Source of the DNA: Trypanosoma brucei | Lineage: Eukaryota | Reading direction: 5' to 3' | NCBI GenBank assembly: GCA_000002445.1 | Contig: CP000067.1 | Span: forward strand, 1,408,001 to 1,472,000 | DNA: 64,000 nucleotides | Shown: positions 1 to 64,000 of the stretch, piece after piece | How positions within the stretch are numbered: the first letter of the stretch is position 1 | Layout of the letters: every line of letters begins with the position of its first letter | The notes under the pieces: generated by a model | Database searches by the model: none | Told to the model about the DNA's origin: nothing | Seen by the model: only the letters and a program-made list of their open reading frames with translations | Translations under genes and position numbers: made by a program

Positions 1-271
1 AGGAGGGGGAAAAGAAAAAGTCGCGATCCAAACCATCCATCAAACCCTTCTTTCCGTTCTTGGTGACGAGTTTTCGCCGTTTTGCTATGGACCCAACCCG
101 CATCTACAGAGGAGATCGGAATTGGTACGTGAGCAGAAAAGATTTGGTGTTTCTTCATTTCGCTTAATAGAACAAATACAGTGCAAGCAACCAGACGCTT
201 ACGCACCTGCAATCCGCTCCACTATCAATCACATATACACTCCCTTCCATTCGGCCCAAATGTACAGGTGC

Positions 272-1069
272 TTACGCACGGCAATAATAATGTACATTCT
301 TTCCTACCAACACGTGTTCATCATCCTCTGAAGCTCCATCAGGACTACTAAACCAGAGTCGTGAGTGGGTACTGTTGTCATCCGTTTCATAATACAAGCT
401 ATTCTCTACCATCGCGCCGTCATCACCACGATACAAATTTCCCTCAGCGAAGATAAGCAGCGACACAAGTAGACGCGCTCGTTTGTTGTAAAGGAAGTAA
501 TGCTGTGAGAAAAGCGCCCGTGACGCCATGGGATCACAACTGGGCGAGGCAAAGCGGAAGTACTCACATCCCTGACTTGCATCAGATGCGTGCTCCGTTA
601 CGCGGACCCAAAACTGTCCTACAGCCGGACCGCACGATGAGGGAAATGAGCGCAGTGTGTTGTTGACCTCCGCCCGCACATGGGCCTCATCACATGGCAC
701 AAAATCCTCCTCCGTCAGAACAGAGAAGTCATAACCGTCCTCACCATAAATGCTGTTTAGCGCGGCCACGAGAAACACCAACCGATCGTCGATGTCACTT
801 GGCTCGACGGGCTCCGTAGGCACTACATGCGCACTGTCATCTGATAAATTCAGCAGCGGCGGAACCGGGGCATTTGCACTGCACAGTGGTCTAAGCGGTG
901 GAGTTGTTTTGTTCGCGTATTCTGCGATACTGGCGGCGAGCAGCTTCTTCTTGCGGGTACAACGACATGTGAAAGCCTCCAGTCGCACCGTCATGAGACA
1001 TCCTTGTGCCTCCACACCCTGAAGCAAAGAATTCAAAAACTCAAAACTCTCGAGGGGAACGAACTCCAT
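272..1069 (-). CDS. MAF1: Maf1 homologue (repressor of RNA polymerase III transcription). The ORF-track start at 1081 is GTG; the first ATG gives MEFVPLESFEF...
   Basis: N-terminus MEFVPLESFEFLNSLL...RLEAFTCR resembles Maf1 box A. 'LNSIYGEDGYDFSVLTEEDF' matches box B (LNxxFxxDYDFS). 'LFSQHYFLYNKRARLLVSLLIF' matches box C (WSxxYFFYNKKxKRxxxF). Long ORF, minus strand like its neighbours. Confidence 0.6.
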   Translation of the reverse strand: MEFVPLESFEFLNSLLQGVEAQGCLMTVRLEAFTCRCTRKKKLLAASIAEYANKTTPPLRPLCSANAPVPPLLNLSDDSAHVVPTEPVEPSDIDDRLVFLVAALNSIYGEDGYDFSVLTEEDFVPCDEAHVRAEVNNTLRSFPSSCGPAVGQFWVRVTEHASDASQGCEYFRFASPSCDPMASRALFSQHYFLYNKRARLLVSLLIFAEGNLYRGDDGAMVENSLYYETDDNSTHSRLWFSSPDGASEDDEHVLVGKNVHYYCRA

Positions 1070-1807
1070 CAGAACGTCCACGAAATGTAAACCAACTCGA
1101 TAACGGTTTTCTGATTTTTTTTTAAAAACTATTGGATACGATTTGGAAATAAAGAAAACGCACTAGCACGCGGAAAAAACTTGCACTGATTTAAACAAGT
1201 GCACACAAGTGAATCGGAAACGCAAACACCTGGACGTGCAGCCAAAGAGATGTGCCGCCCCGCCACTGGCTGATTTCCACAAGCAATCCTTTTGGATGCA
1301 ATATTAAAATACGCTCAAAAGCCAGCTTTTGGCCCCTTTTCGTGTTGGTGTCTCAGAGCTCTACCAAAATATGTGGGTATATATACCTAAAAGCAGTGTA
1401 AATGCTTCTATTCCTGTGTCACGGTGAGCACAGTTATTTGATCTTGTATGACTAAGCGGACGGGATGCCGTCTAGGGGAAGGTTTCTACATATATACACG
1501 AGCCAGATGGAAGGGAAAGATGGAATGAAGAAGAAGTGGAATTGCACACAACGAGTTGGAATAAATCACCTCTGTTCGCATAAATTAGGTTACCCGATGA
1601 GAAGAAAAATAGATGTATGGAAATATGACAAGAAGGTACGTGATGCATGTAACAGGTACGAATGCTTTTCCGCCCCCCGTCCATAAACGCGCGAAGCACG
1701 ATGTCACGTCTTTGTTTCGTTTCGTCGGTTGTTGTCCCCCTTCTCTATCAGTATTCTATGAGTTGCATAACAGTACATTTATGTTACCCCTTTCGGAAGC
1801 AGCCGCC

Positions 1808-2932
1808 TCATTTCTTTTTTACTTTCTTTAGTTTCGCTGCTACAGGGCGTGGGGAGGTTTTTCCTTTCTTCGCTACAACCGGTGCCTTCCCCTTAGCGGT
1901 CTTTTTAACTTGTCCCTTTAGCGGCCGTTCACGCGCGGCGCGACCAGCGGCCCCTTTAGGCTCCTTCTTCGCAACCGGTTCAAATTTCAGGACCTCTACA
2001 ATCTTATCCTCCTTCTTTGATGCTGCAGCTTTGGGCTCTGTTTTGTTCGCTCCTTGCCGTCTTGCCACCGGCTTCTTGGCTACCGAACTAGCCCTACTTT
2101 TACTGACTACAGGTGAACTACGCGTTTTAGCGGAAACCGCCTTTCGCATTTCGTCCCGCACCATCTCCGCTGTCCATTCTTTCGTCTGCTCGCACAACTT
2201 CTCAAAGTAGCTACAGCCGTTACTCATCTTTTTCTTTAACTCTTTTCGTGTCTGCTCGTTACGCCGTGCCGCGATCTCGTAAGGCTTCCGCTGGAGGGTC
2301 GTCAGCACACGCCAGTTACGTTTGCAAGTTGACAAAAAGATAGCGTCCTCCTCCCAACCACTAGTACTGGTTCCATTCTGACGTGTGTAAAATTCTTTCG
2401 CAAACACATCGAGGGCCTTATTTGGTAGTTGTGGAGGTGGAATGGAAGCTAACAGAAGCCACGGCCGTTCAATACACTCGAAGAGGTCGCGAATACGACG
2501 GTTTTGACTACCTTCCGCGTTCTTACGCTGATCCAACACCGCCGGAACCCTTCGCTTTAACGCGGCGATCTTCGAGTCAATGTGACTCAAGAGAAATTTA
2601 TAGTTGTCATCCGATGCGTCACCGCTCGCTTTGCCCTCCTCCCTCTCTGAAGGCGGTAAAGCGCTACGACGTGATGAAGTGGATGATGCACCAGAACCGT
2701 TAGGGGAACTGATTCTGTCTATGATGGAGCGGGGTTCACCCCCTATGAAGCCATTACGACGCGGCAGGACATCGCCTCTCATAAAGCTAGTCGAGGCGCC
2801 GCCGCCTATGCTGCTAGTTGCGTTGCTGGTGCTTCCCGAACCTATGTGGGGCCGTGCTTTCGCCATCACAGCCCGCCGTATGCTCGTGGGCCCATCCTTC
2901 TCAAATAGAAACAACAACGTCTTCCGAAACAT
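1808..2932 (-). CDS. Hypothetical protein with a Lys/Ala/Pro-rich, histone-H1-like basic C-terminal tail. Likely nucleic-acid or chromatin binding.
   Basis: 374-codon ORF with a genuine ATG at 2932. The C-terminal ~120 aa (AKKPVARRQGANKTEPKAAASKKEDK...KKTAKGKAPVVAKKGKTSPRPVAAKLKKVKKK) resemble a trypanosomatid H1 tail. The central region is W/Y-containing and helical. Confidence 0.55.
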   Translation of the reverse strand: MFRKTLLFLFEKDGPTSIRRAVMAKARPHIGSGSTSNATSSIGGGASTSFMRGDVLPRRNGFIGGEPRSIIDRISSPNGSGASSTSSRRSALPPSEREEGKASGDASDDNYKFLLSHIDSKIAALKRRVPAVLDQRKNAEGSQNRRIRDLFECIERPWLLLASIPPPQLPNKALDVFAKEFYTRQNGTSTSGWEEDAIFLSTCKRNWRVLTTLQRKPYEIAARRNEQTRKELKKKMSNGCSYFEKLCEQTKEWTAEMVRDEMRKAVSAKTRSSPVVSKSRASSVAKKPVARRQGANKTEPKAAASKKEDKIVEVLKFEPVAKKEPKGAAGRAARERPLKGQVKKTAKGKAPVVAKKGKTSPRPVAAKLKKVKKK

Positions 2933-3728
2933 GGGGGATATGGCGACTCACACCCCCTCCGTTCCTGATCCTCTTAGGCCCTTTGAAGGGGAGGGGAATT
3001 CGTTCTCACGTTTGAACTTCTGATGCGATGATGGTGGCGCCGCGACCACCGGCAGTATTACCGATATTTATTCTTTTTTTTTTTACGCACCGAGATATGA
3101 CGACTCGACGCAAGTGCAGCAGGGAGCTGCAAAGTGAAGAACGCGCCCGTCGGCCTACCTGAGAATGAGCTTGACGGGCTGTTTGATTACCAGCCGTAGG
3201 GTGTGGAGAAAGACAATGGAAGAAAATAATAAGTGTGAAGAGAGTTACATCTAGGAAGGGTTAAAGAAAATGGACATCATACATTTGTTTTTATTACGAA
3301 CAGTATTATACCCACTCCACTCCAGTCTTTGTTCTTTCCCTCACTTCGCTGGATTCACAATCACAACTGTGAAACGACAGCGGCGTCATCAGGGAATGAG
3401 AAGGCCATAAAATGTAAGCGTAAAAAGACGCACAAAAACACAAACACGAGCAAACAATGCCCTCTTCACACCCAGAGTAAAGGGCTTTGCTTTTGTCGTG
3501 CGGTAGTCTGCGCCAAAGCCAAGTCTTTTTGTTGACTCTTACCTTTCTTCTCCCCATCATTCTTCCATTGTCAGGCATATGAAGCATCACTCCCATGTTT
3601 GTCCTTATCCCCTCTCCAACCCTCAAAAAATCGGATGGCACACCAATTAAACAGTAGAGTTGTGGTAGGGAAGGGAAACCGTGCATATACTGTGCACGTG
3701 GGGGGATGATGTCGGAATGTTTTCGTGG

Positions 3729-3746
3729 CACACACACACACACACA
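3729..3746. repeat. (CA)9 dinucleotide microsatellite in an intergenic region
   Basis: The run cacacacacacacacaca is read directly from the sequence. Confidence 0.9.
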
Positions 3747-3912
3747 GGTGCGCGCAACTTATTCGCATTCATACTTCCGCATTCCTTGTTCCTTACCCGT
3801 AACTGTAAGCATGTTAGCAGCCAACCCTTGCTCCCGTTTCCTGTTTACTCTTGTACCGCTGGCGCTTCTTTTTCTCTTCCTTTCCCCGCTGCATGTCCGC
3901 AAGTCCTTTGAT

Positions 3913-4737
3913 TTAGGCAAGTGCATCATACCCATGTCTGTCAGATGTGCCAAGTGCCCTGGCTGCTTCAGCAGTTCCCGGCGCAAACACACGATCAACA
4001 TCAATTTCTCCACGAACCAACTGTGTTTCCAGTTGTAGCGCCTCTATGCGCTTTTCAATGCGCATCACACGGTGCGCTAAGTAAAACCCAACAGCAAGTA
4101 AACAAATGGTCACCACCCACGAACCAGCACCAAGAAACGCCGCAACAGCCGTCAGACACATGAAATCGAGACGAAACCACATGAGCTCCAGCCACTGCTT
4201 GCGACTGACTTCACTGTAGGAGGAGCAATGCCACACCCGCCCGGTGTATACGGAGACGGAGGCAACACCTGAGAAGGCTCCAATGTACTGTACGAAATAA
4301 GGGAAGTTGAAGCGGCACCAGCCAAATGCATTTGGAAAAAGCGCCTGGCAAACAGTAGCGAAAGGGCCAACCAAACCACATATAATCACCACAACGTGCA
4401 CCACATTTTCTGAACGACGAGGTGAGGCCGCTATCGACAGGCAGCCGACGTCTACTGTAGTCGGCGGCGCAGGGTCGATTTCTGGAGTCACTGACGAACC
4501 TTTTCCTTCATCCATGCGAAAGCGCCGCCGTTGGTATTCTAACATTTCCACTGCTGTCTGTTGCAGTGAGCTCACAACGAGCACGGGATCCAAATCGGGT
4601 GACTCTTCTGGGGAGCACTCATCCAACTCGAGATGGTCTTGCTTGAGTACGTTGAGGAGCCGCGCAAAGAAAAAATCCACCGCATAGAACACTATGAGCA
4701 CAACAGTTGACAGTAGAAAGGCGAACGAAAGTTCCAT
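3913..4737 (-). CDS. Hypothetical multi-pass membrane protein
   Basis: 274-aa ORF with a genuine ATG. Several hydrophobic segments (FLLSTVVLIVFYAV; VVIICGLVGPFATV; FMCLTAVAAFLGAGSWVVTICLLAVGFYLA). No recognisable catalytic motif. Confidence 0.5.
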   Translation of the reverse strand: MELSFAFLLSTVVLIVFYAVDFFFARLLNVLKQDHLELDECSPEESPDLDPVLVVSSLQQTAVEMLEYQRRRFRMDEGKGSSVTPEIDPAPPTTVDVGCLSIAASPRRSENVVHVVVIICGLVGPFATVCQALFPNAFGWCRFNFPYFVQYIGAFSGVASVSVYTGRVWHCSSYSEVSRKQWLELMWFRLDFMCLTAVAAFLGAGSWVVTICLLAVGFYLAHRVMRIEKRIEALQLETQLVRGEIDVDRVFAPGTAEAARALGTSDRHGYDALA

Positions 4738-5204
4738 ATGTCGTATCTTTTGTTATGCAGTCTGTGGCGAAAGCCCTCCGTCCGTTTATGTGTGTGCACA
4801 GGATTGCACTAACTGCCTCTCCACCTTTCGTGTGGTGTGACAGCTTTGTGCTTGTATCTGTGCACCCTACAGCCAAGACTGAGAGTACTGGTGCTGCTTT
4901 CCTTTGTATTTTTTTCTTTGAAAATCCTCAATTCGCTTTCCTGCACTTACACTTCGTAGCAACGTCCGACCGCCTAGTCTTCCGTTGTGACAACACAAAC
5001 CCCCACCTACTACCAAGGGCAAAAGTAACAGGTTAGAAGGAAAGGGAAAACATTACCAAAAAGCGTACGAAAGGGGGGGTGCCTTAAACAATGGGCAGTC
5101 CCCCATCATAACTATAACCAGGTCATGCTTGGTTGCACTCAAAGTCCGTTTCGTTACCGTCCTCCTGGCACTCAAAGCTTCATACGTTGCTCCCCCCTTT
5201 CTAT

Positions 5205-5846
5205 TCACAACAGTTCAACTTCGGCACCGTGGCCTTCCAGCAACACCTTCAGTTTTTCGGCATCTCCCCGGGGTAAAGCCGTGGCTACCATCCCTGGACA
5301 CCGCTCGACAGCCGCCTTTGCCTCCTGTAAAGCCAAACCTGTTACCGCCCGCAGCTCCTTAATAAGTTTTACCTTGCTTCCTGCGGGGTATCCCTTTAGG
5401 CTAACATCCACAGTGGCTTTCTCTACGACTTTCTTTACAACCGTGGCATCGGCAGTGGAACCATTACCGGCAGAACCATCAGCAGCGTCAGGAACTGTTG
5501 GAGTAGCCCCAACGACCCGTCCGCCTCCGCACGTGCCGGGTGCCAATCCCTGAAGCATCATTTCTTCACACGACACGGGAGCGGTGCCGGGTGGCCACGG
5601 CATGCTGTTGGATACTAGGTCATGAAATTTGCGCATTGTTTGCAAGTCCATGTTGACGTAAGCATCAGCTATAGCTTCAACAGTTTCAGCACTCTCCCGA
5701 AGCGGCATCAACGCCGTACCCCGAGGGGTAACACCACTGGGAACACCAATGCTAAATGAGCGACACACGCACGGGATTCCGTTGGTGACGCGCAAATTAC
5801 CCGAAACTCCCCTCATTGGAAACAAGATGGAGTGAAATCGCCGCAT
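5205..5846 (-). CDS. Mitochondrial ribosomal protein bL12 (L7/L12 family)
   Basis: The C-terminal domain VDVSLKGYPAGSKVKLIKELRAVTGLALQEAKAAVERCPGMVATALPRGDAEKLKVLLEGHGAEVELL matches the conserved bL12 C-terminal domain (…FDVxLxxxGxxKIxVIKxVRxxTGLGLKEAKxLVE…AEVEL). The N-terminal extension fits a mitochondrial presequence. Confidence 0.7.
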   Translation of the reverse strand: MRRFHSILFPMRGVSGNLRVTNGIPCVCRSFSIGVPSGVTPRGTALMPLRESAETVEAIADAYVNMDLQTMRKFHDLVSNSMPWPPGTAPVSCEEMMLQGLAPGTCGGGRVVGATPTVPDAADGSAGNGSTADATVVKKVVEKATVDVSLKGYPAGSKVKLIKELRAVTGLALQEAKAAVERCPGMVATALPRGDAEKLKVLLEGHGAEVELL

Positions 5847-6370
5847 CCGACAGTCAGCTAAGCCTTCATACAGTGGTGCAGGTCACATGAGTGGGAGTAG
5901 AATTTGAAAACGACACAGCATCCCTTCCAGAAAAGGTAGGACACAAAAAATACTTGGAGGAAGTGAAATAACATAAAATAATTTTTTAAATTCTAGGCAT
6001 CAGCGAACTTTACACCCCCACGTGCGTACTGAACTTGTGGACAGTGAAAATGGAGGGTAGCAAACGGCTAAGCACCAATAGCCGTGAGCATACCACTAGC
6101 CACTCAAAAACAAACAATGTGTAAGGACGACGCCCCTTCAAAGTACCCCAAAGATGTGCAGTTGCCAAGGTGAAGGCCGGAAATGCATGGCACGGAAGGA
6201 GAACGGAGGCGCTCGTCCTGTTAATCACTATATATTTTCTAACCTTCCCATCCGGATGCTGTTAGAACGTTTACCTTCGTTTTTGGTTCTTCCTCACCCA
6301 CCACTGTTGGCCTCTCCAACTCGTCCTTTGCCGTTTCTCGCGGGTGAAATTCACGTGATGCCCACGCCGC

Positions 6371-8314
6371 TCAGGAGAGATTGCTCAACTTCTCCTCAAC
6401 GGAACTTGTCAGTGGCATCCCGTGGGCCATTACCGGTGCTGTCGCTGCAGAGTGCTGCGCTCCTGCGGGAAGCGCTCGATCTGCACGTGCTGACCGCCGC
6501 GTATTGCGCTGCAGGTACGGGTCCTGACTGAGTTGCATCACGTCGTAGCGGTCCGCAGGGTGGTATTCGAGGCACTTTTGTATTAAATCTTTTGCCTCCT
6601 GCGAGACACGCGGGGTGTCGGGAAACGTTAAGGTGTGTGCAGAAGAAACAATGAGTTTGTTTTGCCATATTTGTTGCTGTGACTCGCCCTCGGCGAATGG
6701 ACGGCGACCAAATAGCATCTGATAGAATATAACACCGCACGACCACACGTCAACTTTGTTACTGATCCGAGGAGTTGCTGTGGTATCGAAGCATTCGGGC
6801 GGAAGATACCAATATGTTCCCGCCCCCTGTGACGTCAGTTCTATGGTTGGATTGTCGTTTGTCCCGTCTCGCTTCGGGATGAGCTTACTGAGACCAAAGT
6901 CCGTTATTTTGATTAGCAAACTGCTTTGGTTACTAGAATGGAAAAGGATATTCGCTGGCTTAAGATCGTAGTGGATGACCGGCTGATCCTGTGCTGCGAA
7001 ATAGCGCAACGCACTGACTACTTGCATAATGATTAACCGCGCCTCCACCTCACGGAGGGTGCCACAACGCTTCAGATGCGTGTCAAGATCGGTCCCCGCG
7101 CTAAATTCCATGACCGATACGAACGTTGCCGTGCCGTGGTCGAAGGCATCGAAGAGCCGTGTAAGGTGCGGGTGTTCCAGCATTCGCATAATTTTTAGCT
7201 CACGAACCGCACGGTCCCGGTAGTGTTGTCGCACCTGTTGTGACCATTCCCTCTGTACGCGATGGACTTTGCACGCAACGTACCGCGCCTCCTGCAAGTC
7301 AAAGGCTTTCCACACCTCAGAGAAGCCTCCTTTGCCGAGCAGATGCATCATTACATATCGACCATTGTGACCGAGAGCTGGCACAGCCACGAAGGCAGAG
7401 GCATCTTCGTCATTTACGCGACGGATCTCCTTAAGAAACACTTTTTTCTCGTGATTTAAGTCTTGTTGCTGCTGTTTTAGCGACTGGATGGCGCTACCCA
7501 AGGCTGCAAACTCTGCGGTGTACAGCAGAGCTGCCTCCTGCGCCTCCATCAGTGCCGCTTGAACTTCCGGTGCCATCGAGTCCTCGTCGTTGCTCCTCAG
7601 TATCTGCCGCGCCCGCCTTTCAGCCGTTTTTTTGAGCTCCTCCACTTCATCACGGCGTACACTAAGCTCCTCAAGCTGCATGGTGAGCTGCCTCATCTTG
7701 TTGCCCTCGACCCACACTTCGCGCCCGTTACTATGCCACACTGCTATCTGTCCAAGCTCAAAATGCTTCAAATGTAAGGCACGTCTGGCATCGCATCTCC
7801 CTTGACGGGCCGCTCGCAACATTTCCTGACGAAGAACAACCTGGTAGCGGTTATTACGGTCCATTACCTCCTGTAGTTGTGCCTGCGTGTTGATAAGAGT
7901 TGTCTCCCTTTCGGACATCCGCGTCTCCACGGCTGCCAGTTTCTCGCGAAGCTCATCGATCTGCGCGTCTCTGTCAGCGAGCTCTTTGCGGAATACCGCA
8001 GTGTCGTTCACCAATCCATATGAAGGTAGCGTCGCCTGCTTTAATTTACGTTCAGACGGGTGAGTGCCTCCGGGACTGTTTCCGCTGTTGCCACCGCTGA
8101 TGCTAACAGCAGTTGGACCACTCACATATTCGTACATGCACGCGCTGTCACCTGGGATCTCAGGAGATAACCTCGATGCTGAGTTGGATCTCGCACCTTT
8201 CGACTCCCAGTACGACTCACTCAGTCGCTGCTCTTCGACTGACTCCGCGGCTTCGGCACCCGGAGGCGCCTCGCGTGACCGCTTGCGTTGGGGGTTAACC
8301 TCAATGTTTTTCAT
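6371..8314 (-). CDS. TLK: Tousled-like serine/threonine protein kinase (TLK). The ORF-track start at 8338 is GTG; the first ATG is at 8314.
   Basis: N-terminal coiled-coil region followed by a C-terminal kinase domain with TLK-diagnostic strings: GKGGFSEVWKAFDL, HYDLKPANILF, KITDFGLSK, VDVWSCGVIFYQMLFGRRPF. These match human TLK1 (GGFSEVYKAFDL…IIHYDLKPGNILL…KITDFGLSK) almost motif for motif. Confidence 0.85.
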   Translation of the reverse strand: MKNIEVNPQRKRSREAPPGAEAAESVEEQRLSESYWESKGARSNSASRLSPEIPGDSACMYEYVSGPTAVSISGGNSGNSPGGTHPSERKLKQATLPSYGLVNDTAVFRKELADRDAQIDELREKLAAVETRMSERETTLINTQAQLQEVMDRNNRYQVVLRQEMLRAARQGRCDARRALHLKHFELGQIAVWHSNGREVWVEGNKMRQLTMQLEELSVRRDEVEELKKTAERRARQILRSNDEDSMAPEVQAALMEAQEAALLYTAEFAALGSAIQSLKQQQQDLNHEKKVFLKEIRRVNDEDASAFVAVPALGHNGRYVMMHLLGKGGFSEVWKAFDLQEARYVACKVHRVQREWSQQVRQHYRDRAVRELKIMRMLEHPHLTRLFDAFDHGTATFVSVMEFSAGTDLDTHLKRCGTLREVEARLIIMQVVSALRYFAAQDQPVIHYDLKPANILFHSSNQSSLLIKITDFGLSKLIPKRDGTNDNPTIELTSQGAGTYWYLPPECFDTTATPRISNKVDVWSCGVIFYQMLFGRRPFAEGESQQQIWQNKLIVSSAHTLTFPDTPRVSQEAKDLIQKCLEYHPADRYDVMQLSQDPYLQRNTRRSARADRALPAGAQHSAATAPVMAHGMPLTSSVEEKLSNLS

Positions 8315-8710
8315 GTTTGTTGATCGGTCGTCACACACCTGTGTGTTATGACGTAAAGGAAAAGCTACGAAGAATCAGAAGAGTAGTGCAGAACCACGAA
8401 TACAGCACAAAAATAAATGCAGATGGGGTTGTAACAGAGGTAAAGCAGTTTACCCTGGTTACATCAGCTACAGATTTAGTTGTCGATGATATATGTATTT
8501 TTGCACAAGTGTAAACTATGGGAAAAGGTATGTTCGGTGGAAAAAAAAATAAGTCGTATTATAGTAAAACGATAAAAAACCTTCTGTGCAATTGACTAAC
8601 AGACCTATATACTCCGTCAGAGCGTTTGCCTATCCTGTGGATAGAAAGGTCCTTCTCCTATCTGGAGACGGGGGATAAGGGAAATCATAAATCATGTCGT
8701 GGTCGTTTAA

Positions 8711-9160
8711 TTACTTTAGCACACGCTCCACCACCCAGCTCCCCTCATCGTAAAATAATACAAGGATGAACGGGTCCACCAGTGGTAAAACGTTACTCTG
8801 CACACACACCATACAGTTCTGCAGAACCAACAGTTTCTCTACCGGGGAATAAAAGGAGTAATTCCCCTTGCAGGAACACAATACCCAGTCTGTCATCTCC
8901 CGCACTGCTATCTCTTCCATACATGGGATAGGTTCCGTGAACTCTAGAGTAACCTTGAAGACACATTCATTGTTGAAGTTCACCCGATCCATCGTCCGGC
9001 CCCGCACCAATTGAGGGTCGTCGATAAACGCTAAAGAGTCGACTGGAACAAGGCGCCGTTCCCCATCTTTGGTATGGATAAGCATGTTTAGGTGCCCGCG
9101 CTTTATGAAGGCAAGATCCGGTGAAGTCTCCACTCCGCGTCCGCTATGTCTTTTTGTCAT
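8711..9160 (-). CDS. Hypothetical small protein of 149 aa. The track start at 9391 is TTG; the first ATG is at 9160.
   Basis: ORF begins at the first ATG: MTKRHSGRGVETSPDLAFIKRGHL.... Mixed alpha/beta composition with no family signature that I recognise. Confidence 0.4.
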   Translation of the reverse strand: MTKRHSGRGVETSPDLAFIKRGHLNMLIHTKDGERRLVPVDSLAFIDDPQLVRGRTMDRVNFNNECVFKVTLEFTEPIPCMEEIAVREMTDWVLCSCKGNYSFYSPVEKLLVLQNCMVCVQSNVLPLVDPFILVLFYDEGSWVVERVLK

Positions 9161-10432
9161 AGCTCGTTGCTTATTATATATTTTGCCTCTACCTTTCTTT
9201 CTTATGCGTATCTGATGCGCCACCCAACAGCTGCTGACTCCCTCCTCCGGTGCTAAGAGAAAATAAAATTTGTCTGAAGCAAAAGATATACTTTCTCTCT
9301 CCGGGACACCTCCCCCAGACTCAGCAGGAAAAAAAAGTGACCCGGTACAAGTAGCAAACAAACTTAACAAAGTGTCGAGGCCCGAAATCAAGTGAAAAAC
9401 GAAGTATCAGGGAACGGAAGTAATGCATGAACAATCATATTAGCAACAGTGAAAGTACCACCTGGATAGCACACGGATAGCAAGCAATGAGGTTCAGTTC
9501 CAACTGATGTTGTCATACTTGAAGGGCAGCATGATATTCATCTTTGGCAGACCCATGCATATGCTCTTGCCTCCATTGACCCGGGCACGTTCGCGAAAGA
9601 CAAATTTTTATACCGGATGAGGGCAAGAGGTTTGGCCCTTTCCCCAGCAGAAGGAACGCAAACCCAAATATCCGCTGGTGTTGCACTTCCTACAACCCAG
9701 CATCAATGGACACAGAAACGGCCCTGATGTTTGTTGTTGGAGCGCACCGCTCTACATCCCGTTGTCCAATGGACGTAAAAGGGGCTATGACTCTGAAACC
9801 GAAAATTACACGTAGAGGAACTCGTTCTTGTGAAGGTGCATCCTCTGAACTAAACATCTGGTGATCACTACAAAGTGGTGACAATAACCACACACACGCA
9901 CACCACAATTGCCTCAAGGAAATCTACACGTGTTCCCTTCGTCTTCGCTATTAGTAGTAATCAATACACCCCGAAGTTGCAGGAGTTTCATGTAGAGTGT
10001 GATAATTGCTTTTGACGAACTCCCACGGCACGCGTTCACTGTTGCTTCTACAGCCAACGCTTCGCACGAGACCTCATGGCGTTCCTGATCAAAACCGAAC
10101 ATTTATGGTGACAGCAGCACACCGCCTCCACGTTGCAGAAGGAAGTCACCAGAAACCGTGCATCCAAGAACTTGAAGTTTCACAAGGTGGGAGGCATATC
10201 TGTGTTTAGTTCTTCAAAAAATACGTAAGAGAAAGGGACAAACAAGAAGAGCCAATTGTGGGAAATAGTGCTACAACAGTTTAGACCATTTGGAAACTGA
10301 GGCACCAACAGAACCACCCTAGAACAGATGAGAAGGGGGCAATATGGATATTAATGCGCACCACCACACACAAAAAAGGGGAGGATGCCTTCACACGCAT
10401 GCCACCGTATTCGCCTTCTCTATCACCACCTC

Positions 10433-12358
10433 TCAGGAGGAAGCGACGCGTTGGTAGATGGCCCGCATATCTGCTGCATCACGTTCCAACAATTCGCTTA
10501 GACCCTCCACACACTGTTGTATGCGCTCTGCAAATCGCGCCCAGTCCCTCAACAGGGCCTGATCTACACGGTTATTCCGCAGGGTACCAACACCTTCTGA
10601 AGGTGTGCAAATGGCGCCCTCTGATCCACCCACCGAATTCCTGCGAAGGAAAGATGTGATAGTTGAAGACTCCGCGTCCAGGAACGGCTGCAATTCTGTC
10701 AACGCCGTCTTGTACATACCTGGTGCCGAGAGTTGGGCACTAAGGGTACTAGCTATGCCGCCCATGCGACTTTCTTCTGCAAGTGGCAGACCCAACTGTC
10801 GCAGAGTCTCTACCTTCATTAACAACGAGTACCAACGGCGCTGAAGCATTGCTTGCTCCTGCTGCAGTTCACGATACTGCGCTGCATTAGCTTCATCAAG
10901 TTCACGGAAGTGGTCAGCTTTCGTTGCAAGCGAATCCACATGCCTTGACATCGCTTCCAGTATCTCTTTCTGCTTCTCTACGCGGTTCTTCAGCTCCTGC
11001 ATGAAGTGCACTCTCGTTGGGTACAAGTGGACGGGATCGGGGTTACGCTGTTGAGCCCGTAGGAGGTCCTCTTCCTTACATTCGCCACCAGCCGCCGCAT
11101 AAATAAGCCGTTCCCGCTCAACCGCCATGATGGATTGCCCAGGTGCACAGACATTGTAAAGAAAGGACCGAAAGCGGCAATTAGGATGCATGGCATTGTA
11201 AGCATGATCAATTTCCAACAGGTAGCGACCCACGGCACTTTGGCAATTGATAACCTGTTGTTGAGAGGCGCCTACCGCATTGGGGCGGGACTCAGCACCA
11301 GCCGCTGTTGAACCAAAAAATGAAACACTTGCGGTTCCAAACCCACCTGCAGTGTTCGGACCAGCTCCGAACCCCCCAGATCCCAAACCACCGGCGGTGT
11401 TGAACCCACTACCAAATCCTCCAGTTGTGGCGGTATTGGCTCCTGCACCAAATCCTCCAGTTGTGACAGTGTTGGCTCCTGCACCAAATCCTCCAGTTGT
11501 GGCGGTGTTGGCTCCTGCACCAAATCCTCCAGTTGTGGCGGTATTGGCTCCTGCACCAAATCCTCCAGTTGTGGCGGTGTTGGCTCCTGCACCAAATCCT
11601 CCAGTTGTGGCGGTATTGGCTCCTGCACCAAATCCTCCAGTTGTGACAGTGTTGGCTCCTGCACCAAATCCTCCAGTTGTGGCGGTGTTGGCTCCTGCAC
11701 CAAATCCTCCAGTTGTGACAGTGTTGGCTCCTGCACCAAATCCTCCAGTTGTGGCGGTATTGGCTCCTGCACCAAATCCTCCAGTTGTGGCGGTGTTGGC
11801 TCCTGCACCAAATCCTCCAGTTGTGACAGTGTTGGCTCCTGCACCAAATCCTCCAGTTGTGGCGGTGTTGGCTCCTGCACCAAATCCTCCAGTTGTGGCG
11901 GTGTTGGCTCCTGCACCAAATCCTCCAGTTGTGGCGGTATTGGCTCCTGCACCAAATCCTCCAGTTGTGGCGGTGTTGGCTCCTGCACCAAATCCTCCAG
12001 TTGTGGCGGTGTTGGCTCCTGCACCAAATCCTCCAGTTGTGGCGGTATTGGCTCCTGCACCAAATCCTCCAGTTGTGACAGTGTTGGCTCCTGCACCAAA
12101 TCCTCCAGTTGTGGCGGTGTTGGCTCCTGCACCAAATCCTCCAGTTGTGACAGTGTTGGCTCCTGCACCAAATCCTCCAGTTGTGGCGGTATTGGCTCCT
12201 GCACCAAATCCTCCAGTTGTGGCGGTGTTGGCTCCTGCACCAAATCCTCCAGTTGTGGCGGTGTTGAATCCACTACCGAACCCTCCTGCCGTTGAGCAGG
12301 CCGGAGCGCCAAAACCACCAGGCGCACCACGACCAAAGCCTGATCCCAGCACACTCAT
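10433..12358 (-). CDS. NUP62: FG-repeat nucleoporin with an Nsp1/Nup62-like C-terminal coiled-coil domain. The track start at 12406 is TTG; the first ATG is at 12358.
   Basis: The N-terminal ~300 aa consist of about 24 tandem 12-residue GGFGAGANT(A/V)TT FG repeats. The C-terminal ~300 aa are a heptad-rich coiled-coil (…ELKNRVEKQKEILEAMSRHVDSLATKADHFRELDEANAAQYRELQQEQAML…), the architecture of central-channel Nup62/Nsp1. Confidence 0.8.
   Translation of the reverse strand: MSVLGSGFGRGAPGGFGAPACSTAGGFGSGFNTATTGGFGAGANTATTGGFGAGANTATTGGFGAGANTVTTGGFGAGANTATTGGFGAGANTVTTGGFGAGANTATTGGFGAGANTATTGGFGAGANTATTGGFGAGANTATTGGFGAGANTATTGGFGAGANTATTGGFGAGANTVTTGGFGAGANTATTGGFGAGANTATTGGFGAGANTVTTGGFGAGANTATTGGFGAGANTVTTGGFGAGANTATTGGFGAGANTATTGGFGAGANTATTGGFGAGANTATTGGFGAGANTVTTGGFGAGANTATTGGFGSGFNTAGGLGSGGFGAGPNTAGGFGTASVSFFGSTAAGAESRPNAVGASQQQVINCQSAVGRYLLEIDHAYNAMHPNCRFRSFLYNVCAPGQSIMAVERERLIYAAAGGECKEEDLLRAQQRNPDPVHLYPTRVHFMQELKNRVEKQKEILEAMSRHVDSLATKADHFRELDEANAAQYRELQQEQAMLQRRWYSLLMKVETLRQLGLPLAEESRMGGIASTLSAQLSAPGMYKTALTELQPFLDAESSTITSFLRRNSVGGSEGAICTPSEGVGTLRNNRVDQALLRDWARFAERIQQCVEGLSELLERDAADMRAIYQRVASS
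11411..12277. repeat. About 24 tandem copies of a 36-bp repeat (ccaaatcctccagttgtggcggt[g/a]ttggctcctgca) encoding the FG repeats of the nucleoporin
   Basis: Read directly from the sequence: near-perfect 36-bp periodicity with only G/A and GGCGGT/GACAGT variants. The same repeats produce long spurious ORFs in the other five frames. Confidence 0.9.
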
Positions 12359-12656
12359 AGACTTTCCTTTCCTTTTTTCCTTAACTTTAAACCATACAAA
12401 TAACAATAGAGAAAGAGTTCTTCACAGCGATAATAGCAATACCCATTTGATCCGTCGCATGATCTAGTATTCTAGGGAAAACACAAGTTTCTGCCACCTC
12501 ACAACTTTCATGCCAACTGAGAACAGCAAAATTCACAAATTTCGAACATAGGTAACATCGCAGTCGTCGCTTTCCTCCCGCCGTCTTTTTATCAGCTCTT
12601 GTATCCAGGAGTCGGGCTGTCATACGACACTAAAGTGGCCTTTCCTTGCTTCGCGC

Positions 12657-12911
12657 TCACTCTTCCTTTTTCAGAAGCTGCGCTCTACGCGCCGGTGGCT
12701 GGCGGTCAATGGCATATTCCTGTATGGCCGCGAGGGGATCCTCAGGCTTGTGAATGAGCAGGTGTTGCAGTATGTCGTGTAGGACCAATGTTATCTCGGG
12801 ATGTCTAGAGATGTACTGCTTGTTGTTGGTGTTAAGTTGTTGTGCGTGCTTCTCAATCCGCACGCGGCTCTCGTAGTCGAAAAATTCCTTCTTGCGAACA
12901 GAGTCACTCAT
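12657..12911 (-). CDS. Small protein of 84 aa with an RIIa/Dpy-30-like dimerisation/docking motif. The track start is GTG; ATG at 12911.
   Basis: MSDSVRKKEFFDYESRVRIEKHAQQLNTNNKQYISRHPEITLVLHDILQHLLIHKPEDPLAAIQEYA. The xxIPxxLxxLLxxLxxxxLxxxPxDPxxFxxxYF pattern is typical of RIIa/DPY-30 docking domains found on flagellar and PKA-associated proteins. Confidence 0.45.
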   Translation of the reverse strand: MSDSVRKKEFFDYESRVRIEKHAQQLNTNNKQYISRHPEITLVLHDILQHLLIHKPEDPLAAIQEYAIDRQPPARRAQLLKKEE

Positions 12912-13393
12912 TTTCTCTCTATTTTGGTACCGAACACGAAGTGGGTATACGAGCACCGCTAACAGCACACGGAAGAGTCCAGAAAAAGGAAGGACTCGGG
13001 TCTACTTTTTGGAGCCGCTTTGAAAAATTTCTTCCGCAAAGAAAGGATAAGGGTTGATTTGTCCGAAATATCAGTGGTTTAGAAACTGGGGGAGGGGTCG
13101 CTAAGGCAGGAGTGGGAGTGGGAGTGTGGAGGAGAGTAGGGAGTAAACGAATAGCACCAAGAGGCGCCCTCGCGCAGATGTGTTCTTCAACAAATATGCG
13201 ATGAACACATACTTAAACACAATGCAGTGAACAATAATCTGAAGATTTCGAGGAAACTCTAAAATATTCTCCGCATCCCCTAAAAATTACCCACCGTGTG
13301 GTGACCAAATTATCTCATTTCTTCCGACATCAGTTTACACTCCGAAGCTAAGCACGCACGTGCGTCCCCCCCTCGTATAGAAAAAAAACCTAA

Positions 13394-13413
13394 ATATATA
13401 TATATATATATAT
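13394..13413. repeat. (AT)10 microsatellite
   Basis: Read directly from the sequence. Confidence 0.9.
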
Positions 13414-13558
13414 GTCTGTTGGCCCCTCCCCGGTATATTCCCCAGCTTTACCACTTTTCAGAAATCTTCGCTTGTATTTCCTTCCCCTTATCAATGACAG
13501 TAAGAGACCGAAAGATCAGGGGTTCAGAAACCATTTGAGCGTCTCAAACGGCGGAAAG

Positions 13559-14521
13559 TTACCCTGTGTTGATCGCCGCGTCCCTCGCCAAGCCGCTACC
13601 TCCGACCTCGCTCTTCGTATCATCTGTAGGTTGATCCTTCACGCCCTCCCTCCATAGATTCATTATTTCCTGATGCGTCTGTTTTTCCAAGAAAACTTTC
13701 CAGGTGTCGAGCATGTCTTCATACGCGGATTTGTAAGACTGAAGGTTGCTCCACGACTGACTGGCAAGGTTGCTGCCACGCCACGGCAAGTACTTCTGGA
13801 CGAAGTGTGGTATTGCGACCAATGCTGCTTTTAACAAGGGAGGTTTGTCGTTGAACTGCTTTAACACCGCATCCACAATGTACCAATAGTGCATTAGAAG
13901 CTGAGGCTGCTGGTTCTGCACGGATTCATTGAAGCACTGGTCCATCACCTCCATTACTTTCACAACGGCCACAGGATTCACACATAGCGTGTCGCATATA
14001 GTGGTGACCACAGTAATAGAGCGCTGCGTGCACCGTTCGCTGAACTCCAGGTCAATAATACGCCGTAGAAGCTTCTGCAGATCTTTGTACTTCTCCTTTT
14101 CACTAGTATCCACACCTTTGTCAATCTCGGCCCTAGACGTCACAGCTCTGGTACCCTCACTTTTTTCACTAATGGAACCGGTGCAGGCATTAGTATCAAC
14201 ACCGGTTTCAACCGTAGCCCGTGAGCTGCCATTCTGTTTAGCAGCGTTTCCATGTGTGTTAGTGATAACAGATTCGCAGTTGACGTCGTTTGGTGGTGCT
14301 GCAACGACAATGAAATTTTCATTGAGGCCATAACTTCCCGTTACCGATGGCACATCCGTTGCCGTATATGGTGGTGGATCACGGTCGTAGGTACGGCGGG
14401 GGTGACGTGTATAAGATGTGTTCCAATTGCGTGTGTGTTTGTTCGCTCGTTGATACCCACCACTGTACCCTTCCCGTATGTGTGGAGTTCGTGCCACTGG
14501 GTAGTGTGCATTGGGAAACAT
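13559..14521 (-). CDS. Hypothetical protein of 320 aa. It may contain a CID/RPR-like helical domain (RNA-processing factor type).
   Basis: Genuine ATG. Residues ~150-260 (YKDLQKLLRRIIDLEF…ITVVTTICDTLCVNPVAVVKVMEVMDQCF…QLLMHYWYIVDAVLKQFNDKPP…AIPHFVQKYLPW) are weakly reminiscent of the 8-helix CID fold (…KLxxLYLxNDVLQNSK…). N- and C-terminal regions are low complexity. Confidence 0.4.
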   Translation of the reverse strand: MFPNAHYPVARTPHIREGYSGGYQRANKHTRNWNTSYTRHPRRTYDRDPPPYTATDVPSVTGSYGLNENFIVVAAPPNDVNCESVITNTHGNAAKQNGSSRATVETGVDTNACTGSISEKSEGTRAVTSRAEIDKGVDTSEKEKYKDLQKLLRRIIDLEFSERCTQRSITVVTTICDTLCVNPVAVVKVMEVMDQCFNESVQNQQPQLLMHYWYIVDAVLKQFNDKPPLLKAALVAIPHFVQKYLPWRGSNLASQSWSNLQSYKSAYEDMLDTWKVFLEKQTHQEIMNLWREGVKDQPTDDTKSEVGGSGLARDAAINTG

Positions 14522-14851
14522 AACACTCCGTCGTGTTTTCCTTTTCCCCTTACCCCCTTCCCCTTTTTCTTTTTTTTGTTTCCTGTGCCGAGACGGTTGC
14601 CCACTTACACCTCAGTGAGTCTCTGGGAACGGATGTCGATGCGTGAAGAGGGGCAGAAGACGAAAAAAGAGCAAAACCAAAGAAAAGTAATAGTAGTAAA
14701 AGTAATAATAATAATAGTAATTGAAAAACACCAATCCATATATTAAATAAATCAATTACACGTGACTGACGGTATGGGACACATCGATGTGACTCCAACA
14801 CGAGTGCGTGCAATATATGGAGGAGAAAAGAAACGTAAACAAATATGTACT

Positions 14852-14874
14852 TATATATATATATATATATATAT
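14852..14874. repeat. (TA)n microsatellite
   Basis: Read directly from the sequence. Confidence 0.9.
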
Positions 14875-14970
14875 CATAAACAGATGTTTTTTCCACTGCA
14901 AACTCTCGAACAAAAGGAAGAATGAATAAGTAATAGGTGCACAGAGATGTGAGCACACCACATCTTATCA

Positions 14971-15666
14971 CTACACGTCATCTTCCGAGAATATGGAATC
15001 AACATCTGATGGTGCTGCCACACGCACTTCCCCTAGCAACAGTAACTCATTTCTGTCCTCCGAATGGCGGCGTGGAGAACAGAGCCGTCGAACCGGTAAC
15101 CCGCGGCCATAATTGTCAACGTCATCCCGTACGTTGCCTCGGTGGCCTCCACTGTTGTCATTCTCGCTACCTTCTGTATTGGCAGCATTACTTCTGTTGT
15201 TTGGTGAACCGTTTGAGCGCTTCCGCCTCCGGTTCAAACTGCGTGAGGCGCTGTTGAGAGCATCATGACGCTTCAGTGTATCATGTATGAACCAGAGGAG
15301 CTGCTTGACGTCCAATAATTGTGACGACTGCGTTACCCAGCGCATGGAGGAGGTAACTGACGGAACTTCAGAGGTGCTGAAGTCGCTAATGTTCGTGCGG
15401 TTACTGAAACCGCCACCTCCACCAACAAAGTCACGATTTCTACCACCGTCAACATTATTGTCTCTGTTGTTGGGACCAAAGAGGTTATATGAGGTGACTT
15501 CCTCACGTGCGGCAATAAGGGCATAGCGCTGTACCAACAAAAGTGCATCGCGATACCCAGCGTCATATGAATAAGTCGCATCACGGTACAACTCAGACAC
15601 ACTTTTTGCCGCTTCTGAAAAGCGTTGGCGCAAACCCTCCCGACCGTTATTCGGGGGTATCGGCAT
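14971..15666 (-). CDS. Hypothetical low-complexity protein (N/S/R/G-rich), 231 aa from the first ATG. The track start is TTG.
   Basis: Long ORF on the same strand as its neighbours with no recognisable domain. The start codon is uncertain. Confidence 0.35.
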   Translation of the reverse strand: MPIPPNNGREGLRQRFSEAAKSVSELYRDATYSYDAGYRDALLLVQRYALIAAREEVTSYNLFGPNNRDNNVDGGRNRDFVGGGGGFSNRTNISDFSTSEVPSVTSSMRWVTQSSQLLDVKQLLWFIHDTLKRHDALNSASRSLNRRRKRSNGSPNNRSNAANTEGSENDNSGGHRGNVRDDVDNYGRGLPVRRLCSPRRHSEDRNELLLLGEVRVAAPSDVDSIFSEDDV

Positions 15667-16684
15667 TCGTTGGTTCCTCTCGTCTACTCTTTCCTCTGCA
15701 AAGGTCCCCTTCCCACACTGTTGACAAGGTGCAGAGACGATAACTATCTTAACAGAGGGTTTCAAATATGTAATAGTTACGTTGAAAAAGCAAAAAAAAA
15801 AACAATATCGATTTGAGTGAAATAAAATATTAAAAACAGAAAAAAAAGGAGGCAGAGACTAATACTAAAAAGAAAAAAAATACGCAAGGAAGATTACGAA
15901 TATATACACGCGTGACTTCAAGTTCATACCGCCGGCACGCCCCCTTTCACATTGAGTGTACGATGCTTGAATAAAAAATAATACGATTCAAGAAAAAACA
16001 AAAAAAACTGTTGGCGGCAACCGTGCGGGCATCACATGGCGTCTCCACAACAGCGAGAAGAAACGCTTAGGGTTCACCTCATATATGCGAAGAACGTTTA
16101 CATGCCGCGTTGTTTCCTTCCTGTAAAGCACCTTGAGGTGTGGCAGCATAAAGGAAATAAACAGAGAACAACGGTAATGGATACGTCGCTACATTTAAGC
16201 ACACATTTTTTTTTGTGTGTGTGTGGGGGCCGAGGTGGGTCGTTTGGTCCGTAATATACCAGAGGTGTATGCCTTAGGACACGTCTACAGAGTGATTAAT
16301 TCCCTTTAAACTCCTACCGACTGTTTGCGTACTTTCACCAACGATCACACACATAAAATAATAATCAAAGGAATCCTTCACCGAAGAGAATTCACATTGC
16401 ACTGCATGCGATGCCACGAGCCATCAAAAGGGTTGTATGAAGAAACTAACTCATCATTACTAAACCTCCTACCGGCACCAACTGTCATTGAAGTATATCT
16501 GTTGATTCAGCCACAAGATGTCAATCGTCTCTGACTCTTCCACACACGTGCGCACACATGCTTCAAACTAACGCAACCGCACATGCAGAAAAAGAAAGAT
16601 CATGGAGACTATAGGCGTTTCACAGGTAGTTAATAACAAAGCAAACGCATTAGAAATATAATAGCAATACACAACAGAGGGGAA

Positions 16685-16710
16685 ATATATATATATATAT
16701 ATATATATAT
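16685..16710. repeat. (AT)13 microsatellite
   Basis: Read directly from the sequence. Confidence 0.9.
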
Positions 16711-17329
16711 TCTTTTTGCTTCTGGTTACTCATAAAGTTCCGCTCTCAAGTTTACATTACTCCGCACTCATCACATAAAACAATCACGTACGTTACCATC
16801 AAATATATATCAACACCATCTCGTGTAACCGAATGGCGCAGCCACAAATATTACCCACAAGTTCGGTAGACATCAACATCGGAAAGCATCATAAATCAGA
16901 TGGTTTCTTCTACATCATACGGGCGCTCTTCCTCCAACGACAAAAACAAAATGAAAAGAACAAGGGAACAAAAAAGTATGGAGCCACTACAGATTGCAGC
17001 AGTGTAAAAATTTTTAAAAAAAGCAGCAAGGGATATCTAAGAGAAACACTTTCTGAATTAAGCCAAGTGTAGGAAACATAATTATACTACCGCTCCAGCA
17101 CAAATGTGTGCAAAAAAAAAATAAATAAGTAATACAACCATCAAGAAAACTCGTATCCGCTCCGTGGCGCACCAAAACGTTAAAAAAATAAAGGAAGTGG
17201 CAAGACAACCGATCGTAAGTACACAGAAAAGCGTACAATTCACTAATGACCCCCCCCAAAAAAAATAAAACAAAAACAGCCCATTACATGGGTTAGTTAA
17301 AAAATAAAAACAAATGTAATCATCACAAA

Positions 17330-18478
17330 TCAATGCTGAAAACAAGGTAGCGTGCCGCTACCGGGATACAACCATCGAACCGCCGACGGTTTATCTCCTC
17401 CTTCCCCAACAGGAAAGATATCGAACAACTCATTGTAATGTTCCTCACTAACATGGTGTATCACAACAGATTTATTTGAAATGTATTTTCTAACGCTACC
17501 AGGACCCGCATTGTGAAACCGGCACGCTTTCGTATCCACACTTATTAGGTTTCTGTACACTACCTTTTCTCTCAGTATCATTCCAACCATCACATCTTCA
17601 TAGAACATGCCAAGATCAAGAAAGTCAAAATAGTCCCACATAGAAAAGGGCATGTTCACTAGACGCTCAAGAGGTTTATACGAAATGATGGCTTGTGCAG
17701 TGTCCCTGGAGAGAGTAATGCAATATCCGTTCACATATGTAAGTTGGTTACGCCGCCATATCCGGTTATAGTAGTTGTAACGACCCATATACAAACCATG
17801 ACGAGGCATTACACGAAGGTCCGCAAGGTATTTTGGAACACGAATAAATATGTCATCATCACCCTTCACAATGTAACTTACGTTAGGAAACATGTGAAGA
17901 GCAAATCGAAGCCACAAATATGTTTTCCGGCTCATCGCAACCTCAGCCTCAATTCCCCAGTTTCCATTCTCACCAATCTTCTTCCGTGTGGATGGAGAGA
18001 CATCATTTGTTGGTAGTGTAATAATGTCATGTGTACGTGCGGCCTCTTCCTTTAGTGAGTGTGAAATCAAATAACTGTTTGACTGATGTGGTGCGAGAAG
18101 ATATAATGGCAGGAGACTCCCACTAAAGTTGTTTGATCGTGTGGCCACGCCACTATACTTCCAGCATGTCTGTCGCTGCAAGTCACGCCGCCTGCTTCTC
18201 TCACTGTTGTCCACAGAAGGAATTCCAAGGACGGCTAGGAATCTTTGTGCCTTCCACACGGCAGCAACATTAGACGGAACGAACATCAAATATTCATCCT
18301 CGTCTATCGGTTGTGAAACTCCAGCCTGATTTTCATCTAAAAAAGTAGATACCACATGAATTCTATGTAAGTTGCAGCAGATAATCAAGAGTGACATCAC
18401 AAGTAGAAGTATCACTGCTATGTCTGCTGTACGTGGCCTCCTCCTCGCTTGTGTTGGTCGCATCTTCAGCGGTGACAT
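17330..18478 (-). CDS. Type-II membrane glycosyltransferase of the GT31/GT67 family (UDP-Gal/UDP-GlcNAc-dependent beta-1,3 transferase-like). This is the array-edge paralogue with a divergent C-terminal ~70 aa.
   Basis: Starts at the first ATG (MSPLKMRPTQARRRPRTADIAVILLLVMSLLIICCNL), giving a short cytosolic tail and a signal-anchor. It has the 'PNVSYIVKGDDDIFIRV' DxD motif typical of beta3-GalT/GnT and fringe enzymes. The last ~70 aa differ from the other copies but are homologous (…SVDTKACRFHNAGPGSVRKYISNKSVVIHHVSEEHYNELF…). Confidence 0.6.
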   Translation of the reverse strand: MSPLKMRPTQARRRPRTADIAVILLLVMSLLIICCNLHRIHVVSTFLDENQAGVSQPIDEDEYLMFVPSNVAAVWKAQRFLAVLGIPSVDNSERSRRRDLQRQTCWKYSGVATRSNNFSGSLLPLYLLAPHQSNSYLISHSLKEEAARTHDIITLPTNDVSPSTRKKIGENGNWGIEAEVAMSRKTYLWLRFALHMFPNVSYIVKGDDDIFIRVPKYLADLRVMPRHGLYMGRYNYYNRIWRRNQLTYVNGYCITLSRDTAQAIISYKPLERLVNMPFSMWDYFDFLDLGMFYEDVMVGMILREKVVYRNLISVDTKACRFHNAGPGSVRKYISNKSVVIHHVSEEHYNELFDIFPVGEGGDKPSAVRWLYPGSGTLPCFQH

Positions 18479-19034
18479 GTCTACAAAGAAGTTATCGAGG
18501 GAAAAACAATTTAAATTGGCAAATGCGAGAATTCGCGCAGTCGTTAGCAACACAATTAGCTGACAAATTCATGTTCATCACAATTCAATGTAGACCGCTA
18601 TGAAAGAACTCATAAAGGTCGTATGAGGCATGAGGATATACGTCCACGAGGGAGACATTTGAAATCATGAATATCTCAACAGTTATTAAACTTTACAACT
18701 TAAGTAGGACATCCACTCCCAAACTAGGCAATATTTTAAAAGTTACATTTGGGGGAAAGGGACCGTTAATCACGGTTTCGAACGATACCCAAAAACTGTT
18801 CATAACCAAACCTCCCAGTTTTGACCGAAACGAAACGGCGTAACTGTCATGTGATCAACAAATGAGTTCCAAGGAAAAATAATCAACGAACGGTATAGTA
18901 TGCCGTCGGTTATTACACACAGACACACACACACAGAAAGTAACTAAAGTGTTTCAGGAATAGGAGTGACGCTAATACAATCCTAACAAACTATAGGGTG
19001 AGGGATCTCATAGTTCCCAAGCAACCTCAATAAT

Positions 19035-20237
19035 TCAGGCCCTCTTACGCCAAAAGGGAAAAGAAGGTAGGATTTCTCTTTTCCGTCCAAGTCGGAATTC
19101 ACACTGCATCGCCGCCCAATTGCTATTCAACCACATTAGCTTTGAGGGTGCCGGTGGTATTACACCTTCAGGAAAGTAGTCCATTAACATTTCGTAATCG
19201 GCTTCCTGTATGTGGTGTATCACAACAGACATGTTCCTAACGCTCTTCTTCACACCAAACTTGCCCGCATTGTGAAAGTGACAACGACCCATCTCCACAC
19301 TTATTAGGTTTCTGTACACTACCTTTTCTCTCAGTATCATTCCAACCATCACATCTTCATAGAACATGCCAAGATCAAGAAAGTCAAAATAGTCCCACAT
19401 AGAAAAGGGCATGTTCACTAGACGCTCAAGAGGTTTATACGAGATGATGGCTTGTGCAGTGTCCCTGGAGAGAGTAATGCAATATCCGTTCACATATGTA
19501 AGTTGGTTACGCCGCCATATCCGGTTATAGTAGTTGTAACGACCCATATACAAACCATGACGAGGCATTACACGAAGGTCCGCAAGGTATTTTGGAACAC
19601 GAATAAATATGTCATCATCACCCTTCACAATGTAACTTACGTTAGGAAACATGTGAAGAGCAAACCGAAGCCACAAATATGTTTTCCGACTCATCGCAAC
19701 CTCAGCCTCAATTCCCCAGTTTCCATTCTCACCAATCTTCTTCCGTGTGGATGGAGAGACATCATTTGTTGGTAGTGTAATAATGTCATGTGTACGTGCG
19801 GCCTCTTCCTTTAGTGAGTGTGAAATCAAATAACTGTTTGACTGATGTGGTGCGAGAAGATATAATGGCAGGAGACTCCCACTAAAGTTGTTTGATCGTG
19901 TGGCCACGCCACTATACTTCCAGCATGTCTGTCGCTGCAAGTCACGCCGCCTGCTTCTCTCACTGTTGTCCACAGAAGGAATTCCAAGGACGGCTAGGAA
20001 TCTTTGTGCCTTCCACACGGCAGCAACATTAGACGGAACGAACATCAAATATTCATCTTCGTCTATCGGTTGTGAAACTCCAGCCTGATTTTCATCTAAA
20101 AAAGTAGATACCACATGAATTCTATGTAAGTTGCAGCAGATAATCAAGAGTGACATCACAAGTAGAAGTATCACTGCTATGTCTGCTGTACGTGGCCTCC
20201 TCCTCGCTTGTGTTGGTCGCATCTTCAGCGGTGACAT
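19035..20237 (-). CDS. GT31/GT67-like type-II glycosyltransferase, array copy 2 (400 aa from the first ATG; subtype V/D/Y)
   Basis: Same evidence as above. Variant residues are HRIHVVSTF / IDEDEY / LPLYLL. Confidence 0.6.
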   Translation of the reverse strand: MSPLKMRPTQARRRPRTADIAVILLLVMSLLIICCNLHRIHVVSTFLDENQAGVSQPIDEDEYLMFVPSNVAAVWKAQRFLAVLGIPSVDNSERSRRRDLQRQTCWKYSGVATRSNNFSGSLLPLYLLAPHQSNSYLISHSLKEEAARTHDIITLPTNDVSPSTRKKIGENGNWGIEAEVAMSRKTYLWLRFALHMFPNVSYIVKGDDDIFIRVPKYLADLRVMPRHGLYMGRYNYYNRIWRRNQLTYVNGYCITLSRDTAQAIISYKPLERLVNMPFSMWDYFDFLDLGMFYEDVMVGMILREKVVYRNLISVEMGRCHFHNAGKFGVKKSVRNMSVVIHHIQEADYEMLMDYFPEGVIPPAPSKLMWLNSNWAAMQCEFRLGRKREILPSFPFWRKRA

Positions 20238-20793
20238 GTCTACAAAGAAGTTATCGAGGGAAAAACAATTTAAATTGGCAAATGCGAGAATTCGCGCAGT
20301 TGTTAGAAACACAATTAGCTGACAAATTCATGTTCATCACAATTCAATGTAGACCGCTATGAAAGAACTCATAAAGGTCGTATGAGGCATGAGGATATAC
20401 GTCCACGAGGGAGACATTTGAAATCATGAATATCTCAACAGTTATTAAACTTTACAACTTAAGTAGGACATCCACTCCCAAACTAGGCAATATTTTAAAA
20501 GTTACATTTGGGGGAAAGGGACCGTTAATCACGGTTTCGAACGATACCCAAAAACTGTTCATAACCAAACCTCCCAGTTTTGACCGAAACGAAACGGCGT
20601 AACTGTCATGTGATCAACAAATGAGTTCCAAGGAAAAATAATCAACGAACGGTATAGTATGCCGTCGGTTATTACACACAGACACACACACACAGAAAGT
20701 AACTAAAGTGTTTCAGGAATAGGAGTGACGCTAATACAATCCTAACAAACTATAGGGTGAGGGATCTCATAGTTCCCAAGCAACCTCAATAAT

Positions 20794-21996
20794 TCAGGCC
20801 CTCTTACGCCAAAAGGGAAAAGAAGGTAGGATTTCTCTTTTCCGTCCAAGTCGGAATTCACACTGCATCGCCGCCCAATTGCTATTCAACCACATTAGCT
20901 TTGAGGGTGCCGGTGGTATTACACCTTCAGGAAAGTAGTCCATTAACATTTCGTAATCGGCTTCCTGTATGTGGTGTATCACAACAGACATGTTCCTAAC
21001 GCTCTTCTTCACACCAAACTTGCCCGCATTGTGAAAGTGACAACGACCCATCTCCACACTTATTAGGTTTCTGTACACTACCTTTTCTCTCAGTATCATT
21101 CCAACCATCACATCTTCATAGAACATGCCAAGATCAAGAAAGTCAAAATAGTCCCACATAGAAAAGGGCATGTTCACTAGACGCTCAAGAGGTTTATACG
21201 AAATGATGGCTTGTGCAGTGTCCCTGGAGAGAGTAATGCAATATCCGTTCACATATGTAAGTTGGTTACGCCGCCATATCCGGTTATAGTAGTTGTAACG
21301 ACCCATATACAAACCATGACGAGGCATTACACGAAGGTCCGCAAGGTATTTTGGAACACGAATAAATATGTCATCATCACCCTTCACAATGTAACTTACG
21401 TTAGGAAACATGTGAAGAGCAAACCGAAGCCACAAATATGTTTTCCGACTCATCGCAACCTCAGCCTCAATTCCCCAGTTTCCATTCTCACCAATCTTCT
21501 TCCGTGTGGATGGAGAGACATCATTTGTTGGTAGTGTAATAATGTCATGTGTACGTGCGGCCTCTTCCTTTAGTGAGTGTGAAATCAAATAACTGTTTGA
21601 CTGATGTGGTGCGAGAAGACATAATGGCAGGAGACTCCCACTAAAGTTGTTTGATCGTGTGGCCACGCCACTATACTTCCAGCATGTCTGTCGCTGCAAG
21701 TCACGCCGCCTGCTTCTCTCACTGTTGTCCACAGAAGGAATTCCAAGGACGGCTAGGAACCTTTGTGCCTTCCACACGGCAGCAACATTAGACGGAACGA
21801 ACATCAAATATTCACCTTCGTCTATCGGTTGTGAAACTCCAGCCTGATTTTCATCTAAAAAAGTAGATACCTCATGAATTCTATGTAAGTTGCAGCAGAT
21901 AATCAAGAGTGACATCACAAGTAGAAGTATCACTGCTATGTCTGCTGTACGTGGCCTCCTCCTCGCTTGTGTTGGTCGCATCTTCAGCGGTGACAT
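20794..21996 (-). CDS. GT31/GT67-like type-II glycosyltransferase, array copy 3 (subtype E/G/C)
   Basis: Identical to copy 2 except for the linked substitutions HRIHEVSTF / IDEGEY / LPLCLL. Confidence 0.6.
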   Translation of the reverse strand: MSPLKMRPTQARRRPRTADIAVILLLVMSLLIICCNLHRIHEVSTFLDENQAGVSQPIDEGEYLMFVPSNVAAVWKAQRFLAVLGIPSVDNSERSRRRDLQRQTCWKYSGVATRSNNFSGSLLPLCLLAPHQSNSYLISHSLKEEAARTHDIITLPTNDVSPSTRKKIGENGNWGIEAEVAMSRKTYLWLRFALHMFPNVSYIVKGDDDIFIRVPKYLADLRVMPRHGLYMGRYNYYNRIWRRNQLTYVNGYCITLSRDTAQAIISYKPLERLVNMPFSMWDYFDFLDLGMFYEDVMVGMILREKVVYRNLISVEMGRCHFHNAGKFGVKKSVRNMSVVIHHIQEADYEMLMDYFPEGVIPPAPSKLMWLNSNWAAMQCEFRLGRKREILPSFPFWRKRA

Positions 21997-22552
21997 GTCT
22001 ACAAAGAAGTTATCGAGGGAAAAACAATTTAAATTGGCAAATGCGAGAATTCGCGCAGTTGTTAGAAACACAATTAGCTGACAAATTCATGTTCATCACA
22101 ATTCAATGTAGACCGCTATGAAAGAACTCATAAAGGTCGTATGAGGCATGAGGATATACGTCCACGAGGGAGACATTTGAAATCATGAATATCTCAACAG
22201 TTATTAAACTTTACAACTTAAGTAGGACATCCACTCCCAAACTAGGCAATATTTTAAAAGTTACATTTGGGGGAAAGGGACCGTTAATCACGGTTTCGAA
22301 CGATACCCAAAAACTGTTCATAACCAAACCTCCCAGTTTTGACCGAAACGAAACGGCGTAACTGTCATGTGATCAACAAATGAGTTCCAAGGAAAAATAA
22401 TCAACGAACGGTATAGTATGCCGTCGGTTATTACACACAGACACACACACACAGAAAGTAACTAAAGTGTTTCAGGAATAGGAGTGACGCTAATACAATC
22501 CTAACAAACTATAGGGTGAGGGATCTCATAGTTCCCAAGCAACCTCAATAAT

Positions 22553-23755
22553 TCAGGCCCTCTTACGCCAAAAGGGAAAAGAAGGTAGGATTTCTCTTTT
22601 CCGTCCAAGTCGGAATTCACACTGCATCGCTGCCCAATTGCTATTCAACCACATTAGCTTTGAGGGTGCCGGTGGTATTACACCTTCAGGAAAGTAGTCC
22701 ATTAACATTTCGTAATCGGCTTCCTGTATGTGGTGTATCACAACAGACATGTTCCTAACGCTCTTCTTCACACCAAACTTGCCCGCATTGTGAAAGTGAC
22801 AACGACCCATCTCCACACTTATTAGGTTTCTGTACACTACCTTTTCTCTCAGTATCATTCCAACCATCACATCTTCATAGAACATGCCAAGATCAAGAAA
22901 GTCAAAATAGTCCCACATAGAAAAGGGCATGTTCACTAGACGCTCAAGAGGTTTATACGAAATGATGGCTTGTGCAGTGTCCCTGGAGAGAGTAATGCAA
23001 TATCCGTTCACATATGTAAGTTGGTTACGCCGCCATATCCGGTTATAGTAGTTGTAACGACCCATATACAAACCATGACGAGGCATTACACGAAGGTCCG
23101 CAAGGTATTTTGGAACACGAATAAATATGTCATCATCACCCTTCACAATGTAACTTACGTTAGGAAACATGTGAAGAGCAAACCGAAGCCACAAATATGT
23201 TTTCCGACTCATCGCAACCTCAGCCTCAATTCCCCAGTTTCCATTCTCACCAATCTTCTTCCGTGTGGATGGAGAGACATCATTTGTTGGTAGTGTAATA
23301 ATGTCATGTGTACGTGCGGCCTCTTCCTTTAGTGAGTGTGAAATCAAATAACTGTTTGACTGATGTGGTGCGAGAAGACATAATGGCAGGAGACTCCCAC
23401 TAAAGTTGTTTGATCGTGTGGCCACGCCACTATACTTCCAGCATGTCTGTCGCTGCAAGTCACGCCGCCTGCTTCTCTCACTGTTGTCCACAGAAGGAAT
23501 TCCAAGGACGGCTAGGAACCTTTGTGCCTTCCACACGGCAGCAACATTAGACGGAACGAACATCAAATATTCACCTTCGTCTATCGGTTGTGAAACTCCA
23601 GCCTGATTTTCATCTAAAAAAGTAGATACCTCATGAATTCTATGTAAGTTGCAGCAGATAATCAAGAGTGACATCACAAGTAGAAGTATCACTGCTATGT
23701 CTGCTGTACGTGGCCTCCTCCTCGCTTGTGTTGGTCGCATCTTCAGCGGTGACAT
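22553..23755 (-). CDS. GT31/GT67-like type-II glycosyltransferase, array copy 4 (subtype E/G/C)
   Basis: Shares the three linked substitutions of copy 3. Confidence 0.6.
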   Translation of the reverse strand: MSPLKMRPTQARRRPRTADIAVILLLVMSLLIICCNLHRIHEVSTFLDENQAGVSQPIDEGEYLMFVPSNVAAVWKAQRFLAVLGIPSVDNSERSRRRDLQRQTCWKYSGVATRSNNFSGSLLPLCLLAPHQSNSYLISHSLKEEAARTHDIITLPTNDVSPSTRKKIGENGNWGIEAEVAMSRKTYLWLRFALHMFPNVSYIVKGDDDIFIRVPKYLADLRVMPRHGLYMGRYNYYNRIWRRNQLTYVNGYCITLSRDTAQAIISYKPLERLVNMPFSMWDYFDFLDLGMFYEDVMVGMILREKVVYRNLISVEMGRCHFHNAGKFGVKKSVRNMSVVIHHIQEADYEMLMDYFPEGVIPPAPSKLMWLNSNWAAMQCEFRLGRKREILPSFPFWRKRA

Positions 23756-24311
23756 GTCTACAAAGAAGTTATCGACGGAAAAACAATTTAAATTGGCAAA
23801 TGCGAGAATTCGCGCAGTTGTTAGAAACACAATTAGCTGACAAATTCATGTTCATCACAATTCAATGTAGACCGCTATGAAAGAACTCATAAAGGTCGTA
23901 TGAGGCATGAGGATATACGTCCACGAGGGAGACATTTGAAATCATGAATATCTCAACAGTTATTAAACTTTACAACTTAAGTAGGACATCCACTCCCAAA
24001 CTAGGCAATATTTTAAAAGTTACATTTGGGGGAAAGGGACCGTTAATCACGGTTTCGAACGATACCCAAAAACTGTTCATAACCAAACCTCCCAGTTTTG
24101 ACCGAAACGAAACGGCGTAACTGTCATGTGATCAACAAATGAGTTCCAAGGAAAAATAATCAACGAACGGTATAGTATGCCGTCGGTTATTACACACAGA
24201 CACACACAAACAGAAAGTAACTAAAGTGTTTCAGGAATAGGAGTGACGCTAATACAATCCTAACAAACTATAGGGTGAGGGATCTCATAGTTCCCAAGCA
24301 ACCTCAATAAT

Positions 24312-25514
24312 TCAGGCCCTCTTACGCCAAAAGGGAAAAGAAGGTAGGATTTCTCTTTTCCGTCCAAGTCGGAATTCACACTGCATCGCTGCCCAATTGC
24401 TATTCAACCACATTAGCTTTGAGGGTGCCGGTGGTATTACACCTTCAGGAAAGTAGTCCATTAACATTTCGTAATCGGCTTCCTGTATGTGGTGTATCAC
24501 AACAGACATGTTCCTAACGCTCTTCTTCACACCAAACTTGCCCGCATTGTGAAAGTGACAACGACCCATCTCCACACTTATTAGGTTTCTGTACACTACC
24601 TTTTCTCTCAGTATCATTCCAACCATCACATCTTCATAGAACATGCCAAGATCAAGAAAGTCAAAATAGTCCCACATAGAAAAGGGCATGTTCACTAGAC
24701 GCTCAAGAGGTTTATACGAAATGATGGCTTGTGCAGTGTCCCTGGAGAGAGTAATGCAATATCCGTTCACATATGTAAGTTGGTTACGCCGCCATATCCG
24801 GTTATAGTAGTTGTAACGACCCATATACAAACCATGACGAGGCATTACACGAAGGTCCGCAAGGTATTTTGGAACACGAATAAATATGTCATCATCACCC
24901 TTCACAATGTAACTTACGTTAGGAAACATGTAAAGAGCAAACCGAAGCCACAAATATGTTTTCCGACTCATCGCAACCTCAGCCTCAATTCCCCAGTTTC
25001 CATTCTCACCAATCTTCTTCCGTGTGGATGGAGAGACATCATTTGTTGGTAGTGTAATAATGTCATGTGTACGTGCGGCCTCTTCCTTTAGTGAATGTGA
25101 AATCAAATAACTGTTTGACTGATGTGGTGCGAGAAGATATAATGGCAGGAGACTCCCACTAAAGTTGTTTGATCGTGTGGCCACGCCACTATACTTCCAG
25201 CATGTCTGTCGCTGCAAGTCACGCCGCCTGCTTCTCTCACTGTTGTCCACAGAAGGAATTCCAAGGACGGCTAGGAATCTTTGTGCCTTCCACACGGCAG
25301 CAACATTAGACGGAACGAACATCAAATATTCATCTTCGTCTATCGGTTGTGAAACTCCAGCCTGATTTTCATCTAAAAAAGTAGATACCACATGAATTCT
25401 ATGTAAGTTGCAGCAGATAATCAAGAGTGACATCACAAGTAGAAGTATCACTGCTATGTCTGCTGTACGTGGCCTCCTCCTCGCTTGTGTTGGTCGCATC
25501 TTCAGCGGTGACAT
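24312..25514 (-). CDS. GT31/GT67-like type-II glycosyltransferase, array copy 5 (subtype V/D/Y with a private H->Y change, FALYMFPN)
   Basis: As for copy 2, plus one private substitution. Confidence 0.6.
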   Translation of the reverse strand: MSPLKMRPTQARRRPRTADIAVILLLVMSLLIICCNLHRIHVVSTFLDENQAGVSQPIDEDEYLMFVPSNVAAVWKAQRFLAVLGIPSVDNSERSRRRDLQRQTCWKYSGVATRSNNFSGSLLPLYLLAPHQSNSYLISHSLKEEAARTHDIITLPTNDVSPSTRKKIGENGNWGIEAEVAMSRKTYLWLRFALYMFPNVSYIVKGDDDIFIRVPKYLADLRVMPRHGLYMGRYNYYNRIWRRNQLTYVNGYCITLSRDTAQAIISYKPLERLVNMPFSMWDYFDFLDLGMFYEDVMVGMILREKVVYRNLISVEMGRCHFHNAGKFGVKKSVRNMSVVIHHIQEADYEMLMDYFPEGVIPPAPSKLMWLNSNWAAMQCEFRLGRKREILPSFPFWRKRA

Positions 25515-26070
25515 GTCTACAAAGAAGTTATCGAGGGAAAAACAATTTAAATTGGCAAATGCGAGAATTCGCGCAGTTGTTAGAAACACAATTAGCTGAC
25601 AAATTCATGTTCATCACAATTCAATGTAGACCGCTATGAAAGAACTCATAAAGGTCGTATGAGGCATGAGGATATACGTCCACGAGGGAGACATTTGAAA
25701 TCATGAATATCTCAACAGTTATTAAACTTTACAACTTAAGTAGGACATCCACTCCCAAACTAGGCAATATTTTAAAAGTTACATTTGGGGGAAAGGGACC
25801 GTTAATCACGGTTTCGAACGATACCCAAAAACTGTTCATAACCAAACCTCCCAGTTTTGACCGAAACGAAACGGCGTAACTGTCATGTGATCAACAAATG
25901 AGTTCCAAGGAAAAATAATCAACGAACGGTATAGTATGCCGTCGGTTATTACACACAGACACACACAAACAGAAAGTAACTAAAGTGTTTCAGGAATAGG
26001 AGTGACGCTAATACAATCCTAACAAACTATAGGGTGAGGGATCTCATAGTTCCCAAGCAACCTCAATAAT

Positions 26071-27273
26071 TCAGGCCCTCTTACGCCAAAAGGGAAAAGA
26101 AGGTAGGATTTCTCTTTTCCGTCCAAGTCGGAATTCACACTGCATCGCTGCCCAATTGCTATTCAACCACATTAGCTTTGAGGGTGCCGGTGGTATTACA
26201 CCTTCAGGAAAGTAGTCCATTAACATTTCGTAATCGGCTTCCTGTATGTGGTGTATCACAACAGACATGTTCCTAACGCTCTTCTTCACACCAAACTTGC
26301 CCGCATTGTGAAAGTGACAACGACCCATCTCCACACTTATTAGGTTTCTGTACACTACCTTTTCTCTCAGTATCATTCCAACCATCACATCTTCATAGAA
26401 CATGCCAAGATCAAGAAAGTCAAAATAGTCCCACATAGAAAAGGGCATGTTCACTAGACGCTCAAGAGGTTTATACGAAATGATGGCTTGTGCAGTGTCC
26501 CTGGAGAGAGTAATGCAATATCCGTTCACATATGTAAGTTGGTTACGCCGCCATATCCGGTTATAGTAGTTGTAACGACCCATATACAAACCATGACGAG
26601 GCATTACACGAAGGTCCGCAAGGTATTTTGGAACACGAATAAATATGTCATCATCACCCTTCACAATGTAACTTACGTTAGGAAACATGTGAAGAGCAAA
26701 CCGAAGCCACAAATATGTTTTCCGACTCATCGCAACCTCAGCCTCAATTCCCCAGTTTCCATTCTCACCAATCTTCTTCCGTGTGGATGGAGAGACATCA
26801 TTTGTTGGTAGTGTAATAATGTCATGTGTACGTGCGGCCTCTTCCTTTAGTGAGTGTGAAATCAAATAACTGTTTGACTGATGTGGTGCGAGAAGATATA
26901 ATGGCAGGAGACTCCCACTAAAGTTGTTTGATCGTGTGGCCACGCCACTATACTTCCAGCATGTCTGTCGCTGCAAGTCACGCCGCCTGCTTCTCTCACT
27001 GTTGTCCACAGAAGGAATTCCAAGGACGGCTAGGAACCTTTGTGCCTTCCACACGGCAGCAACATTAGACGGAACGAACATCAAATATTCATCTTCGTCT
27101 ATCGGTTGTGAAACTCCAGCCTGATTTTCATCTAAAAAAGTAGATACCACATGAATTCTATGTAAGTTGCAGCAGATAATCAAGAGTGACATCACAAGTA
27201 GAAGTATCACTGCTATGTCTGCTGTACGTGGCCTCCTCCTCGCTTGTGTTGGTCGCATCTTCAGCGGTGACAT
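26071..27273 (-). CDS. GT31/GT67-like type-II glycosyltransferase, array copy 6 (subtype V/D/Y)
   Basis: Protein identical to copy 2. Confidence 0.6.
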   Translation of the reverse strand: MSPLKMRPTQARRRPRTADIAVILLLVMSLLIICCNLHRIHVVSTFLDENQAGVSQPIDEDEYLMFVPSNVAAVWKAQRFLAVLGIPSVDNSERSRRRDLQRQTCWKYSGVATRSNNFSGSLLPLYLLAPHQSNSYLISHSLKEEAARTHDIITLPTNDVSPSTRKKIGENGNWGIEAEVAMSRKTYLWLRFALHMFPNVSYIVKGDDDIFIRVPKYLADLRVMPRHGLYMGRYNYYNRIWRRNQLTYVNGYCITLSRDTAQAIISYKPLERLVNMPFSMWDYFDFLDLGMFYEDVMVGMILREKVVYRNLISVEMGRCHFHNAGKFGVKKSVRNMSVVIHHIQEADYEMLMDYFPEGVIPPAPSKLMWLNSNWAAMQCEFRLGRKREILPSFPFWRKRA

Positions 27274-27829
27274 GTCTACAAAGAAGTTATCGAGGGAAAA
27301 ACAATTTAAATTGGCAAATGCGAGAATTCGCGCAGTTGTTAGAAACACAATTAGCTGACAAATTCATGTTCATCACAATTCAATGTAGACCGCTATGAAA
27401 GAACTCATAAAGGTCGTATGAGGCATGAGGATATACGTCCACGAGGGAGACATTTGAAATCATGAATATCTCAACAGTTATTAAACTTTACAACTTAAGT
27501 AGGACATCCACTCCCAAACTAGGCAATATTTTAAAAGTTACATTTGGGGGAAAGGGACCGTTAATCACGGTTTCGAACGATACCCAAAAACTGTTCATAA
27601 CCAAACCTCCCAGTTTTGACCGAAACGAAACGGCGTAACTGTCATGTGATCAACAAATGAGTTCCAAGGAAAAATAATCAACGAACGGTATAGTATGCCG
27701 TCGGTTATTACACACAGACACACACAAACAGAAAGTAACTAAAGTGTTTCAGGAATAGGAGTGACGCTAATACAATCCTAACAAACTATAGGGTGAGGGA
27801 TCTCATAGTTCCCAAGCAACCTCAATAAT

Positions 27830-28840
27830 TCAGGCCCTCTTACGCCAAAAGGGAAAAGAAGGTAGGATTTCTCTTTTCCGTCCAAGTCGGAATTCACACT
27901 GCATCGCTGCCCAATTGCTATTCAACCACATTAGCTTTGAGGGTGCCGGTGGTATTACACCTTCAGGAAAGTAGTCCATTAACATTTCGTAATCGGCTTC
28001 CTGTATGTGGTGTATCACAACAGACATGTTCCTAACGCTCTTCTTCACACCAAACTTGCCCGCATTGTGAAAGTGACAACGACCCATCTCCACACTTATT
28101 AGGTTTCTGTACACTACCTTTTCTCTCAGTATCATTCCAACCATCACATCTTCATAGAACATGCCAAGATCAAGAAAGTCAAAATAGTCCCACATAGAAA
28201 AGGGCATGTTCACTAGACGCTCAAGAGGTTTATACGAAATGATGGCTTGTGCAGTGTCCCTGGAGAGAGTAATGCAATATCCGTTCACATATGTAAGTTG
28301 GTTACGCCGCCATATCCGGTTATAGTAGTTGTAACGACCCATATACAAACCATGACGAGGCATTACACGAAGGTCCGCAAGGTATTTTGGAACACGAATA
28401 AATATGTCATCATCACCCTTCACAATGTAACTTACGTTAGGAAACATGTGAAGAGCAAACCGAAGCCACAAATATGTTTTCCGACTCATCGCAACCTCAG
28501 CCTCAATTCCCCAGTTTCCATTCTCACCAATCTTCTTCCGTGTGGATGGAGAGACATCATTTGTTGGTAGTGTAATAATGTCATGTGTACGTGCGGCCTC
28601 TTCCTTTAGTGAGTGTGAAATCAAATAACTGTTTGACTGATGTGGTGCGAGAAGATATAATGGCAGGAGACTCCCACTAAAGTTGTTTGATCGTGTGGCC
28701 ACGCCACTATACTTCCAGCATGTCTGTCGCTGCAAGTCACGCCGCCTGCTTCTCTCACTGTTGTCCACAGAAGGAATTCCAAGGACGGCTAGGAATCTTT
28801 GTGCCTTCCACACGGCAGCAACATTAGACGGAACGAACAT
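27830..28840 (-). pseudogene. 5'-truncated terminal copy of the glycosyltransferase array. It lacks the cytosolic tail, the signal-anchor and ~64 N-terminal residues, so it is probably a relic.
   Basis: Similarity to the repeat unit stops at ~28852. The unit reads …catcttcgtctatcggttgtg… whereas this copy reads …catccttttattaaaaaatg…. The remaining ORF (336 aa, MFVPSNVAAV…) has no N-terminal hydrophobic anchor. Confidence 0.6.
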
Positions 28841-31800
28841 CAAATATTCATCCTTTTATTAAAAAATGTGTTTGTCCTTTGAGTTTCATGTAAAAAAAAA
28901 AAGAAAGACGATGACACCGTTTTTCGTAGTTGATTGTAGTGCTCCGCCATTTTCTGCAGTCTTTATTTTTGCGAAAGGGCCTTGACGGTGCCGCCTTGTT
29001 ACGTAACGCTTTTATAAAGTTCGATGTGTAAGTTTCGTTTGTGCCTACTGTTGTTTTTAGTTAAAAAAAAAAGTTATGAGAGTTGAGTGGTAACTGGTAC
29101 GACCCCTTTATTATTAGCAGGTAAAGAAAAGGCATGTTTTTTTCTTCTATTTTTTTTGTTAAACAAACCCGAACATGGTGTTAATTATGACAAATTTTCA
29201 CATATGCGGTGTGGTCGCACGATCGATCCCACAACTACCAGGCCGTGAAGGAGAAGGAGACGTTAACATCGTAAGAATATGTGTTGTTGCATTATTTATT
29301 TTTCAAAGAAATAATGGCGATTCCCCCCATAGTTACAGTTGGCTTTTGTGATTCACCCCTCACATTCACTTTTATGTACCCGATGTGCCATAAAGGTGGG
29401 ACGAATATTCATTAATTTGAAAAGTTTGTGCATGGCATATTCGACATCAAACCCTTCTTTTTTTTAAAAAAAAAACAACATCTTCCGATATGTTAATGTT
29501 AATGCTAATTTTCATTTTCATATTTTATTTTTTAAGTTGAGATGCGTTCGACGTGAATTGTTCCTCCCTCCTGCGCTAACTTTGGAGAATGTTTTGAGTA
29601 CTTTTGGAGTGTTCAGCACTTCACTGACATTCGCGGAGCATATATATATATATATTTTTTTTTTTTTATAAGAAAAAAAAAGCGCCAACTGTGGACCCCG
29701 CACTGTTTTTGCACTTCGTTCATCCGCTTTTCCATTTAAAATTCACTAATTAGAAATTTCACATAAGTCACCGGCTCTCCTTCACACGATGTAAATTTCG
29801 GTATGGCGTGGCGTGGCGTGCAGGCGTAATATTTTTTTTCCTCATTCAGTAATACATACATGAGTGCACACAAGCAAACGTATATTTTATTTTATTTTAT
29901 ATGCGAACTGTAACTCGAGACTATCTCAAGCACGAGAATATGAGGAACCTCGGTGCCTTCGCTTCCTTTTTTTTTTTATTCCCCAATAATTCTTTTGCTA
30001 TATCATGTTGTGTCACTTCCTCCTTATCTTTTTACATATGGTCGCATGGTGACAAAAAGTTTTGTAGGGAACGAATTTTTTTTTTTTTAAACAGAAGAAA
30101 AGAAAAGGAAAAAAGAAAAAGAAAAGAATGGGAAGTGACACAAGCGTCAGTTTGTACATAAAAGTTCCACGGAGGTGCGGGGGCGATATGTTAACATCAG
30201 TTCATACATTTCATAAGTGTTTTTTTTTTAGCATCGGTCCATTCATTCAATCCAGTATCAGAAAGCGAGGTAAAGATAAAGATGAAGATGAAGAAAGAAA
30301 AAAAAAGAAAAAAAAAAGAAAAAAGAATAGGGGAAGGTGGGAAGAAAAGCGGCAGCAAACTGGCGAATGGCGCGTCACTTCATTCAAGCGGATAAAATTC
30401 TCTTTTCTTATTTTGTTTTGTGTTTTTTGTTTTTGTTTTTAAAACTGTTATTAATACTTTTTCTTTACTTTACTCTTCTTTTTTACTTTATTTTATTTTG
30501 GTTCTGCTCCCCACAATATTCACCACAGTGAAGAGAAGAACACACACAAACACAAAAGAAAAAAGAAAAGAAAAGGAGACAAGAGGAGGCATTTATTTTC
30601 CTCTTTCCCTTCAGTTACGTACCGGAGGTGCAAACAAGGCGAAAAAGAAATGAAAAAAAGTATCACAATTGGCATGAAGGAACAACAACAACAAAAAAAA
30701 TTTTTAAAAAAAAGAAGAAGAAAAGGCGAATGAAAGTTTTTTTTTAAAAAAAAAGAAGAAAAAAAAGAAAAAAAAAGAGGAGGGGACAATCCACTGGGGA
30801 ATAAACAACAAAACTTACGATAGGAGAGTAAAAATAAAAAAATGAAAAAAAAGCAGAGGGTGGACATGGACAAGAGAGCGATGAATAAATTTTTTTTTAA
30901 AGAAAAAACGTGTAGAGACAATAATAATAATAATAACAATAATAGTGATTAATAACAGTATGGGGCGGGAAGAGAACCGACGGCCAAAAAGAAAAAAAAA
31001 CAAAAAACAAAAACACATGGAAACAAAAAGAAAAAAAAAGGAAAAAAGAAAAGCGAACAATCGTTTGCATAAGTTGACGTTGCATTTCATTATGCGTTCA
31101 CTACTTTTATCGTTTGCAACACTTACGCACGTCCCTGTTTCTTTTAGTCTCTTTTTTTTTAAAAAAAAAAAGAAAGAAGCGTTGCTGAGAAATATTTAAT
31201 TTACACTTCAGTAAGCAAGCGAACAAACAAAAGAAAAAAAATAACAGTAAAAGTACCATTAAATGATATCAATAATAATAATAACAATAACAATCTGATA
31301 TGATATGATATGATAACATACCAATGATAATAGCAATGATAATAAATATAAACAAAAAAATTTAAAAAGAAATTCATTGTCACCCCACTTATTTTCTTTC
31401 TATATCGTTCAATTTCTTATCACTTTCTTTTTTTTTGTTTCGTTTCTGTTGCCGCTTTCTTTTGTTTTCTTTTTTTTTTTGTTATTTCAGATCCTCCGAC
31501 GCAACTGCCAGTCTGGCGCTACATTTTCTTCAATTCCTCATCCTTTTTTGGTGTCAGACCTCGCTACTTTTTAACTTCGCCTCGCAAACTCCCACTAGCT
31601 ATTCATCTTTATTTATTTTTATTTTATTTATTTTATTTTCTTTTCGCCTCAAACGTCTCTTCGGGTTTCCACTCCTTCCTCTTCTATAAATAAATATAAA
31701 TATAAATAAAAATATATAAATATATAAATATATAAATTCTCTTCAGTGGAATAACCAAGCAGCAGATATTGAAGTTAATACATACCCTGACGGCCCCCAT

Positions 31801-32146
31801 ATACCCGCACACATATAAATATAAATAAATAAATAAATAATATAAATATAATGATGGAACAAGTGAAGTAAAGAAACAAACAAACAAACAAGAAAAGAAA
31901 CGACAGCTAAACGCACAATAAAAATCGCAACAAAAAAAAAAAGAAGAAAAGAGACGTCCATTTGCTTCACCACTTCGTTTCCCCTCCTTTCTTTTCTTTT
32001 TTCCTTTTCTTTTCCTCTTTTTTTTTTTCGGTGTGGTGGGGGGTGGGGAGGTTTATTTGACTTGACGTAACGGAGGAAAAAAAAAACAATGCGGGAACAA
32101 CTTCACGTGTACTTTGTCAAAAATATTTGAGGGTACAACGACGACA

Positions 32147-32199
<53 letters not shown>
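32147..32199. repeat. (AAT)17 trinucleotide microsatellite
   Basis: Read directly from the sequence. It produces a spurious poly-Leu ORF on the minus strand. Confidence 0.9.
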
Positions 32200-32205
<6 letters not shown>

Positions 32206-33140
32206 CAAAACGCAGCAGCTAAATGAAGTATGAAACGAGCCGAAACAAACCAAACCGAACCGAAACAACAACAACAACAACACCATCAATAACTGTAACT
32301 ATAACTATATAATAATAATAGTAATATCAACAAAAATAATAAACAATAATAGTTGTAACAGAAACATTGATATTGAGGTCGTTTTGGATCAACCGAAACA
32401 AAACATAACAACAAAAAAAAAGACAGAAAAGTAGACATATATGAACGCACCTATCGCATGTGAGTTCAGTGCTTTGAATATTTAATGGGTTCAGTTTCTG
32501 CAATTTACTTTCCTCATTTTATTCATACAAAAAAAAAAAATGTCTTTCCATTCGAATTTTTTTTCTATTTTCTTCCTTTATGATTACTCCTACATTTACA
32601 ATTTACCTTTAACTTTTTCTTTCTGTTGTTGTTTCTAAGCTTCAGTTGATTGACTTCTTCATCTCGATACACCGTTTCTTGTTGTTGTTGTTTTCCCCCC
32701 TCTTCCTCTCCTATTCCTTTCCCTTTCCCTTTTCCTTTCCCTTTTCCTCTTACTTTTACAATTATTATTATTAATATTATTATTATTCCTCATTTCCCTA
32801 TATATATATATATATATATATTGTTCCTTCCTGCAGTATTAGCCACACGTTCGAATCACTTTCATCTCTAATTTCATTGGTTTTTCATTTCCCCCCCCCG
32901 CCCGCCGCCTCTCGCCGTTTCTTTTTTTTTTCCTTTTTTCTTTAAATTTCCTAACTTAAATTTTCGTTGTTTAACGGTGTTTATCTTTTTTTTCTTTTCC
33001 TTTCTTTTTCTTCTTAAAATTTATATTCACCTCCTTCTTTCGCTAAGTTGCTAAAAGTAAGTGAAGTGTCACAGACTCGACAGGCGGGTCTCTCCCTTTT
33101 TTTCTTTTTTTTTTGTTTTTCCATTCGCTTCTCTCTGATA

Positions 33141-33200
33141 ACAAACAAACACGCACAAACACGCACAAACACGCACAAACACGCAAACACGCACAAACGC
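33141..33200. repeat. Imperfect (ACGCACAAAC)n minisatellite of ~5 units
   Basis: Read directly from the sequence. It produces the spurious 'VCACLCVFVRV' ORFs. Confidence 0.85.
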
Positions 33201-33876
33201 AAAAAAAAAAAAAACAGACAAATACAAAATCTGCCATGTATATTTTCTAATATCATCTTCACTTAATATAAACAAAATCAATTTTCCAAAGACGTTCTTT
33301 TCTTTATTTCAAATTCTTACTCTTTTTTTTCTTTTTCTTTTTTTTTTTGAAAAAAAAAAAATCGATCTGCTTTCGTTCTGTTCTGCATCACGGTTTGTTT
33401 GTTTGTTTGTTTTTTACGTGTCATGTACATTTTCTTTACTTCTGTAAAATTTCGCCACACCTCATGCTTTGACAAGCCAAGTTACCTCTCTTTCTCGCTC
33501 CCTTTCTTTCTGCTTCCATTCGAAACAGTTAAAAAAAACAATTCCGCAAACTGCACTTCAACAAGTTCATGTTGCCTTCCAGTTCATCCTAACACTATAA
33601 TCACCCATTCTTCTTTTTTACCGTTTCATTATCTCTTTTTTTTCTTCTTCTTTTGTTTGCTTTTTTGTGTGTTTGTGCAGAGAAGAAGAAGAAAAAACAA
33701 ACAAAAGAGATCGGTTCTACAGTGGTTTGTTACCCCCACTTCACTTCAACCGTACACCACCCAATTCAATCATTACACAAAACATCAACACTAAGGAAAA
33801 GCAAAAACAAAAACAAAAACAAGAACAAACAAAAAGAAAAAAAGGAAAAGGAAAAGGAAAAAAAAAAAGAAATTTG

Positions 33877-35199
33877 TCAACGAGGCACGGCATTCTGAAG
33901 GACAGAAATCCAACGCTCGTAAGATTCTTCTGAGCGGTCCTTAAACCAATACGCCTTTCCCGTTTGGTTCTTAAGGGCAAAGACGTATTTTTCATGAGCC
34001 ATTGCAGCGTCTATTGGACAAACAGATGTAAGGGCTTCAAGATCCACCCTCTCAACATCACCAGTTTCTACATTTCGCATTAAGACCCCGTTATGGTCTA
34101 GTGAAAGTTCGCAGTCCTTCCAACCACGATCCGCAGTGTGACGTTGCAACATCCCACGGTGAGGTGTCACACGACTTCCCTCATATTCGGGGAGTTCGGA
34201 ACTCAACACCTCATCAATGTTTTGTGCAATCTCATTGAAAACCTGCTGTGGAATCTTTTTGTGGATCTCCACACTCCGTCGGAGCGTTTCTAAGCCACGG
34301 CGAATGAAAGGTAGTTGAAAAAGCTGCCGCAATGACGGCCGTTTAGCCGGATCGAGAGAAAGTAACTGATCACACACCCGGCGAAGATCATCCGAGTACA
34401 TATTTGGAAGCGGGGCGCGGCGGGCATGGACAATATTATCAATGAGCTCATCCATATTACGCCCACCAAAAGGACGCTTGAGTACCATAACTTCATACAA
34501 CACCACACCAAGAGCCCACATTTCACTCTTTTTGCTGTACGGTGCGCGGCGCCAGAGTTCGGGGCTCAAATAATATGGCGTCCCACAGAAAGTAGTGCCA
34601 ACAGGATTTGACAGCGAGTCCTCGTATTGACGACTGAAGCCAAAGTCACCCAACTTCACAAGGCCCGTCGTCGTGAGCAGCACGTTGGCAGTTTTAAGGT
34701 CGCGGTGCATCATGTTATTGCCATGAATGTGATCCAGCGCAAGACATAGTTGCAAAAATATGTATAACACTTCATGTTCCTTGAAGTGCCGTACCGCGTG
34801 CTGGCGTGCTTTGATCTGTCTGTAGAGATCACCACCATCAGCATACTCCATGATGATGAGCAACATCCCACCGCGGTCGTATGAGGCTCGGTGGCGTATA
34901 ATATTTGCATTGTTGCAGCGTGAAAGGCATTTAACCTCATTTGTCACGAAACCGCGATCCTTCGCGCTCATATTGTTTGTGTCCATCACCTTTGCTGCAA
35001 AAATTAGCCCCGTTGCCGTTTCTTCCACCCGCCATGCGCTACCAAAACTCCCCTGACCCAAAAGTTTCTTCTTAACATATTTGCATTCGGCACGTGAGCC
35101 GAGAATTCCTTCAAGAGGATCTTTTTTTTCCGTGCCTTCCTCCGCGGGTGGTACCGGAAGGGCGCTGTTACCGTTCGCGGGACGCTTATGTTCCGTCAT
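33877..35199 (-). CDS. NEK-family serine/threonine protein kinase with a C-terminal PH-like domain
   Basis: Genuine ATG. Kinase motifs GQGSFGSAW, AAKVM, HRDLKTANVLL, DFGFSRQ, GTPYYLSPE and the DLYRQI/L-rich regions are typical of NEKs. The C-terminal ~110 aa (…WKDCELSLDHNGVLMRN…KYVFALKNQTGKAYWFKDRSEESYERWISVLQNA) fit a PH fold ending in the conserved Trp. Confidence 0.8.
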   Translation of the reverse strand: MTEHKRPANGNSALPVPPAEEGTEKKDPLEGILGSRAECKYVKKKLLGQGSFGSAWRVEETATGLIFAAKVMDTNNMSAKDRGFVTNEVKCLSRCNNANIIRHRASYDRGGMLLIIMEYADGGDLYRQIKARQHAVRHFKEHEVLYIFLQLCLALDHIHGNNMMHRDLKTANVLLTTTGLVKLGDFGFSRQYEDSLSNPVGTTFCGTPYYLSPELWRRAPYSKKSEMWALGVVLYEVMVLKRPFGGRNMDELIDNIVHARRAPLPNMYSDDLRRVCDQLLSLDPAKRPSLRQLFQLPFIRRGLETLRRSVEIHKKIPQQVFNEIAQNIDEVLSSELPEYEGSRVTPHRGMLQRHTADRGWKDCELSLDHNGVLMRNVETGDVERVDLEALTSVCPIDAAMAHEKYVFALKNQTGKAYWFKDRSEESYERWISVLQNAVPR

Positions 35200-35965
35200 G
35201 CGTTATTGTTTCACGACAGTATGTCCGAGTAGTACTCCACTGTTAGTAATAACACAACGATTTACACACACTGCGTTGCTTGGTGTCCACTGTAAAGCAA
35301 AGTATACGTATATATTTCCTTTTGTTTCCCTTCACTGTATCAACACACACACACACAAAACAAAAAAAAAATCTCCCCGTTTCCGGTTTTATATGCACAG
35401 TTGTTGCCAATTATTTACTGGTTGGGCGCCAGCCTCAGTGCAGGAATGTGTGGCGTGAGCAGAACTTTGTGTTTTGTCCCACTCGTTGCTTGTTGCCTGC
35501 ACAGTGAACTTTCGTTCCCTAACCCTTCTCCTTTATTTACTCACCTTTCGGCTTCTTTTCGACTGATTTGTCCAGTTTTCTCCACGATACCTCAACGGCA
35601 CCAAACCCAAGGAGAAAACAAGGCTGTTGGACACTTTATGGGGTATCGTGCTTCCTAAACCAAGTGTACGTGTACGTACGGGTGTAATGAAATGGAAAGA
35701 GGAAAGTCAGCAACAGCAAGGAGGAAATGGTGGAGACTAAGCAAAAGGCAAAAAAAAAAGGATAAGCAAGCCAAAGTTTCGACACTAACTGTGAAGAACA
35801 ATGCCAGTTGAAGGACCATTGACGCTCTTCGCAGGGAGGAAGAAAAATTTGTAACTGATGCTTAATGGTCAAATAGTTAAAGGGCCTCAAACTGAAAAGC
35901 TTCGGGTCGTGCGAGCAAGGCATCCTTCTCTTCCCGACTTACCAACCCACCAACCGTCCAAAGGT

Positions 35966-38632
35966 TCACTCAACAGCAGTTGCGGATGACGATTCAGAGC
36001 GAGACCGTTTTGCTGGTGGTTCACTCGATGAGTTCTCCTCGCCTTCATTTTCTTCACTATCACAGTTGCAACTATCGTCGTTGGACGCAAAATCACTGTT
36101 GTCTGGGGCCTGCTGGGCAGATGTTGTGTAATGGCTCTCAAGCGGGTCGTCGTAACCAACCACTCCGGAGCCCATCACCTGCAACTTATTGTTGGCCGGT
36201 TGCGCATCGACGCCAAGCTCTGCCAACAATAATTCAAAATCTGAATCTCTCCCATTCCACCCATTACGCTCCACTGTGCTCGCTACACTTGACGTCTCTG
36301 CACCAGCAGAAGCGGCTTCCTCAGGTGTCTCCAGCAGCGAGTGCTCCAAGCGAGTGGCGAGAGCTGGGCAGTGCTGTCGCATGCGCTCTCCGTAAGCTTG
36401 CCACAGTCGATTGCCAACATTATGGCACATATTTCTGTTGCACTCATCCACATCTACGTCCGCGCCGTCGCCGTTCGCGGATGAGATAACAGTGCTTTCA
36501 TCTTCGGACGCAAACAGCGACGGCGCAAAGGGATTATTGGCTGAGCCGCAGAACGATGTTTGCCGCAGCGCACTCCCCTTTTCCATGCGGATTGCTCTGC
36601 ACAGGGAATCAATAAGATGGGCAAGAGAGGAGCGGAACAAACTGTTGCTGTTGGGGCTACAGACTAAATAACGGCGCACGGCTGTATCGAGAAGCTCTCC
36701 ACCTGCATACAGCAGTGGCAATGCCACAAGCTGTCGCTTGTTGCAATTTAATAGGGAAGCAATAAAAGACGCAACGGACGATTGCACGTTCGCGACAGAA
36801 CGTGCACGAGACTGCAGTACGTTGTCCAAACATTGCACCAGGCAAGACTGTTGTAGAAGGTTAGCAAGCGGCCTACTAAGCGGTTCATCTACCGCGTCAA
36901 CAAGCACTGTAAAGACTCTTAGTATGTGAATCACACGTGTCTCGCCGTGGAATCCTCGCATCACTCTCTCTAACGAACCCAAGACGTTCACCAGCCCCTC
37001 TGTAAGCGATAGTAGTGGAGGCCGTCGTTTCCCATCATCTCCATTCAACCAAAATTGTATAATGTCGCGCCTCTCAGCCGCACAGATAGCCACGCCAGCC
37101 GGTGACTGAAGCAGCGCGCACGTTACGCAAGACACTACGGCATCCACTGCCGCCTGCAGTTCAGCGCCACAGTGAGTTACCACAACGCATTGCAGCAGTA
37201 ACTCGAGTAAGCAACCATCCGGCTTAGAATGGCCCTCCTCCGTAAGCAAACACCGTCCCTGAGGGTAAAATGTGAGGCAATTACTGATGATATCACATGC
37301 CATCAGTAGCGCCATCCCTGGTGAAATGTTAGGTGATATTAAGCACTGTTGGTCCGGTTGCCAGCGAGGCGCTGCTTCGTAAAGGGCCAGAGCCCTAGAA
37401 AGAACGAACCGAATAAAGGGTATCAGCGACGTTCTGATCATGGCCCCAAATATGGACGACTTATACTCAATGGACATCGTAGCGCTGCGCACCGTCCTGC
37501 ACATATCGTGTAGGAATGCGGTGACTTCAAAGGCAAGTTTAACGTCGTCGTAAGCCCGAGTAAAGGCTTCGGGTAAAATATGACGCGACTTGCATATGTC
37601 ATCCACCAGTTGGCTTTTATTAGTCATTATGTAATTGCTGAGAAGCGAAGAAGGGTTGGCATCTGCTTCATCAAGGGAGACCGGAAGCATATCTTTCAAG
37701 CAACTACACGCATGCAGTTCGTGAATCTTCAACACAGTGCTCTCCGGAAGCATAAGCGGATTACGAAATGTTGCACGCCGTTGGGCAATGTCAACGAAAC
37801 CCGATTGACTATCACACCTTCCAATAGCAAACTGCACGACCTGGAGAACCCTGTCAATAACTTCCCTGTCTATAAATTGGGAGATAATTTTCCCGTCTGT
37901 ACAGAACGGTTGATGTAAGAGTGTAGTTGTGATTGTCCCTATGAGATTCATGCCCCGCTGGTCGTTGTCTCCTTTGCAATATTCAAATAGGTCTACCAAC
38001 TCCTTAATGTACGTCTCGTGACTCCGAACGAACAGTCCGAAGCGCTGTGGGTTTGTCTGCATCACAGAAATAATAATTGGAAGATTTTCACGGCATACCA
38101 ACCAGTTTCTGCAGAGTGCCAGAGGTCCTCCACACCCATCAATGTAGCCCTCAGCCTCACTCCCAGTGACTACAAGACCTCCTCCGTCGTCACCACCATT
38201 GTTCATCCCCCCGACTTCGGTAGGAGGCCTACGTGAGCGTTGGTAATCTAATATTTCTGAATAGATCTTATCGCATCCCTCTTTTGTGTTGAAGCTGCAT
38301 GAGAGAAGGCGACCAAGCGCCACATCTGACCACAAGAGAATGGTTTCCTGCTGGACAACGTAGATATCCTCGAGGCTGATAGGCGTACTGATTAACAGCT
38401 CTTGTGGGTTGTCAATATCAACCATTTCCAGACACCCAACTGTTTGCTCCAACCTGCCGCAGTCGCCACTTCGCCCTTCGCCTTTGCCTTCACCAAACCC
38501 CTCCTCTCCTTCATTAGCTACGGAGCGCATCACAATAAATACAACACCAACACCCATTTCTGTCCATGACTCCTGGTCGGACAGGGCCGTGTACAACTTC
38601 GCCTTCGTGAAGAGATGAGGGCCATTATCCAT
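35966..38632 (-). CDS. Protein phosphatase 4 regulatory subunit 3 (PP4R3/SMEK) homologue, 888 aa. The track start is GTG; ATG at 38632.
   Basis: The N-terminal EVH1/RanBD-like domain aligns with human SMEK1: KAKLYTALSDQESWTEMGVGVVFI vs [22 protein letters not shown], and ELLISTPISLEDIYVVQQETILLWSDVALGRLLSCSFNTKEGCDKIYSEILDYQ vs [52 protein letters not shown]. A long helical ARM-like body and an acidic Ser-rich tail follow. Confidence 0.65.
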   Translation of the reverse strand: MDNGPHLFTKAKLYTALSDQESWTEMGVGVVFIVMRSVANEGEEGFGEGKGEGRSGDCGRLEQTVGCLEMVDIDNPQELLISTPISLEDIYVVQQETILLWSDVALGRLLSCSFNTKEGCDKIYSEILDYQRSRRPPTEVGGMNNGGDDGGGLVVTGSEAEGYIDGCGGPLALCRNWLVCRENLPIIISVMQTNPQRFGLFVRSHETYIKELVDLFEYCKGDNDQRGMNLIGTITTTLLHQPFCTDGKIISQFIDREVIDRVLQVVQFAIGRCDSQSGFVDIAQRRATFRNPLMLPESTVLKIHELHACSCLKDMLPVSLDEADANPSSLLSNYIMTNKSQLVDDICKSRHILPEAFTRAYDDVKLAFEVTAFLHDMCRTVRSATMSIEYKSSIFGAMIRTSLIPFIRFVLSRALALYEAAPRWQPDQQCLISPNISPGMALLMACDIISNCLTFYPQGRCLLTEEGHSKPDGCLLELLLQCVVVTHCGAELQAAVDAVVSCVTCALLQSPAGVAICAAERRDIIQFWLNGDDGKRRPPLLSLTEGLVNVLGSLERVMRGFHGETRVIHILRVFTVLVDAVDEPLSRPLANLLQQSCLVQCLDNVLQSRARSVANVQSSVASFIASLLNCNKRQLVALPLLYAGGELLDTAVRRYLVCSPNSNSLFRSSLAHLIDSLCRAIRMEKGSALRQTSFCGSANNPFAPSLFASEDESTVISSANGDGADVDVDECNRNMCHNVGNRLWQAYGERMRQHCPALATRLEHSLLETPEEAASAGAETSSVASTVERNGWNGRDSDFELLLAELGVDAQPANNKLQVMGSGVVGYDDPLESHYTTSAQQAPDNSDFASNDDSCNCDSEENEGEENSSSEPPAKRSRSESSSATAVE

Positions 38633-40489
38633 CTCTCCGCAGTTCCAACTGTTGCGGGCAGGTAATTCAGATATGAAACGAAAAGATCCTTTACTGTATA
38701 TACTTCGGACAGATAAAAGTACGTGCAACACTTCAGCAGATCGAAACGAAACTATAACTAACTTATTTGACCGTTCACTCTATGACACAGGCCCTCCACT
38801 TTGTACTAGGCAACTGGTGTGTTGCCCGGGTGTGTCACAATCCTCACTGTGCAGTCGCAGTTCTATTTTTGTGTTGCCCCACCCTGTACTTGTCAGCGGA
38901 AGGTCCCACAAATAGAAACGAGTAAATGCGTTAAAAACGAAAAATTCAAAAAAAAAAAGTAAAAGCAAAACGGGCGATAGAATGCTGAAAAGGGTCTTTC
39001 CAGGCGCATACATAACTGAACTGGAAGACTTACAGAGTGGTGGAAGTTGGTGGTGTTCAGGAGTGCAGATGTACTCCAAGACTGGACAATATATACGCAA
39101 ATGCATATGAAATAAGAAAAAAATACGAGGAAGTGTACCGCAAAAAAAAAAAAAGCGCACAAACCCCTACAATATGGTGGCAGAAATACATGTACTCCAT
39201 GTGAATGTTACAGTTTTATCAGAACCATATTCATCTCAGCGTATTCGAAAGCTGAAGGCTCTCCATAAACGGTAGCAGAAAGAACAACCTCAAATGTGTT
39301 GCCTCTGCTTCGTAAAAATGCAACACAATGGAGGTGACGCGACTTGATACACACACAGAAACACAGAAACACACACACAGAGAGAGAGACACAGGAACGG
39401 TAAAACAAAAAGTCACTTGCGGCATACGAGACGACTTTTGTTCCCCCAACAACAACAACAACACACCTGAAGGTTACCGTTAGGGTGGAAGAGAAAAAAG
39501 AAATCGTACCATGTAACCTTTTTGGCCTGATCCACAAGTTTGGTGGGATGTCCAAACTGAATGGGCTTTTCATTGAATTGCTGCTGCAACATATTTGGAG
39601 TAACGGGAAACAAATTGAAATTACATCCATTTCACGCCTTTGATGCTGCGGTAGTGAGTCACAGAGATGGCAACAACAACAAAAAAAAACACGGCTCAGG
39701 CGATGTGCCTTTAACTAACTTGACCAATGGAAAACGCAGCGGACACTTTGCAGGTCCCTCACGTTCTTCTATCATTGCTTAGCCTTGACCTTCTGCCATT
39801 ATCACCATCAAATCATCCGCTACAAGAAATTCATCTGCTTTTCGCTATCAAGACTTTCCTCTTAGTATTGGGTATTGCTCCGACCGAGAGCCGTGAGCGG
39901 TAAGTCCATACAAATACGAGTAGTTTTGTAAGTAACAAAAAAAAAAGAGCAGTCAATGTACGAACCTATAGTTTTATACTGTGCTCCTGTGCTCAGTTAG
40001 AAATTATCATTTGAGGAGAAAAAAAGGAGTCGCAAAGTAGCAAGTAGAATAAAAGCAACAGTACGGACCGAAGAAATCAGCTCCAAAGTCCCCGCAAGGT
40101 GGATATACATATATATTTATTTTTAAAAAATAAGTTGAAAGATCGTAGAAAAAATGAAAAGGTTGTGTCTCTAGAGCATCTATCGAAAGCAATTCCGTTT
40201 TTTTTCTTCTCAACAGGCGGAACCGCCCTTTACTTAACACGAGCAAGCAATTTGTAAACCCTCATACTACGTAGCGTTTCACGAACAGCTACTGCGGTGT
40301 GATCGGGTCGAAGAAATAAGCGAAATTCATGGTGAAAAGCCGAAAATGCGGCACATGTGTTTACTACTCTATTATTAGTACTGTGAAGACGCAAAGCTTC
40401 CTAGCATTAATGACCAATATATACGTGTATATATATATATATATACTACGGGTTTATTGTTAGGTTGCATGATATTTTATGTTCGCGTA

Positions 40490-43141
40490 TCACATCATCG
40501 ATACCAGAGCACGCACGCTGTCGGAGGGACATGAGAAACTTGTTTCCGCAGAGCATAAACTCCGGTGGTGGCTTCCCGGCGATCCGTTTCCATCTCGGTC
40601 GAGCGGCCCCATTCTTCGGTGGGATCGTGTATTTTCGAGCGGTTTACTGTAGCGGAAATCGTTCGATTTTTCTGCTGCTTGAAGGCTATTTCTTGCGTGC
40701 AGCCTGAGACGATCCACTGTTAGACCATTTGCTTTAAATGTGGCATTTTGCACAGCGCCTAACTGCTGTTTTTTACAACAAGTAGCGGCTGCCATCATTC
40801 TGTTGATGCAGCGATTATTTAACGGTTTACACGCGATGGGGCTGTTGGCCGCATTCACATACCTGATAGAAGGCGCGATTTGTGTCGTGTGTCGCTTCAC
40901 AAACTCCTTCCATGTGCGGAAGTACCGACGCAAAAACTCCAAATGAACTCTGTTGAGGAGTGCAGCAAAAGCTGTCGGAGTGGGGTGGCCACCACCAGTA
41001 CCCAATCTCTCCTCGTCACACCTCACAGAACGCTTTAGCGGTATTGAAACATTTTTTCCCCAACGCTGTGCTGTCGAGGAAGGCCAAACCTGAGGCGAGT
41101 GAAGTGGCTCTAGAAAAATATCATCATTCTTCTCGACCAGTTGAGATCCGCGTTCGGAGGGTATTTTCCCATCAACGCTTGTTCCGCCTGAAGGTGTGCG
41201 CGGGGAATTTCGTGGGCCCATGGGTAACGTCTGAGTTCGCAGAAAAGGAGCCTGTGAGTCGTCCTCCTCCTGTTCCAAGCAGGTTTTAAAGCTGCGCGCT
41301 GTCAGCATCGAATCTCCGGTTACAGCATCAGATGGTACACTTCCTAACACATCACCAACAATGGTTTCGTGCAAGTTCTCCACAAAATGGCTCATGTTGG
41401 AAGCCAACTCGGCAGCCTTCACGAGAGGGTCCATTTCCACACCTTTGCCCGACATCGGCTTAAGGTAACTGGTGTCATTGTCACCCCCACAATTTGTTTT
41501 CTCCCTGTTAAGTATCGGTTGGGACAACAAAAATAGACCCTGGCACATCCTTCCTTCCGTGTTGTCAGTTTGTGTCGCTGAATCCAGCACTTTGCGGTGG
41601 TCATCATACCGCACATCACCACTTGCTGCAGGCCGCCTCTCACGAGGTGGTGACGGCAGCGGATTCTCACAGATTTCCATCATTTGCTTCTTGTCAATAT
41701 TCGCTTGGTCTTCTCGTGTAACTTCCTCTGTTCCAATGATATCGGAAATTTCGACGACGTCAAATTGAGAGGAACCACTCTCCTCAACTGAGGCATGCCC
41801 AAAATACGTCTGACCCGCTCTGACTTGAGGTTGCGGTGCACTGCACCCCCGACTGGAGGCACCAAATATGTCGCACCCCGCATTCCATCGAAGCGTACAT
41901 TTTTCATAGGCAAATTCTGGATCCTCAGGACACCAATCAGATATTTCTCGTCCAAATGGAACATTTGCTTTCTGTCTTCTTGAGGTCAACGGTGGCCCTG
42001 CGGCGGCGTGGTCCATGTTCTTTTTCATAACAAAGCTTTGCTCTGAACTCCTGTACTGGGAATTGCCACAGAAGCTGCCAAGTCGGTGGGGCTCAGTGGA
42101 AGGTAATTTACCACCAGCACACCAAGCGATGCCGTTGTCGCGCCTTCTTGCTGGGGACTTTACTCCGGCCGAGGGTGATGCCGCCCTTGGGGAGCGCATT
42201 GCAGACAACGACACCTTCTTTTTGTCATCACATTCCCTGTTTCTTTCAATGGCAGAGCGTACGTTGGTCAGTAGTAGAGACCCTCTGCTAATAGAGCTCG
42301 TTGGCGCAAGTGTCATCGACGCAGGGGATTGTCTCATCGGCTGAATTGGGGTTGGCACTGACTCTGGTCGGACCATTACCGCGCCTCGAGACTCTCTTTG
42401 GCATGTTTGAATGCTTTCGCTTTTAGTAATAACGTCGGCCTTAAGGTTGGTATCGATGGACGGGTGTTTGTTACTTTCCAGGAAGCGGTCCACCGGTTGC
42501 GCAAAGGCCTCTAATGCTCTATCTCGAGTTGTTTTCGCGGTATACTCCCGTCGAAGCAGCGCCGCTCGCGTCTGCCGAGGCGAACCCAAAATCAAGGCGT
42601 CACCAGTGAAGCGCGGTGTGATATGATTGTTGCCAGTTGCGGAAGAAACTGCAGCAACGGCGGCTGCAAGAAGGTTTGCATGGCCGGTTGCAGCGCTGCT
42701 TCCAACAAACTCCTGCCTCGGGCTTTGCTTTCCCATTGGTGTATTCAATAATTCCCGTGTGGTTCTTGGCGGAGAAGGTACGTCACGTTTATTCGCAACA
42801 AAAAACGCATGGCGGCGCGGCGTCATTGCTGCATGCACCTCTCCTTCATTGTCCGCTCGCCTTTCCCGCTTAGCTTTGCAATCACCTGCAAACCTGGAAA
42901 GGTGCGGTACCCTCCCGTCACCGAACTCCCGTGCAACCGTGTGATTAAATTTAGCACTTTTCTGTGGGGCGATTCTGATGGGTTTCGTATATCTCACTGC
43001 TTCATGAGCTCGTAATGGTGAGGGGATGCTAAAGAAAACTGAATCCTGATTGTAATCCATATCCTCCTCGTCTTGCGATGGTGCTGACGACTCCTTCTCC
43101 CGAAGGATACGCAAAGCTGCTCTGGAAAGCGGGCCCTTCAT
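40490..43141 (-). CDS. Hypothetical Ser/Pro/Arg-rich low-complexity protein of 883 aa
   Basis: Long ORF with a genuine ATG, co-oriented with the transcription unit. No recognisable domain. Confidence 0.45.
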   Translation of the reverse strand: MKGPLSRAALRILREKESSAPSQDEEDMDYNQDSVFFSIPSPLRAHEAVRYTKPIRIAPQKSAKFNHTVAREFGDGRVPHLSRFAGDCKAKRERRADNEGEVHAAMTPRRHAFFVANKRDVPSPPRTTRELLNTPMGKQSPRQEFVGSSAATGHANLLAAAVAAVSSATGNNHITPRFTGDALILGSPRQTRAALLRREYTAKTTRDRALEAFAQPVDRFLESNKHPSIDTNLKADVITKSESIQTCQRESRGAVMVRPESVPTPIQPMRQSPASMTLAPTSSISRGSLLLTNVRSAIERNRECDDKKKVSLSAMRSPRAASPSAGVKSPARRRDNGIAWCAGGKLPSTEPHRLGSFCGNSQYRSSEQSFVMKKNMDHAAAGPPLTSRRQKANVPFGREISDWCPEDPEFAYEKCTLRWNAGCDIFGASSRGCSAPQPQVRAGQTYFGHASVEESGSSQFDVVEISDIIGTEEVTREDQANIDKKQMMEICENPLPSPPRERRPAASGDVRYDDHRKVLDSATQTDNTEGRMCQGLFLLSQPILNREKTNCGGDNDTSYLKPMSGKGVEMDPLVKAAELASNMSHFVENLHETIVGDVLGSVPSDAVTGDSMLTARSFKTCLEQEEDDSQAPFLRTQTLPMGPRNSPRTPSGGTSVDGKIPSERGSQLVEKNDDIFLEPLHSPQVWPSSTAQRWGKNVSIPLKRSVRCDEERLGTGGGHPTPTAFAALLNRVHLEFLRRYFRTWKEFVKRHTTQIAPSIRYVNAANSPIACKPLNNRCINRMMAAATCCKKQQLGAVQNATFKANGLTVDRLRLHARNSLQAAEKSNDFRYSKPLENTRSHRRMGPLDRDGNGSPGSHHRSLCSAETSFSCPSDSVRALVSMM

Positions 43142-45047
43142 TCTATCAGTGCAGTTTTGTGCAGATATAGGAGTCTACCTTGCATACTGATTAAAGAGGT
43201 TACAACCGAAGTAAGAAACAGAGAAATGGACGGCACAGGACTATGACAGCGAGTCATTCCTATATACAACCTGCCAACGGGGGAGGGGCGAGTGGAAACA
43301 GCTTCGGAAAGAAGAACCAGCCGCAATGACAGCGCCATGCACATAAACATGTATACAATGTGTAACGGATATGCACCATTATCTCTAGGTGTAGATAAGG
43401 GAGAAGTTTTAATATCGGTAACTTCCTGAGGGGGGGGATAACTCCCTTCGAAAAAAGTGCAACATGTAAATTAGATACACGTGTAATAGCAAGCAAGAGT
43501 AAACGACCCTGAACTGTGGCATCAAGCACAATTCCTTGCATTTGTTCGAGCCTACAGGTGTGACAAAGAGGTGAGGAGAGTGAGGAGCTCCCCGCCTTTT
43601 GTTTTGTTTGTTACGACCCACCGGCCCTCAACATACTCCAACGTTACACTGACGTAATATTGTTTGCCTGGTTCACTAGATAACAACGTTCAGAAGGTGT
43701 AAGAGACTTGTGCGCACCCCTTGCCGCTCCCATGCTCTGCTGATTTATCTAATGATTGAAACTGAATGCCTCTTTTTAGGCAACACTTGCCGTTACGAGC
43801 CCTAATTGCAGGGCGACCATTCGGAAACCCTTACACGCGGCCGCTGCACAATTCTGTGGGTGCTAACCATGCCCTTTACTATCGTTGCTTACCTTTATCC
43901 GAATACAAGTTAAACGTCTGCAAGTAGTGAAAGGGTGAGAATCAAATTGCCTGAAGAAATGTCTGTCGACCCCTGCCAACGGGTAACTCCTCACCGATGA
44001 ATTAAAGCATTTCTTCAAATTTCCATAGAAATATAAAGGTGATAAGTGATGGAAGTTAGCGAAGAAACGAACACACACATACACACAAAACAGCCGGCTC
44101 TCATTTGCTGGGCCAACATCACAAATAAGACAAACCCCTTCCTCAGCTGAAATGCTCTACCACCGCACGCGCTTAACGATCTACGAGAGAGAGAAATGGA
44201 TGGAGAAGCAAAGAATAACAACACATGCATATAAACAGGGACATATAAACAAAAACTACTGGTAAGATACCCGCTCAACCTTTGGTCTAAAAAAATAGAC
44301 CGCAGCACGTCACCTCGGGTGTGGGTGACTTTTCCTCAGACTTGTTTGGCCCCCTCGGACAGTTAGCCTCCGGGGGTGTATGAGCAGGTGGTACGTGGAA
44401 GACGTCGTTAAAACGTTCAGTCCACAACTTTGGGTCCGAGACAACTCTGCCCTCCGCAAACGAGCTGTTTTTAGATAAAGGGGGGATGCTTGAGTTACTC
44501 GGCAGCTGCAAACTAGGGAGACTCGAACGCCTTTGTATTATTCGCTCCCCTAACGTAGTTTTCTCCGTTGCAACCTGCATTTAATCTTACCTACGTCGGT
44601 ATATGCGTTTTGCTGCTGCGACCGATATTTGTCGAAGCACACAAACACGTATGACAAGCAGTGGAGAAGTGACGGAGAAGAGGCTACGTATCTCGTTAGC
44701 GAAGTTGATAAACAATTGACAGATTAATGATGGTAGCGGCAGCCAACCTTACGGAAAGAAAGGAAGTTGTGAGGACTCATGTCCTAACGCACGTCGATAA
44801 GAAAACATAATGCGCAACTTGGCGACTTGTATGACAAAAAATATACACGAACGGTAGCTGAAACCTTTCGTGGTGGGGCACCTCGACTCCGAAGAGGTAT
44901 CTACTGATGGATTGGGAAGTTGTAAAAAAGTAAAAAAAAATGTTACTGTCGTCTCCCTTTCGTCTGTCATTGGGAAGACGATAAACTTGTGATGACTCCT
45001 AAGGTTACGCTCTTGCGGAGTCGGGCGAAAACGAAGTCCGTATAACA

Positions 45048-47555
45048 CTATTGGCAACATTTGTTGCTATTGACCTTGGTTGCAGGGGGACGCCTCAAGT
45101 TTTCATTCTCACGCCTGAGTTCGTTAATTTCCTTCTGAGCATTGGCATTGCGTTCCTCAGCTTCCCTCTCCAAATCAATATACCTTCGCCTCAACTCTTC
45201 AAGCTCCTTCTGGAGAGTTGCTATTTTCTCACGTAGCTCCTCATTTTCTGTATTGATAGCTGTGACAGTCGACCGCAACTCAGCATTTTCGTCACTGTGC
45301 TCCTGCTTCAAAGGGGTACATGCCTTTTGTTCCTCTCGCAGCGAGCTCACTTCGTGCTTTAAATTTTCTATTGTCTTGTGGCTGGCCGTAAGTTCCGCCA
45401 GAAGACTCTTCAATTCATTCTCAGTGGCTTGCTGTGACTCTTTCCACCGAGCTTCCGCTTCTCGCCGTTCTTTCACCGTCCTAGTAAGTGTATCAACTTG
45501 CCTCTGGAGTTCCTCCTCCTTCCTTTTGTCACGACTGTAAGGGTCGACTTTTTCCCTTTTTAGTGACTCAGCAAGGGAAATGGCGGCCTGCTCCTTCTTT
45601 GTGCTTTCGCTTAGACGCGAACGCAGTTGCAAAATCTCATCCTGAAGCCGACCGACCTCAGCGGCACATGCCGCCTTTGCTCCATCGACATCTTCAGCAG
45701 TGTCTGGGCTCTTCTCTTTTGTTTCACCCTTGGTTGCATCCACAGCCTTATTTTGCGACATATACTTCTTGATGTCATCCGTCTGCCGTTTGCACTTCAC
45801 CTTCAGCCGTTCACACCATTCCTTCAGAGATGAAATTTCGTTTTCGGAAGACTCTTTTAGTGCCTTTAGCTCCTTGCGGGTTTCAATCGCTTCTTGTTTG
45901 TACTTCCTCGCCTCCCACCTCAGATGCTCCATTTCCTTTCCGTCGCCGGACGCTCCTTCCGACCTCACGGTTGCTTCGGAAACCGGTTGGCGTTTCGATG
46001 CCGCAGGGGGCTGCCCTTGAGATCGGTTCTTAAGTCCTTTGTTCTCAGAGATAATGCGCTGTATTTCCAGTTGCTGCTCGGCAGATTGCCTCTGAAGTTC
46101 TTCGAACTGATCGACCAACATGTTGTATTTAACAACAAAAGAACCCAGAGCCTCTCTGTCTTGTCCCGTGTTCCCCATTTCCGACCCGGAAGCGTTCATA
46201 TCGCCTGATACGCCTTCGAAAATGCCTTCAAATTCAGGGAGCAACTCGCCTTGCGACGCGCCAGATATCCTTCTGACATTGGACGAAAGCCTCGCATTCT
46301 CATTGTACAGTTCCTGCTGTCTGTCTTTCAAATCTTTGTTCTCTTCTTCAAGTGCTCTAATTTGTTCCGTTGCCATCTTTAGTTCATCCTTTACTTTCTG
46401 CATTGTCTGATTCCTTGTCTCCCTCTGCCTTAGCGTTCGAAGTTCCGCCTCCACTTCAGCTGTCTTTCTCTGCAACTCCTCTACACTTGCTTTGTACGTG
46501 TCTGCTCGTTTGGCAAACATCCGCTTCGCCTTAGCCTCATTGTCCGCTCGTTCCGACTCCACCCGAAACCTCATCTCCGCCTCTTGTTGAGCCTGTTTGA
46601 GGCTCTTCATTTCTCCCCTCAGCGCGAGGGCATCCTCTTGCGCCCGCTGCAACTTTGTCACAATATCACTTAAACGCTCCGGCCTGGACCTCGTTGAGGT
46701 TGCGACATCAGTCACTGGAGCTGTTGTAGTGGTAGCGGAGTTATTGGCGCCGGGAGGCTCATCCCCTCGAACGTGGGTTGTGCTCCCTTTGGGAGTAAGC
46801 TTGTCTCCAGAAGTTAAATGCACGTCAGCTGCCGTCGCCAGTGCCTGGGGAAACTTCCCCACCGCTGCGGTTGACGGTTTAGTCAATGCCTTCGACCCTG
46901 CCTCCGTTCCCGCTCTTTGCGGGCCTAATAGCTTTGTCACCGATTTGATATCTGCTGAAGCCCTCATCCGGTCACCAACGGTATCCCCACTGTCCGTACA
47001 AGTTCGATTGGCTATATCTGACGCCAGTGGTCTTTGCCCCCCGCGGTGTGAAAACTCGGTGCTGCTACGGTTGTTCAGGTTTTGGCTTGTTCTCTGTCTC
47101 TGACGGGCGGCAGCCTCTTCTACCCCACGCCGAATAGCTTCCTCCGCCTCCAGTCGTTCCCTCTCAATCTCCCTGGCCTCGCGCTGCAGCAGCTCAACTA
47201 TCTGTTCATCTGTCATGTGCTTGACCACCTCGGAACGCTCTACAGAACGTAAGCGCAACCAATCATCATGTTCAGCTCTTTCCATCTTCGACCGGGCCGC
47301 GCGCTCACGTTCGATTTGCATACAACGGACGACCCGCTGCTTCCGAAATAATTCGTCAGAGGTTTGTGCCTCGTCACGAACGCTCGAGCGACAGCTCACA
47401 CGACCACTGTGGCGAGAGTTAGGGCTGCTTGCGCGATCGGAAATAACCAAGCTGTGTCTATGGGAGTAGTCTACAATCTTCATAGAGCTATCTGGAGAAA
47501 CATTCAGCTCAACTACCGTTGAAGGACTAACAGCCATGAAATCTTCGACCTCCAT
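45048..47555 (-). CDS. Large coiled-coil protein (~835 aa), probably cytoskeletal or flagellar. The track start is TTG; the first ATG is at 47555.
   Basis: The C-terminal ~600 aa are almost entirely heptad-pattern E/K/R/L/Q-rich helix (…LRTLRQRETRNQTMQKVKDELKMATEQIRALEEENKDLKDRQQELYNENARL…). Confidence 0.55.
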   Translation of the reverse strand: MEVEDFMAVSPSTVVELNVSPDSSMKIVDYSHRHSLVISDRASSPNSRHSGRVSCRSSVRDEAQTSDELFRKQRVVRCMQIERERAARSKMERAEHDDWLRLRSVERSEVVKHMTDEQIVELLQREAREIERERLEAEEAIRRGVEEAAARQRQRTSQNLNNRSSTEFSHRGGQRPLASDIANRTCTDSGDTVGDRMRASADIKSVTKLLGPQRAGTEAGSKALTKPSTAAVGKFPQALATAADVHLTSGDKLTPKGSTTHVRGDEPPGANNSATTTTAPVTDVATSTRSRPERLSDIVTKLQRAQEDALALRGEMKSLKQAQQEAEMRFRVESERADNEAKAKRMFAKRADTYKASVEELQRKTAEVEAELRTLRQRETRNQTMQKVKDELKMATEQIRALEEENKDLKDRQQELYNENARLSSNVRRISGASQGELLPEFEGIFEGVSGDMNASGSEMGNTGQDREALGSFVVKYNMLVDQFEELQRQSAEQQLEIQRIISENKGLKNRSQGQPPAASKRQPVSEATVRSEGASGDGKEMEHLRWEARKYKQEAIETRKELKALKESSENEISSLKEWCERLKVKCKRQTDDIKKYMSQNKAVDATKGETKEKSPDTAEDVDGAKAACAAEVGRLQDEILQLRSRLSESTKKEQAAISLAESLKREKVDPYSRDKRKEEELQRQVDTLTRTVKERREAEARWKESQQATENELKSLLAELTASHKTIENLKHEVSSLREEQKACTPLKQEHSDENAELRSTVTAINTENEELREKIATLQKELEELRRRYIDLEREAEERNANAQKEINELRRENENLRRPPATKVNSNKCCQ

Positions 47556-48392
47556 ATTCCCCTGCAATGTCCTCAGCCTAACCCCAGCACTCCTTTAATG
47601 TTTCAGAAACCGTTTTTATCTCTCCTCTCACTGTCGCTCACTTGGCGGTGTACAATAACTGATGTGTCGAAAAAAGAAAAGGCCACCTTAACGATACGCT
47701 TCGTGTGCTCCACTTGTGGGGTTGTACCGCTGGCCAATGGAAAAGCTCAAAAGGTGGAGAAGACACAGCTGCCTCGCAATGGCAAAAATCACGTTAGTTT
47801 TCGATACTGGAAACTCGATAGTATATCCTGTGCGCCGCCGTACAACTTCCTCCGCACTGGGAAGATCAATGCACACGCTGCAAGCTAGAATCCTCGCAAG
47901 TTGTTCTGTCTGCTTGTTATACGATAAATACTTACAAAAAGTCGAAAACGGGGAATACTGAAAGGGATCGCAGATGAGAATTGTGAAAAAAAAAAACGTA
48001 TAGGACACACTCCGAGGCAAGCGAAGACTTCTAATCTGTAAGTTCCTCAGGTGAGCGACGACAGTGAAAAAGAAGGAAAATAACGCGGCACATTTTGCAC
48101 GGCAACCCTCGAGCCCCCAAGCATCTTTTTCTTCACTACGCTGGTAAGGCTACTACAACCCGCTAGCATCGTTGAGTTATCCGTCCGCTCGTTAAGTTGC
48201 TCACACTCACAACCACATAAACAAATAAACCTTTAAATACAACACAAACCCCCAACTACAGTAGTTGCAAAACCAAGACTCACACCTTCGTTGGATGCGC
48301 TGTACGAGCCAATGTGGATGGCGCTGCACAGGGCAAGGAAAACAAAATCGGTTGAAGGCCCCTACAACTTGCAGTCGAAGCGCCTCTAAGCT

Positions 48393-50429
48393 TTAAACTG
48401 CAGCAGAGGCAATATGGGCAAGTAAAGTGCTTCCTCCGACTATGCCATCTGCATGAACGCAAAACTTCACCTCTCCGTCACATGATGCCTTCACAACATG
48501 CTCCATTTTCATCGCCTCAAGTATAAGTATTGCCTGACCCTGCCGCACAAGCGTACCATCGGCAACGAGCAGCTTTGTGACCTTCCCAGGCATAGGGCTG
48601 AGCACGGACGCGGAGCCGTTGGCCTGAGCAGAAGTACTCCCAAAGTCTGTGGCCAGAGGTTGCAGGGCCAACGTGTAGAAACCCTGCGGCAGTGCTACAG
48701 TTACCTCGCTGTCGGTGACAAATGACGTGAAACCAAACCGTGTTTCTCCGTCCACCGTAACCCTAATGAAGGTAGAAGAATCCGGCATGTTGGTCGTGCT
48801 CTCAACATAGACTGTCACAGAACTGCTGTCAAAGTCGCAGGTGAAACACATCTTTGTGGAGACAGTGACACGAACGACAACAGGGTTTCCACCCACAGTA
48901 AAGCAGACACCCTGAAATATCTGGCGGTTCGGCCAAAACAACGTAGACGCGCCTCTTTGCGAGCAGAGATACGACACAGCCGCTAGTGCCAAAACATTAT
49001 TTGGGATTTCCCTTGGTTGGAGCAAATTAACGCTGTTATCTTCAATAAACCTAGTTGTCACGCCCCCCTCGACGAAGCCGGGGTTCGAGAGGCAGCGCTG
49101 AAGAAAGTCAATATTTGTCTCCACACCCACAATGTGATAAGAAGCCAGTGCCGTCCGCCGACCCTCGAGGGCGGCGGCGCGGTTGTCACCCCACACAACC
49201 AATTTTGCGATCATAGGATCGTAGTGAACTAACACGTCGTCACCGGCACGGAAACCCGTGTCCAAGTGCACCTTTACAGTACCTCGGTTGCCTTGGGGAG
49301 GCTCTTTAAGGTAACGTAGCCGGCCACCCACGGGAAGGAACCCATTCCTCGGCGATTCGGCGTAAATACGAGCCTCGACGCTGGCTCCGCTCATAGAAAT
49401 GTCCTCCTGACGGAATCCCAGAGGAAGGCCCATTGCCGTTTGCAACTGCAGCCGCACGAGATCCAATGGCCTCCCCCTCACCTGACACACCTGCTCCGTC
49501 ACCGGGTGTTCCACCTGAAGGCGAGTATTCATCTCCATGAAGAAAAATTCGTCTTTCTCAGTGTCAAATATGAACTCCACCGTACCGGCTCCGACGTATC
49601 CGACAGCCCTTGCTGCCGTCAAAGCTACGTCGCCGATTCGACGGCGCATGTCCACGCTGAGACCTGGCGCCGGGGCCTCTTCAATAACCTTCTGGTGGCG
49701 CCTTCGGACGCTGCAATCTCTCTCAAAGAAGAAAACACCATTGTCAAAACTATCGAAAAAAATTTGGCATTCAATGTGGCGGGGGTGCATTACGTATCAT
49801 TCCAAAATAACGCGATCATCCTTAAAGAAGTTAATGGCCTCACGCTTGGCGCTCTCAAGCATGAGGTGGAACTCAGTCTCTTCCATCACAATCTTCATCC
49901 CCTTTCCGCCACCGCCGGAAACAGCCTTGATCAGGACCGGAAAGCCAATAGTTTTGGCCTCATGTAACAGCCGATCGGGGTTTTGATCTTCTCCGTAGTA
50001 GCCAGGCACGATGGGCACACCAGCCGCTTCCACGATGCGCTTGCCCTCACTCTTGGAGCCCATTGACAACATGGCGGCCGGCGGTGGTCCTACAAACTTC
50101 AGCCCCGCTGCCAAAACCGCCGGAGCGAACTCAGCGTTTTCGGAAAGAAATCCGTAACCCGGGTGGGCAACGGCAGCTTGCAGTTTTTTCGCTGCGCATA
50201 TGATGCGGTCGCCTCGCAGATAGGACGTGGACGCTGGGGGTGGGCCCAAGACGAATGCCTCATCGGCCTCCACCACGTGCTTCGCGTTGTGTTCACCCTC
50301 ACAACAAACGGCTACCGTACGGATGTTCATTTCGCGACAGGTACGGAATACTCTGCACGCAATCTCTCCATGGTTGGCGACCAGGACTTTTTTAAAGTCT
50401 CCATGGTGGAACACGTTGTATCGGAGCAT
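48393..50429 (-). pseudogene. Biotin-dependent acyl-CoA carboxylase alpha subunit (3-methylcrotonyl-CoA carboxylase alpha-like: biotin carboxylase + BCCP). An in-frame TGA at 49797-49799 interrupts it, so it is a pseudogene or a sequencing error.
   Basis: The upstream ORF (49797-50612) carries the BC N-domain (KVLVANHGEIACRVFRTC…GYGFLSENAEFA…GFPVLIKAVSGGGGKGMKIV). The downstream ORF (48393-49790) continues in the same frame with the ATP-grasp and C-domain (PRHIECQIFFD…ERDCSVRRRHQKVIEEAPAP…EMNTRLQVEHPVTE) and ends with the biotinylation motif EAMKMEH. The junction reads DDRVILE-TGA-YVMHPRHIE, where homologues have …IEK(F/Y)I…PRHIE. Confidence 0.6.
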
Positions 50430-50620
50430 CCCCAGAAGAGTGATAACGACCAGAACAAGTGAATGCAATGTGGGGGATAGAAAAAAGTACAGAACAGCAC
50501 ACGAAGAGAACCCCCCTTGAGCCCAACTATCCCGATGATGCTTCAAGCGGAGTGGTTCACACCACTCGTCTTGTTGCAGAAGTTGGCTGTTTCCTTCCTC
50601 GGCCACATTCATTTCACTCC

Positions 50621-51777
50621 TTACTTAGGCAATTGAGAGAACGCGCTCTCTGTATGCGCATGGTCTTCCCCATCGATAATTGGAAGAACAGCCAAAAAAT
50701 GCTCAGCATCCCTTAGATCTCTCGCGAGTATGGCCGCCCGCTTCGCTAGCGCGTCCTGTTCCACCTCTCTCAAGAGGCGAGGAACGTTACCGCGGTGGTA
50801 CTTCTTCCCGTAAAAGGCCCGGCAGAGCGCCGACGCCTCCTCCACACCACATCGCGCCCGATCACCCCGCCACTCAAATGGATCAACAGGGAGCAGGCCA
50901 TCGCCCAACACGCTCACTTTTACATCGCGGGCAGAGTCTTTTATTGCTGGTGTGGTGGCTGGAACGATCAAGACGCGGGAGGACTTGCTGGTACTGCTCC
51001 CTAGCACCTCTTGGATAGCTGGATGTAGTGCTATAGAGTGGAGATCTTGAATTTCCCTCCGGGCTTTTCTAATGAGCCTCCATGTAATGGCATTATCAGC
51101 ATGCCACATGTGAATTACCAACCCTGATCCCACAACGATTACTACATCAGCTGCTCCAAAGATTCTTTCCGTGGTCTGCCTTCCCCCCGGGGAGACGCCT
51201 GTCTCTTCGTCAAATAACACCGCCAGCCGGTCGGGATCGTCCGCAATCACGAGCGAGGCAAGTGAGGTTCCTTTAGCGGTCGTGATGATGGCCTCAGCCT
51301 CTGTTTCAAGGCCATACATCTTCTGCAAGCTCCAAGCCCCACTTCCATCACCTGTCTCAAATGCATCAAAAGCTTCCGTCTCCCAACTGATGTCACCACC
51401 GAACCGTAAGTACTCGGTGCGCAGTGTGCGCTGCAGTGCACCCTCCGCGCAATGGTACACCGACTCACCATCTGCACAACCAGGAAAATACTGCCTTCCC
51501 TAATCGTCTCCAAGTCTGGCCCAACAAAACGCCAACCTTTAGCCTTTTGAAGAATCCTCTCGACCTTGGCATTAGTGCAGCCGAGGTCCCTTAGGAGTTT
51601 CAGTGTTTGGCTTGTAATCACGCAACGTCTCCTGTTGTTGAGCTCATGGCTGAGATCAAGCCGTTTCTCGACTAACTGGACATTAAACTCCCTCCACCGC
51701 ATGCCTATCCCCATCGCATACGCGCCTACACCGCTGCCAACGAGCAGGACCTTACCCCACGGTTTCACAGCGTACAT
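50621..51777 (-). pseudogene. Rossmann-fold (GxGxxG) FAD/NAD(P)-binding oxidoreductase-like gene that appears split by a frameshift near 51460-51510
   Basis: The upstream frame (51247-51966; first ATG at 51777: MYAVKPWGKVLLVGSGVGAYAMGIGM…) carries a dinucleotide-binding motif. It overlaps by ~210 nt a second frame (50621-51460, opening just after a TAG at ~51510) that encodes …AADVVIVVGSGLV…VSVLGDGLL…. Genes in a trypanosome transcription unit do not normally overlap like this. Confidence 0.4.
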
Positions 51778-52069
51778 CACTACCCGTAACGACAAAAAGA
51801 ACGAAAGGGACAACACATAAGCACGCGCACATATATGCACATACATGAACATTATCAAGCGGAATTGGGCAACAGGAAGTATTTGCGCCACCTCGTTTCG
51901 GAAAAGGATACACGACAACAACACAATTATCCTGCCATCCCCAAGTCTCCCATTTCCACAAGGCAAAACGAATGCTCAGAAAGAAATTTAAAGCAAAAGA
52001 AACATCTCCCAGCCAGCTACCACCGCACAGCCTGCATCATCTGCCATAGCAATTTCCACAGCTCCTCTA

Positions 52070-52420
52070 TCAAGATCTGATCTCTTGCACGACAATCAAA
52101 ACATACTGCTTGTCTACGTCTGGTGCTATCAGTATTTCGGTCAACCCGAGACCCATACGAAGGAAGGTTAGGTCATCCTTCCAGTCAATAGTACGGATGG
52201 TGGAGGCTGCCAACGCTGTGAAGCCATTTATTTTATCTGCATACTTTTTGACTTTCCGTTCATCTGATGAAAAACCTGAATACCTCATAACTCGCCCATC
52301 TGCAGGGTTCAGCACAAGATATCCAACAACACCCTCATGCTTGGCGATGCGGAGCAGTACTTCCTCCACAGATTTGATTCGCCGCTCACGCTCGTTGGTA
52401 GTTGATGCGTTAAATTCCAT
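52070..52420 (-). CDS. Dynein light chain roadblock/LC7, 116 aa. The track start is GTG; ATG at 52420.
   Basis: VEEVLLRIAKHEGVVGYLVLNPADGRVMRYSG…TIRTIDWKDDLTFLRMGLGLTEILIAPDVDKQYVLIVVQ aligns with roadblock/LC7 ([30 protein letters not shown]…[37 protein letters not shown]). Confidence 0.75.
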   Translation of the reverse strand: MEFNASTTNERERRIKSVEEVLLRIAKHEGVVGYLVLNPADGRVMRYSGFSSDERKVKKYADKINGFTALAASTIRTIDWKDDLTFLRMGLGLTEILIAPDVDKQYVLIVVQEIRS

Positions 52421-52754
52421 TCGCTTCACAGCACCACTACTTTCCAGCTAAAGCAACAACAACAACAATTACTTTAAAAAAAAAAAGAAAGCGCTTGTGC
52501 AGAAGATAGAAGTTAGTAGCACACGGGTAAGCACACAGGCCACAATTGCAAGGCCCTAGTGGGGCAAATTTTTCTGATGACGTTAGTTCACTGATAGTAT
52601 ATGCTCTAAAATACATGAACCACCGTGTCACGAAATGGAGCGCAACTCTCTAGTTTCCAACTTGCTACATAATACTTCCTTCTGCCACTTGTCCGAATAA
52701 CGCCGACTTCTGCCTCACTTGCCCCCCCTCGCCAGTGTCAGCAGGGCACCGCCA

Positions 52755-55700
52755 TCATCTGGCGGTCCTCCTCGTAACAACAGCAAATGAGGGAAATGTG
52801 GCCTCACGCAAGCGATCTACCTCGTTTTTAAGGCGAACAAGTTCCTCTTGCTGGCAGCGAGCCAACTCCTCAAGTTCACTATTCTCGTATAGTTCCCTCA
52901 TCCTCTCACGGAGACGATCTTTATCATTGTTGTGTTCCCCAAGCATACCCCATACAGCTTTCTTATCCTCAACGCTGTTTGTCAGAGCTTGGACTTGGTT
53001 GTTCAGGTACTGGTTCTCCGCGCGTCTGTCGTTAATTTGCATTTTTAGCTTTGATATGACCCGGTTACGCTCCTCAACCTTCTTTGACATGACACTTCGA
53101 ACAGCCTCGATTCGTGCATCCATCTTGTTTATTTCCCTTTCGAGAGACGTTACAGCGCCGGTATGGATGGTCTCCTGCATCTGCCGAGTCACTCTTAATG
53201 TGTGCAACTGCCGTAATTCCATTTCTAGCGTTCCAATGCAGTATAACAGACGTTCTGTTTCCCAAGAGCATGTTTTCATAGACTGCCGAAGTTGTGATGA
53301 ACGACTCATAAGGGATCGTATTTCGTCAAAGCTAGCGAAGATAAGGTCGTTGTAATCTGTAATGTTCTTCACCCATCGAATGGAGAAGTCGGTGAAATCA
53401 TCGCTCACCATAGCGTTCTCATCCTGCACCTGTCCTTGCTGCAGCGTGTATAAGTTTTGTATGTCGAGTACCTTCTCTATGACTTCTTTTCTACATGCCT
53501 CCTCGGCCTTTTCCTTGTCGTCAAGTGCAAACTGTGCCTTCTTTTTTTCCGTCTCAACCTCCACCACTTCATCATTGAGTGCGTCTGCTTCGCCTCTAAG
53601 GTGAATTATTTTATCCCTTGCCTCCACGACTGCCCTACAGCACTGGCAGTACTGTTCCCATAGTGGAATAGGAACCACACCCGAGCGAGTGGGTTCCGGG
53701 ACCTTAGCTAGGCCATCCTCGTACTTGGAACGCCAAGTCGTGAAGCGCCTGTTCAGTCTCTCTCCCCAATCCGGATCTGTGAATGGGGGCAAACAGCGCA
53801 TGTCCGTAATCATGTTCTTTTCTTCTTCAATGCAGTCCTGCACCCTCGCCTCCGAGGCCAAATACAATTTCAGGCGGTACTCGTAAAGACTATCCAATTG
53901 CCTCAACCGGCACAGAAGGTCCTCCTCCTCTCGCTTGACACCCAGAAACTTATTGCGGATCGTTTTCTTGAGTAGAAACAGACACAGCGCATTCACCTGG
54001 TGTAGCTCCAGCTCGTCCACGAGTTGAGCGACTAGCATACGGTCAGTTCTTAGCACGTCAATCTCATCATCTATTGCTTTCGCAGAAGTCATGTTAGCTT
54101 TCACCAATGCTGCAACTTCCCCTCGCAGTAACTCTTTCTTCTCATTGATCAACACAGTTTGTTCTGCAACCTCTTTTTCATACTCCTCAAATATTCTCTG
54201 TTGCTCATCACTCCGCTCTTCAGGCGGTACATATTGCTCGAGTGAGTTGTCAGCGAATGGGGGAATCGGCACGTTGACGCGAAGAACCTCGGTGACTTTC
54301 TCGAGGCCATCCATCCAGGTCTTTAAAGCAGCTTCATCGGAAGGGGAAACTACAAGCTCCCCATCGTCACTTTTGACGGCTAGTTTGAGGAGTTCAGGGT
54401 CAATCTCAGAGTCAAAAACCTCAAAGACAGTTTGGGGGTCTTCCTCTATATCAAAAACAGGAGTGAATAAAACATTTGGTGGACACGTGTGCTCTCCCAG
54501 CTGCTGCATGATGCGAACGCAACGTCCGTTCCTTTCCGCAATGAGATTCAGCTCTCGGCTCTTGCGCTCCCGCAAGGTGTCAAACCGGATGTTGAATGAC
54601 TTTTTTTCGTGAAGAATTTTACATTCTAGCAAAATCAACTGTATGGTCGCGCGAGGGCCGGTGTAGACGTCCAAAGTGTCATAAAGCAATTCGTCTACAT
54701 CACTGGGGGGCCCGCAAACCTGCTGCTCCGTGCATAAGTTCCCCTCCTTAGCCCTTTTAACTAGTGATGACAACGTAAAGCACTCCTCAGTCTTTATCTG
54801 TATAGCCCTCATCAGTTTGATTTTTTTCTGTATTTTTGCTCGTTGGGCACAAGGTTTTCGCAGATGGAAGTTGTGAACTTCCGTTTCGGGATCTGTCATG
54901 CTCACGATTTTCGAGCGTTGCACCTCCATGACGTCCCAACATTCAGTTTTGATCGTGTGTTGCACGAACTCATTGTGAACCAGGCTGTAGTAGTCATCCT
55001 CCCTTGCCTTGTGGATCTCCATCTCACATTCCTCGTTAAACGCTTGTCGTTGTTCAGGCAAAAGGAAGTCTTCTGCGCGCACAGTTGGGGTCCTTTCCTG
55101 GAGCAGCTTCTCTACTTCCATCCTCAGGTCGGCCAGAGCCGATATTATACGGCAGCGCGACCGTTCTGCTGAAAGTGTTTCAGCATCACTTGGAGAACTT
55201 GCACGACTCGGTGATGTTGAGATAGCTCTTTGGTGCCAGAAGGGTTCACTCCATGAATAGTGGATAGGTGATTTCCCAACGGGAACTAAATGAACAACAC
55301 TATCGTTTCCTCCACAGACAAACCCTCCGGCAGCATTCCACACCGAGAGGCACGTAATACCGCCCCTACCAAATGGTCGTAACAAAAATTCCTTAAGTGG
55401 GTGTTTCTTTTCTTTCGTCGGTGGCACAGGAGGTAATTTCATCAAGTAGTGTGAGATATCCCTTACAACTACTCTGCCATCTCCTCCTGCGGAAATGATG
55501 CTATCCCCTCCAAGACGCTGCAGCACATTGCCACCGCATTCATGATCACGCATAAGGAAGTAAGGCCTCAGGGGCTTACTCTCCTTTACTCGCTGCCGCT
55601 CCAGGGCGTACATCTTGGTGTCTTTGTCCACCGAGTGGACGAAGATGTTGATCACATCGCCGTCACCGTAGAGAGGCAGAAAGTCGTTAACCGGGAAGTC

Positions 55701-57137
55701 CAAGCGCCAAGTCATATCAACAGTCACGCCAGCTGACGCGGAATCACACTTCCCAGTGAAGCGTAAGTTGTGCACCTCGCCATTGTTACATGCTGCCAGC
55801 ACCGATCGCCCACCATTCACTGCCCATCGCAAGTTAGTCACGGCACAAGCGAATATATCCGAGGAGGCTGCGGTTTCAAGAAGTCCATCTGCCACCTCAA
55901 TGAAATGGACTACATTTTTGTCACATACAGCTAAGAGTGAAACTCCGTCAGATGTGCAAGCGGTCAAGGGACAGTCACTTACCTTCATCTGGGAAACAAC
56001 ACTAACGGTATTTTCCACTGTGAAGGAACGGACGAACCCGCTGTCATATACGACTACCGCTACGGAGCCCACGACGCACGCATCTACAACTTTCTCGGGA
56101 AATCTGACAGGGGTGTGCCCTGCTGTATTCGTGTCCTGATCATAAGTAACGAGACTCCCATCTAAACACACTATCACGACGAGACCTCCCAACACCAGAA
56201 GCTTCACAGTGTCGGAGGCGCTCCGGCGTCGAACAAAAACAGACTGCGCGGTGTCCACAGAAATTTTTGTTACATCGGTACTGGTTGCAACTAAAACATC
56301 ATTTACGTCTGGTAACGTCAGTAAACGAACTACCGAACGACCTAATCTCACAAGCAGCCGTTGTGCCTTCTGATCAATATTGTAAGTAAACACATCACCA
56401 CACTCCGTTCCAATGAATAAAAGAGTCCCGTTTTGCAGTAGAGCAGTAACATTGTGAGGTGTTTCGCAGTTTATATAATTCTTCATATCTGTTCTCAGCT
56501 CGTCCAAGAGAACTACCTGCCCCCTACCAGCACCGCAGTACAGACCCTCAGTGCCCCATACGCAAGAGTGAAAATAGTGTCCCTTCGAACTCAATGTGAG
56601 AATACTTGGTACAAATGTGGCCGAATCCATGTTGCACGCAATTCGAACACCGTGTGGTTCCAAAACGGCTATACAGTCATGCCGATGCAACGGAAACGTT
56701 AAGTGCTTGCAGAAGACACCGCCTAGCTCGGTCGAGGCACATTTCACCAATCTGTTGCCGCGAGCGGCTGAATAAAAAGTAACACAAGTTGTTGGTATAC
56801 ATGTTAGAAGGGCTAACATTTCTCCATCACTCGAGAATAACATGTGCTGCACATCCACGGTCGCAACATTATCAATACACTGCAGGTGGTGACGTTCTGG
56901 AAATCGGAAAACGTGCAGCGACACATCCAGCTTCACCTCAGTTACGCACAGCAAACCTGCAGAGGGTGAAAACGCCAGCGCACCGATCGCGTAGCGGCCT
57001 TCACAAGGGATCCACTGGGACGACTCTTCCTTGCGTCGGATAACGATGCCACCCCCCGCTCCTAGGAGAAAGTCGTCACCCGCAGCGACGAGAGCAGAGG
57101 GAGAGTTGAACCCTAGAATGCGCGCGTTGGTTGCCAT
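52755..57137 (-). CDS. Large protein of 1460 aa with an N-terminal WD40/beta-propeller-like half and a C-terminal coiled-coil half (cilia/flagella-associated CFAP43/44-like architecture)
   Basis: Genuine ATG. The N-terminal ~700 aa have blade-like segments with scattered WD/GH dipeptides. The C-terminal ~700 aa are heptad-rich (…LRQLHTLRVTRQMQETIHTGAVTSLEREINKMDARIEAVRSVMSKKVEERNRV…). Family assignment is tentative. Confidence 0.5.
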   Translation of the reverse strand: MATNARILGFNSPSALVAAGDDFLLGAGGGIVIRRKEESSQWIPCEGRYAIGALAFSPSAGLLCVTEVKLDVSLHVFRFPERHHLQCIDNVATVDVQHMLFSSDGEMLALLTCIPTTCVTFYSAARGNRLVKCASTELGGVFCKHLTFPLHRHDCIAVLEPHGVRIACNMDSATFVPSILTLSSKGHYFHSCVWGTEGLYCGAGRGQVVLLDELRTDMKNYINCETPHNVTALLQNGTLLFIGTECGDVFTYNIDQKAQRLLVRLGRSVVRLLTLPDVNDVLVATSTDVTKISVDTAQSVFVRRRSASDTVKLLVLGGLVVIVCLDGSLVTYDQDTNTAGHTPVRFPEKVVDACVVGSVAVVVYDSGFVRSFTVENTVSVVSQMKVSDCPLTACTSDGVSLLAVCDKNVVHFIEVADGLLETAASSDIFACAVTNLRWAVNGGRSVLAACNNGEVHNLRFTGKCDSASAGVTVDMTWRLDFPVNDFLPLYGDGDVINIFVHSVDKDTKMYALERQRVKESKPLRPYFLMRDHECGGNVLQRLGGDSIISAGGDGRVVVRDISHYLMKLPPVPPTKEKKHPLKEFLLRPFGRGGITCLSVWNAAGGFVCGGNDSVVHLVPVGKSPIHYSWSEPFWHQRAISTSPSRASSPSDAETLSAERSRCRIISALADLRMEVEKLLQERTPTVRAEDFLLPEQRQAFNEECEMEIHKAREDDYYSLVHNEFVQHTIKTECWDVMEVQRSKIVSMTDPETEVHNFHLRKPCAQRAKIQKKIKLMRAIQIKTEECFTLSSLVKRAKEGNLCTEQQVCGPPSDVDELLYDTLDVYTGPRATIQLILLECKILHEKKSFNIRFDTLRERKSRELNLIAERNGRCVRIMQQLGEHTCPPNVLFTPVFDIEEDPQTVFEVFDSEIDPELLKLAVKSDDGELVVSPSDEAALKTWMDGLEKVTEVLRVNVPIPPFADNSLEQYVPPEERSDEQQRIFEEYEKEVAEQTVLINEKKELLRGEVAALVKANMTSAKAIDDEIDVLRTDRMLVAQLVDELELHQVNALCLFLLKKTIRNKFLGVKREEEDLLCRLRQLDSLYEYRLKLYLASEARVQDCIEEEKNMITDMRCLPPFTDPDWGERLNRRFTTWRSKYEDGLAKVPEPTRSGVVPIPLWEQYCQCCRAVVEARDKIIHLRGEADALNDEVVEVETEKKKAQFALDDKEKAEEACRKEVIEKVLDIQNLYTLQQGQVQDENAMVSDDFTDFSIRWVKNITDYNDLIFASFDEIRSLMSRSSQLRQSMKTCSWETERLLYCIGTLEMELRQLHTLRVTRQMQETIHTGAVTSLEREINKMDARIEAVRSVMSKKVEERNRVISKLKMQINDRRAENQYLNNQVQALTNSVEDKKAVWGMLGEHNNDKDRLRERMRELYENSELEELARCQQEELVRLKNEVDRLREATFPSFAVVTRRTAR

Positions 57138-57472
57138 CTAATATAAAAGTACACTGCGTAATAATACCCTATAATGTTTGGCACGGAGCGCGCGGATGGA
57201 GCAACAACGAAAGTTTATGAACCGAACAGGGAGTGACGCCACCAAAAACAGTTTTCTTTTGGGCTCGTATATAGCCCAAGCTGCCACAAAAGCAACACAG
57301 AGTGTTGATACCGGACACACATACGCGCAAACAAACAAGCAAAAAAAGCAAACGAACAACTATAGATTACCCCCGCACTCCCATGTCTCTTCTAATAATT
57401 GAAAGAATAAAAATATGTATTCACAGCAATAAAAAAATAATTAAAACAATCGTTAAGCAAGCGAAAGCACGT

Positions 57473-58768
57473 TTAGGCGACACCTATACCACGTTGAATC
57501 GCGTGAACCCACATTTCCATGTCCCCATGTGATACAGCCTGAAACCACATACCCTTTCCGCCGACCGTATTGAGGGCAAACACAAAATCTCTCTTTGCAG
57601 TACTGTGAGGCACCGGGCAAGCACCCTGCACTTGTTCAAGGTTTAGGCCTTTTGGATTATTTCCTTCTTCATCATCTGTTAGAATGAGCTGTCCGCGAAC
57701 AATCTGCAAAACCCTCGGTTTCCACGACTTCCCGTTTCCACCACCCAGTTTGTTTACATGTCCCCGGTGTGTAACGTCGTAGTTAATTTGTGATTCCAGG
57801 AAACGATGTGCATCAGGGCTCACTTCCGAGGATAAGATTTCGCTGACCTGTGATACGAGGACCTCCTTCACCGAGTCCAAAATTCGTTCGTTTTTCTTCA
57901 GTGCTTGCACAAATAGTTTAAGGCCCTTATTGATGTAAGGTATCTGGAAATTTTCCCTTACACTTGGTCTGTCATTAGGGTCCGCTACAAGGATACCATC
58001 AACAACATGCTTAAATCCGGACAAGAAGCTATCCGGCAAGGGAGCATATGTGCCAGCAAGAACCTTCGACATCAAACCTTTCAAATTACTTGCTGAAAAC
58101 GGTTTCTTCATGCCCATAATTTCGTACAATAAAACACCCAACGACCACACATCAGCCTTCTTATTGTACCTTTTATTATTCCACAGCTCTGGTGCCAGGT
58201 AGTACGGTGTGCCACAGAACGTACTTGCAACGACGCGTGATACGGTGTCTTCATATTGATGACTGAATCCAAAGTCTCCCAGTTTAACTAGTCCTGTAGA
58301 TGTGAGCAGCACATTGGCAGATTTGATATCGCGGTGCAGCATCTTATGGCTGTGGATGTAGTCAAGGGCAAGACACAGTTGTAAGAAGAGAAACAAGGCC
58401 TCGTGTTCTTGAAAGTAGCGCGCATCTCCTGTGCCCCGAAGCTTTATTTGCTCATCAAGGTTGCCTGAGTCAGCGAATTCCATGACAATAAGCAACCGAT
58501 CATTTTCCTCGTGGTCCTCAATGTAACGAATAATGTTTGGATGATTACAGTTGGCCAGACACTTGATTTCGCTCTGCGCGTACCGCTTATCCCGCTGAGA
58601 CATCTTGCTTAAACCCATGACTTTTGCTACACAAAGAGACCCATCCTCCACGCTCTCCGCTACATATGCTTCACCATAGGAACCCAATCCTACAATCCCT
58701 TTGTTCAGGTATTTACACCGACCACCGCTGCCGTCGGTTCCAAGGATCGTCGAGAACGGTTCGGCCAT
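57473..58768 (-). CDS. Second NEK-family protein kinase with a C-terminal PH-like domain, a paralogue of 33877-35199
   Basis: GLGSYGEAYVA, AKVM, HRDIKSANVLL, DFGFSHQ, GTPYYLAPE. The C-terminal …RVLQIVRGQLILTD…DFVFALNTVGGKGMWFQAVSHGDMEMWVHAIQ ends in a PH-type Trp-containing helix. About 45% identity to the other NEK in the kinase domain. Confidence 0.8.
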   Translation of the reverse strand: MAEPFSTILGTDGSGGRCKYLNKGIVGLGSYGEAYVAESVEDGSLCVAKVMGLSKMSQRDKRYAQSEIKCLANCNHPNIIRYIEDHEENDRLLIVMEFADSGNLDEQIKLRGTGDARYFQEHEALFLFLQLCLALDYIHSHKMLHRDIKSANVLLTSTGLVKLGDFGFSHQYEDTVSRVVASTFCGTPYYLAPELWNNKRYNKKADVWSLGVLLYEIMGMKKPFSASNLKGLMSKVLAGTYAPLPDSFLSGFKHVVDGILVADPNDRPSVRENFQIPYINKGLKLFVQALKKNERILDSVKEVLVSQVSEILSSEVSPDAHRFLESQINYDVTHRGHVNKLGGGNGKSWKPRVLQIVRGQLILTDDEEGNNPKGLNLEQVQGACPVPHSTAKRDFVFALNTVGGKGMWFQAVSHGDMEMWVHAIQRGIGVA

Positions 58769-61700
58769 CGAAACTCTACATAATGATGGCCGCTGACGGT
58801 GGACTGAGCGCCCAAGGGTTGGTTACCACAGGGAAATTGCAAGCAGCAACCACAATCCACTTTGGAAGAACGCGCCGAACAACACACAAACCCCCAAAAC
58901 GACTGCTGTGTCCACAGGAAAATTTCACCCACAACAAGCACTGAGGATGTTTTGTACTACGAAGGTTACGGATCTGGGACGCGCAACACAAACAAATCAA
59001 TACTATACATCTGGCTGAACCTCTAAAGTTTGTCAGGCGTCCGTAACGGATTTAGTTACACACAATTGGGCCTTCAGCCAACCATTTCGGTCACCTGTCA
59101 AAAACTGGAGCGAGAAAGTTAACAAGGGCAACCACATGCTACTCAATTGATAGCTACCACTTGTGAGTGGGGGAAGTCTTCTCAGTGGAACTGATGAAGG
59201 CTTAACACCAAATAACATGCGAGAGACATTGAAAGGATTCACACTACACGGCAAAATAAAGCGTGAGTGGGTTGGTCGGAGTTGCGCCCGCGTTCAGGTA
59301 GTAGTGGGTCGTTTTTCGTTATTTAACCTTGCCATATGTTCTTAGCAAATGACTCGGTACCACCTCATAAATAAATGCGTAAATAGCAACCGCCACCTTT
59401 CAGGAAATTTTGGAGAAGGGCAAACAAGTAGGTGTAGAACTTCGACATATTGAAGCTCGATAACCCCCCTGAGATTCACCTCAGTACCTACCTTACCCTC
59501 TTTTAACAATTTATGTCAAAAGGTCGTAGCAGAGATATTCAATAAACGTAGATAATGGCATTTCTCTGTACAAATACACAACCAACAAGCTGTCATTAAA
59601 GATCCTTTACACCATAAAAGTTAATCATTTTTAGTTGTCTAATTGATAAAAATATATATATTGTAAATCTCAATAAGCATAAAACCACCTACAGGTGCCA
59701 GCGCTCTGTGTGGCGTACGTACTTGGGGGAAATGTCACTCGTAACTGCATATGTACATTTATGCATCAAACAAGCACGTTGCAATTCACCAAACGCCAGG
59801 CCCAGCCAAGCCCTTGAGTCAGAACACATGGTGGCAAAAGCAAAACCTCAATCCCTTATAGATACATAACAGCATACATTACTGCTCAAAGTACTTAAAT
59901 TATTGCCGCGAACGAAATTCAGCCAGTTCGAGAGGGGAAGGAAAAGAAACGTGCGCACCAGCAACGGTACTTTAAGTACTTCCTCATGACGGACCGTGGA
60001 CCGCAACCCGACAATAGATAATCTTACCGATATATGGTGTCGAAGGACCTGCTAACAGACCAACTTAGCCACCGCACAAACACGACAACCGCAAATTAAG
60101 AGGGGGACCAATATGCGTTAGCGACATGCCTATTGAAATGCCATCAACAGGAAGAGCAAAATATCTTTCCACGAGAGTGTTCTCACGCAACTATCAATGG
60201 CACGGCATTGAGAGAAATGTTTAAAAACTGGACACATGCACAGTTCGACTCAGACGTATATCGCAGAACGCAGTATCTTCAAATATGAGTCATCACTTAA
60301 ACTCATAGAGCAACAAAAACAGTTAAGTAAATAAACCTCCTTGTACACGTTGATAAAACCTTTTGTTGGTGAATGGTAACCCACCAAATGCACAGAATGC
60401 ATGCAAAGCGAACTTCAAGCGCAACAAAATATGTACAAGTACAGTTATCAAACACAACTGGCACTCTTTCGACAGTTATTAACGATGGACCACCACGCTG
60501 ACGGACAGCAATGACACGGCTCACGGAAGTGTTTTCTCACACCGCTTCGCACCGTGAAGGGCGGTCTGCCAAACGCTCGCCGCGGCAGAGACGCGAAAAG
60601 GGACCGCTCTAACAACCACCCCAGTCCGGTGCACGCCGCCTCCCTCCTGACACTTGACATAGCTAGCAGGTGACATGCTCAGAAGAAGTGACGTGTAACG
60701 GACCCTTTCACCCCTTTCTGTCGACGAGCTTGAGCTCCCAGCGTTAGCTCACAGTGACGGAAGAAGCTGTTGGGGTGCCTTCACATCAATAGTAGCAATT
60801 CTTTCTCGTAAAAAAAAAACGTCCGTTAAGCCAGAGCGCCTCTCGAATTCGAAGCGACACTGGTTGGCTTCAATCCATCACGTTACCCTCCTCCGTATCA
60901 CCCGCGTTGGTATGTTCTTCCACGAGGCTGCCATTTTTTAAAAGTATGCGTAGAAAGAGGCTTGTAGTAAATTCAGATTTCACCACAGACCTGTTGGAGG
61001 CAAAATACACCAGCAGCAAACGGGCAACCGAGTTCCCCATTGAAGAACGGGACAATTGACACATAGGCGCAAGACAGGAATCACGCGCCTCCTCAAGGGA
61101 GGCCGCCGCACCGCCGAGTAGGTAAGCACTCGCGGCGGCGTTGCAAGAATCTGATGCCGCTTGGACACGGCAGTTGCCTTCATGATTAGCGTGAGGGGAC
61201 GCCCAGTGGCGAAATGACTGCAGTTGCCGCCGCCGCAGTTTTCGTTGCGTTAGTCCCCACGTCACCCAGCCACGGTGTTGCAGGTCGCCCTCGACTCGAT
61301 TTTGCAGTGTAGTCGAAACAACCGCGCTCCGAGGTGTTTGACGCACCCACCAACTTTCCTAACCAGGGAGTCTGCACCTGCGAGCCTGACTTGCAGCTAT
61401 CTCTGCTATCCTCAGCCGCGCGTTGCCTTTATAGTGATTGGACCGCTATCTAGGAAAGAAGCGCTCCGTCATGCGCGGCAAGCTCCGTCCCCGCTCACGA
61501 TTTGGACCAATAAATCCCACAACCGAGTGTGCTCTAACGGTCCGCTGGATCATCATGTCCAGGAGAATCGGGGGAGGACTCTCCGTGTTTGTTACGGTGT
61601 AGCGCCGTTGCCTGTCCGACGGGGCTCGGCATCTGCCTCTCCCCTCCCACTGTAGAAAACGTTGTGCTTATTAGCCGAGCGCGCAACAGCGGCTTGAGGC

Positions 61701-64000
61701 CTAGTTTGGAGCGGCGGTCCGAGTTTCATCGTCTAACCCCGACGACGGAACATCACGCAGCAAAAGACAATCGCGATTTCTTGTGATTGCGTCGTTGCAT
61801 ATTCAACGCTCGCCAATGCCACGGTGTACATAGGTACGGAGCTGCCGCATTCTTTTTGTATACGGTTAACCGTGAGCCCCCATATCCCGCATTCCACGCC
61901 GATGTCGTCCACCTCAGCTTTTCACCCGGGTCCCATTCCCTATCAGGCTGAGAGAAACCAAGAACCAGCGGCGTGCCTCATACGCAAACCCTTCCGCTCC
62001 AACCATTATGGCATACCTGCAGGGTGCGGGAATCCCTGCCATGCCGGACTGCTGTTTGCTCTTCGCCGGTCCCCACCGTCGTACGAATATCCGGCTCAAT
62101 CTATCGTCACCCTCTGGGGCGGTGACCCGCAGGCCTAATGGAAAGAAGTCACTGGTGAGGCAAGGGGAAAGCTCGTAAAAGTATATATATTAATTTTTTT
62201 CCTTCAACGGGAAGTAGTATACGTAAAAGAAAACCTGCATTGCCACAAAGCCAGCACGCAGTTACTGTGCGGAGGTTGTGCCAATGAAAATGGGGTTGGG
62301 TATGCCCCCGGGGAAAATAAGTTGCGTGTGATGCGTAGATGGCAAAAGCGGCAATGTTCACAAGTCCTGCGCCATTTCCCTCTCTGGGGTCAAAGGTGAC
62401 CCATACTTAGGTCCAAGATGGAACCGACCACCGCGTATGGAAGGGTGATTTTCATAGTAAAAAGAATGAGGTGATTTCTATGCAGCTTATTTTCTTCCAC
62501 CACGTTGTTTGGAAAGACAGTGCAATAGCAGATGAGATTGCAGTGGAAGAAACAACTGTAGAATGACACACCTAATATGTAAAATTGATGTTTTGGTGGG
62601 AGACATAAAGCAGAAGCGTAACGAGGGATATGCTGCGCTCGAAGCTGGATTAGGGCCAAGCACGCGCAGGAGAAACTTTCTCGGTCACATCGAGTCTCTA
62701 CTAAAGAAGCGATCGCATGCCGGAATAAAAGAAAGCCCGCCCTTTAACAATTTCATATTCGCACCCCCGAACCAACTTGGCGAGACCGGTGGAACAGCCT
62801 CGCTCCCTGATAAGTGTTTCAGCAAATGTCGATTGTGCAACCGCCAAATTGATGGCGTTGAAAAGGGGAAACAATACAACGAAGCGCTTACCAATGAATT
62901 AAGCACTTCGTTGAAAACTCCCAAGGCCAAGGCAGAGAGAGTTCGCGATCCAGTGACATCCCTGAATTGTAACTTTATCGTCCACTGATAAGGATCAACC
63001 ATGAGTGATATAGTTAAGGTACACGAGTGGGCAGAAGTGGCAGACGCATGGGAAGGCTTTAAAAGATGCTGTGAAATCCCTCGTGTGCGCCACGGATGCT
63101 ATCAATGTGTTTTGTGTGAGCGTGGCACTCCCCGGAAATGTGACAAACTTTAAAAAACATATGGACAGACATGAGGGAGGTTCAAACCAGAAGCGATGAA
63201 CAAAACGAGGCGAAGAAGCCTAGGAATAATCTGGGAGAGTGCAAGGAAATGCTCACAAGGCCCAAAGAACAACCAGTTACAAACTGGTATAAGTGACACA
63301 TTTGCCTCTATCACTATAGGAAGAAAGATTTGACCCTGCCATTGGGAAGTGGTGGAAAATGCGACACTCCAGTGGGAAGCAGTGAATATGGCGATGAAGG
63401 GATAAGACTGGGAGAAGGAAATGCACGAAGGTGCCTCTTGCGCACGAATACTGAGTTTCTGAAACACCAGCTAAAACGACGCGTAGAAACCCGCCGTCAA
63501 GGGTGCAAGGACAGGGCCACGAGACTGGAAGAAAGCGATGAAAATAGTTTCCGTGGAGAGGGTGGAAAAAAGGAACGCTAAAACGGCGGAGGAGCAAAGA
63601 AGAGAGACCATAATTTGCCCTTGCCCTACCAAAGCATACCCAACGTCGGTGTCGCCAAAGTCTCATACCTCCAAACTTCATCCATATAATAAAGAGGGGG
63701 CCACAACGGCCGAGGGCGCGGGGGAAAGGACCGCGGACGACAAGGATACCAGGGGCGTGGAACGCGAAAATACGGCAAGCAGCAAAGGTAGCGTTTTTCG
63801 GTTCCACCACTGCCATGAAACTTGTCGTAAGCATCCGCAACCTCGCCAATACGTTGAGTCCAAACGCCGGGAGGCCATGAAGACATCTTAAAAGCGGGGA
63901 AAAATTATGGGAAGTTCAGTGGAGACGATCAAAAGATGTAAGGGCGGGGAACCGTAGAGGTGTGGAAATTGAGGGGACAGCGGGGGAAAATGTCAGGTCA

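What the first reader, a model, noticed from the sequence alone, without database searches (positions are those of the whole stretch)
17330..28852. Seven-member head-to-tail array of a DDD-motif type-II glycosyltransferase with an exact 1759-bp period and two interleaved subtypes
Six start-to-start intervals are identical to the base (1759 bp), so the units have been homogenised recently. The proteins are not identical, though. Copies 3 and 4 share three linked substitutions (V->E, D->G, Y->C) that copies 1, 2, 5, 6 and 7 lack, and copy 5 has a private H->Y change. That pattern fits a two-unit block duplication or patchy gene conversion rather than simple stepwise divergence. The family (GT31/GT67-like, with a short cytosolic tail, a signal anchor and the PNVSYIVKGDDDIFIRV motif) makes surface glycans in trypanosomatids. 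A high-copy array therefore implies dosage amplification of one specific transferase activity. Copy number is likely to vary between strains, and arrays of this kind are often collapsed in assemblies.
Basis: partly seen in the sequence, partly recalled or inferred. Interest (0 to 1): 0.65.

Follow-up and report, generated by a model that had tools for sequence, protein, structure and literature searches.

The report
Known trypanosome glycosyltransferase tandem gene array
This is the already annotated and published seven-gene tandem array of GT67 glycosyltransferase genes (Tb927.4.5240 to Tb927.4.5300, apparently the TbGT2 sub-family) on chromosome 4 of Trypanosoma brucei, so it is real but ordinary, and what the enzyme does is still unknown.

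Summary
The repeat is real. Window 17535-28852 holds 6.43 head-to-tail units of exactly 1759 bp with no indels, and adjacent units are 99.7% identical. All genes are on the minus strand. The three linked changes in copies 3 and 4 (V42E, D61G, Y126C) and the H195Y change in copy 5 are confirmed.

- Only five copies are complete 400-aa genes.
- The first transcribed copy is cut at codon 61 and has no membrane anchor.
- The last copy is a chimera, with a sharp switch at 17535/17534 to an old, divergent C-terminus and a unique 3' flank.

The two subtypes are adjacent, not interleaved.

The proteins match T. brucei brucei TREU927 XP_844672-844678 exactly. The array is described in the literature: seven tandem copies, a distinct 3'UTR on the last gene, procyclic-biased protein, GT67 lineage 7.

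Motifs, Pfam and an AlphaFold/Foldseek match to human GT31 beta3-transferases support an inverting, Golgi type-II, UDP-sugar-dependent transferase. Donor and acceptor are untested.

Marker sites violate the four-gamete test. Subspecies-specific changes are shared by all copies. Both observations indicate concerted evolution.

Verdict: already known, low interest.

The parts
17535..28852 (-). Homogenised tandem repeat: 6.43 units of exactly 1759 bp. Each unit holds a 1203-bp CDS and a 556-bp spacer.
   Evidence: Lag-1759 identity profile and mismatch list. Seven in-register copies.
27830..28840 (-). First transcribed copy, 5'-truncated (336 aa, XP_844678; Tb927.4.5300 by position in the array). 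Homology starts at codon 61. It has no cytosolic tail and no TM anchor.
   Evidence: Junction alignment. Exact protein match P0028. The same junction is present in the T. b. gambiense and T. equiperdum loci.
26071..27273 (-). The protein is identical to copy 2. It shares the synonymous R79 AGG codon with copies 3 and 4.
24312..25514 (-). It carries a private H195Y change and a private synonymous H140 change.
22553..23755 (-). E42/G61/C126 subtype on derived flanking markers, with a private 5'UTR change 21 nt upstream of the ATG.
20794..21996 (-). E42/G61/C126 subtype on ancestral flanking markers.
19035..20237 (-).
17330..18478 (-). Last transcribed copy, a chimera (382 aa, XP_844672; Tb927.4.5240 as the last gene of the array). 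About 335 codons are homogenised with the array. The last ~47 codons are an old, divergent short C-terminus.
   Evidence: Sharp identity break at 17535/17534. Tail identity is 44%. Veitch 2010 identifies the last gene as Tb927.4.5240 and reports its different 3'UTR.
15766..17329 (-). Unique 3' flank and 3'UTR region of the last copy, unrelated to the array spacer.
   Evidence: Lag-1759 identity falls to background below about 17400. Literature report of a different 3'UTR and different stage regulation.
20238..20793 (-). One example of the 556-bp inter-CDS spacer (3'UTR, intergenic, 5'UTR), present six times. It contains a (TG)n tract and pyrimidine-rich stretches.
   Evidence: Sequence read. 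Only 4 variable sites among all spacer copies.
28853..33876 (.). 5-kb AT-rich, low-complexity, non-coding stretch between the upstream NEK-like kinase gene and the truncated first copy. It forms the upstream boundary of the array.
   Evidence: GC 27-36%. Only low-complexity ORFs. About 93% identity to sister subspecies, against 98-99% in the flanks.

Best explanation
[quoted passage not shown] The literature names them Tb927.4.5240-5300, and they are very probably the seven-gene TbGT2 sub-family of GT67 lineage 7.

Each full unit encodes a 400-aa type-II membrane protein. It has an Arg-rich cytosolic tail, one signal-anchor helix, a stem, and a GT-A catalytic domain with a DDD metal/UDP-binding motif. 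By homology it is an inverting, UDP-sugar-dependent beta-glycosyltransferase of the Golgi that elaborates GPI-anchor side chains and/or N-glycans. The donor and acceptor are not known. The only published proposal is a beta1-4 galactosyltransferase for procyclin GPI side chains.

The array lies inside one minus-strand polycistronic unit. Its units are kept almost identical by unequal crossing-over and gene conversion. The two ends escape this:
- The first copy is a 5'-truncated relic.
- The last copy keeps an older C-terminus and its own 3'UTR, which published data link to different stage regulation.

The E42/G61/C126 subtype is a derived variant. It was spread to a neighbouring unit by conversion or recombination.
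For: Shown here:
- Exact protein identity to XP_844672-844678 on a 1,590,432-bp T. brucei TREU927 contig.
- The 1759-bp period, with 99.7% identity between adjacent units.
- A Pfam Galactosyl_T hit of 28.2 bits against a cut-off of 23.
- W174-G175, K205/D207-D209 and E294-D295 are invariant in 22 family members. These correspond to the published GT67 motifs.
- The strongest hydrophobic window is residues 17-35, after RRRPR. The model has a helix at 16-50.
- An AlphaFold model with pLDDT 80 matches human B3GalT5, B3GNT2 and B3GalT6 at E of about 1e-12 to 1e-11. The profile also hits B3GNT2 by sequence.
- Concerted evolution. T. b. gambiense and T. equiperdum carry V/D/Y, so E/G/C is derived. 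At offsets 993 and 741 both of their copies share one state and all TREU927 copies share the other. Four-gamete violations occur between the core tract and flank sites 78 and 1656.

From the literature:
- Seven tandem copies. The last gene has a different 3'UTR and is up in procyclics (PMC2837033).
- Lineage 7, with procyclic-biased protein (PMC5853035).
- GT67 family, and a seven-gene TbGT2 sub-family with a postulated beta1-4 GalT role (PMC9472816).
- A paralogue on chromosome 8, Tb927.8.7140 (PMC2212663).
- Proximity labelling by the BiPN bait, which preferentially labels known Golgi proteins, detects Tb927.4.5240 (bioRxiv 10.64898/2026.04.03.716285).
Against: No enzymology or knockout exists for these genes, so sugar donor, linkage and acceptor are inferred only.

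The equation of 'TbGT2 (seven closely related genes)' with this array rests on gene count, lineage and procyclic expression. I could not read a gene-ID table.

Peptides are shared by nearly all copies, so proteomics cannot say which copies are expressed.

Transcript data disagree in part. Veitch 2010 found only the last gene up in procyclics and the others about 3-fold up in bloodstream forms, which was not significant.

Copy number comes from one Sanger-era diploid reference. Allelic differences could have been assembled as differences between copies.
Confidence: 0.93

Rival explanations
1. The seven-copy structure is partly an assembly construct. The true array has a different number of units, and some 'inter-copy' variants are really differences between the two homologous chromosomes of the diploid TREU927 clone.
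For: The derived/ancestral flank haplotype switches once, exactly between copies 3 and 4. This is the pattern a join of two allelic assemblies could give. Two other assemblies show only 1.43 units with the same end junctions, so assemblers handle this locus poorly. The T. equiperdum assembly had only about 7,500 PacBio reads and was reference-guided.
Against: Every one of the seven units has a distinct haplotype, and the period is exact. A naive duplication artefact would not give this. The seven genes have stayed in the annotation and literature since 2005-2010. No read data were available to test depth.
Confidence: 0.12
2. The array is not a simple dosage amplification. It is diversifying: the E42/G61/C126 units, the H195Y unit, the chimeric last gene and the anchor-less first gene are functionally distinct isoforms, differing in specificity, regulation or localisation.
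For: Four of the 11 coding variants are non-synonymous. Y126 is invariant in 22 family members, and D61 is conserved among African-trypanosome members. The last gene has a different C-terminus and 3'UTR and different published stage regulation.
Against: There are too few substitutions for any selection test. Changing an invariant core-strand residue is more likely damaging than adaptive. Pereira and Jackson found no positive selection in this lineage. The first copy lacks the signal anchor and so cannot reach the Golgi lumen.
Confidence: 0.15
3. The near-identity reflects a very recent burst of unit duplication in the TREU927 lineage, starting from a two-gene state like that in the T. b. gambiense and T. 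equiperdum assemblies, rather than long-term homogenisation of an old array.
For: Both sister assemblies hold exactly the truncated copy plus the chimeric last copy, with identical junctions. Divergence within the array (0-0.5%) is below the TREU927-to-gambiense divergence of about 0.7%.
Against: 1.43 units is exactly what a collapsed assembly of a longer array would give, and the assembly methods make collapse likely. A Logan short-read contig from another sample also ends inside the repeat.
Confidence: 0.25

Closest known systems
Tb927.4.5240-Tb927.4.5300, T. brucei TREU927 chromosome 4 (GT67 lineage 7; apparently TbGT2a-g)
   Same: It is the same locus. All seven predicted proteins are exact matches. 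The gene count, tandem layout and distinct 3'UTR of the last gene agree with PMC2837033.
   Different: Nothing differs. This work adds a per-site variant map, the exact end junctions (28852/28853 and 17535/17534), polarisation of the E/G/C subtype as derived, and the observation that Y126C hits an invariant residue.
TbGT3 (Tb927.2.3370), the only characterised lineage-7 GT67 enzyme: UDP-Gal:betaGlcNAc-GPI beta1-3 galactosyltransferase
   Same: Same CAZy family and lineage. By homology, the same type-II architecture and motif set.
   Different: TbGT3 is a single-copy gene elsewhere in the genome, and its activity has been measured. The array genes have no measured activity, and a different linkage (beta1-4) has been postulated for them.
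Tb927.8.7140 and neighbours, the chromosome 8 duplicon paralogues
   Same: 52% identical (P0005). Part of the chr4/chr8 duplication. In T. b. gambiense the chr8 locus has a long-tail gene, then a short-tail gene, then a fragment. That is the same order of C-terminal types as on chr4.
   Different: Only two or three genes, not amplified. The coding and non-coding sequence is strongly diverged from chr4.
Human GT31 beta3-glycosyltransferases (B3GalT5 8zwp, B3GNT2 7jhl/6wmm, B3GalT6 9sp7)
   Same: GT-A fold, DxD-type motif, and type-II Golgi topology (the topology of the human enzymes is from general knowledge). Foldseek E of about 1e-12 to 1e-11, probability 1.0.
   Different: Only 15-20% identity and TM-scores of 0.45-0.68. 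CAZy places the trypanosome enzymes in a separate family, GT67, whose members have taken over GT13, GT14, GT16, GT31 and GT49 roles.
T. brucei phosphoglycerate kinase and hexose-transporter tandem arrays
   Same: Head-to-tail genes in one polycistron are homogenised by gene conversion. Copies are regulated differently through distinct 3'UTRs.
   Different: Different gene families with fewer copies. In the PGK array, the copies have well-established different products and localisations.

Membership tests
CAZy GT67 / beta3-glycosyltransferase superfamily | WG motif (counterpart of (I/L)RXXWG) | tested here: met
   W174-G175 are invariant in the 22-sequence alignment A1. The motif definition is from PMC9472816.
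CAZy GT67 / beta3-glycosyltransferase superfamily | Y(I,V,F)XKXDDD metal/UDP-binding motif | tested here: met
   YIVKGDDD is present in all seven copies. K205 and D207-D209 are invariant.
CAZy GT67 / beta3-glycosyltransferase superfamily | ED(A/V/I/L/M)(M/L)X(G/A) motif | tested here: met
   EDVMVG is present. E294-D295 are invariant.
CAZy GT67 / beta3-glycosyltransferase superfamily | GT-A fold related to GT31 | tested here: met
   AlphaFold model with pLDDT 80.1 and pTM 0.78. The top Foldseek PDB hits are B3GalT5, B3GNT2, B3GalT6, C1GalT1 and Manic Fringe. Pfam Galactosyl_T scores 28.2 bits against a cut-off of 23.
CAZy GT67 / beta3-glycosyltransferase superfamily | Type-II topology: short cytosolic tail and a single N-terminal signal anchor | tested here: met
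   Met for six of the seven copies. The best 19-aa hydrophobic window is residues 17-35 (mean KD 2.68) after RRRPR, and the model has a helix at 16-50. Not met for the first transcribed copy, which starts at residue 65.
CAZy GT67 / beta3-glycosyltransferase superfamily | [quoted passage not shown] | not testable with these tools
No published enzymology for these genes was found.
Tb927.4.5240-5300 array (apparently the TbGT2 sub-family) | Sequence identity to the annotated T. brucei TREU927 chromosome 4 genes | tested here: met
   100% matches: P0001 (XP_844673/77), P0026 (XP_844674/75), P0025 (XP_844676), P0030 (XP_844672) and P0028 (XP_844678).
Tb927.4.5240-5300 array (apparently the TbGT2 sub-family) | The name TbGT2 applies to these gene IDs | tested here: inconclusive
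   PMC9472816 says TbGT2 is lineage 7, has seven closely related genes and is procyclic-biased. PMC5853035 gives the same properties for Tb927.4.5240-5290. The gene-ID table is in a figure that was not held, and no supplement text was available.
Tandem gene array under concerted evolution | Same-strand, head-to-tail, near-identical units including the spacers | tested here: met
   Exact 1759-bp period. Pairwise differences are 1-11 per 764-1759 compared positions, and there are no indels.
Tandem gene array under concerted evolution | Copies within a genome share changes that distinguish them from the copies in a sister taxon | tested here: met
   At offsets 993 and 741, all TREU927 copies carry one state and both copies in T. 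b. gambiense and T. equiperdum carry the other.
Tandem gene array under concerted evolution | Evidence of exchange between units (mosaic haplotypes) | tested here: met
   All four gametes are present for the core tract (826/1021/1078) against flank sites 78 and 1656. The synonymous 966G is shared by copies 3, 4 and 6. Caveat: there are few sites, and an allelic mis-join is not excluded.

The most novel reading that the evidence does not exclude
The array may be a set of regulatory and functional isoforms rather than a pure dosage block. The last gene, with its own C-terminus and 3'UTR, would supply the procyclic-stage enzyme. The internal copies would serve another stage. The E42/G61/C126 pair, with a change at family-invariant Y126, would be a variant of altered or lost activity now being spread by gene conversion. 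The anchor-less first copy would be expressed as a soluble non-Golgi protein from the pyrimidine tract and AG that sit exactly at its truncation junction.
Probability: 0.1. Interest if true: 0.35.

Novelty: already known. Interest (0 to 1): 0.12.

Why it matters
[quoted passage not shown] This seven-gene array is the largest block of them. It is the published candidate for the missing procyclic beta1-4 galactosyltransferase.

The existence, family and layout of the array are not new. This check adds some practical detail:
- exact unit boundaries and a per-copy variant map, useful for designing whole-array deletions or copy-specific assays;
- a warning that two of the seven annotated genes are structurally aberrant;
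- a warning that two more carry a substitution at an invariant residue.

Tried and rejected
1. An exact-sequence look-up of contigs encoding the 400-aa protein returned nothing. I reached sister-subspecies loci through the 382-aa protein instead.
2. I wanted to use the 1.43-unit state in T. b. gambiense DAL972 and T. equiperdum IVM-t1 as evidence of copy-number variation. I rejected this because the IVM-t1 assembly rests on MiSeq reads plus only about 7,500 PacBio reads and was ordered against TREU927. Collapse is just as likely.
3. I considered whether a retroelement insertion truncated the first copy. The 5 kb upstream is AT-rich and low-complexity, and its only ORFs are low-complexity. This idea has no support, but I did not test it against element libraries.
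4. I considered whether the long and short C-termini are two clearly separate ancient classes. Pairwise tail identities are all 33-51% and do not separate cleanly. Only two things support the idea: the extension beyond the conserved Cys (about 21-29 aa), and the same gene order on chr8. I keep it as a weak inference.
5. My first ungapped comparison with the outgroup 'last' copies was out of register because of indels. I redid it with MAFFT.
6. Rfam and tRNA scans of the whole window found nothing.
7. The supplement of the TbGT10 paper that should list gene IDs was not held.
Full report
**Observation**

The ORF listing shows seven minus-strand ORFs between 17330 and 28843. Their ends are spaced exactly 1759 bp apart, and the repeat finder places seven in-register copies at spacings of 1759 x 6.

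A lag-1759 self-comparison gives about 25% identity outside the region. Identity is 98-100% from about 17535 to 27093, so the repeat runs from 17535 to 28852. Only 25 of 9558 lagged positions differ, and there are no indels. The array is therefore 6.43 units long, not seven.

The true start codon is the ATG of MSPLKMRPTQ.... That gives a 1203-bp CDS (400 aa) and a 556-bp spacer per unit.

**Variants**

There are 15 variable sites among the units. Codon mapping gives:
- Four non-synonymous changes: V42E, D61G and Y126C in the copies at 20794 and 22553, and H195Y in the copy at 24312.
- Seven synonymous changes.
- Four non-coding changes.

The E/G/C units are neighbours, though, not interleaved with the other type.

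**Array ends**

In transcription order the first copy (27830-28840) is homologous only from codon 61. Immediately upstream lies unrelated sequence with a T-rich tract and an AG at the junction. The longest in-frame product starts at Met65 and has no membrane anchor.

The last copy (17330-18478) is identical to the array down to 17535. It then switches abruptly to a sequence that is still in frame and homologous, but only about 44% identical at protein level. It ends in a shorter C-terminus and is followed by an unrelated 3' flank.

**Identity**

The 400-aa protein matches a T. brucei brucei TREU927 protein at 100%, on a 1,590,432-bp contig. [quoted passage not shown]

The neighbouring genes are all on the minus strand, as expected for one trypanosome polycistron. 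They include an FG nucleoporin of the Nup54 type, kinases, PP4R3 and CFAP43.

**What the literature already says**

- Veitch et al. 2010 state that there are seven tandemly repeated copies. [quoted passage not shown]
- Pereira and Jackson 2018 place Tb927.4.5240-5290 in UGT lineage 7. They report procyclic-biased protein and induction during differentiation (PMC5853035).
- Duncan and Ferguson 2022 define the GT67 family and its motifs. [quoted passage not shown] They postulate that it supplies the missing beta1-4 galactosyltransferase for GPI side chains, and say this is untested (PMC9472816).
- Jackson 2007 lists Tb927.4.5240/5300 as paralogues of Tb927.8.7140 in the chr4/chr8 duplicon (PMC2212663).
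- A 2026 preprint detects Tb927.4.5240 by proximity labelling with the BiPN bait, which preferentially labels known Golgi proteins.

**Family tests**

- Pfam Galactosyl_T passes its cut-off, 28.2 against 23 bits.
- In a 22-sequence alignment of Trypanosoma homologues, the WG, KxDDD and ED motifs are invariant.
- An AlphaFold model (pLDDT 80, pTM 0.78) has an N-terminal helix at 16-50 followed by an alpha/beta domain.
- Foldseek against the PDB gives human B3GalT5, B3GNT2 and B3GalT6 at E of about 1e-12 to 1e-11, then C1GalT1 and Manic Fringe.
- The profile also finds B3GNT2 by sequence.
- The strongest hydrophobic window is residues 17-35, after an RRRPR stretch.

Type-II, GT-A, beta3GT-like and GT67 are therefore all supported. 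The catalytic specificity cannot be tested here.

**How the array evolves**

The syntenic loci of T. b. gambiense DAL972 (L002) and T. equiperdum IVM-t1 (L001) contain only the truncated copy plus the chimeric last copy. Both have the same two junctions as the window.

A MAFFT alignment shows three things:
- Both outgroups carry V42, D61, Y126 and the A state at offset 966. The E/G/C haplotype is therefore derived.
- At offsets 993 and 741, every TREU927 copy has one base and both copies in each outgroup have the other. This is the signature of concerted evolution or of recent amplification from one unit.
- The last copy keeps ancestral states at offsets 654 and 1272 that all the other TREU927 copies have lost, as expected for an edge copy.

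Within TREU927, flank sites 78 and 1656 are ancestral in copies 1-3 and derived in copies 4-7. The E/G/C core sits on one unit of each kind. All four combinations are therefore present, and at least one conversion or crossover is required. The synonymous 966G is also found in copy 6.

Y126 is invariant across the family alignment, and D61 is conserved among African-trypanosome members. The E/G/C form may therefore be impaired. This is an inference.

**Origin**

In T. b. gambiense the chr8 paralogous locus has a 396-aa gene with a long C-terminal extension. A 376-aa gene ending at the conserved Cys follows, and then a fragment. Chr4 has the same order, long-tail copies followed by the short-tail last gene.

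This suggests that the pre-duplication locus already held two tandem genes, and that on chr4 the 5' roughly 335 codons of the second gene were overwritten by the first. Tail identities of 33-51% do not separate the two types cleanly, so this remains a weak inference.

**Limits**

The copy number rests on one reference. The sister assemblies cannot be used to infer variation, because IVM-t1 was mostly short-read and reference-ordered. An allelic mis-join in the diploid TREU927 assembly could mimic part of the haplotype pattern.

**Verdict**

The locus is already annotated and discussed, and its biochemical role is still open. Novelty: already known. Interest: low.

Noticed in passing
window 11411-12266 (inside minus-strand ORF 10433-12406): A 36-bp tandem repeat of 23.8 copies at 95% match encodes 12-aa AGANTATTGGFG (FG-type) repeats. 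The C-terminal part of the protein matches Pfam Nup54, so this is an FG nucleoporin. The orthologues in T. b. gambiense and T. equiperdum are 725 and 718 aa, which suggests that repeat number varies.
   Followed up: partly
window 28853-33876: A 5-kb AT-rich (GC 27-36%), low-complexity stretch with no credible ORF lies between a kinase gene and the array. It is only about 93% identical to the sister subspecies, against 98-99% in the flanking genes. It has not been explained; it could be a long UTR, decayed sequence or something else.
   Followed up: partly
L003 1-3543 (Logan assembly of run ERR7929157): A short contig joins a glycosyltransferase unit to unrelated DNA 7 nt after the ATG. The unrelated DNA carries a PPR-like ORF on the opposite strand. 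The junction differs from the one in the window. It could be another genomic copy, an engineered line or a chimeric contig.
   Followed up: partly
L004 6317-10759 (T. b. gambiense chromosome 8): The paralogous chr8 locus holds a 396-aa long-tail gene, a 376-aa short-tail gene and a 237-aa fragment. The two full genes share a near-identical central region but differ at both ends. This parallels the edge effects seen in the chr4 array.
   Followed up: partly
window 28853-28890 (minus strand, just upstream of the truncated copy): A run of T's and an AG dinucleotide sit exactly at the truncation junction, followed by a 3-codon out-of-frame uORF before the in-frame Met65. This could act as a trans-splice acceptor, so the anchor-less copy might still be expressed.
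   Followed up: no
window 20680-20700 and the equivalent position in each unit: A (TG)n microsatellite in the spacer has the same length in all six spacer copies. Slippage-prone tracts usually vary in length, so this points to very recent homogenisation.
   Followed up: no
window 1-64000: Almost all long ORFs with Pfam support are on the minus strand, which fits a single polycistronic unit. No Rfam family and no tRNA were detected anywhere in the window.
   Followed up: yes

What the first reader, a model, noticed from the sequence alone, without database searches (positions are those of the whole stretch)
28853..33876. ~5-kb coding-free low-complexity island inside a unidirectional transcription unit, with a strand-composition switch
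Intergenic spacers elsewhere in the window are 0.3-1.6 kb. Here 5 kb lacks any credible ORF and is built from homopolymer runs, (AAT)17, (TA)n, GTTT/GTTTGTTT and ACGCACAAAC minisatellites. From ~29.9 to 31.2 kb the (+) strand is purine-rich, which puts a polypyrimidine tract on the transcribed minus strand, as expected upstream of a trans-splice acceptor. From ~31.4 to 33.7 kb the (+) strand becomes pyrimidine-rich instead, the reverse polarity. It could be an unusually long regulatory 3'UTR of the NEK kinase at 33877-35199. It could also be an internal landmark of the polycistron, such as a termination/re-initiation site with base-J or H3.V-type chromatin, a replication origin, or a decayed repeat. 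Assembly-prone sequence like this also commonly hides collapsed repeats.
Basis: partly seen in the sequence, partly recalled or inferred. Interest (0 to 1): 0.5.

Follow-up and report, generated by a model that had tools for sequence, protein, structure and literature searches.

The report
Long regulatory 3'UTR of trypanosome RDK2
The 5-kb gene-free, low-complexity stretch is mostly the already published 3.7-kb regulatory 3' untranslated region of the Trypanosoma brucei differentiation kinase RDK2, followed by a small known non-coding transcript and the next gene's 5'UTR, so it is real but already explained.

Summary
The window is T. brucei TREU927 chromosome 4 (window coordinate = chromosome coordinate minus 1,408,000). 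The 5,036-bp gap at 28841-33876 is the longest, most AT-rich and most tract-rich spacer in the window.

Published transcript maps account for all of it.
- 30178-33876 is the annotated 3,699-nt 3'UTR of Tb927.4.5310 (NEK12.2/RDK2).
- 29158-30079 is the trans-spliced, polyadenylated novel transcript Tb4.NT.61 (Kolev 2010).
- 28841-29047 is the 5'UTR of the first glycosyltransferase gene, Tb927.4.5300.

The "strand-composition switch" is a mosaic, not a single switch. A-rich purine blocks lie in the proximal UTR and U-rich pyrimidine blocks in the distal UTR. Trenaman et al. 2024 named RDK2 as an exemplar of exactly this class: long 3'UTRs dense in both tract types on mRNAs translated more in bloodstream forms. 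Their reporter-assay hit (32386-33393) falls in the purine block.

Published transcription-start maps show one uninterrupted transcription unit across the gap. I found no gene relic, RNA family or large repeat, and two assemblies agree on its length to within 11 bp.

New here: predicted folding is much stronger than shuffled controls (z = -6.6), and it pairs the purine block with the pyrimidine block.

Verdict: already known; low interest.

The parts
33877..35199 (-). Coding sequence of Tb927.4.5310 (NEK12.2/RDK2), a NEK kinase with a C-terminal PH domain, 440 aa
   Evidence: Pfam Pkinase 4.8e-60 plus PH. 100% protein identity to the T. b. gambiense DAL972 protein on chr 4. Gene identity from Jones 2014 and Jackson 2007.
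35200..35654 (-). RDK2 5'UTR (455 nt), with the mapped spliced-leader acceptor site at 35654
   Evidence: Kolev 2010 Table S12 gives the splice site at 1443654 and a 5'UTR of 455 nt. An AG lies immediately upstream on the minus strand.
30178..33876 (-). Annotated RDK2 3'UTR, 3,699 nt, a mosaic of A-rich purine and U-rich pyrimidine tracts
   Evidence: Trenaman 2024 supplementary file 3, row 399, gives the UTR as 1438178-1441876. Proxy motif densities are 54.6 purine and 61.4 pyrimidine 9-mers per kb, against 3.8 and 8.5 in the other gaps.
32386..33393 (-). Positive-regulatory hit fragment from the published reporter assay, lying inside the UTR
   Evidence: Trenaman 2024 supplement: 1440386-1441393, 'increased', adjusted p 0.052. 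In mRNA sense it is A 0.42 and G 0.23, with 100 A-rich purine 9-mers per kb.
32477..33676 (-). Proximal purine-rich block of the mRNA (purine fraction 0.67-0.76, dipping to 0.53 at 33077-33276, where the GT-rich decamer repeat sits)
32147..32199 (.). Perfect (AAT)17.7 microsatellite, (AUU)n in the mRNA. It is 27 bp (9 units) shorter in DAL972.
30677..31076 (-). Distal pyrimidine (U)-rich block of the mRNA (purine fraction 0.21-0.27). The predicted structure pairs it with the purine block.
30093..30128 (-). 36-nt polypyrimidine tract, 50 nt downstream of the annotated RDK2 polyadenylation site and upstream of the splice site at 30027
   Evidence: Splice site 1438027 from Kolev 2010.
29158..30079 (-). 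Tb4.NT.61, a published low-abundance, trans-spliced and polyadenylated novel transcript (921 nt). Its longest ATG-started ORF is 41 aa.
   Evidence: Kolev 2010 Table S7 gives 1438079-1437158, minus strand, abundance 1.61. Splice site at 30027 is preceded by AG; ORF scan.
28841..29047 (-). 5'UTR (207 nt) of Tb927.4.5300. The major splice site at 29047 is preceded by a T10 tract (29070-29061) and an AG.
   Evidence: Kolev 2010 Table S12 gives 1437047 and a 5'UTR of 207 nt. Sequence read.
27830..28840 (-). Tb927.4.5300, the first copy of the seven-copy UDP-Gal/GlcNAc glycosyltransferase array. It is 5'-truncated: 336 aa against 400 aa for the internal copies.
   Evidence: Pfam Galactosyl_T. Array homology ends at 28852-28855.

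Best explanation
The island is transcribed, non-coding mRNA sequence within a single Pol II transcription unit of T. brucei chromosome 4. Reading the minus strand 5' to 3', it contains three parts:
1. The 3,699-nt 3'UTR of RDK2 (Tb927.4.5310), window 33876 to 30178.
2. A 36-nt pyrimidine tract and an AG acceptor at 30027, which start the ~0.9-kb transcript Tb4.NT.61 (to 29158).
3. A second pyrimidine tract and an AG at 29047, which start the 207-nt 5'UTR of the glycosyltransferase gene Tb927.4.5300.

Shown. The low complexity and the strand switch are the UTR's regulatory content. A-rich purine tracts are concentrated in the first ~1.4 kb and again at 2.2-2.6 kb. U-rich pyrimidine tracts are concentrated at 1.4-1.8 kb and 2.8-3.7 kb.

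Published. A-rich purine tracts raise translation according to their dose, and long UTRs dense in both tract types mark mRNAs translated more in bloodstream forms. RDK2 is a kinase that keeps the parasite in the bloodstream form.

Inferred. The pyrimidine blocks pair with the purine blocks and mask them in insect-stage cells. This lets RDK2 be highly translated in the bloodstream while its procyclic-enriched glycosyltransferase neighbours are regulated separately.
For: Coordinates.
- The mapping is exact. Window = chr4 minus 1,408,000 places the RDK2 stop codon at 1441877 and abuts the Tb927.4.5230 UTR to its ORF.
- All three published splice sites (35654, 30027, 29047) are preceded by AG on the window's minus strand.

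Published annotation and assays.
- The annotated 3'UTR and the reporter-assay hit come from Trenaman 2024.
- That paper names RDK2 among 44 transcripts that are more than 3-fold up-translated in bloodstream forms, with UTRs over 2 kb and more than 20 purine and pyrimidine motifs per kb. RDK2 is one of four mapped exemplars.
- RDK2 is among the genes most up-translated in bloodstream forms (Vasquez 2014). Its mRNA is 2.6-fold higher in bloodstream forms (Jensen 2009).
- Tb4.NT.61 and the splice sites come from Kolev 2010.
- A single transcription unit spans Tb927.4.5390 to Tb927.4.5100.

Computed here.
- Tract density in the UTR is 14-fold (purine) and 7-fold (pyrimidine) above the other gaps in the window.
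- The tracts and blocks exceed 500 of 500 shuffles.
- The reporter-assay hit coincides with the purine block.
- The UTR's minimum free energy is -887.8, against -817.7 +/- 10.6 for 16 dinucleotide shuffles (z = -6.6). A coding-sequence control of equal length gives z = +0.19.
- The predicted structure pairs mRNA positions 760-1170 with 2870-3187 through stacked helices of 11-23 bp, plus a 29-bp helix.

Comparative.
- A long downstream spacer recurs in relatives. The paralogue NEK12.1 has a 2,840-nt 3'UTR.
- The orthologues in T. theileri and T. conorhini have the longest local gaps, 3.7 and 2.4 kb. L. naiffi has 2.9 kb.
Against: - Kolev 2010 (procyclic cells) reports heterogeneous RDK2 polyadenylation: a mean 3'UTR of 1,832 nt, SD 1,752, and a 'major' site only 83 nt after the stop codon. 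The 3.7-kb form may therefore not be the only isoform, or the main one, in every life stage.
- The reporter-assay hit has an adjusted p of 0.052 and was not validated individually.
- The masking-by-pairing step is a published hypothesis. Here it rests only on a minimum-free-energy prediction for a 3.7-kb RNA, which is unreliable in detail.
- My motif counts are a proxy, not the paper's FIMO motifs.
- I could not inspect RNA-seq coverage directly.
- The orthologue gaps in T. theileri and T. conorhini contain runs of N, so their lengths are estimates.
Confidence: 0.9

Rival explanations
1. The gap is an internal landmark of the transcription unit: a Pol II termination and re-initiation site marked by base J, H3.V or H2A.Z, and possibly also a replication origin.
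For: It is the longest, most AT-rich and most tract-rich spacer in the window. GT-rich repeats lie on the transcribed strand (33145-33198 and 33797-33841 read as GT-rich on the minus strand). The neighbouring genes have opposite stage regulation.
Against: Kolev 2010 Table S14, built from 5'-triphosphate RNA-seq and stated by its authors to agree with the histone-variant maps, lists one uninterrupted unit from Tb927.4.5390 to Tb927.4.5100. The nearest internal start is between Tb927.4.5100 and Tb927.4.5080, outside the window. There is no tRNA, snRNA or Rfam gene here of the kind that often marks internal boundaries. The whole gap is covered by spliced and polyadenylated transcripts on the same strand. 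From general knowledge, not tested here: published ORC1/CDC6 sites and origins in T. brucei lie at transcription-unit boundaries.
Confidence: 0.04
2. The gap is a graveyard of genes lost after the chromosome 4/8 duplication (the squalene-synthase-like gene and its neighbour), or a decayed mobile element, and is merely transcribed through.
For: The ancestral order in T. theileri, T. conorhini and Leishmania is PP4R3, acetyl-CoA carboxylase, NEK, a squalene-synthase-family (SQS_PSY) gene, a further gene; in T. theileri glycosyltransferase fragments follow downstream. Chromosome 4 lacks the carboxylase and the two genes between the kinase and the glycosyltransferases, so a deletion or decay happened at exactly this spot.
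Against: tblastn with the syntenic proteins finds nothing in the gap better than E = 0.4. Pfam finds nothing in the gap's ORFs. The repeats are only low-complexity families, with no long dispersed or terminal repeats. A long 3'UTR is also present on the paralogue and the orthologues that kept their neighbours, and part of it has reporter activity. The origin of the sequence by gene loss and its present role as a UTR are compatible with each other.
Confidence: 0.04
3. The region is an assembly artefact: a collapsed or mis-assembled repeat.
For: The sequence is prone to mis-assembly. The T. theileri and T. conorhini assemblies break into N runs downstream of the orthologue. A T. equiperdum contig ends 297 bp after the paralogue. 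DAL972 collapses the adjacent glycosyltransferase array to 2 copies.
Against: TREU927 and DAL972 give 5,036 and 5,047 bp and are colinear, with 2.4% substitutions and 43 indels of 45 bp or less, nearly all microsatellite steps. No tandem array here has a unit longer than 18 bp or a span longer than 70 bp. The published splice sites fit the sequence to the nucleotide.
Confidence: 0.02

Closest known systems
Long 3'UTRs rich in both purine and pyrimidine tracts on bloodstream-form up-translated T. brucei mRNAs (Trenaman et al. 2024, Nat Commun; exemplars RBP10, RDK2, GPI-PLC, alternative oxidase)
   Same: This is the same locus: RDK2 is one of the four mapped exemplars. It is 3.7 kb long, against a genome median of 388 nt. 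[quoted passage not shown] It carries a positive reporter-assay fragment and belongs to a protein kinase that promotes the bloodstream form.
   Different: Nothing categorical. Added here: the tracts are segregated into blocks, with purine proximal and pyrimidine distal. The predicted long-range pairing between those blocks is far stronger than in shuffled controls.
RBP10 (Tb927.8.2780) 3'UTR, 7.4 kb
   Same: A very long 3'UTR on a bloodstream-form master regulator, with several independently acting regulatory fragments and rich in both tract types.
   Different: It is twice as long and has been dissected experimentally. The RDK2 UTR has only the genome-wide screen hit.
Canonical trypanosomatid intergenic processing region (pyrimidine tract plus AG splice acceptor, coupled to upstream polyadenylation)
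   Same: Two such units lie in the gap. Tract 30128-30093 leads to AG/30027, with the RDK2 polyadenylation site 50 nt upstream of the tract. The T10 tract at 29070-29061 leads to AG/29047.
   Different: These signals occupy under 200 nt and do not explain the remaining ~1 kb of pyrimidine-rich sequence, which is UTR-internal.
Kolev 2010 'novel transcripts' (1,114 trans-spliced, polyadenylated RNAs outside annotated ORFs)
   Same: Tb4.NT.61 (29158-30079) is one of them.
   Different: It did not appear in the searched conserved-ORF or peptide-supported tables, nor in the table of transcripts with no ORF of 25 aa or more. Its longest ORF is 41 aa. Its function is unknown.

Membership tests
Long purine- and pyrimidine-tract-rich 3'UTR of a bloodstream up-translated mRNA (Trenaman 2024 class) | The sequence lies between a gene's stop codon and its mapped or annotated polyadenylation site, on the sense strand | tested here: met
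   The annotated UTR 1438178-1441876 maps to window 30178-33876 and abuts the stop codon at 33877. The offset was validated by AG dinucleotides at three published splice sites.
Long purine- and pyrimidine-tract-rich 3'UTR of a bloodstream up-translated mRNA (Trenaman 2024 class) | 3'UTR longer than 2 kb | tested here: met
   3,699 nt, against a genome mean of 622 and median of 388.
Long purine- and pyrimidine-tract-rich 3'UTR of a bloodstream up-translated mRNA (Trenaman 2024 class) | More than 20 A-rich purine and more than 20 U-rich pyrimidine 9-nt motifs per kb | tested here: met
   My proxy count (pure 9-mers with at least 6 A or U) gives 54.6 and 61.4 per kb, against 3.8 and 8.5 in the other gaps. 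The paper's own FIMO count places RDK2 in the class.
Long purine- and pyrimidine-tract-rich 3'UTR of a bloodstream up-translated mRNA (Trenaman 2024 class) | More than 3-fold higher translation efficiency in bloodstream than in procyclic forms | not testable with these tools
   Literature only: the Vasquez 2014 table lists Tb927.4.5310 among the most bloodstream-up-translated genes, and Trenaman 2024 lists it too.
Long purine- and pyrimidine-tract-rich 3'UTR of a bloodstream up-translated mRNA (Trenaman 2024 class) | A fragment confers positive regulation on a reporter | not testable with these tools
   Literature only: reporter-assay hit 1440386-1441393, 'increased', adjusted p 0.052.
Trans-splicing/polyadenylation processing site | A polypyrimidine tract followed by an AG at an experimentally mapped spliced-leader site | tested here: met
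   Tract 30128-30093 then AG/30027. T10 tract 29070-29061 then AG/29047. Sites from Kolev 2010.
Internal Pol II start or termination site (H2A.Z/H4K10ac or H3.V/base J boundary) | 5'-triphosphate RNA enrichment, or listing as a transcription-unit boundary | tested here: not met
   Checked against published Table S14 of Kolev 2010: the unit from Tb927.4.5390 to Tb927.4.5100 is uninterrupted.
Internal Pol II start or termination site (H2A.Z/H4K10ac or H3.V/base J boundary) | Histone-variant or base J ChIP peak | not testable with these tools
   No chromatin data are available here.
Replication origin | ORC1/CDC6 binding and an MFA-seq peak | not testable with these tools
   No such data here. 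The locus is not at a transcription-unit boundary.
Pseudogene or mobile-element relic | Residual protein-level similarity to the syntenic lost genes or to known domains | tested here: not met
   tblastn of the syntenic squalene-synthase-family, acetyl-CoA carboxylase and neighbouring proteins gives nothing in the gap better than E = 0.4. Pfam finds nothing on the gap's ORFs.
Structured non-coding RNA gene (snoRNA, tRNA, other Rfam family) | Match at the family's gathering score | tested here: not met
   No Rfam hit at gathering score in the whole window. Only sub-threshold low-complexity hairpins appear at E of 1 or less. No tRNA.

The most novel reading that the evidence does not exclude
The block arrangement, purine proximal and pyrimidine distal, folds the RDK2 3'UTR into a long-range antiparallel duplex. 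This duplex hides the translation-enhancing purine tracts in the insect stage and opens in the mammalian bloodstream through temperature or helicase/RNA-binding-protein action. It would make RDK2 translation a switch for life-cycle commitment. Alternative processing at a cryptic site about 83 nt after the stop codon could provide a short-UTR isoform that escapes this control.
Probability: 0.2. Interest if true: 0.45.

Novelty: already known. Interest (0 to 1): 0.12.

Why it matters
RDK2 keeps T. brucei in its bloodstream form, and trypanosomes regulate almost entirely after transcription, so its UTR is biologically important. However, the UTR's extent, its unusual tract content and its reporter activity were published in 2024, and the small transcript next to it in 2010. 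The practical value of this check is to show that long, gene-free, low-complexity islands inside trypanosome transcription units should first be read as long regulatory 3'UTRs. It also flags two spurious "hypothetical protein" annotations in the DAL972 genome. The predicted purine-pyrimidine long-range pairing gives a concrete, testable version of the published masking hypothesis for one named gene.

Tried and rejected
- Rfam at gathering score on the whole window, and at E of 1 or less on 28000-34500: only sub-threshold hairpin-like hits to unrelated miRNA and sRNA families, caused by adjacent purine and pyrimidine tracts.
- tRNA scan: none.
- Pfam on all eight gap ORFs of 80 aa or more: nothing above cut-off.
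- tblastn of the syntenic genes lost from chromosome 4 (squalene-synthase family, acetyl-CoA carboxylase and neighbours, taken from T. theileri, T. conorhini and L. naiffi): no relic in the gap.
- Repeat search: only low-complexity families, with no long dispersed, terminal or inverted duplications.
- Chromosome 8 paralogue locus: the only contig returned ends 297 bp after the kinase, so no sequence comparison was possible. I used the published UTR length instead.
- T. congolense and T. vivax orthologues: no contigs available.
- Supplements of Siegel 2010 and Guegan 2022: not held, so independent polyadenylation-site and lncRNA annotations could not be checked.
- The T. cruzi RDK2 preprint says nothing about UTR length.
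- One Pfam call failed because of a frame error and was repeated.

Full report
**Where the window comes from**

The kinase ORF at 33877-35199 (minus strand) has a protein kinase domain and a C-terminal PH domain. Its protein is 100% identical to a T. brucei gambiense DAL972 protein on chromosome 4. At the DNA level the window is about 98% identical to DAL972, not identical, so it comes from another T. brucei strain.

Published coordinates fix the source exactly as Tb927_04_v5.1, with window coordinate = chromosome coordinate minus 1,408,000.
- The annotated 3'UTR of Tb927.4.5310 (1438178-1441876) abuts the stop codon at 33877.
- The 3'UTR of Tb927.4.5230 abuts its ORF at 14971.
- Three spliced-leader acceptor sites mapped by Kolev et al. 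2010 (1443654, 1438027, 1437047) each fall immediately after an AG on the window's minus strand.

The kinase is NEK12.2/RDK2, "repressor of differentiation kinase 2" (Jones 2014). It lies in the chromosome 4/8 duplicon (Jackson 2007). Downstream is the seven-copy UDP-Gal/GlcNAc glycosyltransferase array Tb927.4.5240-5300, and upstream is a PP4R3 homologue.

- The gap from the RDK2 stop codon to the first glycosyltransferase ATG is 5,036 bp (28841-33876). The next longest gap in the window is 2,118 bp.
- GC is 0.323, against 0.433 in the other gaps.
- Homopolymers of 8 or more bases cover 8.8%, against 1.3% elsewhere.
- Purine and pyrimidine runs of 12 or more bases cover 8.3% and 10.4%, against 2.3% and 1.2%.
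- These values, and the block-wise swings in purine content (SD 0.144 across 200-nt bins, against 0.041 in shuffles), exceed all 500 dinucleotide-preserving shuffles.
- The gap has no ORF of 140 aa or more, no Pfam domain, no tRNA and no Rfam family.

The "switch" is a mosaic rather than one reversal. Distances below are mRNA-sense positions after the stop codon.

| Position after stop (nt) | Composition |
|---|---|
| 0-200 | U-rich |
| 200-1,400 | 67-76% purine, with a dip to 53% at 600-800 |
| 1,400-1,800 | U-rich, including (AUU)17 |
| 2,200-2,600 | purine-rich again |
| 2,800-3,200 | only 21-27% purine |

**What the sequence is**

Published maps account for all of it.
- Window 30178-33876 is the 3,699-nt annotated 3'UTR of RDK2 (Trenaman et al. 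2024, supplementary file 3).
- Fifty nucleotides past its end lies a 36-nt pyrimidine tract (30128-30093). An AG acceptor follows, with the first exon base at 30027.
- That is the mapped splice site of Tb4.NT.61. This is one of 1,114 trans-spliced, polyadenylated "novel transcripts" from Kolev 2010 and spans window 30079-29158. Its longest ATG-started ORF is 41 aa.
- A T10 tract and an AG then give the major splice site of Tb927.4.5300 at 29047, for a 5'UTR of 207 nt.

**How it most likely works**

Trenaman et al. 2024 screened T. brucei 3'UTRs with a massively parallel reporter assay.
- They found that A-rich purine tracts raise translation according to their dose and density.
- They found that long UTRs (over 2 kb) dense in both A-rich purine and U-rich pyrimidine motifs are over-represented among mRNAs translated more in bloodstream forms.
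- They name RDK2, with RBP10, GPI-PLC and the alternative oxidase, as exemplars and show its locus map.
- Their positive hit fragment for RDK2 (window 32386-33393) lies inside the UTR. I find that it coincides with the purine block: A 0.42, G 0.23, and 100 A-rich purine 9-mers per kb.

Across the whole UTR my proxy counts are 54.6 purine and 61.4 pyrimidine 9-mers per kb, against 3.8 and 8.5 in all other gaps of the window. RDK2 is among the genes most up-translated in bloodstream forms (Vasquez 2014), and its mRNA is 2.6-fold higher there (Jensen 2009). The adjacent glycosyltransferases are procyclic-enriched. Adjacent genes in one transcription unit therefore have opposite stage regulation, which fits control through their own UTRs.

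The published model adds that pyrimidine tracts may pair with and mask purine tracts in the insect stage. That step is hypothetical. As a test, I folded the 3,699-nt UTR.
- The minimum free energy is -887.8 kcal/mol, against -817.7 +/- 10.6 for 16 dinucleotide shuffles, giving z = -6.6.
- A coding segment of the same length from the same window gives z = +0.19.
- In the predicted structure 75% of purine-tract bases are paired, and 62% of those pair with pyrimidine tracts.
- The proximal purine block (mRNA 760-1170) forms a ladder of 11-23-bp helices with the distal pyrimidine block (mRNA 2870-3187). There is also a 29-bp helix (32019-31991 with 31053-31025).

This agrees with the masking idea, but it is only a prediction for a long RNA.

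**Rival explanations**

*Termination and re-initiation landmark, or replication origin.* Kolev 2010 Table S14 was built from 5'-triphosphate RNA-seq, and its authors state it agrees with the histone-variant maps. It lists a single unit from Tb927.4.5390 to Tb927.4.5100. The nearest internal start is between Tb927.4.5100 and Tb927.4.5080, outside the window. Chromatin marks, base J and origin data cannot be examined here.

*Relic of lost genes.* Synteny in T. theileri, T. conorhini and L. naiffi shows the ancestral order PP4R3, acetyl-CoA carboxylase, NEK, a squalene-synthase-family gene and a further gene; in T. theileri glycosyltransferase fragments follow downstream. Chromosome 4 therefore lost genes at this spot. 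tblastn finds no trace of them in the gap. A long spacer after the kinase is also seen where the neighbours survive:
- 2,840-nt annotated 3'UTR for the paralogue NEK12.1;
- 3.7 kb in T. theileri and 2.4 kb in T. conorhini, each the longest gap in its locus although partly N;
- 2.9 kb in L. naiffi.

*Assembly collapse.* TREU927 and DAL972 give 5,036 and 5,047 bp. They are colinear, with 2.4% substitutions and 43 indels of 45 bp or less, nearly all microsatellite steps. The collapse in DAL972 is in the glycosyltransferase array, which has 2 copies instead of 7.

**Caveats**

Kolev 2010 worked on procyclic cells and reports dispersed RDK2 polyadenylation: a mean UTR of 1,832 nt, SD 1,752, and a "major" site 83 nt after the stop codon. 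That site lies about 100 nt upstream of a 19-nt pyrimidine tract (33697-33679). A cryptic processing site and a short isoform are therefore plausible. I could not inspect read coverage. The reporter-assay hit has an adjusted p of 0.052 and was not individually validated.

**Verdict**

The feature is real and biologically meaningful, but it is already described. It is the long regulatory 3'UTR of RDK2, rich in purine and pyrimidine tracts, followed by a known small transcript and the next gene's 5'UTR. Novelty: already known. Interest: low.

Noticed in passing
window 17330-28855: The glycosyltransferase array has seven copies with a 1,759-bp period. Array homology stops at 28852-28855, which is 180 nt inside the ORF of the internal copies. 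The first copy, Tb927.4.5300, is therefore 336 aa instead of 400 and lacks the N-terminal ~64 residues. That may include the membrane anchor expected in such enzymes, which I did not check. The DAL972 assembly holds only two copies, so its array is collapsed.
   Followed up: partly
L001 11806-12159 (+) and 14513-15067 (-), roughly window 33080-33430 and 30104-30658: The DAL972 annotation calls two 'hypothetical proteins' (117 and 184 aa) inside the RDK2 3'UTR. Their translations are K/F/R-rich low-complexity strings from purine and pyrimidine tracts. The ORF lengths differ in TREU927. They look spurious.
   Followed up: partly
window 33794, and 33679-33697: Kolev 2010 lists the 'major' RDK2 polyadenylation site only 83 nt after the stop codon, about 100 nt upstream of a 19-nt pyrimidine tract. 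This could be a cryptic processing site giving a short-UTR isoform plus a UTR-internal transcript in procyclic cells.
   Followed up: no
window 29158-30079: The published transcript Tb4.NT.61 has a longest ORF of 41 aa and a reported abundance value of 1.61. It did not appear in the searched conserved-ORF or peptide-supported tables. Its reported 3' end is followed by a genomic A8 run, so internal priming is possible.
   Followed up: partly
window 58769-64000: There is no ORF of 200 aa or more after Tb927.4.5390 (57473-58768). Kolev Table S14 marks that gene as the first of a 'Divergent' unit, so this stretch is probably the divergent strand-switch region and Pol II start zone.
   Followed up: no
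L003 11321-14997; L004 11324-13758; L002 end: The T. theileri and T. conorhini assemblies contain N runs downstream of the RDK2 orthologue, and a T. equiperdum contig ends 297 bp after the paralogue. Sequence after this kinase seems hard to assemble in several species.
   Followed up: no
window 32888-32910 and 32031-32052: There are G-rich runs: G9 within GGCGGCGGGCGGGGGGGGG on the mRNA strand, and GGTGTGGTGGGGGGTGGGGAGG on the + strand. They could form G-quadruplex-like structures.
   Followed up: no
L002 1-1150 against window 36750-37899; L003-L005: The ancestral gene order PP4R3, acetyl-CoA carboxylase, NEK is kept on chromosome 8 and in other trypanosomatids. Chromosome 4 has lost the carboxylase between PP4R3 and RDK2, and the squalene-synthase-family gene after RDK2.
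   Followed up: partly

What the first reader, a model, noticed from the sequence alone, without database searches (positions are those of the whole stretch)
49760..49830. A single in-frame TGA splits an otherwise intact biotin carboxylase/BCCP gene
The two adjacent minus-strand ORFs are in the same frame and are separated by one TGA codon (49797-49799). It sits at a position where homologous biotin carboxylases have Lys or Arg (…DDRVILE[*]YVMHPRHIE versus …DDRLLIEK(F/Y)I…PRHIE). Every other element of the enzyme is preserved: the ATP-grasp motifs, the C-domain and the EAMKM biotinylation site. So this is either a very recent nonsense mutation, a sequencing error, or a strain polymorphism. An AGA->TGA single-nucleotide change would explain it. 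Loss of a mitochondrial leucine-catabolism carboxylase might be tolerated in a bloodstream-restricted lineage.
Basis: seen in the sequence. Interest (0 to 1): 0.55.

Follow-up and report, generated by a model that had tools for sequence, protein, structure and literature searches.

The report
Known pseudogene copy of trypanosome MCC-alpha
The in-frame TGA is real, but it sits in a decaying duplicate (Tb927.4.5350, chromosome 4) of the Trypanosoma brucei 3-methylcrotonyl-CoA carboxylase alpha gene; the working copy is intact on chromosome 8, and the pseudogene was already reported in 2007, so the finding is ordinary.

Summary

The interpretation mostly fails. The window is T. brucei brucei TREU927 chromosome 4. 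The interrupted gene is the chromosome 4 paralogue (Tb927.4.5350) of the intact chromosome 8 gene Tb927.8.6970, inside the known chr4/chr8 segmental duplication. Jackson (2007) already listed this pair as showing rate asymmetry with "apparent pseudogenisation of one paralog".

- **Not a sequencing error or strain polymorphism.** The same TGA is in the chr4 copies of T. b. gambiense DAL972 and T. b. equiperdum. Both chr8-type copies with DNA in hand read CGA (Arg), and the TREU927 chr8 protein has Arg there.
- **The change was CGA>TGA at a CpG**, not AGA>TGA.
- **The gene is not otherwise intact.** The window copy has replacements at residues invariant in 117-119 of 119 homologues: R81H, M194V, Q303R and R449H.
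- **The chr4 lineage evolves neutrally** (23 N : 8 S, omega about 0.9). The chr8 lineage is constrained (3 N : 8 S, omega about 0.12).
- **Leucine catabolism is not lost.** Endogenous biotinylated MCC has been purified, and the alpha chain of PDB 8RTH is 100% identical to the chr8 product.

One minor new point: the surrounding 10.8-kb block is a mosaic of chr4-type and chr8-type sequence. This suggests exchange between the two paralogues.

The parts
49797..49799 (-). In-frame TGA (codon 272 of the 739-codon frame, codon 211 counted from the MLRYN start). It derives from CGA (Arg) by a C>T change at a CpG.
   Evidence: The three chr4 copies read TGA. The two chr8 DNA copies read CGA, and the TREU927 chr8 protein has R.
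48393..50429 (-). Whole MCC-alpha pseudogene (Tb927.4.5350), from the MLRYN start codon to the natural TAA/TAG-type stop at 48393-48395. It has 678 codons and one internal stop. An upstream in-frame ATG at 50612 gives the 739-codon form that was annotated for the DAL972 chr8 copy.
   Evidence: The gene identifier comes from Jackson 2007, PMC2212663. Neither half is present as a protein in the 15-billion-sequence collection.
49686..50433 (-). Core segment in which all three chr4 copies share derived states against the chr8 copies: window 50433 (silent, upstream of the MLRYN start), M194V, E271 silent, R272*, Q303R, V309 silent. This is the only part of the gene with a clean chr4|chr8 split.
50166..50173 (-). 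Cluster of five nucleotide changes within 8 nt that is unique to the TREU927 chr4 copy (QADAVHPGYG > QAAVAHPGYG). It changes A148 (A or G in all 119 homologues) and V149 (I or V in all 119).
50371..50371 (-). R81H in the ANRGEIA motif. Arg is present in 117 of 117 aligned homologues. TREU927 chr4 only.
49705..49705 (-). Q303R in CSVQRRHQK. Gln is present in 119 of 119 homologues and corresponds to E. coli BC Q233. Shared by all three chr4 copies.
48006..58788 (-). 10.8-kb block that is 98.6% identical to chromosome 8 (NrkA, CFAP43, Robl/LC7 dynein light chain, a TMH/SP hypothetical gene, MCC-alpha and its 3' UTR). It is a mosaic of chr4-type and chr8-type sequence.
   Evidence: Jackson 2007 Table 5

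Best explanation
This is a non-processed, duplicated pseudogene. The distal parts of T. brucei chromosomes 4 and 8 were duplicated, so the genome held two MCC-alpha genes. The chr8 copy (Tb927.8.6970) stayed under purifying selection and makes the biotinylated alpha subunit of the mitochondrial MCC holoenzyme. The redundant chr4 copy (Tb927.4.5350, in this window) took a C>T transition at the CpG of a CGA Arg codon in the ATP-grasp domain, which created TGA. This happened before T. b. brucei, T. b. gambiense and T. b. equiperdum separated. Since then the chr4 copy has drifted neutrally and collected replacements at invariant residues, so even read-through would give a defective enzyme. Shown here: paralogy, the shared TGA, the ancestral codon, neutral versus constrained evolution, and the identity of the solved native enzyme with the chr8 product. 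Inferred: no functional protein comes from the chr4 copy. It is presumably still transcribed as part of the polycistron.
For: 1. Exact look-ups place eight window ORFs on TREU927 chromosome 4 (contig 1,590,432 bp; Tb927.4.5220, Tb927.4.5330, CFAP43 AAZ11125, NrkA AAZ11126). Their paralogues and the intact MCC-alpha AAZ13461 lie on chr8 (2,481,190 bp).
2. Codon 272 is TGA in the TREU927, DAL972 and T. b. equiperdum chr4 copies. It is CGA in the DAL972 and T. b. equiperdum chr8-type copies, and R in the TREU927 chr8 protein.
3. On the chr4 lineage there are 23 non-synonymous and 8 synonymous changes, omega 0.90, not different from neutral (p=0.83). On the chr8 lineage there are 3 and 8, omega 0.12, p=0.0008. 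Fisher p=0.0105. By hand count's site list, both halves are relaxed: 11N:5S before the stop and 11N:3S after it.
4. The window copy changes residues invariant in 117-119 of 119 homologues (R81H, M194V, Q303R, R449H). It also carries residues never seen at A148V, V149A, S190G and L485R.
5. Jackson 2007 (PMC2212663) reports a significant rate asymmetry for this pair (Dn 0.253 chr4 vs 0.241 chr8, P=0.005) 'coincided with apparent pseudogenisation of one paralog'.
6. PDB 8RTH chain A is 100% identical to the chr8 product over 678 residues. That structure is of endogenous MCC captured on streptavidin. PMC6041502 names Tb927.8.6970 as the single biotinylated protein other than ACC.
7. None of the six half-ORFs from the three chr4 copies exists as an annotated protein.
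Against: - The copy has no indels and only one stop in 2.2 kb in any of the three strains, and its 5' and 3' UTRs are about 98% identical to those of the functional gene. It could therefore still be expressed as RNA.
- The counts are small (31 and 11 changes).
- Fixed chr4/chr8 differences were polarised by assuming the chr8 state is ancestral. Homologue conservation justifies this for the amino-acid changes but not for the two silent ones.
- No transcript, ribosome-profiling or proteomic data were examined for the chr4 copy.
Confidence: 0.93

Rival explanations
1. The TGA is a sequencing or assembly error, or a private polymorphism of the sequenced clone, and the gene is really intact.
For: It is a single base substitution with the frame otherwise open. 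The adjacent gene shows a T4/T5 homopolymer difference that could be an error, so the region is not guaranteed error-free.
Against: The same TGA, together with the shared linked changes M194V, Q303R and two silent sites, occurs in the chr4 copies of DAL972 (GCA_000210295.1) and T. b. equiperdum (GCA_003543875.1), which are independent projects. Multiple extra replacements at invariant sites and omega about 0.9 fit real decay. Jackson 2007 treats the gene as a pseudogene.
Confidence: 0.02
2. The TGA is recoded (selenocysteine insertion or programmed read-through), or the two halves are made separately and assemble, so the locus still gives a working MCC-alpha.
For: T. brucei has selenocysteine machinery (own knowledge). 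An ATG lies two codons after the stop (M275). All domains score well above the Pfam thresholds.
Against: No SECIS or any other Rfam family is found in window 47000-50700 at E<=1. The position is Arg or Lys in 117 of 119 homologues and CGA in the paralogue, so there is no precedent for Sec there. Residues invariant across 119 homologues are replaced on both sides of the stop, and both halves evolve at N:S ratios compatible with neutrality. The native enzyme that was solved is the chr8 product. Trypanosome mRNAs are monocistronic after trans-splicing, which makes internal initiation at M275 unlikely (established knowledge).
Confidence: 0.02
3. One reading: loss of the mitochondrial leucine-catabolism carboxylase in a bloodstream-restricted lineage.
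For: The interrupted gene is indeed MCC-alpha.
Against: The same genome holds an intact, constrained chr8 copy. I know TREU927 as a tsetse-transmissible strain (own knowledge). T. b. equiperdum keeps an intact 678-aa copy. Endogenous biotinylated MCC holoenzyme has been purified from T. brucei.
Confidence: 0.01
4. The pseudogene is kept nearly identical to the functional gene by ongoing interlocus gene conversion. It is therefore not just a passive relic but takes part in sequence exchange with Tb927.8.6970. Selection removes conversions that carry the TGA into chr8. This adds to the best explanation and does not replace it.
For: Coding and non-coding DNA are 98.6% identical over 10.8 kb, then identity drops abruptly to 93%, 87% or no alignment. 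Only 15 of 324 biallelic sites separate chr4 from chr8, and they are clustered, including 50433-49686 around the TGA. At 50644-50499 and 49320-48140, TREU927-chr4 groups with DAL972-chr8 against the other three copies. At codons 506 and 555, TREU927 has R/A on chr4 and C/T on chr8, while DAL972 has the reverse. At 50699-50718, TREU927 chr4 carries the chr8-type version of a complex indel patch. The orthologous chr4 copies differ more (1.69%) than TREU927-chr4 and DAL972-chr8 do (1.30%).
Against: Only five sequences were compared. Assemblies of 98.6%-identical paralogues in a diploid can be chimeric. DAL972 was assembled with TREU927 as a guide (own knowledge). Jackson 2007 states that no evidence of gene conversion in trans was seen.
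Confidence: 0.45

Closest known systems
Tb927.4.5350 / Tb927.8.6970 paralogue pair (locus 5) of the T. brucei chr4/chr8 partial duplicons, Jackson 2007, BMC Genomics 8:432 (PMC2212663)
   Same: It is the same locus. The window proteins are exact matches to TREU927 chr4 proteins flanking it. The paper reports CDS identity 0.983, faster non-synonymous evolution of the chr4 copy and 'apparent pseudogenisation of one paralog'.
   Different: The paper does not give the lesion and does not say which copy is disabled. Its discussion also lists the pair among genes 'constrained by strong purifying selection' and retained for dosage, and it saw no evidence of conversion in trans. Here the lesion is defined as CGA>TGA at codon 211/272 and shown to be shared by three subspecies. 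The chr4 lineage has omega about 0.9, and the block is a chr4/chr8 mosaic.
T. brucei MCC holoenzyme alpha subunit, PDB 8RTH (bioRxiv 10.1101/2023.11.27.568864)
   Same: It has the same domain architecture (BC N-domain, ATP-grasp, BC C-domain, BCCP with AMKM) and is about 97% identical to the conceptual translation of the window gene.
   Different: 8RTH chain A is 100% identical to the chr8 product, not the window copy. The window copy has a stop at the residue equivalent to E. coli BC K202 and about 13 further replacements.
Dihydrolipoamide dehydrogenase pair Tb927.4.5050 / Tb927.8.7380 (locus 20 of the same duplicons)
   Same: It is the second pair in the duplicons where Jackson 2007 links rate asymmetry with pseudogenisation of one duplicate of a mitochondrial enzyme gene.
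   Different: It is a different gene and lies outside this window. It has lower CDS identity (0.924) and divergent UTRs, so it looks like an older or unhomogenised decay. It was not examined here.

Membership tests
[quoted passage not shown] | Domain order Biotin_carb_N, ATP-grasp (CPSase_L_D2), Biotin_carb_C, biotinyl domain with the A-M-K-M motif | tested here: met
   Pfam hits for all four domains are above their cut-offs. EAMKM is present.
MCC-alpha, by descent | The closest relatives are MCC-alpha orthologues rather than PCC, ACC or PC | tested here: met
   The top hits are trypanosomatid, human and bacterial MCC-alpha. PCC and PC chains score lower.
Functional MCC-alpha enzyme | Uninterrupted reading frame | tested here: not met
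   There is a TGA at codon 211/272 in the ATP-grasp domain.
Functional MCC-alpha enzyme | Universally conserved residues of the BC domain are retained | tested here: not met
   R81H, M194V, Q303R and R449H fall at positions invariant in 117-119 of 119 homologues.
Functional MCC-alpha enzyme | Purifying selection (omega well below 1) | tested here: not met
   The chr4 lineage has omega 0.90, against 0.12 for chr8.
Functional MCC-alpha enzyme | A biotinylated protein product is detected from this copy | not testable with these tools
   The only solved or purified product is identical to the chr8 copy. No proteomic data were searched for chr4-specific peptides.
Duplicated (non-processed) pseudogene | An intact paralogue exists in the same genome, with conserved flanking synteny | tested here: met
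   TREU927 chr8 AAZ13461 is intact. The NrkA, CFAP43, Robl, hypothetical and MCC gene order is shared.
Duplicated (non-processed) pseudogene | The disabling lesion is reproducible in independent sequences | tested here: met
   The TGA is present in three chr4 copies from three assemblies.
Selenoprotein gene (TGA = Sec) | A SECIS element in the 3' UTR, and Sec or Cys at the homologous position in relatives | tested here: not met
   There is no Rfam match in 47000-50700 at E<=1. Homologues have R or K, never C.

The most novel reading that the evidence does not exclude
The chr4 pseudogene and the functional chr8 MCC-alpha gene still exchange sequence by interlocus gene conversion inside a 10.8-kb homogenised block. 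This creates polymorphisms shared across the two paralogues. Only the roughly 750-bp core around the TGA stays chromosome-specific, because conversions that carry the stop into chr8 are selected against. That would contradict the original paper's statement that no conversion in trans was seen. It would also make this a natural example of a pseudogene acting as a conversion partner, and a potential mutational hazard, for an essential-pathway gene in a trypanosome.
Probability: 0.4. Interest if true: 0.3.

Novelty: already known. Interest (0 to 1): 0.1.

Why it matters
It matters little for biology at large. One duplicate of a metabolic gene decaying after a segmental duplication is the textbook outcome, and this case was published in 2007.

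Its practical value is as a caution. The in-frame stop must not be read as loss of leucine catabolism, as a recoding event or as a sequencing error. Because the two paralogues are 98.4% identical, reads, RNAi constructs, primers and peptides aimed at Tb927.8.6970 will cross-map to Tb927.4.5350.

The mosaic pattern of the surrounding block is of modest interest for how the chr4/chr8 duplicons evolve.

Tried and rejected
1. Exact-product look-ups failed for the two window half-ORFs, CFAP43, the 883-aa protein and the TREU927 chr8 MCC-alpha. TREU927 is evidently not in that gene-position index. The origin of the window was obtained from exact cluster look-ups instead.
2. Selenocysteine or another RNA element: the Rfam E-value scan of 47000-50700 returned nothing.
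3. I looked for the pseudogene halves of all three strains as annotated or Logan-called proteins, to extend the strain sampling. None is in the collection.
4. A first MAFFT --auto run on 120 homologues timed out. It was repeated with fast settings.
5. I considered that the 97% identity to T. brucei orthologues meant a divergent strain or a low-quality sequence. This was rejected once the chr4/chr8 paralogy was established.
6. I considered mitochondrial UGA=Trp decoding. This was rejected because the gene lies on a nuclear chromosome among nuclear genes.
7. TREU927 chr8 DNA could not be fetched, so only its protein (P0122) was used.

Full report
**Observation.** On the minus strand the window reads GAT GAT CGC GTT ATT TTG GAA TGA TAC GTA ATG CAC CCC CGC CAC ATT GAA, which translates as DDRVILE*YVMHPRHIE. 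The TGA is at 49799-49797. The ORFs 49797..50612(-) and 48393..49790(-) share one frame and are separated by that codon alone. The joined translation has the four domains of a biotin carboxylase/BCCP fusion: Biotin_carb_N, CPSase_L_D2 (ATP-grasp), Biotin_carb_C and Biotin_lipoyl. All score far above the Pfam cut-offs. The EAMKM biotinylation motif is present.

**What the gene is and where the window comes from.** A search of 5.8 billion proteins returns trypanosomatid 3-methylcrotonyl-CoA carboxylase alpha subunits (MCC-alpha) at E=0.
- The best cluster holds intact proteins from T. b. equiperdum, T. b. gambiense DAL972 and T. b. brucei TREU927. They are only 97-98% identical to the window translation.
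- Exact-sequence look-ups of eight other window ORFs all hit TREU927 proteins on the 1,590,432-bp contig, which is chromosome 4. These include Tb927.4.5220, Tb927.4.5330, CFAP43 AAZ11125 and NrkA AAZ11126.
- The intact TREU927 MCC-alpha (AAZ13461) and a second set of NrkA and CFAP43 proteins lie on the 2,481,190-bp contig, which is chromosome 8.
- The window is therefore TREU927 chromosome 4, and the interrupted gene is a paralogue of an intact chromosome 8 gene in the same genome.

**Already published.** Jackson (2007, BMC Genomics 8:432, PMC2212663) described the 0.5-Mb chr4/chr8 partial duplicons.
- Pair 5 is 3-methylcrotonyl-CoA carboxylase, Tb927.4.5350 / Tb927.8.6970, with CDS identity 0.983.
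- The relative-rates test gives Dn 0.253 for chr4 against 0.241 for chr8, P=0.005.
- Neither half of the window gene exists as a protein in the collection, whereas its neighbours do.

**Is the stop real, and how old is it?** I fetched four loci: the chr8 loci of DAL972 (L001) and T. b. equiperdum (L002), and the chr4 loci of DAL972 (L003) and T. b. equiperdum (L004).
- All five DNA copies align over 2,223 nt without a single gap.
- Codon 272 is TGA in all three chr4 copies and CGA in both chr8 copies. The TREU927 chr8 protein has Arg.
- The lesion is therefore a C>T transition at a CpG in a CGA codon, not AGA>TGA.
- It is not a sequencing error or a private polymorphism, and it predates the separation of the three sampled subspecies.
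- It is linked to other changes shared by all three chr4 copies: M194V, Q303R and two silent changes.
- No gene was called at this position in the DAL972 or T. b. equiperdum chr4 loci. Their half-ORFs are absent from the protein collection.

**Is the rest of the enzyme preserved?** It is not. Against 119 homologues from kinetoplastids, animals, fungi and bacteria, the window copy shows the following replacements:

| Change (739-codon numbering) | State in 119 homologues |
|---|---|
| R81H (ANRGEIA motif) | Arg in 117 of 117 aligned |
| M194V | Met in 119 of 119 |
| Q303R (CSVQRRHQK) | Gln in 119 of 119 |
| R449H | Arg in 119 of 119 |
| A148V | only A or G |
| V149A | only I or V |
| S190G | only S or A |
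| L485R | mostly L or M |

In none of these cases does any homologue carry the window's residue. By alignment to E. coli biotin carboxylase, the stop corresponds to K202, Q303 to Q233, R449 to R366 and R81 to R10. I recalled the E. coli sequence from memory, and its numbering reproduces the known K116, K159, H209 and K238. The other chr4 copies carry their own private hits, for example R298G in the ERD motif of the T. b. equiperdum copy and R455C and N477I in DAL972.

**Selection.** I counted changes in codons 62-739, which contain 1551 non-synonymous and 483 synonymous sites.
- The chr4 lineage has 23 non-synonymous and 8 synonymous changes, omega 0.90. This is indistinguishable from neutrality (binomial p=0.83).
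- The chr8 lineage has 3 and 8, omega 0.12, p=0.0008.
- The contrast gives Fisher p=0.0105.
- A hand count's site list shows both halves of the gene are relaxed: 11N:5S upstream of the stop and 11N:3S downstream. This argues against a split enzyme or a product reinitiated at M275.

**Function is supplied by the other copy.** PDB 8RTH chain A is 100% identical to the chr8 product over all 678 residues. The corresponding preprint describes the endogenous MCC holoenzyme, captured from T. brucei lysate on streptavidin and carrying covalently bound biotin (10.1101/2023.11.27.568864). PMC6041502 calls Tb927.8.6970 the single biotinylated protein in T. brucei other than ACC. The proposed streptavidin blot would not test it either.

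**Recoding.** An Rfam scan of 47000-50700 at E<=1 finds no SECIS or any other family. Homologues never have Cys at the site. The gene is nuclear, so mitochondrial UGA=Trp decoding is irrelevant. Recoding is very unlikely.

**Surroundings.**
- The window aligns to chr8 at 98.6% over a contiguous 10.8 kb, coding and non-coding alike (window about 48006-58788). This block runs from NrkA to the MCC 3' UTR.
- Past the MCC 3' UTR, identity then falls to 87-94% in patches across the next gene and disappears beyond it. At the other end, past NrkA (window 58788), nothing aligns to chr8.
- Within the block, only 15 of 324 biallelic sites separate the chr4 copies from the chr8 copies. These 15 sites cluster, and one cluster is 50433-49686, around the TGA.
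- Many other sites group copies across chromosomes. TREU927-chr4 groups with DAL972-chr8 against the other three at 50644-50499 and 49320-48140.
- At codons 506 and 555, TREU927 has R/A on chr4 and C/T on chr8, while DAL972 has the reverse.
- A complex indel patch at 50699-50718 is chr8-type in TREU927 chr4 but different in the other two chr4 copies.
- The orthologous chr4 copies of TREU927 and DAL972 differ more (1.69%) than TREU927-chr4 and DAL972-chr8 do (1.30%).

The simplest reading is interlocus gene conversion within this block, which Jackson 2007 did not detect. Chimeric assembly of near-identical paralogues in a diploid cannot be excluded with five sequences.

**Verdict.** The TGA is real and ancient within the sampled T. 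brucei subspecies. It marks the known duplicated pseudogene Tb927.4.5350. The finding is ordinary and already in the literature. The details added here are the exact lesion, its presence in three subspecies, the extra hits at invariant residues, omega of about 0.9 against 0.12, and the mosaic structure of the block. These are refinements, not discoveries.

Noticed in passing
window 51485-51489 (minus strand); ORFs 51247-51966(-) and 50621-51460(-): The gene just upstream of the MCC pseudogene is the Tb927.4.5360-type TMH/SP hypothetical, 410-412 aa in DAL972 chr4 and chr8. In the window it has a T4 run where all four other copies have T5. This shifts the frame at about residue 123 and splits the gene into two overlapping ORFs. 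It is either a second TREU927-specific pseudogene next to the first or a homopolymer sequencing error.
   Followed up: partly
window 50699-50718 (3' end of the same upstream gene): DAL972 and T. b. equiperdum chr4 copies carry a roughly 25-bp patch with a 2-nt deletion and a 1-nt insertion that rewrites the protein's C-terminus. TREU927 chr4 has the chr8-type sequence here. This is a complex shared state that points to chr8-to-chr4 conversion in TREU927, or to assembly chimerism.
   Followed up: partly
window 50166-50173: Five nucleotide differences within 8 nt are unique to the TREU927 chr4 MCC copy (GAC GCC GTG > GCC GTT GCC). This looks like one complex mutational event rather than five independent substitutions.
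   Followed up: no
window 17330-28843 (minus strand): There is a tandem array of near-identical ORFs with a weak Galactosyl_T hit: five ORFs of 425 aa with a 1,759-bp period, plus variant end copies of 407 and 337 aa. The region is AT-rich (GC about 0.42). It corresponds to the UDP-GlcNAc-dependent glycosyltransferase array listed as locus 10 by Jackson 2007.
   Followed up: partly
window 58789-64000: Similarity to chr8 stops abruptly right after NrkA at 58788. Beyond that point only short ORFs occur on both strands, and the GC skew changes sign. This fits the strand-switch and subtelomeric region described by Jackson 2007.
   Followed up: no
window 50430-50612: An in-frame upstream ATG at 50612 extends the ORF by 61 codons. 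DAL972 annotates its chr8 gene with this 739-aa form, while TREU927 and T. b. equiperdum use the 678-aa MLRYN start. The extension has no counterpart in other species, so the DAL972 start is probably over-extended.
   Followed up: partly
L002 and L004 (T. b. equiperdum GCA_003543875.1, CM010675.1): In this assembly the chr8-type locus (about 1.09-1.11 Mb) and the chr4-type locus (about 2.09-2.11 Mb) lie on the same 2,365,359-bp record, and both sets of genes carry DPX39_04... locus tags. In TREU927 and DAL972 the two loci lie on two different chromosomes. This is either an assembly or scaffolding join or a real karyotype difference.
   Followed up: no
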